Assembly: GCA_012295275.1 (NCBI GenBank) | Contig: CM022665.1 | Span: 7,440,001-7,504,000 of the forward strand | DNA from: Chrysomallon squamiferum | Taxonomy: Eukaryota > Animalia > Mollusca | Direction: 5' to 3' | Length of the DNA stretch: 64,000 nucleotides | Shown: positions 1 to 64,000 of the stretch, piece after piece | Numbering within the stretch: position 1 is the first letter of the stretch | How the letters are laid out: every line of letters begins with the position of its first letter | Position numbers and translations under genes: made by a program | Notes under the pieces: model-generated | What the model saw: only the letters and a program-made list of their open reading frames with translations | Databases searched by the model: none | What the model was told of the DNA's origin: nothing

Positions 1-55
1 TTATTTACATTGGTTTCAAGAAAACAAAAACTAGTTGTTTGTTTTATTATTTCAG

Positions 56-3000
56 GATAACAGTTTGGTTGTTTGGAAAGAAATCAATTTGACTAGACTG
101 AATGAACACGAAAGACAGGATTCTCAAACAGAAATAGATGTTTTGTCTTTACTGAATCATGCAAATGTTATTTCTTACTACAACCATTTCACTGAAGAAG
201 ACACACTCTTTATTGAAATGGAATATGCAAATGGTAATACATATGTACATACATACAATATGGGATTAATCTCTACTGTTTCAGTCATATTAACAACTTT
301 CCTATCATTCTGAAAACTGAGACTTTCTTGTAGTTTTGGTCATCGTCAAACCAATAAATGGTTGAAAGCATCAAGACATGAAATATGTTCCAAAGGAAGA
401 TAATTAGTAAACCATTTTTGGACTTTAATGCAAAATTTAAAAAAATAATAAAGATAAAATCTGAATAATAAATGTCAGATGTTTTCTTCTCTCTGATATA
501 GAAGTAATTAGATGTACACATGTATACTTTATTTGATAATTCAGTCCATTATTTAAATTTTTTAGTCATTCTAAAATCAATGTCTTATTTTTTTAACATT
601 AAAAACTCAGTGAAATATTATTTCAAAGATTACATCATTCTCAAGTGATTGAAAGAACCAGATCATCAAAAAGAAAAAAATTTGTGAAACGATCTTAATG
701 ATTTCAAGGAAGTAACTCTACTCTATAAAAATGCAATTAGTAAACAAAATTGACTTCATGTATTGGTGTTTAAATTTTTCTAATACTTGCAAATTACCTC
801 CATTGTTTGTCAGGTGGAACACTCTATGATAAAATTGTTCGACAGAATGAGCTGTTTTCAGAAGAGGTGAGTACAAATTTGAACATGTCTCAGATTTACC
901 TTTATGGTATGTGTCTAAAACAAACAACCAAAAAAACTGTGGATTTTCAGACATGTTGCTAGGTTATGGCATCTTATATCAAAATTAGTTATCATATTTT
1001 CCACTAGATGAAAGGTTACTGAAACATTGTTATCCTTTTCACTTGTTCAATTTTATCTTTATTTTTTAATTATATGTTTTCTTTTTTTTTTTTTTGTAAT
1101 TTAATAAAATAAAATATATTGAAATTTATTTATTTCATTTCATAGTATAGACTGAGTAGTTCACATTGCTTCCTGATTGTAAAAGAAAAAAAAAAAAATT
1201 TTTTTTTTTTTTAAAAAATAAGTTAACTCTAAACATTGGAGTTGATTTAATTTTTGTTATTAAATAACAACTGCAGTAATTCTTAGATCATCTTTTATGT
1301 TGCCATTAGTGAATGTAAACATTATTTTACAGGTTGTCAAGTGGTATTTGTTCCAGCTGACATCAGCCTTGGCTCATATACATCAGTATGGAATTATTCA
1401 CAGGTAAATAATTGATAATAATAATACTTATTCAGATGTATATCATCTATTAATTGAGAATTATCATAGAAACTTCATTTATAAACATAAAAAAAAAAAA
1501 GTCTGCTTAAACAGTTTACTCTCATTACATAAATTTTAGCTGAAATATATTGTTTGATTACTGCACAATTATTGTATTATTTTAATTCTTTATGTATATA
1601 TAATTAAAAATAAACCAATAATGTTTATATGTACAACTTTTTTTTTTTTTTTTTTTTTTTTTTCTATCCAGGGATATTAAGACTATGAATGTCTTTCTTA
1701 CTAAGATGGATTTGCTGAAACTTGGAGATTTTGGCATCTGCAAGAAGCTGGAGACTGGTGCTCAGGCTCAGTCTGTAAGTTTCTGTTACCATGACAGGTG
1801 CATCAAATTTGTTTTGATGTATATGGGAAGATTAGAAATATGATACTATTTATGGCTACTGGGGAATAATTGAAAGGTGTTTTAGAACATTAAAATACCA
1901 TCAGTTTACTGATGCATTAACAAATACATTACTTCCATTCTTGGAAAATCTCTGACTTTTTTTGGAAATATTTTGTGGATTAATAAATATGTGTTTCTGT
2001 AATTATAGGGGCTGATATATGTTTATATGCACAGGTATGTGTGTATATATTTAATTTTGTATATATTTTTGTGTTTTTAGATACATTATGTATGTATTTA
2101 GGTATGACTGGTACTTGGCAACCAAACCCCTTTTCATTTCTCAAGTAGCTTTTGTAATGTGATATCTGTACCCATGCTGTAATCCCTACATTTTGTGTGA
2201 AAATTATGTACCTGATTTTTAATAACTCTTTTATTTAAAAGTATTGAGATATTATTACACACATTAACATAATTTTTAATTTCTTTTTTAAATTGTTTTT
2301 TGTTTCTCAGATAGTTGGAACCCCGTATTACATGTCTCCAGAACTGATGAAAGGAGAAAAGTAAGAAAATCACTGTTACTGTTGATTGTTTTTTTAGCTG
2401 AAAAGAATTCTTTATTTGAAAAAGAAAGTTTCCAATTTTTTTTTTTTTTTTTTCAGTATAATTATTTTTTCAGGATATAATAATGAAATAAGAAAATAAA
2501 TAAATAAAAAAAATAAAAAATTCTATTTACATTCTTGCTGTGGAAAATAATTGGAGGTGCATTTCTATATATGTGTGTGTGTGTGTGCATGTCTGTGTGA
2601 ATGTGTGGGTGTCCATGTATGTGTTTTGTGTTTTGATAAACACACACATATTACTTAAATTCTATATTAAAAACAAACTTGTTTACCATGATATTTGTTA
2701 TTTTAGATATGATTTCATGTGTGATATTTGGGCTCTTGGTTGTGTTTTGTATGAATTGCTGACACTGACAAAAACATTTGAAGGTTCAGTAAGTAATAAA
2801 AGTTGTATAACTAAACTATATTCAGTTATTCTGCCTTCAGGATTGTTTTTTTTTATATTTTTTTTTTTTTTTTTTTATTATATATATATATATAAATCTT
2901 TTTTGTTAGTTTGGTTGGGAGGGTGTTTTTGTTTCTTTTCTACAATTTGTATTCTAGTTAAATATTCATGAAGTTTGATATAAAATTTTAGCTTAATATC

Positions 3001-6000
3001 TAAATGTTGGTATACAGTATTATTCAAATTGGTATTAGTAACTAATTCTTTCATTTTTATTATTTAACGTATGGTAATAATTGAATTTTGATATATGCTA
3101 CAAACATAAAAATGTATATTTGTCTTTCAGAATCCACTAAAATTGGCTTATGACATAGTTCTGACAGAGCACAAGCAGATTGACACAGAGCACTATTCTG
3201 TTCAAATTGGTTCACTTCTTGATGGCATGTTGAAGAAGGTATGTCACTTACATTTTATATATTTCACATACTAGTCTTTATAGTGGAGAAAAATGTACCA
3301 GCCTAATCTCTTTAGGCCCAGAGCAGTCCTTGATGGATTATGCTCTGTGTGGGTGACAATATTATCATTTTAAAACATTTTTGCTTGAACAGACTTTACC
3401 ACTACAAGTCTGTTAAACTGTTATTTATTTTATTTTATTTATTTTTTATTATTATTATTTTATTAGTTTTTTTCTTTCCTAGCTCACATATATACTCTTT
3501 TGAGTGGTGGGGTGGATAAATGTTAAACATTAATTGATTAACCATAAGATATTTAAAACTGAAACAAGGTATTTTAAGACATATTTTGTTTTGTTTTTGC
3601 AGAACCCTCTGGAACGACCATCTGCTGAAGAAATATTAAAGAATCCAATTTTCAGTAATCCCAAGTGAATACTTATTACTTGTTCTTGAATTTACATAAT
3701 CATTCATAAAGACCTACTAAGACTCAATTTTTATGCTGTTCACTTTGATACAATATCTTTTACATATTTTGTTTTTTTTCTATAAAGATGAATGTAAATT
3801 TATTTTTTGGAAAACACATTCTAAGGTTTTTTCAGTTTTATTACATTTTTAAAAATGGATTATCATTATTGTGCAGATACCAAGACCTTATTACATGCTA
3901 GTTATTCTAGTATTTTTGAGGTTGTTTTGATTTAGTTTGAACTGATACGATACAGTTTACATTAAAATAGATCAACATTTATTTCTTGGACGTGTGCAGA
4001 TACTGTTTAAATTTTAAAAATTTCTGAAGTATGTATAATTAATATTTCATTTTCATTTTTAAATATTTTGAGGTAAAATATATTTTTTATTTTGCAGAGA
4101 ACTTGAAGAACGTATTTGGAGATTAAATTCACATGCACGTCGAGCAAGGATGTCTGCTGTTACTGTCTGTGATTCTGTGCCAGTGGTTGAATCAAAGATG
4201 TGTGAAGTATATATCATTTTATATATATATATATATCAAGCTATTATCTATTTGAAATCTCATCTGATAGAATTAAATGTACAACATCAGTACTTTGGAC
4301 CTCATTTAACTCTTTGGGCCAATAATAGTGGTAAACTGGGAGTTCTCTTATATGCTATAGAACCAGTTAACAAAGAATCAACATCGTGGTGAATGTATCA
4401 AGACAGGAATCTTAGACTAGTCCTTGAGCATGTATACAAGATGTCTTTTGGGAGCTTACTGATAAGGTGATGGTAGAATCAGGAGTTCTGGACTCAGGAT
4501 CTTCAAATAGTTTATGAATTTTCAAGATTTTCATTTTTAAGATATGCAAATGTTTCATAATTTCTTATTTTGAATGTTTCACCATTTACTCTTTGTTATA
4601 GTTATATCAGTGGGGTGGTGGTAAAAGAACACCTCAAAAAATGGATATGTTTACAAGAGAAAAGAGTCCAATTCAAGTAAGTTTTAAAGATCTGTTTTTA
4701 TTTTTTAACAGAATTTCTGAATCTTGTGACATTGTAGTAAGTTGTTTGTAAACACAGAGAAACAAATGCTAACCTAATGTTATAATTAATGTAAATACAA
4801 TCAGTATACATATAAGTGTAAAAAACCTACTAGTCTGTACTATATAATAATACATGATGTATAGCAATGCAAATCATAGAAATACCAAAACAAAATATTC
4901 CAAAAGATGAGAGAAAGAAAGAGAGAGATCCTTTCTATCAAAATTTATTTGATTTTATTAAATCACCACCGTTTATAGTGCCAAAACAAAAAAGTATAGT
5001 TATTTAATGTTGAATATATAATTGGTTTCTTTTTTAGGTAGCAGCTGGTCATTCACACCTGGCAGCCATAACTTTTGAAAAAGAACTCTTTACCTGGGCT
5101 GTAAGTGACACTACTGATTGTTTATTCATTTGTGAATAAACATCATAGCTAAATACTTTACTTAGATGTAAGCAGAATTGATGTGAATTGGAAACTGTTT
5201 TACGGGTCTTTTTGGAAATGCTTTGTGGGAAATAAGAAAAGAAATTGTTAAATTTAAATTAATAAAAATGTTATAAATTTTTAGTTTTTTTGTTTTTCTG
5301 TTACATCTATTATGTTTCTTTTTATAGCTTTATTACAGAATCTGTTACAATTTGACATTTATTAACTTTGTTTAATTATTCTTCACTCATTTTTTTGCAT
5401 AATCTGACATAAAATTAGTTAAATATCAGTGATGTTAAAAAAAGAATGTGATCACAACAAAATATATTTAGATATAAAGAAGTAAAATAGATTCATAAAT
5501 GGATATATAACTATTTAATTTTACATTTACAACTTTTGAAAAAACATGATCTTTGTGGATGAAGCAAAGTTTATGGAAAGGTTATTTTTGAATGTTTGAT
5601 TTTGTTCTATTTGACAGAATGTTCAGGGTGATACAGCTATTTCTGGACAATTAGGACATGGTGATGTTGCATCATATAAGGCTCCCAAAAGAGTTGATGC
5701 TTTGTTAGAAAATTCTGTGGAGCAGGTTTCCTGTGGTGAAGATTTTACACTCTGTGTTACAGGTTAGAGGTGTTCATGTATTTGTACTTCCTTTGTGAAC
5801 TACTGCATTAGAACATGTTTACATGTAAATATTATTATTATGCATTTCACATCATGAAATATAGAAAATATCAAAACAGAGTGAAACCATAATGGTTACT
5901 GTGGGAAAATATCTTGCACTGATCTATTAATGTAATTAAAAAAATTTAATCTCTTATGTTTGTGAATTAAAATACTGTTTTAATGGCAATTAAAAATTTG

Positions 6001-7886
6001 TTTTGAAATATCAGTATTTTTTTTACATTTAACAATAGTTTTATGTTTTCAGTCTGTATAGTCTTCTCTGTTCATGTTACAACTAATGTCTGTCATTTGT
6101 TTTGCAGGGGGGGGTGTACATTTCACCTCTCTCTTCCTTCTACTGTTATATTCTTTGTTACAACAAAATATCAGTAAAGTGATTGTTTAATTTAAAAAAA
6201 AAAAATTTCACACTTTAATAATTTGTTCTTCAGTTTTATACATTTATATCGTACTTTTTTTTAGAATAAATGCTTTTTTTTGTTTTTTAAATAACAAATT
6301 TTCAGATGAGGGAGCTGTTTATGCTTTTGGTTCAGATTATTACGGCTGTCTTGGTTGCAGTGGTGAAGCAGATGAAGAAACATTATCACCTGTTCTGGTC
6401 CCATTCTTCACTGGCATCCCTGTGAAACAGGTTTCTTGTGGAGATGCACATGTAGCTGCTTTAACAAAATGTGGAAAGGTCTACACATGGGGATGTGGAG
6501 AGTTTGGTATGATGCTATTTATTATACATAGGAGTGATACGGTTAATGTAAAAATTTCAGCTTGTTTACATGTTTTGAACGGAGTTTTACTCTCAAAACC
6601 TATAACAGGAATTTGGGGTAAGTTTGTAAATAAATAGCATCAGTGACATGATATTATACAGTGAGTTATTTGTGTTTTGTGTCTGACCATCTATCCATGT
6701 TACGTCTGTTAACAGTTGTTTAATTAGAACTAATAACTTATTATTTCAATTACAGGAAGACTGGGCCTGAATTCTGAAGAGAGTTTTGATGTCCCACAAA
6801 GGGTTAGATATTATTTAATTTTTGCAAATTATTAATTTTAAATAATAGTAATAATAGTAGTGATAGTGGTAATGTTGGGTCTTGGTTTTGGTGGTAGTAC
6901 TAGTAGTAGCAGGACTTGGAGTAGTAGTAACATCAGTAGTAGCAGTAGCAGCTGTAGTAGTAGGAGTAATAATTTTTGTATTAAACAATCAGTTAATTTA
7001 TTTGGACCCAGTAGAAGCTTGTTATTAAAAATAATATATTCAGTTCTAATAATTTCCTGTTTGAACTGATTACAGGTGGCTATTCCTGGAAAACATGAAA
7101 TAAAGCATGTTTGTGCAGCATCTGATGGAACTTTCTTAGTTTCTGTCAATGGACGACTTCTAGCCTGTGGTAGCAATGAAGACAACAAACTTGGTTTTAA
7201 CTCTAAGACTTCAGGTCTTAGGAAAAGGAAAAATCAGGTTGTCAATCATTTCTATTGTATGTTTTTGTAGTCTTTTGATTCCTGTTTCATTTTCAGATTT
7301 TAATGAATGAATATTTGTTTAATAACATTTTAACACATTTCAAAGTTAGTGCTTTTTAGGTATGAAGCTTTTGGGTTTTACTTTTTATTAATGATGATGT
7401 GAAAGACATAATCTGTTGTTGCTGATTCATAAGGTACAATTACTAATTTGTGGTAATATACCTTTTATATGCTCTTCTCAAAAATCTAAGCCATCAATTA
7501 TAATTATAGTACCTTTGATACACCTAAGTGTTGCACGAAATAAAATGGAAATATTCTCTGAAAGCCTCAAACAAGACAGAAACTTTGATCTGTGACAAGT
7601 TAATATCTTTCCAACTACCGAGATGGGTATTGCTATCTAATCACAAAAGTTAGAACTATAGTGGTAGACAGTACCCAATACATTGTACTAAATGGATGAA
7701 AACATGAAACAGTGCACTGGAGATTCTGTTATAACTCTGAGTACTGTAAAGCAATGACTACAGGTATAGGGGTAGTTGAAGGAGACTGTAAAAGAATAAA
7801 CAAGTACTATAAGCCTTTATTGTAGATTGTTTCTTTGTTATAAGCAATCATTAATTTATTTTTATAGACTTAAATATGATTGCATG

Positions 7887-7927
<41 letters not shown>

Positions 7928-9559
7928 TTTAATGAAGAATAAATATGTTTATAAAGTTCTGTTATTTTTTGCAGACTTATGACATTCCATGTAAATACAC
8001 ATTCACCACAGTGAAACCTCTAAATCAGTACCACATTGTCTCTGTAGCTGCTGGAAAAACACATGCTGCTGTTGTTGATTGTATGTTTTATAACTGTTTC
8101 ATACTAGTGAAAAATTTCATTTTTTCAATTAGAATATTCAGATATATTTTATGGACATAAATACATATTTTGTAGTTGTTGCTATTTAAATGCTTCATCT
8201 TTTAAATTTTGTTGGTTTTTTGTACTCTTTCAGATTTAAAAATATAAATGGGTACATGTTCAGTCTTAAAAATTTAGCTGTATTCTGGCATTACTTCTCC
8301 CAGAACAAAAACACAAAGGAAAAAGACTCATAACATGGCGTTCTACTGAAATTAACCAAGAATTACATAAAATTATGTATTTATAATAACTAGTCAATAT
8401 TTTGTTTTAATTTTGCTGATATAATTAATATATCAAGCATGTGTCCTATAATATTTTGAATCATATATTGATATAGTTTACAAGTTAATCTAATCAATTC
8501 TTCCAGTGTATGGTTATTTATTTACATTTGGATCTAACAAGTTTGGACAGTTGGGTCTGGGAGACTTTAAAAGACATCAAACTGCCAGTCGTGTTGGAGG
8601 TGTTCTCGCTGGTCAGAGAGTAGAGAAAGTTGCTTGTGGTGATGGTTTCACTGTAGTTTCAACAACAGGTGTGTGAACATATACAGATAACATCATTTAT
8701 ACAGTACTGGCTCAGTGTCAGAACACATCTGATGTGGAGTGACACAGGATCTCTCCTCCTCAATACTGCCTTTGAGTGATTTAGCATACTAGCCTCAACT
8801 CAATGACTTACTTATCAAATACTGTTCTGTATCGTTTTTTGATAGGTGGAAGGTCCATATGAAAGGTTCTTTTTAGCCTGTTGAAAACACAAAGCCAATC
8901 ATGTGGCCATAGAGGGATTGATATCTCTTGTTTTCAGGACTTTCCTTTTACCATATGTGTGACATCACATAACAATTGGATAAAACATGTTTTAAACAAT
9001 CAAATTAACTTGCAAATTATCTAAATAGCAAAGTACATTGTACTATTTAATCAACATGTTAAATCTGAGTCACTGTGTTAAATGTCATGCAAGATACCTT
9101 ATATTTTATTACATTGAAATATATTTGAACACAGTCTTGTTATTGTTATTGTTGTTTTTTGAAATGAAGTAAAGTTAATAGCATTTGTTTATAAATACTG
9201 ATATTTAAAGCTCATTTTGAGTTTATATGTGAAATCTCTTTATACTTATAAACATTTTGCATTATAATTGGTTATTTTAATATCTAAATATCTAAATAAT
9301 AAATATGACTACTAAGTTGGAAACAAATACAGTTTTTATAATTTAACTTTACAGAAAATCAAATTTATTCATTTGGAAATGGTGAGAGTGGTAGATTGGG
9401 CGCAGTGTTTGAACAAGGAAATGGACCTAACGGTCAGTGTACAGCCTGGCCAAGAGCTATATTTGGATCTCTTCATCGTGTATCAGCAATTTCATGTCAA
9501 CACTGGAATACTCTTCTTATTGCTGGTAACTTCCATCTTACAACTTATGAAATTAGTTC

Positions 9560-9612
<53 letters not shown>

Positions 9613-11304
9613 CATGCATTTTTTATTCACAGGACTGTATACTATCACAAACTTTTAACTAACTATTAAGATAAATTTGTATTCATCTCAGATTTTATAA
9701 TACATTATTGTTAGTTGATATTTTGTCCAAGGACTTTTATCTCAAGGGACTTTAGACTGAAGAGTTTTACCAGTTATCATATATACATTCACACCATATG
9801 TGATGCTTAAGGGAACAAAATTGATAAAATGTCAGTAAATATCTATTACTTTGCAGAAAAGGTTTTGAATCAAAAAACACTGAAGACAAGAGTTTCATCT
9901 CCAAAATGTATGTATTCCTTGTTTCTATCACTGTTAGAAACATATGATAGGTGTTTCTTGTTACTAATTTTCTGAAAAAATGCTTTTGTTTTATATTGCT
10001 TTTAAAAACTTTGTTTCAGTTGAATGGGAAGTATACGTAGTCAGTTTTTGAAATAATGAAGTGTACCTGTGGTGTTATTATCAAATCTATAGTTTAGGCC
10101 AATACTGACAGCAACAGTTTACTTAATGAATATTAAAAAGCTTCTGTTCCATAAGTTTATCAAATTTCTGTCTTCTTTAGTATTTAATACAAGCTGTGAA
10201 AATGAAATCTCCATAAATTGCCATGACATATTAATTATACATTTTTGATTAGCACAAAGGAAATAAAACAATCATTGTAACAATTCAAAACATTTGAATA
10301 TTAATTGTCATTAGATGTCAAAACACTGGTCTTGTATGAGCAAAATATAGATATTCTCAAAGGCCTGAAAGTATATAACACAGACTTTGATAAATCAGTT
10401 ATGGGTAGTGTCTGGTACATGAAATGATCCAACAGGCACACCTAGGAAGATATAGCTTAGTGACTTTTCATGGTTTAAATCAGCCCCACCCAGTGAGCTA
10501 AAAGCAAAACACCACAAGCACATTTAATTAGTTTACAGGTATTAATAATAATGGTCTTTGCATTTCAAATGGAAACATTCTTGTAGTTCAGTAAAATAAC
10601 AAAATAACATGTAGAAAAAATACATTTAGATAATATCACGTAAGTAATTACTGCACAATTAAGGTGGACAATAAATTGGAGATTTTGCTTTGGTTGCACA
10701 TAATACAACTAACTGATGCTTAGCAATACACTGTAATTATAATATTTTGTTTCTAATAGGCAAGGCATGTATGCCAGGTAAGAAATTTAACATTTGATGA
10801 CAGTTGCTGTTTTGCATATTTGGTTAGATTAAGGAGGTTTTTTTAATATTAAATATAGCCTAATCCATGCATGAATAAACACAATCACAGACACACCAGA
10901 ACCATAATTTGATATTGTTTTCTTAAATGTCCAGTTAACTCTGTCACATTTCATCATTATTTAATCACAAGAGAATCTTTGGAAAAATAATTTGTGTTGA
11001 CTGAACAAAAATAAATAATAACTGTAAATTCCATACACTTGTCTGTTTTCACTTGCATGAAATTAAAAGCTTCACCCATACACCTAAAAATAATGAAAAT
11101 ATACATTTGAAACTGTTATTACTACTGATCCAACTTGATGTTTTTTATAAATAAGTTCAGGATTTTTTCATAAATTTTTAATTTTTTATATTTTCATAAA
11201 AATTTTGACATTCACTGACATGACTTAAAAATTGTTAATTAAAAAATGGAAAAACTTTCATTGATAATATTGTCTTCTATTACTAAGTAGATTTATTCTC
11301 ATAA

Positions 11305-11335
<31 letters not shown>

Positions 11336-14300
11336 ATTCTTCCTACTTGACATAAAAAGTATTATACACGTACTTTATATAACCAAACAGCTAATATATA
11401 AGCAAATGGCATGCATGAATGGATATGTAATAAGAGCTTTTTTATAGCTCAATGTTATGTGCTATGAATTGTCCAGTGCTTTCTCTAGATATTTTGATGT
11501 TAATTTATAAGTTACTGGTGATTGGCTTTTTTCAATATATTAGCTATGCAAATACATGTAGTGTGATATTATTTAAAACTAACAAAAATAGCATGGAAAA
11601 TACCATCAGTTTGATTAATTTCTTTTTCTTTCTTTTTTATGTATTATTCCTAACATGACTTTACAAATTTGAATCAAAGTCATAATTTTTTTCTTTTTGT
11701 TTCTTGTTGTATTTACTGACATAAATAAATAGATGTTTTACTTATTTACCTTTATATCAAGAACATTTAGTATTATGCTAACAAATATACAGTTTATTTT
11801 CACTGATTTCAATTAATATGGATATAGCATTATTAATAATGACGATGATGATTAAAAATACTGGGTCACATAAATGATATCGGGATCAGTTTAAAATAAA
11901 ATATTACTTCAGCAGTAAGTAATGTTGTTCAGTGTTTCTTTTCACATTTAATATATTTCATCAAGACATTTTTTTCTTGTAAGATAAAACATTTCTTAAA
12001 TCATTACTCAACACTTTTTTGCTGAATCTTTTTTTTTTTTTTTTTTTTTTTTTCAGTTTTAAATCTGCCTGCTGTGGTTTGTGAAGAAGACACTGCATTT
12101 GTTAATGATGATGGTTTGAGTAGTGACACATCTAGTGACCCTGTCAATGATGACGCTTTTCAGTCTGAACTGGCAGATTCAGGCGTTCCAAGCACACAAA
12201 TAGATAAATCTGAAGAAACCATGCCATCCTGGCTGAAAGAAGTCAGTCTCTATTACACTAATTTATTTAATTATTTTAAGTTTTAATGCTGTGTGATGCT
12301 TACAATTTTCATTAGACTTGCTTTCACATTCATGCACACAGAGATACACATACTCACTATTTTTTTAGGTTTTAAAAAGTATTTAGACTATTTACTACTT
12401 TGTTGTCTGTTGTATACATATATATGCGTTGTTCTTTGCCAGTGGTGACAGAGAAATGGAAAAACAAATCATGTTTTAAACTAACATATACAGCCTGCTA
12501 ATAAATATTTTTCTGCAGTGAAAGTAACCTATTTGTTTTGAATTCCAAAAGACAAAATCAGTAGATTTGGTGATTCACACATGGGACCAATTTTGAGCCA
12601 GAGGTCATAGTAGGGTAACTTGCATAACGTTGTTACACCAAAGAAACAACAAAAATAACCCAAAACTGAAATTCCTTAACATATGCACATTATTTTTAGT
12701 TTATCTGATACCATTTTAAAAACTTTTTAATGCAAAATGTTTTTTTTTTAACACATCGATTTTGTGTAGACATTTGCAAGTTACCACAGAAAAGAAAGAT
12801 TTTTGTGGTACATAATATCCAAATGTAAGATCAAATAATTCTGACACATACTTTAGATAGTGTGGAATCAGGTAATAATAAATTGTGATGATTCACTATC
12901 AGGATTTTCTGATTAGCAGATGTCTTCCTTCTTCAGGATGCTGACATTTGCTCTGGTACAAAACTCTGGATCTGAAAAAAAAAAATACTCTGACATGTAT
13001 GCAGTTACAATACAATCTGACCTTTTTCCATTTTCTTTGTTTGCTTGCATATTTACTTATCAAAGAAATAAAATACATCTGTCACTTACTTAAAGTTGAT
13101 AACTGTTGGGATTTAGATTTCACAAACTTAACAAATGCCAGTATGTGCACTTACAAAAGCCACAAAATCATTGCAGTGTCTCCAATTTCCAACTGTAAGA
13201 AGGACAGTCACCCTTAAAAAGTCACCAACTTTGAGAAGCCGCTTGAAAAGTGTTCACCAACTTTGACGTAGTTTTAAAAATACACATACAAATCTCACAA
13301 TAGCCACATTTATCAAAATATTGAAAAAAACCCCAAAAAACCCTCTATATTAATCAAAGGTTTATGTTTTTTCTGGTCACTACTATACAACAAAGATGAC
13401 TCTGATGTTAGATTTCACAGTATACTTACCAGTCACCAAAGTTCGTGACAATCAGGGCAGGCTGTTTGTGCAGACTTGATGTAGGTTTTTCATCTGAGCT
13501 CGTTCCAGCTGGTTGCCTGTGCCTTGTGCAAGTCGATCTTGACTTACCAGTCATTGTGGAACTTAACACTGAGGGAGTAGCTGTGTTGAAGAGGATGATG
13601 AGGGATCAGTGTTCATTTTAGTCAACTCACAAGCTTTCAGTGCTGCTGCTTCACACCTTTTGTTATTAATCTGTGTCTGCTTCTGAGAGGATAGTTGAGG
13701 ACATACATGCACACATAGAGACACTCTCACACTTTTTTTTTTTATTAGGTTTAACAAGTTGTTAGACTGTTTAATAAAATCATGGCAGTTTACTTTAATA
13801 TGCCTATTGCATATATATATATATAATTTCTATTCACAGGAACTACAAAATGCTGAGATAATTCCAATAACATCTGGTGAAGTGGCCAATTCCAGTGTTG
13901 ACCATCCAAACACTGTATATAACGTAGAGGTAAAAACAATTTTACTTGAAACAAAATCACTTATTTTTTAAGATATCTTCATGCAAGCCAAAATTAGGGA
14001 ATACTTTAATGTTTTATATCATTATGAAAACATTTTAAAGTTGTTTATTTGCACTGTTAACAAAAACAAAACAAAATCCCTCAGTAATACCTAACCAAGG
14101 TATAATTCTCATGACTGTAAATACACATTAGTCATCACAATGTTTCCCATTCACAACTTCATAATTATTTATGTATTTACATTTCCTGATAATTATTATT
14201 CAGATATTTATTTTTCCCAGTGATTTAACTAGACGATGTCACAGAAAAATGTTTGACATCAACAGACAGTCAATAATTATTTTCAAAATCAGTATTTAAT

Positions 14301-15092
14301 TAACAAAAGTCAATATTTCTAACATTGATGATTCATAGGTTTTAATTTTAACTTTATTATTATTATTTTTTTTATGTATTTTATTTTATTTATTTTATTT
14401 TATTTATTTTTTATCAAATTTAGTTTGAGGAAGCTCATTTATAAAACTTACCAATAATGTATCCTTAAAAATTCTTCAATAATCTTTGTCATTTTAATGT
14501 TATAACTAAAGCGTTTTCTTGTTTCAGACATCTGTAGAAGAAAGTGAACATGAACAAATCTCAGAGATTCAAATAAAAGAAAAGGAAGATGAACAAACTG
14601 TTATTTTAGAGCTTCGAGCCAGAATAAAACATCTTGAAACTGAAAACAAAAAGGTTTGTTGTTATATTTTCTTAATTTTTAAACTTACATTTTAGTGATT
14701 TGGTTGAAGGTTAAATATGATCATTGTTCTGTGCTGGTGTATCATACAATTCATAATCAAAATCTGTGTGCTAAATACATGCTGTGATACATAAGATTAT
14801 GTAAAAGCTAAATTATTTGTTATAAATTCACAGGATGTTAACACATTGATGGTATTTATAAATGTACATTTTAATACTGATTCAAAGTTAGAGTCTTAGA
14901 AATGTTTTAACTTTCATGTGGCTTATGCAACTAAATCTTCACATTTATCTTTATTCTAAAGTGGTATACTTGCATGACTTTAACTGAATTCTGAAGTGTC
15001 TTTGTTAACCACGTATTTCTGTTTGTCCCCAGTTGTGGGATTTGGTAAGCATGCAGCAGGAGAAGATTAAAAGACTGGAGCAGAACCAGTGA
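56..15092 (+). CDS. NEK9: NEK9-like Ser/Thr kinase (NIMA kinase domain + RCC1 repeats + C-terminal coiled coil); 5'-partial
   Basis: Phase-consistent GT-AG exons: 56-233, 814-866, 1333-1403, 1672-1774, 2311-2360, 2707-2788, 3131-3238, 3603-3664, 4098-4206, 4602-4676, 5038-5100, 5618-5762, 6306-6506, 6756-6802, 7076-7237, 7975-8080, 8507-8668, 9355-9525, 9857-9907, (10760-10777), 12057-12241, 13840-13929, 14528-14653, 15033-15092 (TGA). Motifs: [38 protein letters not shown]; RCC1 repeats ([34 protein letters not shown]); [15 protein letters not shown] resembles the NEK9 WLRKELENAEFIP segment. Confidence 0.93.
8705..9005 (+). mobile_element. Decayed tRNA-derived SINE-like element
   Basis: Starts with A-box-like TGGCTCAGTG; body resembles the other copies in the window (51240, 60916, 10320); 3' end ttaccatatgtgtgacatcacataac. 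Boundaries approximate. Confidence 0.45.
9560..9610. repeat. (TG)n microsatellite
   Basis: Direct read of the sequence. Confidence 0.95.
10320..10502 (-). mobile_element. Decayed SINE-like element, reverse orientation
   Basis: cacagactttgataaatcagttatggg...cagtgagctaaa resembles the reverse complement of a tRNA-type head. Boundaries approximate. Confidence 0.4.
10760..10777 (+). CDS. Candidate 18-nt frame-preserving microexon of NEK9 (adds CKACMP)
   Basis: ttctaatag|GCAAGGCATGTATGCCAG|gtaaga; phase 1-1, matching flanking exons 9857-9907 and 12057-12241; ACTAAC branch-like site at 10708-10713. Confidence 0.6.
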
Positions 15093-16799
15093 GACTAAAC
15101 CCAGAAACATGGCAACTCTTCAGAGATTCATCTTAGCATCAAATATATGTGGTTGTGCAAGATAAAACTTTACACAGTCAAACATTTTTATTTTCGTATA
15201 TATCAGTTGACACTATATATTATCATTTTGAGATCAAAATAGTTTAAATCCCCAAATATTCAAGAAATAACTTATCTACTTTAAAATTAACAGTGCTACC
15301 TAAAACTATTATTTAAATAAAAAAGAAAGAAAAAAGGATTTAGTCATTAAATACTTGATGCATTCATAATTCCAGTATTAAGCTTACAAAACTGAAAAAG
15401 GAACAACAGTACCTAAAATTATTATTATTTTTTATTTATTTATTTTTTAATTTAAAGAAAAATAAAGAAATTAAGAAATTTGTTTTTAATAAAATTCATT
15501 TATTAAACACTTGATGTTTTCAGTTCCAGTATTAAGCTGGCAAAATCATGTCAAACATACTATATGAAAAATTTCCGTCCTAACATTTTAAACTCCATAA
15601 TCAATATATCTGCCAAATTAGTGATGTCTTCTAAAATGTTAAATGTAAAACATTCTGTAAGATTTATTAGCAGCATGATGATGTATAAAGCATTTTTTTT
15701 ATTTTTGTTTTAACTTTATGTAGTGATATAGCATATCTGTGATACTGCTTTTATTTATTCCTATTTGTTTTACATTTCTCAAATGAACATTATAATAAAA
15801 GAAATAACAAGTGTTTGCCTTTTTTCTTTTTTTTATTAACACCTGCAAGTTGATATTTTAAAGGCTTTCTAGGCGATGCCAAATTTGCAGTACTTGTTAT
15901 TCAAAATATTTTTCCCATTATTATATATCAGTTGCATATTTTTAGTTTCAAGAGAGACAGCTGGGCCATATTATTCACATGGTTGATGAGGATGAAGCCT
16001 ATCGCCTGTCAGGTTTTTTTTTTTTTTTTGTGTTTTTGCTGAAGCAGTTACCTGCCATAGTAAGTCGAAAGAATAAAGTGCCATAGTGGGGCCACAATAC
16101 CCAAAAGCCAAAGGGCTGATATATAGGTTAGTAAGGCCTTAAGAAACAGAGATACTGTTAGGCCTAAAACTTAGATGTTTATAATGAATGGAAAGAATGA
16201 TTAATACCCCAGCAAAAAACAATGATAAGCTGGGTGTCAGCCTTGGACATATTAACAAACTGAAATAATATAAATCAATGTGAATAATATTTTAAACAAT
16301 ATACATATATATGTATGTATAATAAATATTGAAAAATTAAATATTTTGACATATTTCTTAATGTGCGATGAAAAAAAAAAAAACTAAAAAAAACAGGTGT
16401 GCAGTAAACAATGGGTTTATTTTTTTATTATTAAGATCTTAATTTAATTTAAAAAGAAAAAAAAAAAAATTGGTAGATCTAGATGGATTCCTCTAATGGA
16501 CAGCTTTTGTATTTGAAAATCAAAATATTTTATCAAATGTCCATTGCTGAAGTTTATTCAAAGCTGCAACTGATGTTCAGTAACATTTGTACTGGCTGAG
16601 AAAGAAAACTGCCATTGAATATGTCACAATGAGCAAAATGTTCACTGGTAAGTGATTGATAACATTACAGAATTAAAAAAAAAGAAAAAAGTACTTTTGA
16701 AAATAGTTTATTCATGCATTACATACATGTATATTAATACATAGCATCACTCAGCCACTTGGTTTTGCTTAACAAAGTACACTATTATATCGGTTTAAT

Positions 16800-17102
16800 A
16801 TTACATACATATACACACATATATATATTTGTATGTATATATACATACACATATACACACATATGTATATATATTTGTATGTATATATACATACACACAT
16901 TCATACATATGTATACATACCTATATGTATGCTTGCATGCGCACACAGATGCACGCGTACGTTCATATATGACATGTTCATTCAGATGTACCAAAAGTTA
17001 ATACACATACCAGTTAAAATATCCTCCACAATGATATCATTCTGTCAATTCAAACATAGCGTAAGATGTATGTGTTTATGTGTATATATACATATTGGAG
17101 TG

Positions 17103-17172
<70 letters not shown>

Positions 17173-17175
17173 GCA
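16800..17175. repeat. Compound (CA/TA/TG)n low-complexity tract
   Basis: Degenerate catata/tacaca runs, then (GT)n at 17107-17144 and (AT)n; explains the spurious ORFs in this region. Confidence 0.9.
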
Positions 17176-17419
17176 TACATGCATGCGGGTTGATTTTGGT
17201 TTACATTTGTTTTGACTGTTTAATTATGAACATCTGACATTAAATCATTATCTCAAATATTATTCATGCACTGTTTTTTTTTTGGGGGGGGGTTTAAATT
17301 ATGTGCTTTTTAAGTGCAATAATGAACATTTTTTGTAAGCAGGATTTCACCTACTACCAAATGTCAGTAAGCAATAAAAAATATTTTTCAGGTGCCATTT
17401 TTTCCAAATATGCAGAGCC

Positions 17420-18360
17420 AGTTCTTCCGGGTGCAACTTTTTCCGTACCCCGGTGTACGCGTGTGGGTGAATGAGATAACGTAACATGTCTCTGGAATTA
17501 TATTAAAAGACTAGCATGTACTAAGACACTTAAATCAACACATGCTTGAGTACGGAATTTCCGGTTGGTAATTTCTCCGAATAATCAATCATAGTATCAT
17601 TATGCATTATTATAATGACTTCAATCTTTTTTTTTTTTTCCTACCATTTTATTGACCAAATAATAATATTAATTGAATTATTTAATTATCCTTTAACTGA
17701 AAGTGAATCCTATTGTCAACGGCACGCTTTAACCTAATAGTAACCTGGAATAACAGATCAAGTCGAGAAGTTTATTTTCATAAGTACAGGTTGCGTTTCC
17801 TTTATCAGAAACGTGTGGGGCCCGAAGTTTTGCGGAAGTTGGATTATAAGGCGATAGCCTGAGAGTAGACTGTAACTCTACATGCGAATTGCATTTATAT
17901 TTAATATACAGTTTATACAGATAACGCTCTATAGTATGTTTTATAATTTAATGCATACAATAAAGTTTGCGAATGCAAAACAATCCGAAAACTGTAAAAT
18001 AGGTATGTTAGAAATAAATATTCACAGCGTTTTTAGATGAAATTGGCCTGACGTCAGGGCCTCATTCTGGTATACTTAATGTAAAACATCTATTTCTGCT
18101 GCTCTGGGAAAGTTTTTGATTTTCGGAATTTCGGTTGAGGAATCGTCAACCTGTATCATCATGGACTGTAAGATACGAAATGATGAACCTTAGTTAAAGG
18201 CTTTCGTAAGTCTTTCCGAATGAAGAATATCAGCTTCGATTAGTTAACTATTTTTAATCTGCAACGTGCTGAAAATATAATCAAATTCAAGCAGACGTTA
18301 TATGCACATAAAGAGATTTCAGTTGCTAAATCCCCGAAGACTTCAACAATTTATTTTTTT
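17420..18360 (+). promoter_or_regulatory. CpG-enriched putative promoter / first non-coding exon of the IAP gene
   Basis: Locally high CpG density; kB-like CGGAATTTCC (17553-17562) and CGGAATTTCG (about 18124); ETS-like CGGAAGT (about 17833); CRE TGACGTCA (18049-18056); candidate donor aatag|gtatgt at about 18002. Confidence 0.55.
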
Positions 18361-18429
18361 TAATTTTTTTTTTTTAAATTTGAATGTTCATCCTCAGACC
18401 AGTAGAATTTGACAGACGGTAGTTCATTG

Positions 18430-19118
18430 ACAGTTACTTCCTTCTACTTTCTACTGTTTGTTCCGTTTCTGAATTCCGGATAGTGGTTACTTTCTTTTCC
18501 CAGTAAATTCGGGTTTGACCAGAAGATTGAAGTAATTTGATGGTACACTTCCAGGTGGGAAACTGTAGATTGGCCCATTTGTTCCCACAAAATGCTGAAG
18601 TAAGTCTAATGCAACACTGAAACGTCAGCATGTTCACTAGTTTTTTCATTGCCAGAATGACTTTTATCATCATCAGCATTCCTGCTGTTTGTATTGTGAT
18701 CCTCATCAGAATGATCTAAAGCACTGCTTGTAAAGTCAGTATCCAATTCATTAGCAAAATTTCTGTCCTCTGCCAATTCAGTTTCCTCAGGAAGAAACAT
18801 CTCAAATTCTGCTTCATTTTTGCTGTCCATAAAGTAGCACTTGGCAAAAGTAAGTGTAACAAAAATTGCAAATTTCTCAAAATATCCTATCACAACATGC
18901 TACTTTCACCATGCTGTTTTGTTCAATTTCATTCATTTATTCAGGATACTGCCTGCAATTGATTAGGTGTTAATGCTTTTATTGAAATGCAGTGCTGTGT
19001 GATTGTGGATACATTCAGGTACTCCCAGACTGTAAGGACATAAAACTTACATTTGGGTGCTTCCAGACTTTAAGGACACAAAACTTACATTTGGGTGCTT
19101 CCAGCTTTAAAGGTTTAA
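18430..19118 (-). mobile_element. piggyBac-like transposon 5'-end remnant
   Basis: Minus-strand end TTAA-ACCTTTAAAGCTGG at 19118; two 38-bp subterminal direct repeats (19025-19062, 19063-19100); broken acidic ORF MDSKNEAEFEMFLPEETELAEDRNFANELDTDFTSSALDHSDED resembling PGBD-type N-termini. Confidence 0.45.
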
Positions 19119-20746
19119 ATAAAATAGATATTGTTTTATGTCAAATCTGCAAGTATCAGTGACGTCAAACAATTGGCAGATGAGATATTTGAGTTATTTG
19201 CTATCAAGTGAATTCTGCTAACAGCCAGAGAGCAGATTGTCAGCATGTACATCAGCAGGAAAAAATAAGAGCAATAAGTTAGATATTTTTATTAGGTATA
19301 ACATTTTTTATGAATAGCTAAATTTCAATTATTTTTATTTTCATGAATCAGGAAATTAAAAATCATTGGATCTGAAAACCAAGAAATAAATAAGTGCAAC
19401 CAAATATGGAAATAAAGTGTTTTAGGTTTGGGATGTTGCCAGTGGGTATGGCTCTTGTGGTTGCAATGAAAGGAAAACACCAATTCACTCATCTATACAC
19501 TATAAAGTAGAATATATTTTTAAAACAATGTTCCCTCCAGGATTTCACTGAAATGCGCTTAACTAAACGTTGCTTAGCACTATACTGACTGATGGTGACT
19601 TTAGTTGCCCGAATAGGAGTATGAATTTTAAGAAAAATGTCAGGACCACATAAACTTTGGTTTTCACTGGAAGTCCTCGAGCAGTACTTTTGTTATTGTT
19701 ATTTTATCAAAATAACATTAACATGCTTAAAATAATTGTGCATGCATCTTACAACAAACATAATCATGAAGTTCATTTACTCAGTTTTTGTCACTTTCCA
19801 GTTCTTGTATTCATATTTCATATTTCTTGGGTGCATTTTCTGTCCAGGTTTTCTTACTAAGACATTGTCACATTCAGTTTGTCAGCAAGGGTCAAAGGCA
19901 GATGTCCTTTTGAATATACTGTTTTTTGGATGTATCAATTGTATTTGTGTCATCAGTACCTGACAGGGTGTTAAACAGATCATATCTTCTGAATGGCACA
20001 CCTAATCTAATGACAGAAATAATATTTATTAACAGTGTGGTCCTTCTGATGATGAACCACATTCTCATGTGGCCATGAAAAAAAGGTTGCCCATGCCTGG
20101 TCTGTAAAATATAAAAAGAATCAGCAGGCATTTAAATGCAGCAGAAATCCAAAATAACATTCTACTTAAGCAAATTTAAATGGTTTGTACCATTCCATAA
20201 AACCAATTAAAACAAGGAGAAACAACAGTACTGATGAGGGTTTTTTTCCCCTTTATTTTTGTTGGTTTTTTTTGTAGAGATAAAGTTGTGGAACATAAAC
20301 CCAGTAGGAACCAGCAGAGATCACTGTGGCTGCTGCATGGAGTTACAATGCAATGACTTGAATTGATTTTTGTAGATGGCCATCTCTACATAACAGTGTA
20401 TGCTATCTCTTTCCTCATGCCACAAAAACACCCATGATCATCTGCTTGAACTTGATTATTATGTTGTCTGCATGTTGCAGATTAAAAATAGTTAACTAAT
20501 CAAAGCTGATATTCTTCATTTCTTGTTCATAATTCCTTTGTGAAATTTTTCACTTAATTATCACCTTCAAAAGATTATTAGAATGTTTAGAAATTCAGTG
20601 TTTGTAAATATTCTGTATTTTTATTTATTTTTTTATTTTATTGTATTATTATTTTTATTATTACTATTATTATTAATTTTTTTTTAATTATTTTTTAGGG
20701 GCATACAAACAAACAAATGCATTTTGTATTCAGTTATGTCTGAATT

Positions 20747-23700
20747 ATGAACTTTGCACTAGATGAAGAACATCTTAAATCAGAAACTGCAAGATTACAA
20801 ACATTCTATAACTGGCCACACTCTGCATCTCAAAACCCAGAAGTCCTTGCTAAAAATGGTTTTTATTACATTGGACCTTCAGACCGAGTGAGATGTGTAT
20901 TCTGTCGTGGCATTTTAAAAAGTTGGAGATCCTCAGATGATGTTGCTGCAGAACACAAGAAACACTTCCCTCGTTGTCCATTTGTGCTGAATCACAATGT
21001 CGATAACATTCCTTTAGACAGCGGAAGTAGAGGATTGCAGTTTTCAGAACTCTTAAACCAAAATTTTTCAGGTGAAATTTCACCTGTTCTGAAACAACCA
21101 CGATACAGGCAGTATGTAGATCGATTGAAATCATTACAAGATTTACCCAGTTATGTAGTTCAAGACAGAGAGCTTTTAGCAACAGCTGGTTTCTTTTATA
21201 CAGGTTTGTAATTTACTTGTTTGTAATTACCATGTAGTATGGTTTCTAAACTTTACTAGAAACACTGTATAGATGGAGAATAAACCAGTAACTTTTAAAA
21301 GTTACATTCCAGCTGATGATTAATTTGTATAAGATGAAAGTAAATAACACAAATAAATTAAACTGACACTCTATATCTGGAGTAAATAAAAATGATAATT
21401 AGTACTAAGATCATCTTAAAGATGATATTTTTCTTCTGTAATTAATTTATGTTACAGGTATTTCTCTGGGCATATATAATTTTGTTTGTAATATTCAGTA
21501 CATAAATAATTATTTATGATTTTGAGAATAATCTTTTTAGCATTACTTCTATATTACACTTATATATAAAAGTAAGCACTTCTGCTTATAAATGTCCTTA
21601 AATTCATTGTTTTTTGTCTTTTTTAATTTTATTAAAATAGTTTTCAATGTTGTATTGTTAGGACATGGTGATAGTGTGCGCTGTTTTGCTTGTGGAGGAA
21701 CTCTTCGCAGCTGGGAAGAGTCTGATGACCCATGGATAGAACATGCTTGCTGGTTCCCTAGATGTCCATATCTTCTTCAAGAAAAAGGACAACAGTTTGT
21801 CACTGATATTCAGAGTAATTTTGTAGCCAATATTCAAAACAGACAGGTATCTGTTTATGTTTATCTGTTTATGTTTATCTGTTTAAGAGAACCAATAACT
21901 AGTAATATGTGATATCGGGGTCAGTTGTTTATTTTACAATCTAAACCTCCTTGCCCTCCAAAACAAAACAAATAAATAAATAAATAATGATAATAATAAT
22001 AATAATAATAATAATATTAATAAATTAAAAAAATACAAAAATACAAAAATACAAAAATTTTCATCACCCAGATGCCACCATTACATCATAGTCTGTGCAG
22101 TAATGTTTGAGGATTAGATATTTGTAGCTGGCATGTGCAAAACTATGTGAGTTGTTGAACACTGATAATTTGTTTTTAACTCAGAACAGTTACTCTGATT
22201 CATTTGAATTAAATTTGGATGCAGCTGTGTAAATGAAACAGAAAAGCGCAGTTCAAGAGATGTATCCGTCATTAAAAAAGGACCTCATTTCTTTGGCATA
22301 AAATAAAAATGAGGTGAATTACATTTTGATGTGTTTTAGCATAGAAGTGCACAATATGAGAATATATTTAAAATTATAGTATTCTTTGTTATTTATCCTG
22401 ACATTTTACAACGTACAAATAATTAAATAAAAAAAGAATGTTATTTAAATCTATGCTGAAAATGACATGTACATGTTGAAAATAATAAATTCTTTCACAT
22501 TTTAATTATCTGAGTTATTTTTGTTTTTATGTTAGCCTGTTCAGTCCCCTCAAAGAGAAAGTCCTCAGCCAGTGAGAAGTGAGTATGAACATCATACTGA
22601 TATTAATAATTTAATGTATTTTCAGATGCATACCAAAAAATAAACAAAGAAAAAAACAAAACAAAATGGAACATCCACTCTTCATTTGATCTAGTACAGT
22701 AGTAAACATTTCAGTTAAACTCTGTTGGTTTAGGTTCTGGCTTCCTTTGCACATTTGTGGGTGTGTGTGGGGGTATGTGTGTGAGTGTGTGTGTGTGTTT
22801 TTACATGTATATATATTAAGAGAGAGACAGACAGATCCCTAAATTTTTAATCTAGAAAATTTGAATTTAAATGCATTTTTACAAAGAGGTAAATAAAAAT
22901 CAGTTTGTATAACTACATTTTCTAAATTGTGTTTTCCTAATTTTAGGACAGCGTAACAACAGACATTTACTTCCATACATTCAAGCTGTGGTTGATATGG
23001 GTTATGCTTCTGATTTGGTGTTACAAGTCCTGCAGAAAGAGCAAAAGAAAGGTATGCACTTGTATCATATACACAACCCAATTAAGACAGTTACAAGACT
23101 AAAACAGTATTTACTTACTGTTATATTTTAAGTGTACTAACTGCATAAAAAAAATATGGTAACTGTTTTGTATGTGAAAACACAGATGTGTCATCAGGCA
23201 GTTTTAAACACTGATATGTCCTTGAGCTATGTTCCTTTACAAGGCAGGGTATATATAAACAGAAAAAAGTTCTTGTAACTGAGAGTATTGTTAAGATGTG
23301 TCTGGCTTATCTTGATTTTATCAGATTATTTTCTTAGAATTTATACCTGTTTTAATCAAAATCTTATTTAATGAATTTGTTACAGGGCATATTATTTTGA
23401 AAGCACTGGACTACTTAGCAGATCAGTTTCTGTACTTTCTCCGTTTTCTCCTGCTCTTGTATATTGCTGACTCATTGTTTTCAGGAAATAACATTACAAC
23501 ATCTGAAGCTTTGTTGACTGCTGTTGAAGAACATATTGCACAGGCTCAAAATTCAAACAGTCCATTACTGGAAAATAAAGGTAAATGCTGAATTAATCCT
23601 TTTAGTGTTAGGTGTGAAAACTTCTTTTTGTTATTGTTTTTAATTATACACGTTAATTAGACTCTTTAATGGAACGAATCTTCAGCAGGATATTATAATA

Positions 23701-24007
23701 AAGAGTTTTAATTTATGATTTAGTGTGATTGTAGGAAACAAAATTATTAATATAATCATGTATATTTATGTGAGACACTGGTTGATTATTTAATTCTGTT
23801 GCTACAGTTACAGTATCCAATCCAGAGGACCCAGGTGAGATGAGTGATGATAGAATTTTGTGTAAAATCTGTATGAACAGAGAGGTTGAAGTAACATTTC
23901 TGCCTTGTGGTCACCTGGTGTGTTGTGAACCCTGCTCCAGGCTGGTTAAGGAATGTCCAGTCTGCAGAAATACGATAAAAGGTACAATCCGCACGTATCT
24001 AGCATGA
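20747..24007 (+). CDS. Inhibitor of apoptosis protein (BIR-BIR-UBA-RING; BIRC2/3/7-like), 361 aa
   Basis: Exons 20747-21203, 21662-21846, 22536-22578, 22947-23051, 23485-23580, 23808-24007 (1086 nt, in frame). BIR1 RVRCVFC..EHKKHFPRC; BIR2 SVRCFAC..EHACWFPRC; UBA IQAVVDMGY; RING CKICMNREVEVTFLPCGHLVCCEPCSRLVKECPVCR..RTYLA*. Confidence 0.93.
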
Positions 24008-26221
24008 ATGAGTATTGTTGTCAGTCATAAAAATTGTCTGAACTCACATTACAGACAAAATGCTATGTGATTTTGTAACAGTCACTAACAAATTTCAAAA
24101 TAATAATGTTGGGGAAGGGCTTTTGTTTAGTCTGTTGGGATGAAATTCCAAACGTAAAAGATTATATATATTTTTTTTTAGGAATACTATAACATGTTGT
24201 GTCGAGCTATGCTTAAATTTCTTTATTGAATGTATGATAGCATTGTAGTCATTCAAATGCATTACTGTTTTAAATAAGACATTGGCATGATATCCCAGAC
24301 AATTAAAACCAATTTACTGTTAGCCAGCTAACTGCTACTTTTTCCTTAACTATTTTCTAATCAATCTGGATGATATCAGAGAAATTTTAATAAAAAAAAG
24401 TAACAAAAATCAAAATTAGGTTATGGAACTGAACTTCTGAAATAAAATAAACATCTTATTGTAAATTTGAACACATTTGCATTTGAAATTCAGTAATCTA
24501 ACATACTAATGATACTGTATATTTGTAATTTCCTCATACAAATAAATGCAGGACAGAAAAATTGTTTAAGCATAAGCTGTCTTAACATCATTTGGCTCAG
24601 GAACCTTCTGATGGTTATGGGAAGGAAGTTATAGAATCAAGTTGTTTTCACTGAAGTGGATTTATCCATCCACTAGTACAATGACTTTTGAAGTTTTCTA
24701 TTATTCCATACTTAACAATAATCTTTAAGAAGTTTGCCAGCATAGTAATAAACAAGAATAAATGTTCTATGAACAATAATCTTAATTTTTCTAGTCAGAA
24801 AGAATCTCTCTCAAACAAATCAGGTAATTTCCAGTATACTCAGCGAGTACAAAATGCAAAAACAGCATATAATATTTGGTACAGTTGGCTAATATGTTGG
24901 CCTAATTCATTCATTGTCAGTAGGATACATTGACCAACATCATTAAAAATGTTGGAATGGGGTAAGTTGAGACTTAACCATCTATTCAGATGTAACTGTG
25001 ACAGATTTTATTTTCACTGACCTGCTGATATCATGGACTCATTTTGATTGATAAAAGGCTCATCTTAACTGTTCACTCCTAGGCACCTGAAATTTAGGAA
25101 CATAAGAAAATCTCTAGGCCAGTTAGGTTCATCTGCTTTCAGCAATTTTTGGTAGGGTCAGTACATTTAATTGCTATTCCTGTTCATAGTGGAAGTTTGC
25201 ATAATCAAGTTGAGTGAACTTGTTTTGCCATTTTTCATGAATGAATGCAGGTTTTTAAAATTTTATAACTTTGAAAATTAGATTTGAGTTAATATCTGCT
25301 ATGGCAATCTAAAAATTCAGAAAACATTAAGATTATAAATATTATTGCCCCTTATTGAGATACTTTCTCCTCAGATATTTCATAAATTCTATAAACTGAT
25401 AGATGGGATGAAAATAATTCAGTGGTGGTTTTCTGAAATGAAATGACTTGAAAAAAACCCAACACATTTTAATTGTTGAAAATCTTATTGATAGTTCTCT
25501 ATCAAAAAATTCCTGGCTTAGACATTAAATCAATGCCCATATTGGGAAAAAATTATCTGTATTTCAAATCAAAGTGTTCAAATTATTATTTATAATATAT
25601 ATATCCAGTAGTTAATATGACAAACCCAGATCCTGATAGTTTTTAGTATATTAGTGCTTCATGAGGTTTAGGTTCAATAAGTCAGAATAAGCTTTTTGAC
25701 ATTGTGTATTCTAAGTTATTTTGCAGCTGTTTGTACTATAAACACAAATCTGTGACAATATGATGAATATCATCAAAAGCTTTATACAGTGCCATAAATA
25801 ATACTGTATGTGAAATTATATGATTACAGTATGAGTTAAATATTATTAATTTAACTGAAATGGTAATTTTGTAATGTGTTAGTAATACTAACACATGAAA
25901 TTACTATTGATATTTTGATATAAATGAGTATTACTAGGCATATTGTATTAGTAATACTCATTTATATCTAAATATCAATTCCTTTGTTGTTGAATTATTA
26001 TTATTCAGTGTTTTTTTCATATTTCTTGTTGTGTATTTTAAAAAAATATATTTTATGTTAGATTTTTGTTTTTTCTCCTTGCTCATGATTTCATAATACG
26101 GAAGTATAAGTTTAAAAATTCTGTTGACCACCATTTTTTTTTTTATTGATGTAATGTCATCAGATACAATGCAGACCAGTTTGATCACAAATGCATACAC
26201 ACACATACACATGCAGTTACA

Positions 26222-27322
26222 GAAAACGGGTTTTATGAACAAGGGGTTTGCTAAGGTTTGTAAGCTTGAGGTTCCATAATGGTCTACATGTATATAAACT
26301 CAATTTTTCTGTCACCTCTTTCATTCTGTATGCCATCTATCATTAAGAAGTCATGTCCTCACTTATTCTATGGGGTTTGATTTTGAAAGGGACAATCCCA
26401 CTACCTTAATAAATAGAAAAACTGAGGGATGATGTTTGCATGTTATAGTGACATGCAGAAATTCACACAGCCAAAGCTTCTTTCATACCACAGCTGTTGG
26501 TCTTTCTTTTTTTCGTCATCACTATCTCCTACAAATCTGCACAAACTATGTTCCCTTTAGACTGTGGCAAGATAATGTACATGTTGATTTTTGACAAGAT
26601 AATGTACATGTTGCTTATAAATATTGAATAATATCATAAATATGTGCAAATATAGAAAATAAGTTAATAGCTAATAATGGCTCCTTATTAGTTCAGATTT
26701 TTAAACAAACCCACAATTTCCATCACTGTTCACAAATCAACCTTCTTTCTGTATGTACATTTCTGTTTATGTGTGTTTGTATTATTTTTCATTTCACTAC
26801 TGAACAGCTTGACATTTTTTCTGTGGAAACCTGATGCTGAAAAATGTGAAGAAATTAGTCTATTAATAAACACACTAAGAAACTAAGCTGACATAAATAA
26901 ATATTTTAATAATGTTAAATTTTATTACATTTGAACAAAAAATAAATAATAAAATCTATTTTATGTACTTGAAGTTCTTTACTGGATCAGGGTTGCAATG
27001 AGTGTAAGACTCACTGTCAAAATGGTACCAGACACCATCAATCCATCTTAAATAACAATAATTGTTCTAATAATAGTTGTAGTAGTTAACAGTAGTTAGC
27101 AGCAGCAGTAGTAGTAGTAGTAGAAGAAAATGAAGCCATCATAGCAACTGCAGTAAAAATAATAATAAAAATTTTAAATGATCATGAATTCTCATTTAAC
27201 AACAATAATACAGAACATCAGAACACAATTCAACCATCTGTACAAAAGTGGTATTGTCATGACAACCAGTGGAAGAAAGACTGCTGATGACCAAAATGAA
27301 TATACAAATCTGCATGCATAGC
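26222..27322 (-). other. Candidate unannotated small multi-exon gene or pseudogene
   Basis: Exon-like segments 27046-27015, 26836-26742, 26528-26489, 26404-26363 and 26283-26222 have AG/GT ends and join in one open frame (WIDGVWYHFD|TSGFHRKNVKLF...KCTYRKK|EIVMTKKRKTNSC|GSGIVPFKIKPHRI|NHYGTSSLQ...). An upstream segment from 27322 contains a signal-peptide-like MQICIFILVISSLSSTGC. Confidence 0.35.
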
Positions 27323-30300
27323 CTATATAAATAAATAAATAATTGATAATGATGATGAAAATAAACACATGCAATAAAATAACTTATTCTTAACTGCTAA
27401 GGAAGGATTATAAATGCTAATCCATAATAATTGTTTTACAATTTCATAAAAAACAACATATTTTTTTTTACCACAAGCAGTTATCAACACACTGAAATGA
27501 CAAATAAAGTTTACATGGATATGCATGGTATAATAAACTTCAGAAATAACAAACTTTATCCAGCTGTACAGTTGTCTTCCTTAAATTGGTTACATGCATC
27601 ATTCATGTCAGCAAAGATAACTGGAAAAGAATTTTATTATTTATTTTATTCAGATCTCCAAACATTCACTTAAATTAGGAAGAAGGAAAAAAAAATTCAG
27701 AATTTAGGCTAAATTAATTAAATAACATACTTTGCACTGAATTAGAAATATGATTTTAATAACAAAATTAAAGTGAAATAAAACAGTAAACAAACAAGCA
27801 AATAAATAAATAAACAAGTAAACTTGACAGAATTCTCTTTACAGTAAGCAGTAAACAAGACGTGTATTATCAACATTACGTACTGGTTAGTCATAAAGGA
27901 ATTTGCTGAAATGAGTAACAGAACATCTGAAAAAGACTGGCAATATAAAATGTAATTGTGCAGTCAATAAGAAATTAAATTGGCTTTGAATATTTACAAA
28001 GTCACAGATATTTTGATCATGCACAAAACTGAAAATAATTAACATTTTTGGCAACTATTAAGATACTTTGATGTTCTCTGGAAAGAATAAGGATTTAAAA
28101 AAAAGGAGAATCTTTTAAAGTATTTCAGACACCCCTGATCATATCAGTGACATGCAAGAAGAGTCACCTTAGTAGCTTTTCCTTTGGTAAGGTGACAGAA
28201 TTTTTCAGAAAAAAAAAAAATATGAATTTATTGTAATATTATAAATCTGAAAGAAAAGGATGTTGAGTATTAGAGTGAGAGAATATATGAGACAAAGGGA
28301 ATTAATAACGGAACAGTTGGAGAAATGAGCAAAACAAAACAATAATACTGTTTATATTTGGGTTCTATTATGTCTGCCAGGAGGAGAAACAAAATCAAAT
28401 TTTTTTATTTCTGTGATTTTTATTTTATTTTTATTAATAAAAAAAATTCTTTGGTTTTTAATTTGTTAAATGCTCAGCACTGTAATTATTCACTGGGTAT
28501 ATTTATAATTATAATTTCAGATACATTGTATATTTTGTAGTATAAACCACTTGTGTTTGTCCATCTAATCCTTTAGTTTTCAGAATCTAACAACAAAAAC
28601 AACAAAAAACAAACAAATTCAAATCTAAATGCAGATTTATTCCCAAATCACCAATCAGCAAAATAATGTGTGTGCAGAAAATAGTTTTATCAGAGTATAA
28701 TAATCAATTAACATAAAATATTTAATCCTATGTTTTAAAAAATTAAATCACTTGATGAATTAAAAAAAAAACTTCCTTTACACTGTACAAATAAAATTAG
28801 AAACTGATTATTATTTAATAAAACAATTAATATTTAAAGATAAATGGTTTGTTAATAATATTTTCTAATTGCTTTAAAAAAAAAGAAAAAAAAAGAAGTA
28901 TATTATGACCAATAATTGATGATAAACTCATTTTCAATATTTTTATCCTAAAAACGAACTTCACAAATAGGCCGATGCTCAGTTATAATGGGATTTTAGG
29001 ATTAGTCTATTTTGGTGTGTCCTATGGATGATTTCCGTTTGCAAAAAAAAAAAAAATTTATTATAGCAGTCTATTTGAATAACTTACATTATTCTTATGT
29101 AATAACTTACTTTATTTTGAATTTTTATTCAAATTATATTTTTTTCTCTATATTAGAATTTAAAACTAAATCTATTTCAGTTAATATCAGTTATAAACTA
29201 AACTGCACAAAAAAATTAAATATTCTGGATTACAAGAGCAAAAGTATATGATCATGTTAACAAACAAATAGTTAACTAAATAAGTGATGGAAGTGAAATT
29301 TGTTCAGTACAACACTGCTTGAGAATATCAAGACACATTATGTTTTCTTCTCTGTATTAGATTTTATAACTAAACTGCACAAAGATTTAAAATATTCTGG
29401 ATTATAAAAGCAAAACTTATCTCAAAGAAACATGTAACAGTATCCTACAAAGCAATGTTGTGATTTTTGTTGTTTACATCTTGATTACTCTTATGGATAA
29501 ATAAATCAGTTTTTCTAATTACAATGGCTTTTTAACTTTTTCTTGGACACTTGCATACATCTGGCTTTCATGCAGCCATCAAATGTAATTTAATTGTTTG
29601 CATTTTTAGCCATCCAGACTGACCAACAAAACATTAAATTAGTCCATAACAAAAAACAAAAACAAAAATTAATAAACTCATTAAACTGTATTGTGCATAA
29701 CAAGAAACATTTTATTTTATCACTGTATGTGTACTTAATTAAAATCATAGATTATGAAATACATTTTGTTATTATTGTTATATGCTTTGTATGATGTTTT
29801 CTCAAATTTTTTTTTAAAATAAAGTGAAATAATAATTAGTGATACAAAAAATTAATTATAAATAAAAACATCAATATAAATAATGCAAACAATTAATTAA
29901 TTAAATAAATGTGCAATATGCACAAGTTTTATATATTCTTTTCCTCTGATAACTCTGCATCAGCACATCAAAGAAAAGGAAAAGAAAATGATTATATTTT
30001 ATTGCTAGAGCCAAGTTTACCACTGTCTTTTTCTTGGCCTATTCTGATGACAGGCAACTGCAGCATCCACCTTTCTTGATAAAGAACTAAAAATAAGTTC
30101 ATAAGTTATCTATCAATATCTAATGGATCTGGAGCACCAAATTTATAAAATTTATGCACAGATGTAGAAAAATACAGTTTTTAAGTGGTGCCACATTTTT
30201 TTTTTTACCTCTCTGAGTGTCATCAAGCCTAGTCACATTGTGTCTTAAACAGCTCAATGAAACAGGAGGAAGACTAATGCCAAAATTACCAAAGACATAA

Positions 30301-31525
30301 GGAAATATTGCTTCAGTTGAATGGAAATTCTATTATAAATACTCTGAGGGTGAATGACAGTTTATCAGGTAACTGGTTGAAATAGATGCCCGGAATTATT
30401 AGTGATTTGTGATGACCAACACTGATATCACTATCCAGGGCACAGATTACAGTAATTATTAATTTCACCATTTTTACATTAGTTATTTTCTCCACCAATC
30501 TTTTATTCTGAATATTTTTGACTTGACACTGTTAGTGAATTCAGTATTGGAAAATCTCATTAATATAAGCATATTAATAATTCAAAATCAAGCATAAGTC
30601 ATACATCGTAAGCATTATTCAATTTGTTACAAGTGCATTATTAAAATATGTATAAACCACAAAATACTGCAACATGAATGATTTGCAGCATTAAGTCTCG
30701 CACACACAAATTGTATATTTAAAAAACATATGTTAAATATAGTTCTAATTTTTTTTATTAATGTTTTATTCTTTTTTTCTTTTTTTTTAAAATTATTATA
30801 TTTATTATTACTTTTATTTTTTTAAATGATCCTTTATTATTATTATTATTATTTTTTGATATACATCTATGCAAGTTTCTTACATTTTGTACTCATAAAC
30901 AAAGATAAATTTATAGTCCACAATTTGCTGATTGTTACATTATTTTAAATTAAAATACCAAACCATAAATTTTATACAGTAAGGCTGTACAAAATAATAT
31001 TTAAAATAACTGACATAAATAAGTCAAGTCACAGTACTAACAAATTTAATTGTAGCCAGCAATTCAGTCTTTGTCTTCTGTACTCATTTATGAAAAACAA
31101 AGAACAAAATCAAAATAAATAAAATTTTAAAATTTTTAAAAAATTAAAAATTAACAAGGGTTAATAAAACAGAAAAGTAGCATGGGGTAAAAAAAAAAAA
31201 AAATGCACAATTTAAACCCCAATGGATTATTATATAATCTAAAAATATTAACTATATAATTATTGGAATGTTTTGGGATGGTAGTGGCTTCTCAAATCGC
31301 TGCTCATTAAAAACTGAATGACTAGAATTAAATGACATTCAGTTGTAAACAATCTGCTTCTGAGCCGCGTGCGTGTGTGTGTGTGTGCACACGTGCACAT
31401 GTATAATAAAAGTTTTACAGTAGAATTTATTTTTCAAATGCTCATGAAGTGAAATATAATAATTGGAAATAAGATTTTTCTTTTCAAATATTTCACCTTT
31501 TCATGAATTATTAAAGAGGCTATAT

Positions 31526-34500
31526 CTATTTCTGACTATAATAAACAATGTATGATGGAAGAATGTGACTTGTGTTAAAAATAATCAACTCTTTTCCACA
31601 TGGTGAAACATGTGCGAATCGTAACCAGCCTGCAGATTGGCTCCCCTCATTACCTGTTGGCAAGTATATGCCTAGAAAAAGAAAATATACTCACATTAAA
31701 GACACATGACTGAAATAATGCTTACAAACAAAAAAGATTATCTTTTCAAAAATATATATAAATATTAAGAAATGATTTCAGGTAGCCATGTAATATGTTT
31801 TTAAAACTTTTATTTACATGTTACAGACTGGAACCCAATTAAAACATTGCTTCTCTAACTCACTTGTGTGCAAGTATGAGGGATAAAAAATATTTTCTAG
31901 TTTTAAAATTAATAAATATAATTTGAAAGAAAAATATATATGTCAACATGATTTTGGTTTTAGGTTACTTGTTTTGTTTATTTAATATTTTTTTATATAT
32001 ATATATTGACTGAAAATGAAATATATTAACTATCAATAACTTTATGTATATACCATCCCTAAACCATGTTTTCATAGTCAAAAGAGATTAATGTTTTAAT
32101 GATCACTCAGTGAAAGCACAGTTATTTAAGAGATACATTGGATATCAGTGATTCATACTTTCACTAGTAAATTTATGTCCCATCTTGAAGGGTAGGATGA
32201 CATATGTAATACCTACCGTATATACTTGTGTACAAGGCGACCTTATGTATAAGTCGATGTGTATTTTAAGACCAAAAATTGCGTCATTTTAGGTATTACT
32301 TGTGTATAAGTCGACTGTAGATTCCAGGCACCATCACTATTTTTAGACCAGTGTGACAGTGCCATGAAGGCCTACATTGTACGCCTACTGTAACATAACT
32401 TGCACAAGCTGTAACTTGCACGTGCAATTCAAAGTAAGATAATTTCGGAACCTCAGGAATATTTTTTTCTATCGAAACTCTGCTACAAGACACGCCCCCG
32501 ATCCTATTCCTAGCGCGCTAATTGGCCGAGGCTTCGCGCACTTGGCAACCGACTAGAATAACAAATATGGCAAGAAGTTGAACTGATTTTTGTTGCAGAA
32601 CGTTTATAGAAATTTAGTTTGTTTTCAATTTGTCGGTAGTGGATATTAATGACGATTGCAATATTATTTCACCAAATTCTTTACAATTACACAAGTGAGT
32701 TTTGTTTATGAAATTAGGACCAATATTTAGTGCAGTTTGGCAGAGAAGTCTGCATTCCTAGATCATTGCAAGACGCCGTAAGGCATAACGCCGTACTGAC
32801 GGTTTTCTCGCTTTAAAATGTATTTTTATGTCATTAAACGGAAGAATATCATGTTTTACATTCATATTTGGTTTTGTTATTTAATTTTTCAAAACATTTT
32901 ATACGATAAAATTATATTTTTGAAAAGCTGAAAGACCGCGATTATTTTAGATGCATCCAGTAGCAAAAAATAGTCAAAATGGCGACTCTTCAGCAACAGC
33001 TACAAAAGCATTACCTATGTAAAAGTCGACCCCCAAAATATTACCTTAATATAGTCTCCCAAAAATTCGACTTATACACAAGTATATACGGTAACTGATA
33101 TATGCTGTAAAAAACTCGTACTAAAAACTGAGTATGTCAAGTGTAAATTTGTATTTATCAAATGACTAAAAATGCTAATATTAATAATTAAGGTTGATTT
33201 TTTTAAAGTGAAAGAATTCAAAGCATAATATAAGGAATATCTAAAGAATGTGAACAATTAACTTTTGATACATTTGCCGTGATTTTTAACTCTGTTACAG
33301 TCACTGTTTCCATAATACTGATAGGTGGTAAACATTTATCACTTTTCAGCTCATTAATCTGTGTAAAACCTTTTCAGCTGGGTAGCTATGCCTACTAATA
33401 AAACTAATATAGCATGTAATTGTAGAAATTGTCCTTTGTCTATGAGAAAAAACAAAAAACATTTAACTATCTAACTGGAGGGTAGTTATGTCGAGCACGA
33501 TTTGGTTTCTAAGATTTTGTTAGCAAAGGTTAAATCTGGCAAACTAATGTCACAGTGTAGTGCTGAAGTTGAATTCCTTATGGAATAATATATTACTTTC
33601 AAAGATGAAAACTTGAATTCAGAGAAAATCAAAATATAATCTGTAAATAAACTGAAGAAGATATCAATTAAAAACACTGATAATGTTAACATCTGCCTAC
33701 ATCAGCTAAAGAAAATCAGTAAAGAACATATGTTAACAACAGAAAGAGATTTCATCTTTAAATTTCCCAAACATACTCATCAGTGCAGTATTTACATTAA
33801 TAGGAAATGCAAGCAGATGAACAAAATGAGGTGGTTTTATTTACTAAACGTCAGTAAAAATGGAAATATGCCATTACCACAGAGAAATAATCAGGAAACA
33901 GGTACAAACCTTTCCTTGTAAAATTTGACAAAGCATGATTGTAGTTGACCCATTTATGTAAGCCATAGAATATTCTGGATATTCACTGAAATACACACCA
34001 GCACCATAGTAACCACTGTCTGTCTTAGCTTGGAACCCACGATCACCTGAAGACACAAACATTGATAAGTTACTAACCTTTCCAATGAGTACTTGACACA
34101 GCATTAGTTGTGTGGCACCAGAAATATAATGCATTGAATAACTTGGATATTCACTGAAGTACACCCCACTGCCATAGTTGTTCCCAGATTTCATGACAAA
34201 ACCTGGATCTCCTAAAATCAAAATGTTGGTATATTAAATATGGAACATTTTAAAAAATGTGTTTTTGTTTTATTTTATTTTTTTTTTTTTTTTTTCCCAA
34301 ATGCTGGTAATATGATGACAAAAGCAAAAAGATGGATGAAATCCAGTGTTAGTTATGGAAAGAAACTATTAGTTGAAAATACTATTAAACAACAGAATTT
34401 TTTAGTTATATATACAAACAGTCTATAATGTCGACAATGATGGTAAACTGATTTTAGCATTGTAAAGAGGTAGGTCGTATAATAAGTTTTCTGAGATAAT

Positions 34501-37500
34501 GAATACCCAATACTTGCCCAGTTGTCTTTCAGAATAACAGAAAGTATGCTGAGTTACAGACCTATTTGTTTTGATTGCCCAGTAAGCTGGTAAATATTAA
34601 TGAATAAATTAAGAAAGAAAAAAAAAAAACAGTTAAAAAAACTGAAGTATTAAAAAGTATTTTCATTGCCTGTGTTCTTGTAATTCACCTTTTCTCAAAG
34701 AATTACATGACAGATGTCTGTTTTAAAGTCATACAAAGAATTACATGACATGTCTGTTTTAAAGTCAAAGAATTACTTGATAGATGTTTGTTTTAAAGTT
34801 GTACAAAGCATTACATGTCAGATGTCTGTTATAAAATCATACAAAGAATTACATGACAGATATCTGTTTTTGAAGTTGTACAAAACGTAAGTAAAAAAAG
34901 AAGTTGAGATTAATTATAAGACCATGTAACAATTTTATTCACAAAGTTACTGGAATACAAATGCAATATCTTAAAGTTTCAAAATGCTAAAACTGTTGTA
35001 ATGAATAAAAACTTGATTTTGAATTATGTGATGGTTCTTGAATGACATGTCGCTGTGACAAAGTGGACATGAATTTATACTATCACACATCAAGTCTATG
35101 TACAAGTACTACAATCTGATAATATCAAAAATACCAACTCAAAAGCATTGTTAGTAGAGCCATTCCAACGTTGATTTTCTCAGAAGTTTTTGAAAATCAC
35201 AACAAAGAAAAAATTCATTTTCATTCACAAAATACAACGCAAACATAAAACTGTGTGTTGACGATTTATACAGATCTGATGATCAGAGACAAGATCAACT
35301 GATGGTGGTTTATCAGGTAATTTTGCAATGTGTTTGCATTAGAGTGTATTAGCCAGTCTTGGTAGTTGGGGACAGGAGGGGCACATAAAGCAAATAATAT
35401 TATGTATATTTAAATACAGATGACTCGAGCACATTTTGGGGTGGTAATCAGGTATGGCAGTATACTTGGGTGTGTGTTCAAAAGAGGTTTAACAAACATA
35501 TATAATCAAATATGCTTTTGTAGCCACCTTGATATCTTCCAACAATGCATTTTACTATATATATATAAATTTATGTCTGTCTGTGTAAGTGCATGTGTAT
35601 TAAATAAACTGGTATGATACTGACAAATGTTTTGTGTTAGTTATTCATTAAAATTAAAATTAAGTACACTAATATACCTGGAGCTAAAAATCCTCCTTCA
35701 CAGATTTTCTTAATGTTATTGGTGTTTGTTCCATGAAAAGCTAAGACTGGGTATGACATATCTTCACCTCTTGTTTTCTTCAGATTCTGCTGAGCAGCTC
35801 TATACATAATTATAAAAAAAACACAATAATGTTTTCTAAAATAAACTTGCTACTTTAAAGATACTCATGTAACAAAACAAATTTTTAATAATTTCCAGTA
35901 AGATTTTGATTTCTCTCAAATATGTTTTGAAAATGTTATCAATTAGTCTCAAAGGATCTGGGTCTTTCAATATACAAGAAAACACTTAACTGTTGAAATC
36001 CAGTTGTGTGTTTTTTGCTGGAACTGGAATTGGACCAATTTTCTCTGATGGATTAATTAATATTTTTTTTATAATGGTGAAACCAGATTGATATTTCAAC
36101 CACTAAGGAACAATATTTGTATTTATCAGTACATGTTTTCATATTGTTTATCCCAATGTTATGATTAAATCTGTTGACCAATAAAACACAGATAAGATAG
36201 AATTTTTAATTTAAAACAAATATTGTTTTACAAATACTTGTGAAACCATATTACTTGCATCTTTTGGAATGGAAATGTTCCAGATATTTTGGTAATGTTT
36301 TTGAAAAAGATATAACAAAAGTTATGCAACCTTTAAACCATTGTAATTGTGATTAATTTTTATTTTCTAGTAGAATTGATAAAACATAATGAATGATTTA
36401 TATTTTGTGAATCTTGGAGAAATAAAGAATATAAGTTATATCTACCTGAATTTCTTCATGAGAACTGGATTTACCACATATTCAACCTTGTCAACACGAT
36501 AGCTTTAAAACAAATACATTTTACAAAATGAAATGAATGAAAATATATTAGTAACAAAAATGATCCATATAATTACAATTGGACATTTATGAATATAAAG
36601 TCTTCATAAAAAAAAAAAAAAATGTATATTATAATAATAATAATAAGCAGACAGATAAATAAATAAACAATTAGAATAATGAATTTTTTTTTTTTTAAAT
36701 ATGTAAAGAAAGAAAAATACTTCATTTAACAACATGCTCAACATATTTAATTCAGACAGTATATGCATGTTTACAGATGAGAGAGGAAACCTTTAACAAC
36801 TTTATAGTCAGCTACTTTTTTCAATTAACACCAAGAAATTTTCCAACATAAACCAGTCACTAGACACATCACTGAGAAGAATGCATCTGGAGATCTGTCA
36901 CACCTTAGGTCAGTAGTCTCAAGCATTACGAAGAAAAAATAAATATTCATACTCACAAAGTGAACAGACTGAGTCCTACTTATAATTTAAGTTTATGAAT
37001 ATCATAAGATTACAATACTGACAATCCTTCATCTGAAATGCTTGGGACTGAAAGAATGTTTAAGATTTTGGGATACAAGGATACAGCCTGAGAATAGGAT
37101 CTAAGTCTAAACACAAATTCCATTTTTATTTTATATACAACTTACACAAACAGACTGCAGGATTTTGCATATATTATTTTTAATGTTTTTAATGAAATAA
37201 AGTTAGTGTATGAAAACTGTAAGATATCACCATTTCAGATTTCAGACCTTTTCAGATTCTGGAATTTGAAACAAGTGAACCTCAACATGTACCAGGAAAA
37301 AAAAGTCAGTGGTGATACATACTGAGCTGATGATTCAAGCAGTCTAAGAAACTGAGACTCTGCTGTTCTGAAATGATGTTCTTCTGCTGTGTTTTTGTGA
37401 GCTCTTTCTGCATGGAGACTAAAATAAACTGTTTTGTTTCCTGACAGAGCTTCTTTCTCTCCCTTTACCAGTTTTGACTGACCTGGTCCTTGCTGAAATA

Positions 37501-39414
37501 GTTAAAAATTAGTTGTCAAAGAATTATTCAAAAACAATAATTTTAACTGAAGTAACTTCGTTTATGTTATTTTACTATTTTACTGTAAACATTTCTAGGT
37601 ACCCAAAACATTTAATGGTAATTACCTTTTCACATCTGCTAATATTAATTTTTACATTTTTTCCACTTTGTGGATATTCCTCCATCTTCTTGAGGTCGAC
37701 TTTATATAAACGCCCCTTGGGGTCTGTCACCTCCGTGAATCTCTCTTTAGTTTGATAAGCCTTTTCAAGCTTGGCATTAATACCACGACTGAATGCCTGA
37801 CTTTCACCGTGTCTGTCAATGTAGTACCACTGAACCAGATTAGCAACAACTTTGGCTTCTTGCTTTTTATCAGCAGCTGTTTTGATCTGTAAAAGTTTTT
37901 CTGAAATCTTCTCATAAGCCTTTAATACATCCTCTCTAACACCTGTAATTTTCACTAATTTGTTCTGAGACATGGATAACTGAACTTTGCATTTCTTGGC
38001 AATTTCATCAACAGCTCTTTTCTGAAATCAGCAAAAACAAAATTTGTTATCGAAAAATTCAAGAAAATTAAAAATAGAAATGCTCCCACCCCTATAAATG
38101 CATCCAAACTGAAAAACCCAGACTGAATTAAAAAAGCAAAAACACATAAAGAAGACATTAGTCTTTCTGTCTGTTCATATGTTATACTGGGTTGAGGAAT
38201 AAGTCATTGCAGTTAAATTAAATTTAATCATTACATAGAAGAAAACTTAAGCTTAACTGATAACAAGATGTAATTTAATCAATAATGCATACTACGTTGT
38301 TATTTAACACTTCTTCCCAACAGTCAACAAGTTTTTTGATGCCTCTGGAACAAAATTTGAATCAATTATGAACCGCAATGACTTATTCCTCCACCCATTA
38401 GTTTGATCTTTAATTAATTACAATTTTTTATGACATGATGGATCTTCCAGTGTAACATCTTTTAATTCTAATATTCAAATACCCAGTGATAATTTGCAAC
38501 TCAAAAATTAACTAACTTCTTCACTGGGTAAATCACCAAAGTTTCCACACAGATTTTCTGGTAATGTTTTGTCGTCAACAATCATTTTGCATTGTTCAAT
38601 GAAAGCCTCTCTGGCTGCAGCTAAACCATGATCGCCTTCAGCATAAATAGCAATGACACATTCTTCACTCAGGGACTGTTTCCAAGAATGTGAGGATCGC
38701 TTAAGCTTTACATCTCTGCAACCTAAAAATAAAATACAAAAAAAAAAAAAAAAAATTTAAAAATATTAATAATAATAAATAGTTCTGTTGAAAATAGAGA
38801 AACATTAATAATTTATTAAGTTTTTAGTTTTTTTATGTGTTAAATAAACAAAGACAGAAGTTATGATTCTAACACAAAAATGAGTAAAATGTTTGATAAC
38901 CAAACTTTAAACGTAACAAAGAATGATTCTTTTGTTGATTGTTGTAAAAGGTAAATGAGTTTGGGATTAAATCTATTGATTTAGTGCATAGGTGAAAAAG
39001 TACAGTTTGTGTACTCAAAAAGAAATGAAAATAATAATTTATAAACTGAATCTTTGGAATCAGTGATAGTTACAACAATGAAAGCACTATTATATATATA
39101 TATATATATATAATAAAGTAAATCAGTATATTATTACAACATTGCATGACCTATTTAGCCTACAAAATCACTGCTTATATTGTCAACACTAAGTAATAAC
39201 AAAACATTTTACAGGCCAACCACCAATAAAATAAAATTGAACTTAGCTTTAGTGAACTTTACAGAATATACAATTAAAACTTGTTGAAAAATAATGTGTC
39301 AGTTTTACAGTGTACATCAGTGATATAAAGTCTGCCTCAGATATTACAATCACAGAATCAATTCTTCTTAATGAATTCAACTGGCCAGCTGAAACCTATT
39401 TCAATCTTTAACAA

Positions 39415-39445
<31 letters not shown>

Positions 39446-42400
39446 TATCTAATAAATGTCATTTGATAATTTGCTTAAACATATATATATATATAATCAA
39501 TTAACTTTTTTCTTGCCATACTATACTAATTTATTACTGAAAACAAAAGACTATTTTATTATTTTAAATGACATAAGCATTACCATGTCTGTGTCTAGAA
39601 GAATAATTTCTTTGTCCACTAAAGGCTGACTTGAAAGCAGGTATCATGTAGCCATGAAAGATTACCAGACGAATTTGTTTTAGACTGGAATACCGTTTAG
39701 AATCACTAAACTTCTTTATTGCCTTTGCTATTACATCTGCTAGCCTTTCAGCTGATCCCTTCTGACCACCTATGAGTAATTAAAACATGTATAAAGGTTG
39801 TTTTTTTTTTTAAATAACTGTTATAAAAAGACATTCAACATACTTCTTAAAGAGTCATGGTTATTTACTTTATTTTATTTTTTAACAGTCCTTTTTAAAA
39901 TTATTTTATCTTCATTGGTAATTTTCCTACCATTTATCTCTTTTGTAAAGGAGAATTTAACACAGGCTTACTAAATATTTGTGGTAATGTAAATAAAAGA
40001 TTTTACTGGAAACTTGTTAAAATGTTCACCATAATTTGTTTTTTCCCATCAGATGGTGATACCCAAACTGGAAGTGAAGTATCTGATTTGCACAATTTTA
40101 AATACTAGATTTCATATTTTTTGCAATAAGAAAACATCTAATTGCCTTCAGCAGAGAATGCTCTCTACCTATTTTGATCTGTCACACTAATACATAGGAT
40201 ACATCAACTGTCAAGTAGTTACAGTATCGTCTGTATGATTCAACTAATAAAATATGTTATACTGTTAGGCTTGTTTCGTTTTTTTTATGTGATATCAATG
40301 TTCAAACACAAAAAATAAAAGAGTATGAAAGTATTTGCAATAATTACCTGTTCCAAGAGCAGGGATAGAAAGTGAAGCGATTCCTTGCTGATCTACCAGG
40401 TTGAGACCTTTTGTCAAGATTTTAAACCAACCATCATTATTTTTCTGTGCTTTAATGTGCAGTATGTATTGGCAGTTCAAATTGCCTGCTTCTGTCAACA
40501 CAACTCCATTTGCTTTCATGTCTTCAACTAAAAAGAAAGAAATAATATGTTTTAACACAACTGTAAACACATATACTGTAACCCTTAAACAAAGATATTT
40601 TTATGAAAAAACAACAACAATTATTTCAAGAATAATGATAAAGCAATTCATTATAGATTAGTATGTTCTAATACAATTGATTAAATGCAGTTGAAAAACA
40701 AAAGCTGTAGAAACAACTGAAGAAACAGTTTTAGTATGTGTCAGATTATAAACTGTTGTGTCTATTGGAAGCACAATGAAGACAGTGATTTGTTTTCATA
40801 TTGCACTGCATTGTTTTTCATACAAAGAGATCAGACAGTCCACATTGTTATTTTAAACAAAAACAAAAATGTATTATTTTTTTTTTTTATTAACATTGCT
40901 TAGTTGATACAAATAATATTTCATTTTAATTTTATTTCTTTATTTCTCCTTATTATTATTAAAAAATGTATTTATTATGATTATTATTTTTATTGACTGC
41001 AATAATTAAATGATGAAATAAAAAAAAAAATTAAGTATTTTACTCACTGCGCTCTTCACAATAACTCTGCAGTTCTGGACCAGCTTTAGCCAGAATGGTT
41101 TTTGAAACTGCACCTGAAAACAGATACATGTTTTGTGAAGTACGTTTTGGTTAACATTCAAGACATTTAGACACTTTGTGAAAACTGTTTTATAAAGAGT
41201 GAACATAACTGACGTACAAAATAATGAGATATCTAAGTTGGTGTCGTTGGATTTATAACCCACCTATTTTGCTATTCCAAATGAAGCTCATTAACCAATT
41301 TTCAAAATTATGGATTAGATTTTGTAAGATTAAAAATAACATATATGGTTTGGTGATAACAGTAGAACCTAAACTTACTTGCTCATTTTTCTCTCTGTGT
41401 CCCTCTGGCTTTATTTTTGTGTTATAAAACTTAAGAAGCTAAACAGGATGTCTAGATATGAATCTTAATTGGAACAAAGTTAAAAAAAAAAAAATTAAAA
41501 TAATTATTGGTGCTAATTTGTAATTATCTTTATCAATCCAGCTAGCTTGCTACTTTACTTATTAACATAATTAAAATAATTAATTATAATCACCAGTGTT
41601 GAGATCTAGTGTACTGTTGGTACTGTTCACAATGCATTCAGTTTTTTCCAGAGTTATATCCCCTCGTACAATGTGCACTTTGATATTACCACACATGAAC
41701 TGATCTACAAAAACATCATCAATCATTTAAAGTGGTTTTGTATTTTTGGCTGCAGTTAGAGTATATGACTAACATATAATCATCACATGATCAATATTCA
41801 GAATTTTCATATTTTACATCATTGTTAAAAACCAGATATAAATAATGTATTACCAATATATAAAAAAAGGATAGCTAGTCAACATTCTAGCAATATAAAT
41901 TTTACTTAATACCTACCATGATTTGAGGAATGTCGTCCATTAGCTTGGGAATGTTTCACCTGCTTTGGTAAATCTTCTATCTCTGAATAACTATTTTCTT
42001 CAAAGATGTTTTTGAATGCCTGAAGAAAAGTCAATAAAATTAATACATAAATTTGACAATAATGTATAAAATAAATTTATTAACTATAAATAAGAATAAA
42101 ATTTCCTTTTTATATAATAAAACTATTTTTTGAAAGCGTATTTATTACACACTAAGCTGCTTTTTAATGTATTTACATGTAAATGAAAAAATATTTGTAT
42201 AATGAATGTTTTGGTGTAATTTCTAATAGTGACATTTACCAGTTCTTAAATCCATTTTCAATACAGATTATAAAAATCTGCTTATTTAAACATTATTTAA
42301 TAATTTCAGGCCTTTTTTATAATTATTAAATTTTGTTTTTTTTTTTTTTGATCTGCAGGTGGAATTATTGTTTTATTCCAGAAGCAAGAATTTATAAACT

Positions 42401-42867
42401 GATACCAGACTGATAAACTGTTAACATGTATTAATTTTGTCAATCTTGGAAAAAACCAGTTCAGAGTAATGCACTCTGTAAAACTGTAATTAAAAAAAAA
42501 AATTAAAAATGAGTAATAAGTACTGTAATATTCCATTCAACAATAAACTATTTTAAGAAAACAAAAATGACTATACCTGTAATACATCAGTATTCTGGGG
42601 ATAAACAACACAAATAATATTCTTCACTGTTGATGATGGATTATTCTTAAAGTGTAGTTTCACAGCTTTTTGCAGAAGAGTTGCAGCAATGTCAGCAGGG
42701 AATCCAAGAAGTCTTCCAGTTCCAAGTGGTGGGAATGCAACAGAACTGAGCTGTTCCTTAGCAACCAGATCCAAACACGAAGTTACAAACTCTCCTAAGA
42801 TCTACAGCAATATTAATGTAATTATAATCTCTACAAAATATAGTGTGTTTGTGCTGTGATTTCTCTG

Positions 42868-42899
<32 letters not shown>

Positions 42900-43927
42900 C
42901 ATGACTGTTTTTAAACTGACAAGAGATCAGAATATCCATCATAACACAATACAAATTTGAAATCAGTACTAAAATTTATTTCAAGTTAAAATGTATTTGT
43001 GAAAAAACTGATAAAAATGTATCCATTTTTTTATAATTCACTGATTATTCTTATGTTTATTTATTCTGACAACCCTTTAATTGTCATTAAATTAACTGTA
43101 TTAATAATTACCTATTTATCTGAATTAAATAAAAGTGTTTTAGTCAGAGGTAACAAATAATTTTTAAAAAGCCACCTTTTGTGCTTGTCCTTTTTGGTCC
43201 CATTTATTCAAGCATCCAAAAAATATTTTCTGACGTGGCGGATAACTGGAGTCAACTACAGCAATATCTTCAAAATCTAAACCATTTTTATATTTCTTAT
43301 AGCATTCTCTTTGAAGTGCTTTTCCATATTTCTGAAGCAGAGATTTGGATACAGCATTGCCAGACAGATCAAAATCCTGATTAATAGGGCTTACCAGAAC
43401 ATCAACCTAAAAAACAAAACAGTGAATTTTAATTTTCAAGTTAAATTAGCAGAATTATTTATTCTATATAATACAAGTTAATATTTTTTTTAAAATAAAA
43501 TTGTTGTTTATCTAAATTGTTTTTTAAAATAAACAACAATTAACTCTGCTAAATTACATGTTCAGAATACTTGTTTTTAAATATAATAAGTTTTTGAGGA
43601 ATCTCAGTTGTTAAAGAACAGAATGACTAAAATCATCATTATAAGAAATTATAAAGAACATTAACAGCTGATGACAATTAGCTTATTTTTAAAAATAAAT
43701 GAAGTTCTTGAATATAATTCATATCAGATGAATTTTTCTGAGACTATTTTATAAAATTAATTCAAATTAAAACATCACATCAAATAATGCTGATCAACTA
43801 AACTGTAAAAATTTAACCTAATTGGAAAATGCAATATGGTTACGGCTTCATCTTTCTGATTTGTTTTATTTATTTGCTTATTTATTAGACTTTGATGTTT
43901 TCTTTTCAACAAGCTACTCTTTTCTTT

Positions 43928-43966
<39 letters not shown>

Positions 43967-45139
43967 ATTTTCACATTACAATTTAAGTCAGTATAGAATA
44001 TTGCATCAATATTATATTTATGTTGTGTATTAAAGCTTTATTTTTGTTTATTAACTTGTTAATACCTCCTGATCAGCAAGGTCTCCCTGAACTATTTCAA
44101 CTACATCCTGCAGTTGTTCAGAAGAGTGATGCAGACCTTCAGTATCTGAATCATTTCCTGAAGTGAAAATATGAAGAATAATGTTTCTTTTTCACTAATG
44201 CATAAAAATACACTGACACATACTTGCTATTTCAGATAACATAATATAAAATATTGTGGCTAAATCAGTAAATGAAACAATGGAATATGAGAAAAGTGAC
44301 ATCAAAAAATGGAATTTTAACAAACATCACATGAAATGTAATCAGCTGTACTGATATGTTCAGGGACCAGTTTGTACACTTTTTATCTCAACAATAACAT
44401 AAAATACTATTTAGACTACAAACCTGTCAGCAGAAAGATTATGAGGTTTCTATGCACTGATTAAAAATTTTAAAATCATTATTTGAAAATAAAAAAAATA
44501 ATAAATGTATTTAAATGTAGCACTGAAACCAACCTGTGTCATCATCATCAGTAGAATCAGAATTCCCATCTAAGATATTTTCATCTAACACATCAACAAA
44601 TGCTTTGACAGTTTTCTTGTTGCTGTCACAAAAACAAACTTCTCTCAGTGTTTCTTCATTCTGATCTTCATCCCTGAATTCCTGCAAAGCTGTCACAATG
44701 ACTTTCACTGCTTTGTTTGGTGGGTAGCCAAATATTCCTGAACTCAAAGCAGGAATTGCAAGTGATGTAAAATGCTGCTTGTTTGCTTCTTTGAGTATAT
44801 TCACCACAGTGTTTTCCAGGTCTTTATCTTCAGAGTTGTTACCATCTTGCCATCTTGGTCCTACGGCATGAATAACAGCTTTGCAAGGCAACTGACCAGC
44901 AGTGGAAGTATAAACATCACTGTCAGACAATGGTCCATTTTCACTTATGTATTGTTCACATTGGTTTTGAATTTCTGCACCACCTAGAACAGAAAAATAA
45001 AATATCAGATAACTATGAGAAAAAAGTATGCAGTAAAAATGTATTTTGCTTATCAGTAAATGTAACTGCATTTATTTATCAAATAGCAAATCTGACATAC
45101 TTCTGATTTCAATTTTATATGTATACTGATATTAATATA

Positions 45140-45202
<63 letters not shown>

Positions 45203-48200
45203 CCAGCATTATATTTCGTGCAATAAACATTTAAGAAACACATTTTTAATTTAATATATTATCATTTGGGAAATTATTTTTAAAATAATTGATATCAAAT
45301 CAAAATCAGGCTGGTTCTCAATCACAAAAAATTATGAAATGCATACTTTGCACATTACATACATACTTACAAACCTATACACCTGTCTACCCATCTACAT
45401 ACATATACATATATTATTTGCACACAACTACACACACACACAAATACATACATTCACACATATACAAACAGTACATATATAATTACATACATACATACAG
45501 AAATATACAAAAAAAACCTCAGAAAACAAGCATACACACACAGATATATGCATACACACTTACAAACATATTCATACCTATACCTACTCTATACATCATA
45601 TATACATCCTCAGATTTAAAAAGAAGTCAAAATTTTATGTAAAACCTTTCTGAACAATGTCACTGGCAATTCCTCCAGCATGATCCAGATTAACATTGGC
45701 TGCATTAACAATAGCATCCACTTCCTGAGTTGTGATATTTCCATGACAGACTCGCACAGTCTTATTTCCAATTGACCAGGTTTTCTTCATATTTTCAGTT
45801 GAATCTGTATTTTCAGCAAATTCAGTTTCTGGCACTATAATACATTTCTTCTTCTTTTCAACAAGCATTATAGCATCTTTTCCACATTCCTGAGTTAAAA
45901 GTTCTTTTAGTCCTGGCTGTTTTATCTTATATGTTTTACTGCTTACTTGGGATTCTAGTTTCCTAAGCTCATCGTCAGCTTTCTTAATTCCAGATGCTGT
46001 TCCAGAAATATACAAATCCTTATGCCCAAAAGAAATTTTTACTTTTTCCTCATACAAGTTATCTGCAATTGAATGTATTTTGTCTTGTTTGTGTTCCTTG
46101 AAATATTTATAAATTGGTTTAGGCAAGGAAAAGGTTTCCTTTTTAAAATGCTTCATGCTGAAGTAATCATTAATTTCAGTTTTAATATCATCTGCAATAT
46201 CTTTTGTTGCAACGAGAGTAATTATGCCATTTTCTGATTCATCCATTAGTACTTTTCCTGCATATGTATCTCTCAGTGACTTATTCAGTTTGATCCACTC
46301 AGGTAAGCCAGAAAAATCACCTGGCACACGAATAGTTTTTTCAACAATGCTTTCTTCGATTACGTCTTGTGCTTTTTTTAAAACTTCATTATCTAAAGCA
46401 TACACTGTCACCACATGTTCTTTAAAGTCAGCACAGCAATCCATCTTAGCTAGAATGTCCTCCAAATATGTTTGTGTTTCCTTTTCTTCTAACAGACTCA
46501 AATATTTCTTTTCCAAATTTACATCAGCCCTTAGGAAGCCGTCCAGATGTGTATGTACTTTCAGTTTTGCATCAGTGATGTCTGACCGATGACCTTCAAA
46601 TTCTATTGTGTTCTGCTTGCAGTCATATCTGATTTTTAAATTGGGAAAGTCTCTCCTAAGTCTATGTTCATATTTTGATGAAAACAGCAACTTCATCTGA
46701 TGTGCCTTGAGTTCCACAACATCTTTCTGAGTGAGATTTTTCACAAAGGTCTGAATTTTGTCCAAAATTGTTTGTACTGCTTCCATTTCCCCAACAATGA
46801 TCAAATCATTTTTCATTTTAAACACATTAACTTTTTGATTCAGTTCCTGAAGAGTCATCTTCAGTTCTTTGTTGATTTGTGGATGAAGACTTGATTCTGT
46901 TGAAACACTTCTGCTAATTAGTCCATTTTTCTTAATGAAATCAAGAATCAGAGTGTTTGCATGTTTTATGAATGCTTCACTGTTTTCAGATGTCTCACAT
47001 TCAACAAAAGGACGTACCTTTGTTCCTTCCATTGTTTCTACAACCAGTTTAGCATTTATTTGTTGCAATTCTTCCAGTAATTTTTTGTAATATTCCTCAC
47101 TCCTTTGAAGAAATTTTAGGATATAGTAGTCAATGTCGACTGGAAATTTCTGTTTCATTTTAGTATCATTGTGAGTTCTCTGGAACTGCTGATGCAGATG
47201 AGAAGAACTAAGACAAGGGTAATATAGTTTCATCCCAATCTTTGATCCCTCTACTTTAACATTCAAAGATGGGTCACAAGCCTTTTCTGCATCTGTAACA
47301 TAGTAAAATATCACTTAGGGTAAAACATCTTTAAAATGATACAGAAAAACAAAACAGAAATATAATTCTGTTTCATCAAATTAGCAGGTTAATTTATACA
47401 TTTCATATAAACATTTTTCTTCATGTTTACAAAGTTTAAATTCACATTAGAAAATACAGAGATCTATATGCCTGAACAAAAGAAATAAAAAACATGTTTT
47501 CAGTGAAATTGTAGTCTGCCGATTTAAGAGACAAAAACATCTATGCTGTATTTGCAATCACTTTATATAATTATTCTGGACTGAAATATTGAAATTTGAA
47601 AAGACAAGACAGTATTTCACCATGTAACTGTAACAAAATTTTTTTTTTGGACAAGTTCATTGCAGCTCAGATTTGTTTTGTTAGTTCTGTTTATAAAATG
47701 TATTTACTGCATAGTTATATTCTGAGATAAACTGATACTAACAAATTTGGCATTCAATTATTTCTTTGTTTTTACTGCTTTTTCAGACTTAACCTAAACA
47801 AGTTTCATCTAAGGGTCTAACAATCTGCAATAGTCTTATACTTAAAAAAACACCTGAGTACATCATGAAATTCAGTATAATAATTTTAGTAAATAATTTG
47901 TTTTAACAAATGACCTCCAAGCTTTACATAACTCAACAGCTTAATCTAAGTCTAAATCTGGCATTGACTGTACATTAATTTAAATACAAACACCAAACAG
48001 AAACAATTAAAATATACAAAGTTAAACAACCTTTGAAATTAGAAAAAAATACAACTGCTTCTCCAGTGCTGGGGATTATATCAACTTTTTCCACATTGGC
48101 ACCAATACCACGCTTTGGATTTTCAAGAGTATATTGAACCGCATCACTGGTGACATTAACAGGCAACCCGGAAATTATCACAGATTTTGGTTTTTCAACT

Positions 48201-48751
48201 GGTGATATTCGCAGATAATTTCCTTCCACTTTTCTTTTTTGACATCCTTTTTCCAAACATTCCATATCTAAGTAAAAAAATGTATTAAAAAATGTATTCA
48301 TGTATGTATGTTGCATAGGTGTGTGTGTGTGTGTGTGTGTGTGTGAAAAGACAATGAAATAACTTTCACAAGTCATTTTACTTTTCTTTTCTTTTTTTTA
48401 TCCCCTAAATATAGGAAGAAATGATGAATAAATGATGGAAAGGATTTTAGTTGAAGTCTACGGAGCCTAATAAAACAGAAGAAGAGGGATTTTTTCATGA
48501 TGGGACAAATTGTAGCAGTCTAAAGAAAGTTCACAACTAATTTTGTTCAAATCTATAAAGCTGTTTTCATTTAATTAAAATTTAAAAGTGTAGCAGGACT
48601 TTTGAATGACCCTGTATTTTGGAACTGTCATATTATTTTTTAGCATTGAGTTTTCCTTTACAATACTGGTAATTAAGTACAACAAAAAATAACAAGCTCT
48701 TGATAATATTTATTTTATTTTATTATTAATTTTAATTTTAATATTTTATGA

Positions 48752-48786
<35 letters not shown>

Positions 48787-49069
48787 TTGTAATATTATTT
48801 CATATAGAGAAAGGAAAAACAAAAACACTAGTTGCAAGTTTGGCATATCCTCAGTCTGTCAGGAATTGTTATGTATTACTATAAATGGATAAGGATGGAA
48901 AGAAATATTTTATATAATGATGTACTCAACACACTGTATTTAAGGTTGCATGACATCTGACGTAAAGGTCAAAAACCATAAGAAAAGTCACATATCATGA
49001 GCTCCTATTTTCAGTTAGCAGAATGTGTGCCATTATATGCAGTATTTCCCAGGATAATATATACAGTCA

Positions 49070-49112
<43 letters not shown>

Positions 49113-49754
49113 ACAGACTTTAATACATCAGAGAACTGTCTGTACTGACAGTCTACCACTAAACTAGATCTCTTCCCTTTCTGAAAATAAATACGTAACT
49201 AAATAGATAAGGAAAATCATCTGCCTCTGATGAATCATGATGTTGTCATGTTCTATTATTAGCAAAGTATAGTGTTATTATATATATATATATATATATA
49301 CATATAGACATTGCATGTTACTCCTGTATATTCATACTCTAAAAAGAAATATAAAATATATCACATTAAATATAATATATATATATATTTTGTTTTACCT
49401 GGTTCTTCACTAAATTTCACCAGAGCAGTTCCACGTATTTCTTCACGAAGGATTTCTTCTGGTGTAGCATTACTTCTTCCCTCAAGAAAGTCAAACAAAC
49501 ATTCATTTGTGGTTCGTGGATGAATGTTCTCAATGAAAATTCTGAATTTATCTATCCCTGGAAGGTTTTCCAGAAACAATATATTAGAGAATGTTAATTA
49601 AAAATTAGAACTATATTGGTCTTATGTAAAATATGTTTTAAAAATCAACAACAACAATATCAGTAATATTAACAATAATAATCTGAGGTTTACCTGTACA
49701 TTTGTTCTTACGAGGCCGAGGAACTGGTCTCGGCCTTTCACTATCAACATCCAT
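31526..49754 (-). CDS. PARP14-like macro-PARP (RRM-like x2, KH-like region, macro x3, WWE, ADP-ribosyltransferase), about 1,650 aa; last exon frameshifted in this sequence
   Basis: Minus-strand exons 49754-49694, 49557-49399, 48267-48031, 47292-45646, 44983-44534, 44157-44066, 43406-43176, 42801-42577, 42019-41917, 41704-41594, 41113-41048, 40527-40348, 39769-39584, 38722-38517, 38021-37626, 37492-37323, 36502-36446, 35799-35678, [34211-34078 or 34046-33910], 31671-31526; all phases agree. Macro1 DAIVNAAN..GGIA..HAVGP..PALSSGIFG; macro2 QGDLADQEVD..AFPPLGTG; macro3 RGDIT..CIVNST..IPALGTG; WWE VQWYY..KLEKAY..YKVDLKKM; ART LAFHGT..YGxGVYFS..GYDSH..ELIIF..ILPSYIV. Confidence 0.9.
32216..33091. 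mobile_element. Non-autonomous Tc2/pogo-like DNA transposon (MITE), 876 bp
   Basis: TIRs CCGTATATACTTGTGTACAAGGCGA (32216) and the reverse complement of CCGTATATACTTGTGTATAAGTCGA (ending 33091), 23/25 identical; TA on both flanks; internal copies of GTATAAGTCGA; CpG-rich interior; no transposase ORF. Confidence 0.9.
33910..34046 (-). CDS. PARP ART-domain alternative exon B (D-loop + catalytic Tyr)
   Basis: cttcag|GT GAT CGT...GGA AAG|gtttgt; 137 nt, phase 1 to 0; DRGFQAKTDSGYYGAGVYFSEYPEYSMAYINGSTTIMLCQILQGK. Confidence 0.85.
34078..34211 (-). CDS. PARP ART-domain alternative exon A (D-loop + catalytic Tyr)
   Basis: tttag|GA GAT CCA...GGA AAG|gttagt; 134 nt, phase 1 to 0; DPGFVMKSGNNYGSGVYFSEYPSYSMHYISGATQLMLCQVLIGK. 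Confidence 0.85.
34696..34884. repeat. Minisatellite, about 5 copies of a ~38-bp unit
   Basis: Unit about CAAAGAATTACATGACAGATGTCTGTTTTAAAGTCATA, head-to-tail with no unique spacers. Confidence 0.9.
36775..36935 (-). mobile_element. Decayed SINE-like fragment
   Basis: gagagaggaaacct...gctactttttttcaattaac matches the reverse-orientation SINE body also seen at 63830-63960. Confidence 0.35.
37013..37289. mobile_element. Tigger/pogo-family MITE resembling Tigger4 (Zombi/MER46)
   Basis: TA-flanked; left ccttcatctgaaatgcttgggac; internal aagtctaaacacaaattcc...tatacaacttacac; right ttcagatttcag...ctcaacatg-TA. Similarity is to the Tigger4 consensus as I recall it, not computed. Confidence 0.65.
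45142..45200. repeat. (TG)n microsatellite
   Basis: Direct read of the sequence. Confidence 0.95.
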
Positions 49755-50231
49755 TTCTTCAAGATTCCTTTCTTTTTCTGCTGGGTTGGATATTTTTTCG
49801 TCTTTAATAACCGTTTTAAATACGTATTTTGTATTTTTTCCACGTAAGTTTAAGGCAGAGTACGATATGATCGTATACAATTAAACAATAATGAAAATTT
49901 AACAGTTTAGGTACATATTAAATTAAATATCATAACCTCACAATTAAATTTGGAATGATCTGACAAAATGCAAAATTTTACACAAATTAATATCTTCCTG
50001 AAACTTCACGTATTATCCAAGAATTTTACTTTCGGTTTCAACAATCCAATACACTGATATCAGTCTATATGAATTGGATGGTAGCGCAACACAAATGCTA
50101 GCGATAGAGATGAGAGGAAAAGTACTTCCGGAGTCGTATAATTAAGTTTGATTGTAAATGTGTTAAGAAAGGAGGGATGTGTTTTTATCAGTGATACAAA
50201 TATTAAACATTTCTTGTATTGTATTTTAAAA
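49755..50231. promoter_or_regulatory. Bidirectional promoter between PARP14-like (-) and FIG4 (+), containing an ISRE/IRF site and an ETS site
   Basis: The two ATGs are only 477 bp apart; ACTTTCGGTTTCA (50028-50040) is TGAAACCGAAAGT on the minus strand; ACTTCCGG at 50124-50131; CpG-enriched. Confidence 0.75.
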
Positions 50232-50850
50232 ATGGCGGAAGTACCCTTGATATCATATACGCAAAAACTTGTACTTTACGAAACAAAAGCTGTAAGTAAA
50301 AATAAAAAATAATACAAAAGCATCGATCATAGTTACCATCATTATTATGTAATAATCTAATGTGTTTAACTAACTTAAACTCTAAGACGAAAATCCAAAT
50401 GAAGATTAGTTAAAATTTTAACTTATATTGTTACTATCCTTGTCAGTTGTAAGGATGCGGAAGTCAGGGCAGTTCCACACTCCGGCCTACTGTCTTCCAG
50501 CATATATGAAATTTATTATCAGCTGTGACATTAAATATGTATTTGATATATATGAGTATAATCATTATGATTATGCAAAGCTCCAAGATCATTGAGCATA
50601 CTGAACCTTCATTATCACAATAGCATAATCTGACATAGATTACAATGAAGAAAAAAAAAATTATTATATAAATAAATAAATAAATAAAACAAAAATAGAT
50701 TCAAAAATAAAATAAATAATAACACTTTAGGGTCATTTTTAAAACATTACTTTTGCTGAAATTAAGAAAATAATCAAAACATTCAAAATTATTCATACTG
50801 TCCATGTTAATTTTACATTCCAGCTGTCAACAGTAAAAATAATAAAAGAA

Positions 50851-50895
<45 letters not shown>

Positions 50896-53800
50896 TTAAG
50901 TATTGAAAAGCTGAATAAGATCTATATCAAAAACTGTCTGTACATAATTTGTTGTTTTTATTTTAGTTTATTTTACTGATAAATTATTATCATTAATTTG
51001 TTTTTTTCTTGATGTTGTTGTATTTATTATATTATAATGTTTAACTTTCTTTTTTCTTTTTACATAGTATACATATACATTTATTTTAATTTAGCGTTAC
51101 TATATAGTCGGATCCAATAAGACAGAGACAAAGTTCCGGGTGTTGAAGATAGATCGAACAGAACCTCGAGAATTGATAGTCCATGATGACAAGGTTTGAA
51201 CTGATTCTTTATAAACAATATATTGTGTAAAATACATATGTAGCTCAGTGGATAGAGTGCAGGACTGAGTAATAAAAGATGTTGATCAGAATTTCAGTCA
51301 TTGTCCTAGACTGGTTCATCAGTGGTTGTTATTTGTACTTTCCTAACTTCAGAAAGATGCTCACAAGAATATCTTGCGTAGTAGTAGTGCCAGTGGTTTT
51401 GTTTCTCTCTATTGTTTAACAAGTACCATGCTTTAACACTTAATGTCTGTTACTTATAATATGTTACCCTGTCTGTGGCAAATGCATACAAATCAGATAG
51501 AATGCCCAAAATGGATGTTTTTACCTTCACTGGGTACATTTCATTTGTATAAAAAATTATTATAGTATTCCAGTTATTACTGTTATAAAAGGCTTTAAAT
51601 TTCTCACTCAAAAGCAACATTTATTTGTCATGTATCTCTACAAGTAAATAAATTGTAAAATAGCATTTTGTGTAAAACCAGTTTTAAAATGTTGAAAATA
51701 AATATTTCAGGTAGAGTACAGTAAAACTGAAATCAGGAATATACTGACTATGATTAATGTTGGGAACCAGGCACATCAGTCACAAAGAGGAAGTTCAGGT
51801 CTTTCCAAGACAGTATCAGCATTTGGCATTGTGGGTAGGACTTAAAATTGTTTTCACTGCTACACTTGGTCAAATGATGATTATTATAAAATATTTTAAT
51901 GCCCTTTCAGTTGGTAATTTAGTAATTTGGTCTGATGTATAGCATTTAGGATAGTTAGTCACCTGACTTTCAAACTATTACAGTAAGTTAATGCAAATTA
52001 ACAGAAATATGTCATCACAGGTTAATTGAAATTACAAATGCTGAAATCATCAGTGATGAATAGATACACAATACATTAATAGTGAAACCACTGATTGTAA
52101 ATGTATTATTTTAACTCACATGTTTGAATAATTCAGTCTTCATTTGAAACAGTTGATTATTATTCACCAGTATTCCTAATATTAAATTAATTTGAATATA
52201 TATATTTTCAGCAAAAGAAGTAAGCTAAAAGAATTAATGTTTCCTTTTAATTGCTGATACCAGAAGCAAGAAATTTGAATTTAAAATGTTTATCTTCTGA
52301 GAAAAAAAAGAAAAAAAGAAAAAGTAATTGACAATTAACATTAATTGGAAACAGACAATTCTGTACATCTTTAACTAGTTCCATTTTGGGTGCTTAACTA
52401 AATATTCTTAATACAGTTGCTTCATTTCATTCTGGCTTAATTTATGTAAACACAGATATGACTAAGTATGTTTATGCATATTTCTTTCTGTTTGCAGGGT
52501 TTATTAGATTTTTGGAAGGTTATTACATTATACTTATAACAAAGAGAAGAAAGGTGGCATTATTGGGTTCTCATACTATCTACAAAGTTGAGGATACCAC
52601 AATGTTGTATATCCCAAATGATACTGTAAGATACTTTCATCCAGATGAAAGCAGGTAAAGTGTCTGTTTTGTGTTCCTGAATAATAAAAAAAATTATGAT
52701 CTATAGATTCATACATGTATAATTTATTTATTGTCACAATTTTAATTTTATTTTTGGCATCTGTTTAATGATGTCATGTCTGACATTGTTATGGATCAGT
52801 GAAACTTTTATATATTCTCTTGTAACAGAAGGTGTTTAACAGTTAACAATCATTTTTAATTTCAGATATGTGAGAATGTTTCAGAATGTGGATTTGTCAA
52901 GTAATTTCTACTTCAGGTAACTGTAATTTCTTATCTTTATTAATTGAAATGAGCTTTCTGTATGAAAAGATGAAATTCTGGATTTCTTCTTATATATTTA
53001 TTTTAATTCTTTATGTGAAAGATATCAAGTGTCTGACAAAACTGAATAAATCACTGTTGTTAATGCAGATCAAAAAGCATAGAAGGCTGACGTTTAAAAG
53101 TATTATACTAAAGTTATATATAATTACTTTAAGAAAAAAAGGTACTGTTTATCCTCTTAAAACTGGATAAGAACTAGGAATTGACTCCTGCAACTACCAG
53201 CCTTAAGTCAATGTTATTCCCAGATTTAAATAAATGTAAAATGTGGATGGTTATTTCAGAAACAAAATATATATTTGTATCAGGATCAAATCAATAATGA
53301 TTGAAATTATTATTATTACTTTTATTATTATTATTATTATTATTTATTTTTGTTAACAGTTATAGCTATGACTTGACACACACTCTGCAATACAATATGA
53401 CACCCAGTGTTAATGAAACAGTGTCTGAGAAAGATGGAAATGATTTCTGGCAGAACAGTGATGAGAACAATACAGCAGACGCTGGACAAATGACAGAAGC
53501 TTCTATGGAATTACTAAACTCAGAAAATGGTCTACTGGAATTTTGTAAGAATGGCTCCCAGTCTGTTAGCCCTTCACCACTCACTCAAGCTAATAATACA
53601 AGTAAATTTTTATTTTCATATCCTTTAATTATGGTTCTCAGTACAATTTATGGAGACAAAATGATTTTTAGAACTGAAGTTTCGACTATATAAGAATGAA
53701 AATTTCAAACATTATATATAACACCAGAAATTTAGTCAGTTCATTCTTATTACTATCTTATTGTAATTAAGTTCCCCATCCTCTTGACAACACAATAAAT

Positions 53801-54080
53801 GTAATTTTTTTTTTTTTTAACTGATAGTGTTTAAAAAAAGTCTAGGCAGTTGTTTTGACTGTTAATAGTTATATTCAGGTAAACAGTTTTAGGGTAATTT
53901 TTAACTGCATTTCACATGCACTAAATCAAGGAAATAAATATTGTTCAACATCATATGTATAGTGAAGAAAAAAGAAGAGGCCTGATCCATTTTTGTTTTT
54001 ACTCGCAACTTCCACTTCTTTAGCTGGTTTCATACTCTTTCATGCTTTCCCTCACTAATTTCAAGTGAAACTGTTAAACC

Positions 54081-54132
<52 letters not shown>

Positions 54133-57100
54133 TTATTGTTGTTGTTATTATAGACAGAAGTATCTATGGAAGTAGAAACTGTCCATATAAAAAATATGTA
54201 TGGAATATTCATTTGCTGAAGAAGTTTGATGAAGTAGCTCATCCTGAATGGCTTATCTACATCATACATGGATTTGTTGGACAATCTAGTATCCTGTAGA
54301 ATTTGTTTTATTTTATGAACTTTAATAATATATTTCACTAATGGAATAATTACTGCAATTTAATAGTTACTTCAGATAATTTCTGAAAGCCATATTTATT
54401 TGTTAAAAGAAATGATAAAACAAACACCTATAATTAATCTTATTGTCACAGAATGGAACAACAGACAACAAAAAACGTAAAAAAAACACATTATTTATTT
54501 TCCAGTTGTATAATGAAAATTTAATTATTAAATTAAGATGTCATGAAAACAAACAGAATCAATAACTTTGTGTTAAATAGTATGAATTTGAAGGAATTTG
54601 GCTTCATAAGATATAATTGAAATGTTTAATGTGTTTGCAGAAAGACTACATGCATTAGTTGTTTGACTTTTTTTATACTATAAGATTAACTGTATTTTCT
54701 TAACTGACAAGAAATCTGTATTTATGGTAAATCTGTGTACCTAACACTGATAGGTCGAAGGTCAAACCAGTTTGCAGGAACTCGGTTTTTAAAGAGAGGA
54801 GCCAACTGCGAGGTATAAAATACTAGTAATTAACACTGTGTTGACAATCTCTAAGATAAATTCAGTGACAAAATGTCACCTGCTCCTTAAGTCATTAAAG
54901 ACATTAAAAAGTTGATATTACTGTTACAAAACCTAACAGATTTAGTTTATGCAACTATATAAAATATTACTTGCCTAGTGTTGTTTTATTATTTATATTA
55001 ATTAATGATGAAAGGTTTTTAGTTTCTGGTATTTTTTATTGTCTTTAATATTATTACTGTTATAAAACACTGTTAATTTTTATAGATCTTATTTCTTAGC
55101 ATTACTTTATAGAGGTGTATATATAAAAAAAAATTGTTTTAAAATACAGGACTATTTTATCTCCATTTATGTGTAATATTTCATGCTGTGACTGTCTAGC
55201 TGACTAACTGTAATCTTTCAATTAGAGATCTGCGGTTAACGAATTTGGTGATATACACAGTTATCATGGCTAAATATAATATGTTTGTATTATTTACGGT
55301 GTGCTGTAGCTAACTGTAATATGTTGATATTATATACACTGGTTTGTGGCTAAATGTAATATGTTGATATTATATACATCTGTTGTGGTTAATTGTAATA
55401 TGGTATTATATACAGGGTGCTGTGGCTAACCACATTGAAACTGAGCAGATAGTCCATGATGCATCTGTGACATTTCTTCACAATGCCAGTTTAACTTCCT
55501 TCACACAGATGAGAGGATCTATTCCTCTATGCTGGTCACAAGACACTTCAAAAATGGTTCCAAAACCCCCAATTATGTGTAAGTTATTTTACACAGAATC
55601 CAGATATACAATGTTATTTTAAAACTTATTTTGACAAGAAACATTAAATGATCATTTTTTTTCTTCTTTTGAGAAGAGAAAAAAGCATGGATAATATAGA
55701 AAAAAATAATAAAAATAAAAATTAAAATATATGTCAGACAGATTGATTTTTCATTTAATATTTTTATTTTATATTATTTTATTTTATTTTATTTTTTATT
55801 TTATTTTATTTTATTATTATTATTATTTTTTTTTTTAACAGGACCTTGGTAATTAAATATGAGTGTTCATTATTTCATTATTTATTCTTGATATTAAAGC
55901 GTTCTTTGTTTTTGTTTTAGTGGACCAGCGTGATCCTTATGCCCATATTGCTGGGCAGCACTTCAATGAACTGCTGAGTAGATATGGAGCTCCAATCATA
56001 GTTCTTAACCTTATAAAGGTTTGTACTGTGATATAGAGAGAAAATAATTGATTTCATTTTATTATCAAATATGAAACATATTACAGCTGTAAATAAGAGA
56101 TATAATGTGGGAGATATCTGAATCAAGATTAAAAATAAATGAAATAACTGTAATAAAATGTTGGCTTTACATGTAAACAGAGTCATGAATAAAATCTTAA
56201 ACGACATATGTAAAATAATTTGGCACTGCTAATTCAGTTACAGATGTGTTAGCCTTTTATCTCATTTAGCAGGATATTGCTGATAGAGTGTATTCACACT
56301 TACACAGCTGAAACCGATTCACTGAAACACTTTAGATTGGAATAAATAGTAGTACTTGTAACAGAAGTGTAGTTATCTGCATCAGACATTATAACAATAA
56401 AGAAACTTAATGCAGTATACATTTATTTTTGCATCAGTTTTAAAAGTACACCAACAAATGTTTTTGGGGTCATGTTTTGTTTTTTAAATGACGTTGTCTG
56501 CCTCGGTGTTTCCTAATAACAAATAATGTGATACTTGCAGACAAGAGAGAAGAAAAAGCATGAAGGAATTCTTAGTGATGAATTTATTGAAGCAATTCAT
56601 TACCTCAACCAGTTTCTTCCTCCTGAGCATGGCATGCAGTACATTGGTTTTGATATGGCCAGACTAAACAAGAGGTAAGATAATCTACACACGTACGGGG
56701 AGAGAGAGAGAGAGAGAGAGAGAGACTGAGACTTTAACTGGATGTATGGGTATGTGAGTGAGTGTACACAATCTAGTTAGAAAGATCTGAATTATTTTGC
56801 AAGTATATAGAATAACTGATAGTTTCTTGCTTTCAGTGAGACCAGTACGTTATAGTTTTGATACTGTTGGGCATCTACTCCTTTATTTTCTGTTCCTGGT
56901 GCATACATTTAGTATTTTTTGGTGCAACAAATTCAAAACAGTAAGGTGCAAATGAATTAATTTATATATGATCACTGACTTCATCTGTATGTTTTTATTT
57001 AGTAAAACAAAGTACACTGTAATGAATTAATGATTTTTGTTTTCTGTTATATGTTTTGTTGAAATAGAAATAGCTTGCTTTTCTGAATGTGTATCTCTAC

Positions 57101-58698
57101 ACTACATGAAGACTGTTAGTCCCTAATTTGTTGCAGTTATATTATGTATATGAAAAATAATAATAACAAGTAAATAGAAAAATATAGCCTTTTTCAAGTA
57201 ATATTTTTATTACAATAATTTAAATATGAATAATTGGTTACAGAAAGAATTCTAATGTGTTGGTGCGGTTGGCAAAGATAGCCAAATATTGTGTGAAGCA
57301 GACTGGATTCTTTGTTCACATGCCAGCAGGTAAAGCTGAAGTGGCACTCAAAGATGAGGAGTAAGTATTCTCTCTTTTATTTTTGTAATAAATCTGGGTT
57401 TTTGGTGGGGGGGTTTTGGGGTGTGGGTGTTGTAGAAATATATGTAAATTCCCAGAGTCAGAAGACATTATCTGGAACCAATGCTTTTGATGCAGAACAA
57501 ATGAAACATCCTAAGTACTTCTCCAGTGGGACAAAAAAAAAAAAAAAAAAATTGAGAGAAAAACAATTTATTTATTAGTTTCAGACATTTCAATATGTAC
57601 TCTTGAGGCCTGAGTATGACTGGCATATTTGGCAAGAAAAGACATCCTGTAATATTTGTATCAGTATAGAAATATGTATAGGCACATGTTATACCATACA
57701 GATAAAGACATGACAATTACTGTTTCTCTCATGCAATTCAAAATATGAAAACATCCAAGATACTAAATCTTGTATACAAAACTATCTTTTGTATTGGAAT
57801 AGATTTCAGAAAGGCCAAACTAAAAATGAATGTTAAGAGTAGATGTCATTCCTTGCTATATTGACAGATAAAAATAATGTGCCATTAAGATACATCTTCT
57901 CATATCATTTTCATTTCATAGTAATTAATTTCATCCAGGTTATTATTATTTTTCTGATTTAATGCTTTAAAGAAATCCTAATCCTTTGTGATCATTCATT
58001 TTCTGTATTAATAGATTTACGTTGTTTTATTCTGTGGTTATAATAACATCTCACATATATTTCATGTATTTGTTTATTAATTACTAGGAGGTTTCTTGTT
58101 TAAGGTTAAGGAGTTTCAAAGGAATGCGCACACCAAATGGTTGTTGTCAGACAGGTGTTGTACGCACAAACTGTGTAGACTGTCTGGACAGAACTAACAC
58201 AGCTCAGTTTGCAATGGGAAAGTGTGTCCTCTCCTATCAGGTAAATGTTCTTCCTTTCCTTTACATTACTTTGTCCAAATTTTAGCCAGTGATGTTTAGG
58301 GTGCCATGGCACTGGCAGTAGTGATGTGTGCCTATGTAGCTCTATGTTCTGTCTTCTGATAGATAGTATGGCTGCATTCAGCTCAGCCCATTCCTTGATG
58401 TTGTCCAGCCAGTATGTCTTGGTCTTCCCATCTTTTGTTCATTTTAAATGAGATTTAAGAGACAAAATTTCTCCAGGAAGTATGTATTTCTAACAATGTG
58501 TTTTAGTTTAATTGTTTTATACATATTTTAATGTTGCAGTAAATATGTTTTTTTATTTGATTAGAATATGAAAATTAAAGATCTGAATACAGTTCAGTAT
58601 TCACAATATCTACAATGACTGTCAGAAAGTAAAAAAAATAATGTTTTTTCATTATTTTGGAATTAAATTTTGTTGGATTTTTGTTTTTTTTCATTACA

Positions 58699-58730
<32 letters not shown>

Positions 58731-61700
58731 CTTTATGCACTAGGAGTTATAGAAAGACCACATTTGGAATTTGATACAGACTGCATAAGGTTTGTTTTAA
58801 GATTTTTCACGCATCTGACACTTCATACAGCTTTTGTATTACATTATGATAATTTCCCCCATAAATCACCAATGCTGCTTTTTTGTATTATTTGAAAAAG
58901 GAATTTTAAACGTCTTTTACAGTGATTTGGTAGAGACCACCTCATCTTGTCTCTTCATTAATATCATTTAATGAACTGTGTTATTAATTAATTAATTATT
59001 TGTTTTTATTTCTTTATTATGTATAATTTTTGTTGTTGTAGAATGCTTGAAGATTTGTATGAAGACCATGGCGACACAATAGCTTTACAGTATGGGGGTT
59101 CACAGCTTGTACACAGAATCAAAGGTTACAAGAAGATTGCTCCATGGACGTCTCATTCTCGAGATATTATGCAGACTCTCTCCAGATACTATAGCAATGC
59201 CTTTTCCGGTAAAATAATTTTATATGTAATTATCTGCAAGTTAGCATGAATAATGTTTACACATTTGTTAATTTTTGGAAGAAAAAAAATCTATTGATTA
59301 ATAAAGCATTTACCTTTTAGTCACTTTTAGATGAAGTTATAACATGTTTGCGTCATTGATGATTAATTGTGCAATGATTATGAATGTTATTATCATTAGA
59401 CGTAAGTTAAATTGAGGTATTCAATATTAAGATATCTGATTGATCTAATGTTAATTTCTAGATGTAGAGAAACAGCAAGCTTTCAATCTCTTTCTTGGAA
59501 TGTTTGAACCTAAAGAAGGCCAACTCAACTTGTGGGAGCTTCCTACAGATTACTATCTACATAATAAAATTGCCATGGGAGTCAAGCCACAGGTTAGACG
59601 AAGGTACGTCATACATTTCTTATTCAATTACTAATGAATGGCTTAAAAATTTAAAGAACTTTTTTTTAGATATTACCCTAGACTTCAGCAGTTCTTACTG
59701 TTACGAACTCTGTGTTTTACAAATTGTATTAAGTGTTGTTAAACATTTGTTCATAATCTTCAGCTGTTTTATAATTTTTCTTCAATTTAAAATTTTTAAA
59801 TCGTTAATTTTCTGGATTAATTATACTTTATTTTCGTTTATTTGTTGTAAATTATTATTCAAATTGTAAAATAATATGTTATTTAAAGGGCTTAGATCAA
59901 AAGTGGTCTCAGCTACACAGCATTGTTTTTGAGATAACTGATGTCAACATTATTAAACTATTATTTAAAAATTGAATGTTATACAAAGTTGTTTAAAAAT
60001 ATATATATGATAGAAATAGGACGGCTGAATCGTACCCATATCAATCACCTTGTGATCCAAACACATATATATTCTGTTACATTTAAGAATATGTCTTAAT
60101 AAAATGTTTGCAGTTAAGTAGTACAGCTGTTTTATGTTAAGTAGTGTAGCTGTTGTACATACAATGGCACTGTTTCTATGCACAGCTATTCACAATGGTG
60201 GGATCTGCCAGTCTGCAGAAGTCTTCCTCTGGCTTATGATGAAGGTACTGGATTTCAGAAATTCATTACTTTAAAAAAAAAAAAAAAATGAAGATAATAA
60301 TAAATATATTCTGATGTTATTCTTCCGAAATTTATGGTTAAATATTTAAATATTAAAAATAGATAATAATAAATAAAATAAAAAATGCTGTATGCTAACT
60401 TTATGGAAAACTTTTCTAAAAATATTTTGTTTATATTTTATTGAATTTATTGAGACAGAATGTTAAAAAAACAATTGTTTACATTCTGTTTCTGTCAGGT
60501 AGAATATAGTATGCATGTACTTTTTTTGTAGCTGATGTCTTTGTAATTTCCATACTCTTGTTTGTTATTTCAGTTAATATGTCTTCTTTAGTAAAAGAAA
60601 ACTGCAATGTTAGCAATGTTTGAAAACATTTGTACATCAGTCATTATTTTCGAACAGTTTAGACTCATTCCATGCTGTTTTATTATTTTTTTATTTTTAG
60701 AATCAAAATGTGTTGACAAACAAATGGTTGTTGTTGCAACTAATGAATCCAGCGAGACCGTGAATGCCTTCAATGAGTACTATAAACCATTTGAACTGAC
60801 AGTGTTTGAAGAGTTATACTCCATGTCTATGACATGTTCTGTCAGGTGCTTATCCATCTTCTATCTTAATTCATTTTTTGCTTGCCAGCGGCTTTCTAGA
60901 CTGATCAAACTGATAAAAGATATTTACTGTCACTGAACCCTGGGCTCATTTTTCATGTTGACACAGCAAGAGGTATTTTATAGGAATCACCACTCACAGT
61001 ACAACAAACAGTTTTTGATGCACTTGTTGTGGAACTTGAATGAGAAATACTGTATGGGTACTTTAAGGAGGTTTCAGTGTATTACTGTTATGGACGTTTT
61101 AATTGGCTCAAATATGCTCTTAACTGAATAACAGATATATTATCATTATATAGTCTTAACTGGATAACATACATAATGATTAAATGTAAGTCAGCTAAAA
61201 TACTGATAATGGTTTTATGATCAGTCCTGCTGTATGTAAACATATTTTCATTGCAACCATTGCTTCACTGATACTGTAGAGAAAACTAATTTATATATTC
61301 TCCTGCCTGAGGAAAGGTATATTAGAATTGTTAATGCAAAGATTAATTAGCTCACAGTTCAGTGACAGTGACATTTAGTCAAAGTTAAACTGGATGTTCA
61401 GTCATAGATTTGCACAGTTATTTTTTTTATTCATTTTCTTTTCTAATGTAAAAGAATATAACTGGGCTCTATTGAAAGTTTCGTATGTAATCATAACAGT
61501 TTGTAATAGCATTTGAAAGAAAAAAAAACATGAATGGAAGTTTTTACAAATATGCAAGATTTTACAAATATGCAGTTGATTGCTGCAAAGTAAAACAAAG
61601 ATAAATCTAGAGATATTAAACAGGAGAGTGATCAGGCTGTTTTTGGAATTGTTTTATTTTGTGGAAGTGAAGGTGATAGATAATAAGTGAATGTTGATGA

Positions 61701-62585
61701 TTAAGATATTTTAATTTCAGAGATTTTATGCCTAAAACAGCGACAGACTCTAGTCCATTCATCTTAAGACGGACACAGCCAAGCATTCGGCTGCAGAAAA
61801 GCGGGTAAATTGATGTTTAAAACATGGGATGCTGTTTAAAACAAATATTTAAAATAATCAGTGACCTTGCACCCTGGCAGAAGTTTAATTTTGTATGTTG
61901 TCTTTTTATTTCAATGTGGCACTGTTTGTTTTCATTTATCTGTTCAAAATGTGTTTAACTGCTTCTTCAGCAGCTGATCCCAAAACCAGCAAAATAACAA
62001 CATAGTCTGTAAAATTTACTTATCATGCTTACTTGTAAAATACTGAAGAAATAATCACTACAGTTTAAAGCTTGACCATCAGTTTTGTTTCTTCATATAG
62101 AAATTAATTTAATAACCAACAATATATAACAATGCTTGTCTGCTAGCAGTAATATTTTTAAATTTTTCATTCATAAACTGTGATATATTGTGTTCTTAGA
62201 TGCGATAGTTTAATGTTGTCTTTGTTGTTGTATTACATTTATTTATTTATTTTGAAAAAATTGCTAAATATAATTTCTTAATTTAATTAAATTAAGTATT
62301 ATGAGGAAGATTTGAGTAGTGAATTTAAATAGTTTGCATGGTTATGTTGTTGTTTTTTTTATTGCACGGTTCATTTGCATATTGTTGTGTTGTAGAGTGG
62401 CAACCTTCCAAAGAAACCAAAGCTGCACAAATCTATCTTTCACTGCCAGGTTGGTGATGGATATTGAATATAAACAATAATAACTGACACATTTGTAAAA
62501 CCGAAACATTAAAAATTGTTTCACATGTACAACAAAACTGAGAGGATTGACAAAAAGTTAATAAAAATTAAATTATTGACAAAAA

Positions 62586-62616
<31 letters not shown>

Positions 62617-63577
62617 AAATAATAATAAATAAAAATGAATATAATTTGGATAAAGTGATAAAAATAAATATATTTAAAATGTATGTGAAATCTGCAACAT
62701 GTTGCTGAAGTATTTATTATTGAATACTTTTTAATATAACCTGTTTTATTTATTTTAATTTTCTGCTAAATATTATTATTAGGCACTATTTCTATTAGGT
62801 ATTTTACATTAAAACTGACAATTTTAGGGGACGTCTCACACAGAAATGTCAGAAGCAAAAACCTACTTAATCATTTTAAAAAACAATAAATATGTTCTGA
62901 CATTGAAGTGAAAATACTCCTTCTTATGTTACTGTTACAATTAGAGCTTCTACAAAATGTTTAAATAGTTCTCCGATTTCATAAAAAGTATAACTCATAA
63001 AACCATGTAAAAAGAAAGTTATTTTTATATTTTTTTTATATTTGAGTTTAAGAATTTGTGTTTCATCTTGCATGTAAGGTATTTTTCTTTATTGTTTTAG
63101 ATACGTATGGTGTAAATATTTGTAGAGCACACTTTATTTATTTAGAATATGTCTACAATCATATTTGCTTTTTTCTGAACATTTGTCATTGTTTTCATTT
63201 TTATATTGCTGTTGCTGTTTCCCTTAGGATAATACCTTCTGTGTAGCAGTAATATATCCAACCTTTCATATTATTTTTTTTCCTCTTTTTTTATTATTAT
63301 TTTTTATTTTTTATTTTATTTTTTGTATCACTGAAAAATTTGATTTTCTGTGTTATTAGAAAACATAATCATTTTAATGATGCCTTTTAATATATTCATC
63401 AGACAAGAGACAAATCCAAATTTATCTGGCAAGGATTCTACATCATCAGTAGCTTCACAGGGGTCAGAGGGCAGCACAAGCAGCACAGATGAATCTGATG
63501 TTGAAGGAGGAGTGAATTTGTCTGATTCATCAAGTCCTTATGATTCTGATCATGTTTCCAGTTACATTTCATTCAAA
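50232..63577 (+). CDS. FIG4: FIG4 (Sac3) PI(3,5)P2 5-phosphatase; 3'-partial
   Basis: Exons 50232-50291, 51095-51193, 51711-51834, 52498-52654, 52866-52916, 53360-53601, 54154-54288, 54712-54812, 55416-55578, 55921-56018, 56541-56674, 57244-57360, 58105-58240, 58731-58789, 59042-59208, 59462-59603, 60186-60244, 60701-60845, 61721-61804, (62396-62449), 63403-63577. Motifs [57 protein letters not shown], catalytic [12 protein letters not shown] (CX5RT), [14 protein letters not shown]. Confidence 0.96.
51240..51500 (+). mobile_element. Decayed tRNA-derived SINE
   Basis: A-box GTAGCTCAGTGGATAGAG followed by a SINE body (gactggttcatcagtgg...ccctgtctgtggcaaatgcatacaaa); no intact tRNA cloverleaf. 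Confidence 0.55.
54289..54711 (+). other. U12-type (minor spliceosome) GT-AG intron in FIG4
   Basis: Donor GTATCCTG; branch TTTTCTTAAC (54695-54704) only 7 nt before the end of the intron; no polypyrimidine tract; joins GQS|KICIYG in frame. Confidence 0.85.
55250..55430 (+). repeat. Tandem ~38-bp repeats duplicating the FIG4 intron/exon acceptor junction
   Basis: Units about TGTGGCTAA.TGTAATATGTTGATATTATATACA(G/C/T); the last unit supplies the real acceptor at 55415. Confidence 0.75.
56700..56724. repeat. (GA)n microsatellite
   Basis: Direct read of the sequence. Confidence 0.9.
58290..58440 (-). mobile_element. RTE-clade LINE 3' fragment
   Basis: Minus strand translates, across one frameshift, as GRPR / [15 protein letters not shown], the typical RTE C-terminal motif GRPRxxWxDNIKEW. 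Confidence 0.65.
60940..61130 (-). mobile_element. Decayed SINE, reverse orientation
   Basis: cagcaagaggtattttatagg...tgagaaatactgtatgggtac...gctcttaactga corresponds to the reverse complement of the family at 51240. Confidence 0.5.
62396..62449 (+). CDS. Candidate 54-nt cassette exon of FIG4 ([17 protein letters not shown])
   Basis: gttgtag|AGTGGC...TGCCAG|gttggt; phase 2-2; open in frame between exons 61721-61804 and 63403-63577. Confidence 0.55.
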
Positions 63578-63824
63578 GTGAGCAGTTTGTTCTCAGACCA
63601 TTCTATTTCTTTCCTGATACATTTTCAGAGATGAAAGATTTTCTATTTTTTTAAATTTATTTTATTTTTATTTTATTTTTATCAAAAAGTCCAGAGAACT
63701 AAATTTGCTTTAATGTTCAAATAGACTCCTGTATACTACATATCTGAGTCGGAATGACTGAAGGAATGAATGATATTTTATTATTAACAGTATAAAATTA
63801 ACTTAGTCATGTTGTTGTTACAAT

Positions 63825-63962
63825 AATGGTGTCATGGAGGAAACCCATTACCACTATTCCTGTAACTGCTGTTACCAATTAGCAGAAGATATCATTTATA
63901 ACGTCAAATATACAGAAAAACTTTCACAGCCTTGATAAAACCAGCTGTGTGGCACCAGCCTG
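63825..63962 (-). mobile_element. Decayed SINE fragment, reverse orientation
   Basis: ggaggaaacccattaccac...attagcagaagatatcatttata...cacagccttgataaaaccagctgtg. Confidence 0.45.
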
Positions 63963-64000
63963 TCTAACTGTTACTGTTTTTCCCAATCAGGATCTGTTCC

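Follow-up and report, generated by a model that had tools for sequence, protein, structure and literature searches.

Tandem exons, probably mutually exclusive, may give one mollusc macro-WWE-ART enzyme two NAD-site loops

OGDH exons 4a and 4b reportedly form a mutually exclusive pair of the steric-interference kind. In this class, to which 57 of 629 human clusters belong, less than 50 nt separate the donor from the branch site (PMC5740500). Among enzymes, the mutually exclusive exons 6a and 6e of coq-2, present in molluscs and annelids too, have been shown to switch substrate and to be regulated (PMC7434440), and in ADP-ribose biology exons 6b and 6a of macroH2A1.1/1.2 are an either-or pair (PMC5861047). 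The oyster alternative oxidase has a duplicated exon 10 (PMC5589949), and in myosin heavy chain exon clusters have been traded against gene copies (PMC3912159). The gene described here resembles the oxidase as a mollusc enzyme with variants from a duplicated exon, and myosin heavy chain in the trade between exon cluster and gene copy; as far as the two cited accounts go, the oxidase exon is terminal, myosin is a motor protein and neither has an ART domain. Our literature searches and the supplements of one human catalogue yielded no PARP whose catalytic exons alternate; other papers' supplements and subscription journals may contain such a case. PARP, TNKS, TIPARP and ZC3HAV1 had no entry in ten supplement files of PMC5740500, in which the controls H2AFY and OGDH were found and KHK was not.

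We analysed a 64,000-nt window of the Chrysomallon squamiferum assembly (contig CM022665.1), in which all exons given here lie on the minus strand. The gene comprises an RRM exon and a large KH-repeat exon of PARP14-like type (approximately 45638..48397; Pfam RRM_PARP14_3 and KH_PARP14_3), several exons for three macrodomains (approximately 39567..45071; Pfam Macro, and tblastn with abalone, limpet and mussel proteins), a constant exon upstream of the WWE exon (38517..38722), a KH-like plus WWE exon (37626..38021; Pfam WWE, E 9e-9), a constant exon at the start of the ART region (37323..37492), a 57-nt constant ART-domain exon (36446..36502), an upstream constant exon with the triad His (FHGT) and the first D-loop residues (35678..35799), the A/B pair, and a terminal coding exon that supplies the triad Glu (ELIIF; 31526..31671). 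RNA joints mark the four exons from 38722 to 36446, and the last two of these are also open in frame. The order of RRM, KH, three macrodomains, WWE and ART is that of PARP14/ARTD8. The neighbours on the + strand, at about 1-14700, 20740-24010 and 51700-63600, are by their translations presumably NEK9-like (kinase plus RCC1-like repeats), an IAP (BIR and RING) and FIG4. Intronic repeats, deeply covered by RNA contigs and rich in loose ends, lie at 32050-33100, 34695-35350 and 38180-38360; they include a 38/70-nt tandem array (34695-34870), and the inverted arms 32214-32247/33060-33093 and 38185-38214/38371-38400 are possibly small DNA transposons.

The first-pass annotation placed the catalytic domain in the PARP14 family, which does not hold: the triad is H-Y-E here, as against H-Y-L in human PARP14/ARTD8 (PMC9189837), and in its ART region the gene resembles BRCT-PBZ-PARP proteins far more closely. 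The nearest relatives of this region are BRCT-PBZ-PARP proteins from molluscs to dictyostelids, and an abalone relative (P0004) is 42-53% identical to PBZ/BRCT-PARP proteins, compared with an E of 1.3e-5 to the human PARP14 ART; human PARP14 was left out of the trees described below. Given the H-Y-E triad and the BRCT-PBZ-PARP-like ART, the name 'PARP14-like' fits the scaffold only. The locus is an unnamed mollusc PARP type in which a PARP14-like scaffold carries another ART subfamily; databases say PARP14-like. Two gastropod RRM-macro-WWE-ART proteins of the H-Y-E subfamily (P0113, 2896 aa; P0115, 2383 aa) are labelled PARP14-like or hypothetical. Other matches, such as P0081, P0083 and P0131, are long proteins with two tandem PARP-like domains, and P0081 and P0083 have helicase-type Pfam numbers besides. 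A PF00644 match and the PARP fold, the latter from a model of the mussel relative P0015, identify the domain as an ARTD (PARP-type) catalytic domain. This model (mean pLDDT 67.5) matches PARP12, PARP13 and tankyrase at E ~1e-11; in it, the exon spans loop, strand, helix and strand, and the varying residues (303-308) form a low-confidence loop before the GVYF strand.

Within the PARP NAD site, no part is less conserved than the donor loop, or D-loop. Published proposals give it a hand in activity, including whether the output is mono or poly (PMC9189837), and in inhibitor binding (PMC7948648); an H-Y-E triad alone does not imply polymer synthesis (PMC9189837). The first reading of the sequence took the varying segment to be this loop, and the alignment to the tankyrase D-loop agrees. 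When family member P0007 was aligned with tankyrase-1, the His, D-loop, Tyr and Glu were in register; the P0007 Glu aligned with the tankyrase Glu, and ELIIF stands at that place in the window. The varying loop aligns to tankyrase-1 residues of about 1199-1209 (mapped by counting from ER), and the D-loop base and glycine-rich part have been put at 1199-1211 (PMC7948648). The further idea that the catalytic strand is swapped with the loop must be dropped: A and B have one and the same triad-Tyr strand (GVYF) and differ in the loop only. Constant exons encode the catalytic His and Glu, and His, Tyr and Glu are the same in either form.

Exon A (34078..34211, 134 nt) and exon B (33910..34046, 137 nt) each encode one version of this segment. 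Exon A encodes a short D-loop type with the motif MKSGNNYG, followed by the triad-Tyr strand, helix and next strand, and its half gives a Pfam PARP match above the cut-off (E 4e-8). Exon B has a D-loop type of ancestral length with the motif KTDSGYYG; its loop has retained the length usual in the subfamily as well as the TD-x-G-aromatic motif. The A loop is shorter by one residue and lacks an acidic residue in the stretch that contains Asp in B. From these sequences, the loop difference likely alters how NAD or the acceptor is handled. Re-reading the translation bore out the description of A and B as tandem homologous exons with the same phase (1 to 0), intact splice sites and no stops; the borders are TTTTAG|GA...AAG|GTTAGT for A and TTCAG|GT...AAG|GTTTGT for B. 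Of 45 aligned residues the two have 29 in common (in the core, 24 of 33), and the longest word common to their genomic copies is 15 nt.

The spacer between the exons (34047..34077) is 31 nt long, runs from GT to AG and reads as originally quoted, with TAAC at nt 6-9; a further branch-like word, CTTAT, lies at nt 9-13. As the first-pass annotation had it, an A-to-B splice shifts the frame, and we compute a stop 44 nt ahead of the last junction. What that annotation missed is that the spacer has no stop and keeps the frame, so that A, spacer and B form a single open frame; about 16% of random intron pieces would be expected to do so by chance. Pairing of the spacer with the flanking introns as a docking site was no better than in shuffled sequences, 4 of 15 of which reached the observed 11 bp on each side. 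Repeat finders run on the window returned nothing explanatory besides the exon pair. The worry that the duplication is an assembly artefact is countered by a 1243-nt contig (depth 59) from run X5 that crosses B, spacer and A with two differences from the window; a short-read contig over both copies argues against mis-assembly, with the proviso that X5 may be the assembly's own source.

The evidence on splicing comes from four RNA runs of a single study (X1-X4), in the form of assembled contigs that carry no levels and no tissues; X5 is a fifth run of unstated kind. All four predicted junctions, 35678>34211, 35678>34046, 34078>31671 and 33910>31671, were present in the RNA contigs. A 5234-nt contig from X3 joins the upstream exon, the whole of A and the terminal exon (35678 to A to 31671). 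X2 supplied two contigs, one linking the upstream exon to B and the other, with a 30-nt overlap, linking B to the terminal exon, so that the whole-B form consists of two overlapping low-depth contigs from one run. X4 yielded only 30 nt at the start of A and an unspliced piece of B with the downstream intron. Across the runs, the A acceptor was used in 4 of 4, the A donor was joined to the terminal exon in one (X3), the B acceptor to the upstream exon in one (X2), and the B donor to the terminal exon in two (X1 via the hybrid described below, and X2). An A-to-B splice was not among the listed joints of the four RNA runs, which being contigs do not allow absence to be inferred. Likewise, nothing pointed to spacer retention, and 34055-34135 was covered by no RNA contig of X1, X2 or X4, which is no proof that such retention is absent. 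Short joints of 24-34 nt without GT-AG ends, probably from a paralogue or repeat, were set aside.

Of the claim that one gene makes two spliced catalytic variants, the part supported is the single use of each exon with the predicted flanks; a third form complicates the claim. In this A/B hybrid, 168 nt are absent (33997..34166) and the 5' part of A is fused to the 3' part of B at a shared TGG. The resulting exon is in frame, is 134 nt long, has no GT-AG ends at its joint and combines the A loop with the second half of B. A 5234-nt contig from X1 (record 1) consists there of the first 46 nt of A followed by B from 33997, with zero differences on either side, and record 4 of X2 appears to be the same hybrid, judging by its length of 102, two mismatches and its end point. 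An artefact of the k=31 assembly graph was considered as the source and ruled out: genomic A and B share only 15 nt, which such a graph is unable to join, so hybrid molecules existed in two libraries. The breakpoint of the two hybrids falls in one 3-nt interval that lies outside the longest identical word, which favours a recombinant allele, formed by deletion of one 168-nt unit or by conversion, as the quite probable origin, rather than template switching.

In X2, the upstream exon differs at one base in the contig that joins it to B, and this difference is missing from the hybrid contig (one contig each, depth ~5); the two forms therefore look allelic, and none of the contigs from the four runs showed both forms from a single haplotype. 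The listed variant sites in exon A, 34177 (X3), 34178 (X5) and 34130 (X5), all change the amino acid (codons read by hand). X3 has two differences in A, of which 34177 is the listed one. Positions 34177 and 34178 belong to one loop codon, which reads as Asn, Lys or Ser, and two of the variant residues in exon A equal the abalone residue. The terminal exon holds a frame break at 31610..31612, ahead of the catalytic Glu, where the assembly has 2 nt extra. The first-pass annotation overlooked this break; the 2 nt, at ~31610, are missing from the RNA contigs of X1 and X3, which means that the gene is intact in expressed alleles, and the break is either an assembly error or a private null allele. 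In the assembly, skipping A and B together restores the frame of the last strand, probably by coincidence.

Neutral decay of one exon was not borne out. Over the 33 codons of the core, A and B differ with a dS of ~1.6 and a dN of 0.26, a ratio of 0.16, and synonymous sites of the loop are saturated. Such a ratio at an old split indicates purifying selection on both exons, neither of which has decayed. On these figures, the absence of decay would be hard to explain unless both exons are used from the same haplotype.

Relatives bear out part of the expectation that they conserve the pair: both loop types are present, and among the proteins retrieved none has A and B in tandem. The A-type loop occurs in Haliotis rubra XP_046570875 and in P0106, with a short A-like loop in Patella caerulea KAK6168972, and the B-type loop occurs in H. 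rubra XP_046570910 and P0089 (36 of 46 residues identical). No tandem A+B was seen among 43, 17 and 119 matches, which as proteins are a weak guide, and two H. rubra isoforms of the A-type gene had zero substitutions over 1023 aligned residues. A metagenome scan reduced 102 pattern matches to one locus with no exon pair, an intronless BRCT-WWE-PBZ-PARP gene; this dictyostelid-like open frame lies at L001:118-2421 on a JGI metagenome contig.

In a tree of the exon (22 of 38 rows, 46 columns, with 16 redundant family members excluded), A grouped with XP_046570875 and P0106 at 97/93 and then with Patella at 97/85, and B with XP_046570910 and P0089 at 88/91; an (A,B) clade was not rejected by the AU test (p 0.18). 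In a tree built without the exon, the two abalone genes were sisters (82/89), and placing the window gene as sister to either of them was not rejected (p 0.16 and 0.12). The window, abalone and limpet genes formed one clade (89/98; 100/100 against three outgroup rows); the constant-ART tree did not resolve the branching inside the gastropod clade. The partner of A is one abalone gene and that of B, with weaker support, a second paralogue, so the loop types are old. The pair itself is likely older than the divergence from the abalone lineage, in which the loop types sit in two paralogous genes.

We think it probable that A and B are mutually exclusive exons that give one macro-WWE-ART enzyme two NAD-site loops. 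The 31-nt spacer would be too short for the spliceosome to remove, and for this reason the donor of A and the branch site of B would exclude each other, leaving either A or B in each mRNA. The branch nucleotide itself is predicted, and the donor-to-branch distance is under 50 nt wherever it lies, the whole spacer being 31 nt. The frameshift of a forced A+B splice, with its truncated protein, would act as a backup to steric exclusion, and the hybrid exon would be a segregating recombinant allele that adds a third loop version.

The RNA contigs also suit a different account, in which genotype sets exon choice: A-using, B-using and hybrid alleles would make one form each, and the loop variety would be allelic polymorphism. 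X1 showed only the hybrid and X3 only A, B and the hybrid were on different upstream haplotypes in X2, and exon A carries amino-acid-changing differences (34177, 34178 and 34130). We nevertheless regard this account as unlikely, because two haplotypes retain both exons and all four splice sites despite near-saturated synonymous divergence, whereas an exon unused on its own haplotype should decay, with little room in 31 nt for recombination to refresh it; contigs, moreover, lose minor forms. The open frame through A, spacer and B raises the further question of whether the true mRNA is an in-frame tandem repeat, from which reverse transcriptase or PCR jumps across the 168-nt repeat produced the single-copy forms. 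The hybrid joint would fit, since precisely one unit of the repeat is left out there and its ends are not GT-AG. This is very improbable, however, given that the A-only and B-only joints fall exactly at GT-AG sites, that the 5234-nt contigs are joined across B in X3 and across the spacer in X1, and that a frame of this kind is open by chance in about 16% of cases. Jumps should also prefer the 15-nt identical word, but both hybrids break upstream of it, in the same 3-nt interval.

It is hardly credible that the window copy is a null allele or young pseudogene with one exon a neutral leftover. The 2-nt frame break before the catalytic Glu in the assembly and the amino-acid-changing nature of all three listed exon A variants would be expected of such a copy, but the 2 nt are absent from the X1 and X3 RNA contigs, which continue through the gene, dN/dS is 0.16, other molluscs conserve both loop types, and two variant residues match abalone. 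A last alternative concerns origin only: A and B may have originated in different paralogous genes, the arrangement that abalone shows, before one exon was moved alongside the other. In H. rubra one gene is of the A type and another of the B type, and Mytilus galloprovincialis has paralogues of 93-94% identity that differ at four of five loop residues. We consider this order of events possible but doubtful; the exon-free tree pairs the abalone genes (82/89), as fits duplication of a two-exon gene, and is statistically not decisive. The simplest reading of the trees would be that an old exon pair was spread by abalone over two genes, with the reverse order possible.

The mussel paralogues P0028, P0045 and P0050 are 93-97% identical and carry two D-loops. 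Mussel macro-ART domains group with the mussel PBZ-PARP (96/91), a grouping that suggests a separate fusion of the H-Y-E ART type to the macro scaffold in mussels. An immune role is known from vertebrate macro-PARPs and would be putative here. We offer, tentatively and as a speculation, that gastropods kept two ancient, functionally distinct donor loops on a PARP14-shaped H-Y-E enzyme, toggled here by one-gene splicing together with recombination and loop polymorphism and in abalone and mussels by gene copies, and that the loop, exposed to host-pathogen pressure, would be an exchangeable module for selecting targets or products. The loop pair and the hybrid, in an otherwise identical H-Y-E domain, provide a ready-made test of loop function.

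Among described PARPs, where the PBZ+PARP combination has been noted (PMC4245714), the BRCT-PBZ-(WWE)-PARP proteins of molluscs, lancelets, cnidarians and dictyostelids share the ART subfamily of the window gene and differ in their other N-terminal domains and in having a single copy of the segment in each protein inspected. XP_046570875, XP_046570910 and KAK6168972 are macro-WWE-ART proteins that also belong to this subfamily and carry an A-type, a B-type and a short A-like loop, respectively; unlike the window gene, the H. rubra and Patella genes, known from proteins, have one loop per gene as annotated. As for splicing, the pair resembles the steric-interference class, as described in the part of that work cited here, in that the donor lies too near the branch site and an mRNA with both exons would be out of frame, and differs in that here the entire spacer is 31 nt. 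The macroH2A1 pair, according to its cited description, alters a reader macrodomain, whereas the window pair lies in the catalytic site of a writer. The likeness to coq-2 is that duplicated internal exons remodel an enzyme core in both; within what the coq-2 report covers, the difference is that the window gene is a predicted ADP-ribosyltransferase with an added hybrid form. The splicing device itself is known and ordinary; the exon pair is real and apparently an undescribed instance of it in a PARP catalytic domain, with a hybrid that is apparently allelic and with gene-level loop variants in relatives.

Follow-up and report, generated by a model that had tools for sequence, protein, structure and literature searches.

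The gene lying on the minus strand between positions 49754 and 31526 of the 64,000-nucleotide stretch of Chrysomallon squamiferum DNA analysed here (the window) raises the question of where its catalytic domain comes from and which chemistry it performs. PARP14 is treated as a single conserved unit across animals, and here its scaffold bears an unrelated catalytic domain. We consider it probable that a PARP14 scaffold acquired an H-Y-E ART from the PBZ family through a duplication long ago together with exon shuffling, the product being a predicted mono-ADP-ribosyltransferase with a likely innate-immune role.

According to the spliced model and contig 15 of RNA run X8, the gene encodes ~1,658 aa. 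The fusion of scaffold and ART is real and expressed; three exon junctions of the model are found in 2/2 RNA runs and in 0/2 DNA runs. The ART motifs quoted in an earlier note lie in spliced exons with GT-AG ends throughout (37492-37323, 36502-36446, 35799-35678, 34211-34078/34046-33910 and 31671-31526, minus strand), but its string GYDSH(V)SPCGKELIIF does not form one frame in the window, which holds a 2-nt surplus at 31611-31612. The scaffold described there was recovered by Pfam upstream of the ART as RRM, KH, three macrodomains, KH8 and WWE, arranged as follows.

49694..49754, minus strand: exon 1 of the splice model, starting at the first in-frame ATG; a further spliced exon upstream is possible.
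48031..49557, minus strand: exons 2-3 (49557-49399 and 48267-48031), RRM domains (RRM_1, weak, E=0.053; RRM_PARP14_3, E=1e-7).
45646..47292, minus strand: exon 4, KH array (KH_PARP14_3, E=1e-6) and start of macrodomain 1 (loop 1, NAAN..L.HAGG).
44534..44983, minus strand: exon 5, remainder of macrodomain 1 (loop 2, GIFG; Macro, E=2e-24; typed macro1), a predicted ADP-ribosyl hydrolase.
39584..44157, minus strand: exons 6-13, encoding macrodomains 2 and 3, which are predicted to read ADP-ribose (splice model, Pfam, macro typing).
37626..38722, minus strand: exons 14-15 (38722-38517 and 38021-37626), KH8 (KH_PARP14_8, E=3e-5) and WWE (E=9e-9).
37493..37625, minus strand: phase-0 intron of 133 nt at the point where scaffold and ART are fused, spliced out in both X8 and X9.

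The N-terminal RRM (its first match being weak) and KH, the three macrodomains in tandem, typed m1, m2 and m3 in the PARP14 order, and the KH8-WWE ahead of the ART are those expected of PARP14/macroPARPs. In exon 4, KH_PARP14_1/2 matched less well than KH_PARP14_3. Both loops of macro1 hold the residues of a hydrolase, as in PARP14 macro1, judged by the residues given in PMC10221186. Exon 15 is present in RNA contigs of both X8 and X9, and contig 15 of X8 would extend ~249 nt ahead of the exon 1 ATG if it follows the model (by arithmetic). No PBZ match was found on the 17 exon pieces scanned, and no BRCT, the protein ending directly after the ART. Similarity to the ART family begins 10 codons past the junction intron, in the first of these exons:

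37323..37492, minus strand: first ART exon, with family motifs GEKEAL and HFRTAESQF (splice model, motif alignment).
36446..36502, minus strand: ART exon of 57 nt (YRVDKVEYVVNP), its flanking joints present in X8 and X9.
35678..35799, minus strand: ART exon carrying the triad His, codon 35735-35733 (splice model, alignment).
31526..31671, minus strand: last exon, with the triad Glu, codon 31591-31589, and the stop (splice model, RNA-corrected translation, alignment).

Regarding descent, the window ART is 44-64% identical to 26/26 PBZ-family rows and 18-27% to 22/22 canonical PARP9/14-type rows, with profile scores of 284-299 and 30-32 bits, respectively. It displays the family motifs HFRxAESQF, YFSE[YF]PxYS and SHxSPxxKEL, and in the ART tree it groups with fusions of Haliotis and Patella (100/99) inside the PBZ family (98/89), the canonical ARTs being separate (100/99). 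Nesting in the PARP9/14/15 clade was rejected by the AU test (p=2e-75), and a looser test with the window ART as sister to the canonical clade was borderline (p=0.051). In the macrodomain tree, the window falls with these same fusions of Haliotis and Patella (SH-aLRT 97), and this clade lies among lophotrochozoan PARP14-likes having a canonical ART (99). Because scaffold and ART trees disagree and nesting in the PARP14 clade is rejected, domain replacement is supported, and the ART stands outside PARP9/14/15 as had been proposed. The donor suggested at that time, another invertebrate clade, is to be amended: judging from its members, it is an ancient eukaryotic family, amoebae included, represented in Dictyostelium, Acanthamoeba, Cantina, corals, an annelid, amphioxus and molluscs.

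The locus points to an H-Y-E ART family, extending from amoebae to amphioxus, for no member of which was a measured activity found in the literature searched; Perina et al. 2014 (PMC4245714) mention the PBZ and PARP combination in passing. The PBZ-(WWE)-ART-(BRCT) PARPs (Dictyostelium Q54Q95, amphioxus, corals, molluscs) share with the window ART all motifs, H-Y-E and the Tyr at the K903 position, but carry PBZ fingers, a coiled coil and BRCT in place of the PARP14 scaffold, with WWE alongside PBZ in the stand-alone members from Amoebozoa. A metagenome scan retained one locus from 102 candidate stretches, an intronless amoebozoan-type member uninformative on exon structure, and NCBIfam and ESM Atlas look-ups added nothing. 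The window's own protein was absent from the database search results, and within the 64 kb no additional copies of the ART exons were found.

The fusion also occurs in other molluscs: Haliotis rubra XP_046570875 and XP_046570910 and Patella caerulea KAK6168972 share its architecture and junction and form one clade with it in both trees. In databases these models are labelled PARP14-like or hypothetical. Fusion-bearing molluscs also keep a stand-alone PBZ-PBZ-coiled coil-ART-BRCT gene and, with the scaffold/ART junction coinciding with a phase-0 intron, the fusion likely came about by exon shuffling and a duplication long ago. Proteins of Mytilus with the order macro1-macro2-coiled coil-ART (XP_076115863 among them) combine the N-terminal half of PARP14 with an ART of the same family, but lack macro3, KH8 and WWE and keep the coiled coil; their ART is 77% identical to that of the Mytilus stand-alone protein and their scaffold is sister to a canonical PARP14-like. 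Judging from its other junction, its domain content and the two free trees, with a different sister for the scaffold, the Mytilus fusion is likely independent, so that the swap would have occurred twice in molluscs, although a single origin of all fusions was not rejected by the AU test on the ART (p=0.2). A catalytic-domain swap was apparently acquired twice, and database labels say simply 'PARP14-like'. The Mytilus variants were also considered as alternative exons and, as they differ along the whole protein, are paralogs; Haliotis isoforms X1 and X2 differ outside the ART.

The exon holding the D-loop and the triad Tyr, whose duplication in tandem the earlier note overlooked, comprises the following features.

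34078..34211, minus strand: exon copy A, with the short D-loop MKSGNNYG, Asn at the M890 position, the triad Tyr and a further Tyr at the K903 position (in DNA run X1).
34047..34077, minus strand: spacer of 31 nt with the donor of A and the acceptor of B, shorter than ordinary splicing allows.
33910..34046, minus strand: exon copy B, with the D-loop KTDSGYYG of the family type, Tyr at the M890 position, the triad Tyr and a further Tyr at the K903 position (splice model, alignment).
33998..34165, no strand: 168 bp missing from a second allele, fusing the 5' half of A to the 3' half of B in register and in frame.

Copies A (134 nt) and B (137 nt), both of phase 1 to 0, have the layout of a mutually exclusive pair; splicing of the spacer, which lies below the steric limit of <50 nt (PMC5740500), would shift the frame, and its retention would keep it. 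They have 24/33 residues in common with 10 silent differences, a pattern typical of purifying selection. The D-loop exon exists in two allelic states, as DNA run X1 carries both copies and DNA run X2 and the RNA contig carry the hybrid, whose joint (33997/34166) appears in RNA run X8 and DNA run X2 and is absent in X1. De Bruijn mis-joining was discarded as its source, the longest identical run of A and B being 15 bases and the joint appearing in both DNA and RNA contigs, and so was cryptic splicing, the ends being CC..CC and the joint present in DNA. The 3' halves of A and B share 19/18 and 17/17 identities of 28 with the Haliotis paralogs, favouring neither assignment. A-type and B-type D-loops both occur in the Haliotis/Patella fusions (the short one of A, a residue shorter than in PBZ-ART-BRCT PARPs, is matched in Haliotis P0004 and Patella P0116), but in Haliotis they belong to two annotated paralogs on one contig, whereas here a single gene carries them as tandem exons. 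Such natural variants, namely Glu with Tyr at the K903 position and two D-loops plus a hybrid on one backbone, bear on mono versus poly output and on target choice.

Alignment places the triad at His 35735-35733, Tyr 34161-34159 or 33993-33991, and Glu 31591-31589, the window E-L-I-I-F-x6-P aligning ungapped and in register with tankyrase-1 E-Y-V-I-Y-x6-P, so that the Glu proposed as third residue is borne out, as is the Tyr at the K903 position. The offsets of K903 and M890 from the triad Tyr are those of PARP1, checked on the tankyrase-1 sequence. The triad is that of polymer-forming PARPs (PARP1/2, tankyrases), with the Glu in frame in contig 15 of X8 and out of frame in the window, and not the H-Y-L/I/M/V of PARP14/macroPARPs; the acceptor site holds neither Lys at K903 nor Met at M890, but Tyr and Asn (A) or Tyr (B), respectively. 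The Glu is kept in 85/86 PBZ-family ART domains, a count including three window models and with a truncated model as the exception, and the K903 position holds Tyr in 80 of 85 domains, Phe in 4, Leu in 1 and Lys in 0. H-Y-E and the K903-position Tyr are confirmed as family-wide traits. The Glu cannot, by itself, mark a non-PARP14-type ART as had been held, because 2/22 canonical ARTs in the tree, both from scallops, are also H-Y-E. PARP14/macroPARPs (clade 3) share with the window protein the RRM-KH-macro1/2/3-KH8-WWE order, the macro1 hydrolase residues, the K903-position Tyr and the C-terminal position of the ART, but the window ART is not of clade-3 descent, replaces Leu/Ile/Met by Glu, has its His and Tyr farther apart (36-37 as against 32) and is extended at its N-terminus by GEKEAL...HFRxAESQF.

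The encoded protein is most likely a mono-ADP-ribosyltransferase that is assisted by its Glu and contains its own eraser and readers. RRM and KH would bind RNA and direct the protein to its place; NAD+ would be held by His and Tyr of the ART, and the domain's own Glu, replacing the substrate Glu proposed for H-Y-L/I enzymes, would drive transfer of one ADP-ribose. Chains would not be built, given a degenerate acceptor site with Tyr at K903, a very short loop and, in copy A, Asn at M890, and the mark would be erased by macro1 and read by macro2/3 and WWE. D-loop variants, be they Haliotis/Mytilus paralogs or the tandem exons and hybrid allele here, would tune substrate choice. With the swapped ART the enzyme likely attaches ADP-ribose as single tags and chooses its targets differently, although mono versus oligo output and the acceptor are what we infer; a role in innate immunity is likely by analogy with PARP14.

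That the same chimera instead forms short oligomers or extends existing PAR, as a PARP14-like chain writer, appears quite unlikely. Invariance of the Glu, the tandem PBZ (in Amoebozoa, WWE) of stand-alone members, tankyrases ranking first in Foldseek for the family fold and the aromatic M890 residue kept by copy B would suit it; on the contrary, no family domain has Lys at the K903 position, the Asp/His-to-third-residue spacing of 9 is the shortest of the three compared (11 in PARP12, 15 in tankyrase-1), and VIA-align places PARP13, TNKS2, PARP15 and PARP10 within 1 Z unit of each other (Z ~20). The fold comparisons used the stand-alone relative P0003, not the window protein, predicted to fold as a PARP ART (mean pLDDT 86), and give ranges rather than residue pairs. 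Besides, K903A makes PARP1 a mono enzyme, and PARP3/4 are H-Y-E enzymes with mono activity (PMC10711553). PARP4 also has no Lys at K903 and shares the M890 Asn of copy A, although PARP3 and PARP4 belong to other clades and architectures, so the analogy is functional only. PBZ-family members bear PAR-binding PBZ/WWE modules and a mostly aromatic M890 position, which are compatible with some use of the acceptor site.

It is also unlikely that the ART acts chiefly on nucleic acid, at its ends or bases, or on some special acceptor that is not acidic, with the Glu acting as in H-Y-E toxins and RNA delivered by RRM/KH. The RRM/KH scaffold, the in vitro modification of DNA/RNA end phosphates by human PARP14 (PMC13224862) and the related ART domains terminating ZNFX1-like helicases agree with it, but structurally the ART fold comes closest to human PARPs that modify proteins or are inactive, toxins matching only at Z 5-6.

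Whether the gene is functional hinges on one further feature, across which the earlier note silently bridged the frame.

31611..31612, no strand: 2-nt surplus in a dinucleotide repeat, shifting the triad Glu out of frame (splice model; left out in contig 15 of X8).

The spliced window model terminates after 1,639-1,640 aa and without the Glu, while contig 15 of X8, the one RNA contig covering the site (X9, X1 and X2 give no cover there), lacks the surplus and yields 1,658 aa; an intact transcript therefore exists, and the surplus is either an allele or an assembly error. The haplotype as assembled would be catalytically dead and the transcribed allele intact. A decaying locus, in which the frameshift would be a true null allele in linkage with the two-exon haplotype and the duplicated exon a relic rather than a regulated alternative, seems very improbable. 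Frameshift and both exon copies do co-occur in the window, the sole informative RNA contig over the D-loop exons derives from the hybrid allele, with no RNA contig shown (X8, X9) using full A or full B, and a second expressed gene with a PBZ-family ART seems present in the organism (joints at depths 11.1 and 18.1). Nonetheless, the other 20 exons of the model are all open with GT-AG ends, a spliced in-frame transcript of 5,234 nt exists, A and B bear the pattern of purifying selection described above, and the Haliotis and Patella orthologs are intact.

Beyond the predicted mono-ADP-ribosyltransferase, we put forward as a doubtful conjecture that molluscan antiviral macroPARPs repeatedly swapped in an ancient PAR-reading PARP ART for new chemistry and a diversified donor loop, as expected in an arms race between host and pathogen. 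The new chemistry would consist in using an acceptor that is non-acidic or a nucleic acid, or in making short oligomers; donor-loop diversity would come from paralogs, mutually exclusive exons and recombinant alleles.

The feature described in the earlier note corresponds to the 3'-terminal exons of a minus-strand animal gene that is rich in introns and whose splice model comprises 21 GT-AG exons (49754 to 31526), two of them being alternatives, in a single overall frame. Pfam searches on 17 exon pieces retrieved an RRM, a PARP14-type KH, three macrodomains, KH8, WWE, and a weak PARP match, and the macrodomain types run 1, 2, 3, i.e., in PARP14 order, both agreeing with the PARP14-type scaffold proposed upstream of the ART. 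Three ART-region junctions were present in both RNA runs (X8 and X9) and in neither DNA run (X1 and X2), and a 5,234-nt X8 contig spans from WWE to the stop. The gene is a real, expressed chimera. The exon with the donor loop (D-loop), the triad Tyr, and the K903 position (PARP1 numbering), absent as a duplicate from the earlier note, occurs twice in the splice model:

34211-34078, minus strand, exon copy A, phase 1 to 0
34046-33910, minus strand, exon copy B, phase 1 to 0, separated from A by a 31-nt spacer

With the A+B stretch as first query, 43 of 160 candidate proteins matched, mostly ~510-aa PBZ-PBZ-coiled coil-ART-BRCT proteins from molluscs, corals, Capitella, and amphioxus. A search with a Haliotis ART also brought in Dictyostelium (Q54Q95 cluster), Acanthamoeba, Pelomyxa, and Cantina and, more distantly, ZNFX1-like helicases. 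The donor had been placed in another invertebrate clade; its belonging to a non-canonical family stands, but that family is not restricted to invertebrates. Identity of the window ART is 44-64% with 26 stand-alone rows versus 18-27% with 22 canonical PARP9/14-type rows, and its scores are 284-299 bits against the family profile versus 30-32 against the canonical one. In the ART tree (65 rows picked by us from 279 proteins, leaving out PARP1, tankyrase, and PARP12; 195 columns; root placed on four tankyrase-like helicase ARTs), it groups with the Haliotis and Patella fusions (100/99), nested in the family (98/89), while canonical ARTs form a separate clade (100/99). Constraining it inside the canonical clade was rejected (p=2e-75), in agreement with the claim that the ART is not PARP14-type; the sister constraint was borderline (p=0.051) because the branch is long and its attachment uncertain. 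The fold predicted for P0003, a stand-alone family member and not the window protein (41-row alignment, pLDDT 86), matches human PARP ARTs with Z 19.5-20.2 and rmsd 1.9-2.5 Å over 163-177 residues, with PARP13, TNKS2, PARP15, PARP10, and TNKS1 tied.

The H-Y-E triad was found in 36/36 family rows of the tree. Glu occupies the third position in 85 of 86 domains above 150 bits, a count including isoforms and three window models, and the ungapped register from it to the next Pro is the one seen for Glu in tankyrase-1 and for Ile in PARP12. At the position that we take to be equivalent to K903 (assumed numbering offsets, as for M890, checked on tankyrase-1), the Tyr noticed earlier is shared by 80 of 85 domains, with Phe in four and Leu in one; the M890 position is mostly aromatic, copy A having Asn there and the Haliotis/Patella A-type proteins Lys. 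Two scallop PARP14-like proteins with canonical ARTs, P0122 (Argopecten) and P0159 (Mizuhopecten), also have Glu as third residue, so molluscan macroPARPs have come to this residue along a second route as well.

The motif GYDSH(V)SPCGKELIIF had been claimed for the window, where two surplus bases at 31611-31612 put its Glu out of frame, the assembled protein terminating GYDSH-MFHHVEKS*. Contig 15 of X8, from the sole run of the four covering the site, omits both bases (depth 9.8 of 9.8) and has the Glu in frame; thus, at least one individual transcribes an intact product of 1,658 aa. The window copy may be a null allele, or the surplus may be an assembly error. At 31585 this contig reads ELVIF, the family consensus, and the window ELIIF.

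Splicing in both A and B shifts the frame, while retention of the spacer keeps it. Over 33 codons the copies share 24 residues, 10 of these with silent differences. This geometry is that of mutually exclusive exons of the steric type, following criteria in PMC5740500, and makes A/B a candidate pair. Both copies are present in X1 (record 3), with one substitution that we read as YSMHY to YSMRY, the state of P0004, a Haliotis fusion with an A-type loop. In X2 and X8, a joint 33997/34166 takes out 168 bp with the copies in homologous register, leaving an in-frame hybrid of 5' A and 3' B; the 134 X8 contig letters separating the flanking exons match its length (46+88). The hybrid would be a deletion allele produced by recombination between the copies. 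By run, the exon is hybrid in 2/4, two-exon in 1/4, and undecided in 1/4. Introns nearby hold a degenerate tandem repeat (34690-34890), a segment matching divergent X8 and X9 RNA contigs (34766-35350, probably another repeat), and, in the last intron, a high-copy interspersed repeat of ~880 bp (32214-33094; depth hundreds to thousands times background).

Among the 279 proteins, macrodomains accompany a family ART in 23 and a canonical ART in 140. The full architecture and junction are shared by three database genes, one from Patella caerulea and two from Haliotis rubra, the latter being paralogs that lie on a single contig and differ in their loop, A-type in one and B-type in the other. The macrodomains, in a tree of 45 rows made by quick search, join the window protein with the same Haliotis/Patella proteins (SH-aLRT 97) among lophotrochozoan PARP14-likes, so that it lies beside them in both trees, a placement that points to a mollusc and probably to a gastropod. 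This independent grouping suggests a PARP14 scaffold whose ART was probably replaced before those gastropod lineages split. The scaffold/ART junction falls on a phase-0 intron, which is what exon shuffling predicts, and together with the disagreement between both trees this favors the domain shuffling formerly put forward.

In the fusions of Mytilus, unlike the window gene, the coiled coil of the donor is retained, and macro3/KH8/WWE are lacking. Support is 100/98 for their ART as sister to the stand-alone protein of Mytilus, with which it is 77% identical, and 99 for their scaffold as sister to a canonical PARP14-like one; thus, they likely reflect a second, younger event, a single origin of all fusions, as tested on the ART alone, not being rejected (p=0.2). 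The chimera also occurs in limpet and abalone, and mussels have apparently repeated it; it is a macroPARP variation and not a separate kind of system. Patchy RNA and DNA joints at other depths suggest a second expressed gene with a family ART in the window's organism. Abalones also have short macro2-ART derivatives (P0117, P0121, P0136, P0162) with a divergent acidic D-loop, P0117 having an additional degenerate ART without His and Glu.

Regarding activity, the H-Y-E enzymes PARP3 and PARP4 are mono enzymes, PARP4 having Thr in place of K903 and Asn in place of M890, and K903A makes PARP1 mono (PMC10711553 and PMC5322727). The Tyr at K903 and an acceptor loop that is the shortest among those compared make mono-ADP-ribosylation most likely, by analogy, the ART transferring a single ADP-ribose presumably assisted by its own Glu. 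Macro1 has hydrolase residues as defined in the accessible text of PMC10221186, so writer, eraser, and reader would share one chain, as described for PARP14 (PMC13224862, in part). An immune role might be envisaged solely by analogy with PARP14; the D-loop variation that both fusion lineages show fits it, as a pattern and not as a selection test.

In the accessible text, Perina 2014 (PMC4245714) describes PARP14-like duplications and mentions, but does not analyze, proteins of Amoebozoa, Capsaspora, and lancelet that combine PBZ with PARP, and Citarelli 2010 (PMC2964712) reports Glu in just one clade-3 member. The accessible portions of the Dictyostelium papers PMC8529158 and PMC5087659 do not name Q54Q95, and those of PMC6264785, PMC11784840, and PMC9334734 hold nothing specific. 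No publication on the ART swap or on family activity was found in a search outside which most subscription journals and supplements fell, and Perina's tree may place these proteins.

An IAP gene whose exons encode BIR and RING domains (20744-24004, plus strand) faces the PARP gene tail to tail. A plus-strand gene at 1-15000 contains kinase and RCC1 exons, an architecture that we take to be NEK9-like, and plus-strand exons at 53300-63700 presumably encode a FIG4/SAC3-like phosphoinositide phosphatase, the single exon scanned giving no Pfam match. The ZNFX1-like SF1 helicases P0063, P0064, and P0062 (gymnosperms and others) carry two tandem C-terminal ARTs, the first being H-Y-E with a tankyrase-like Lys at the K903 position and the second related to the PBZ-ART-BRCT family and without Glu.
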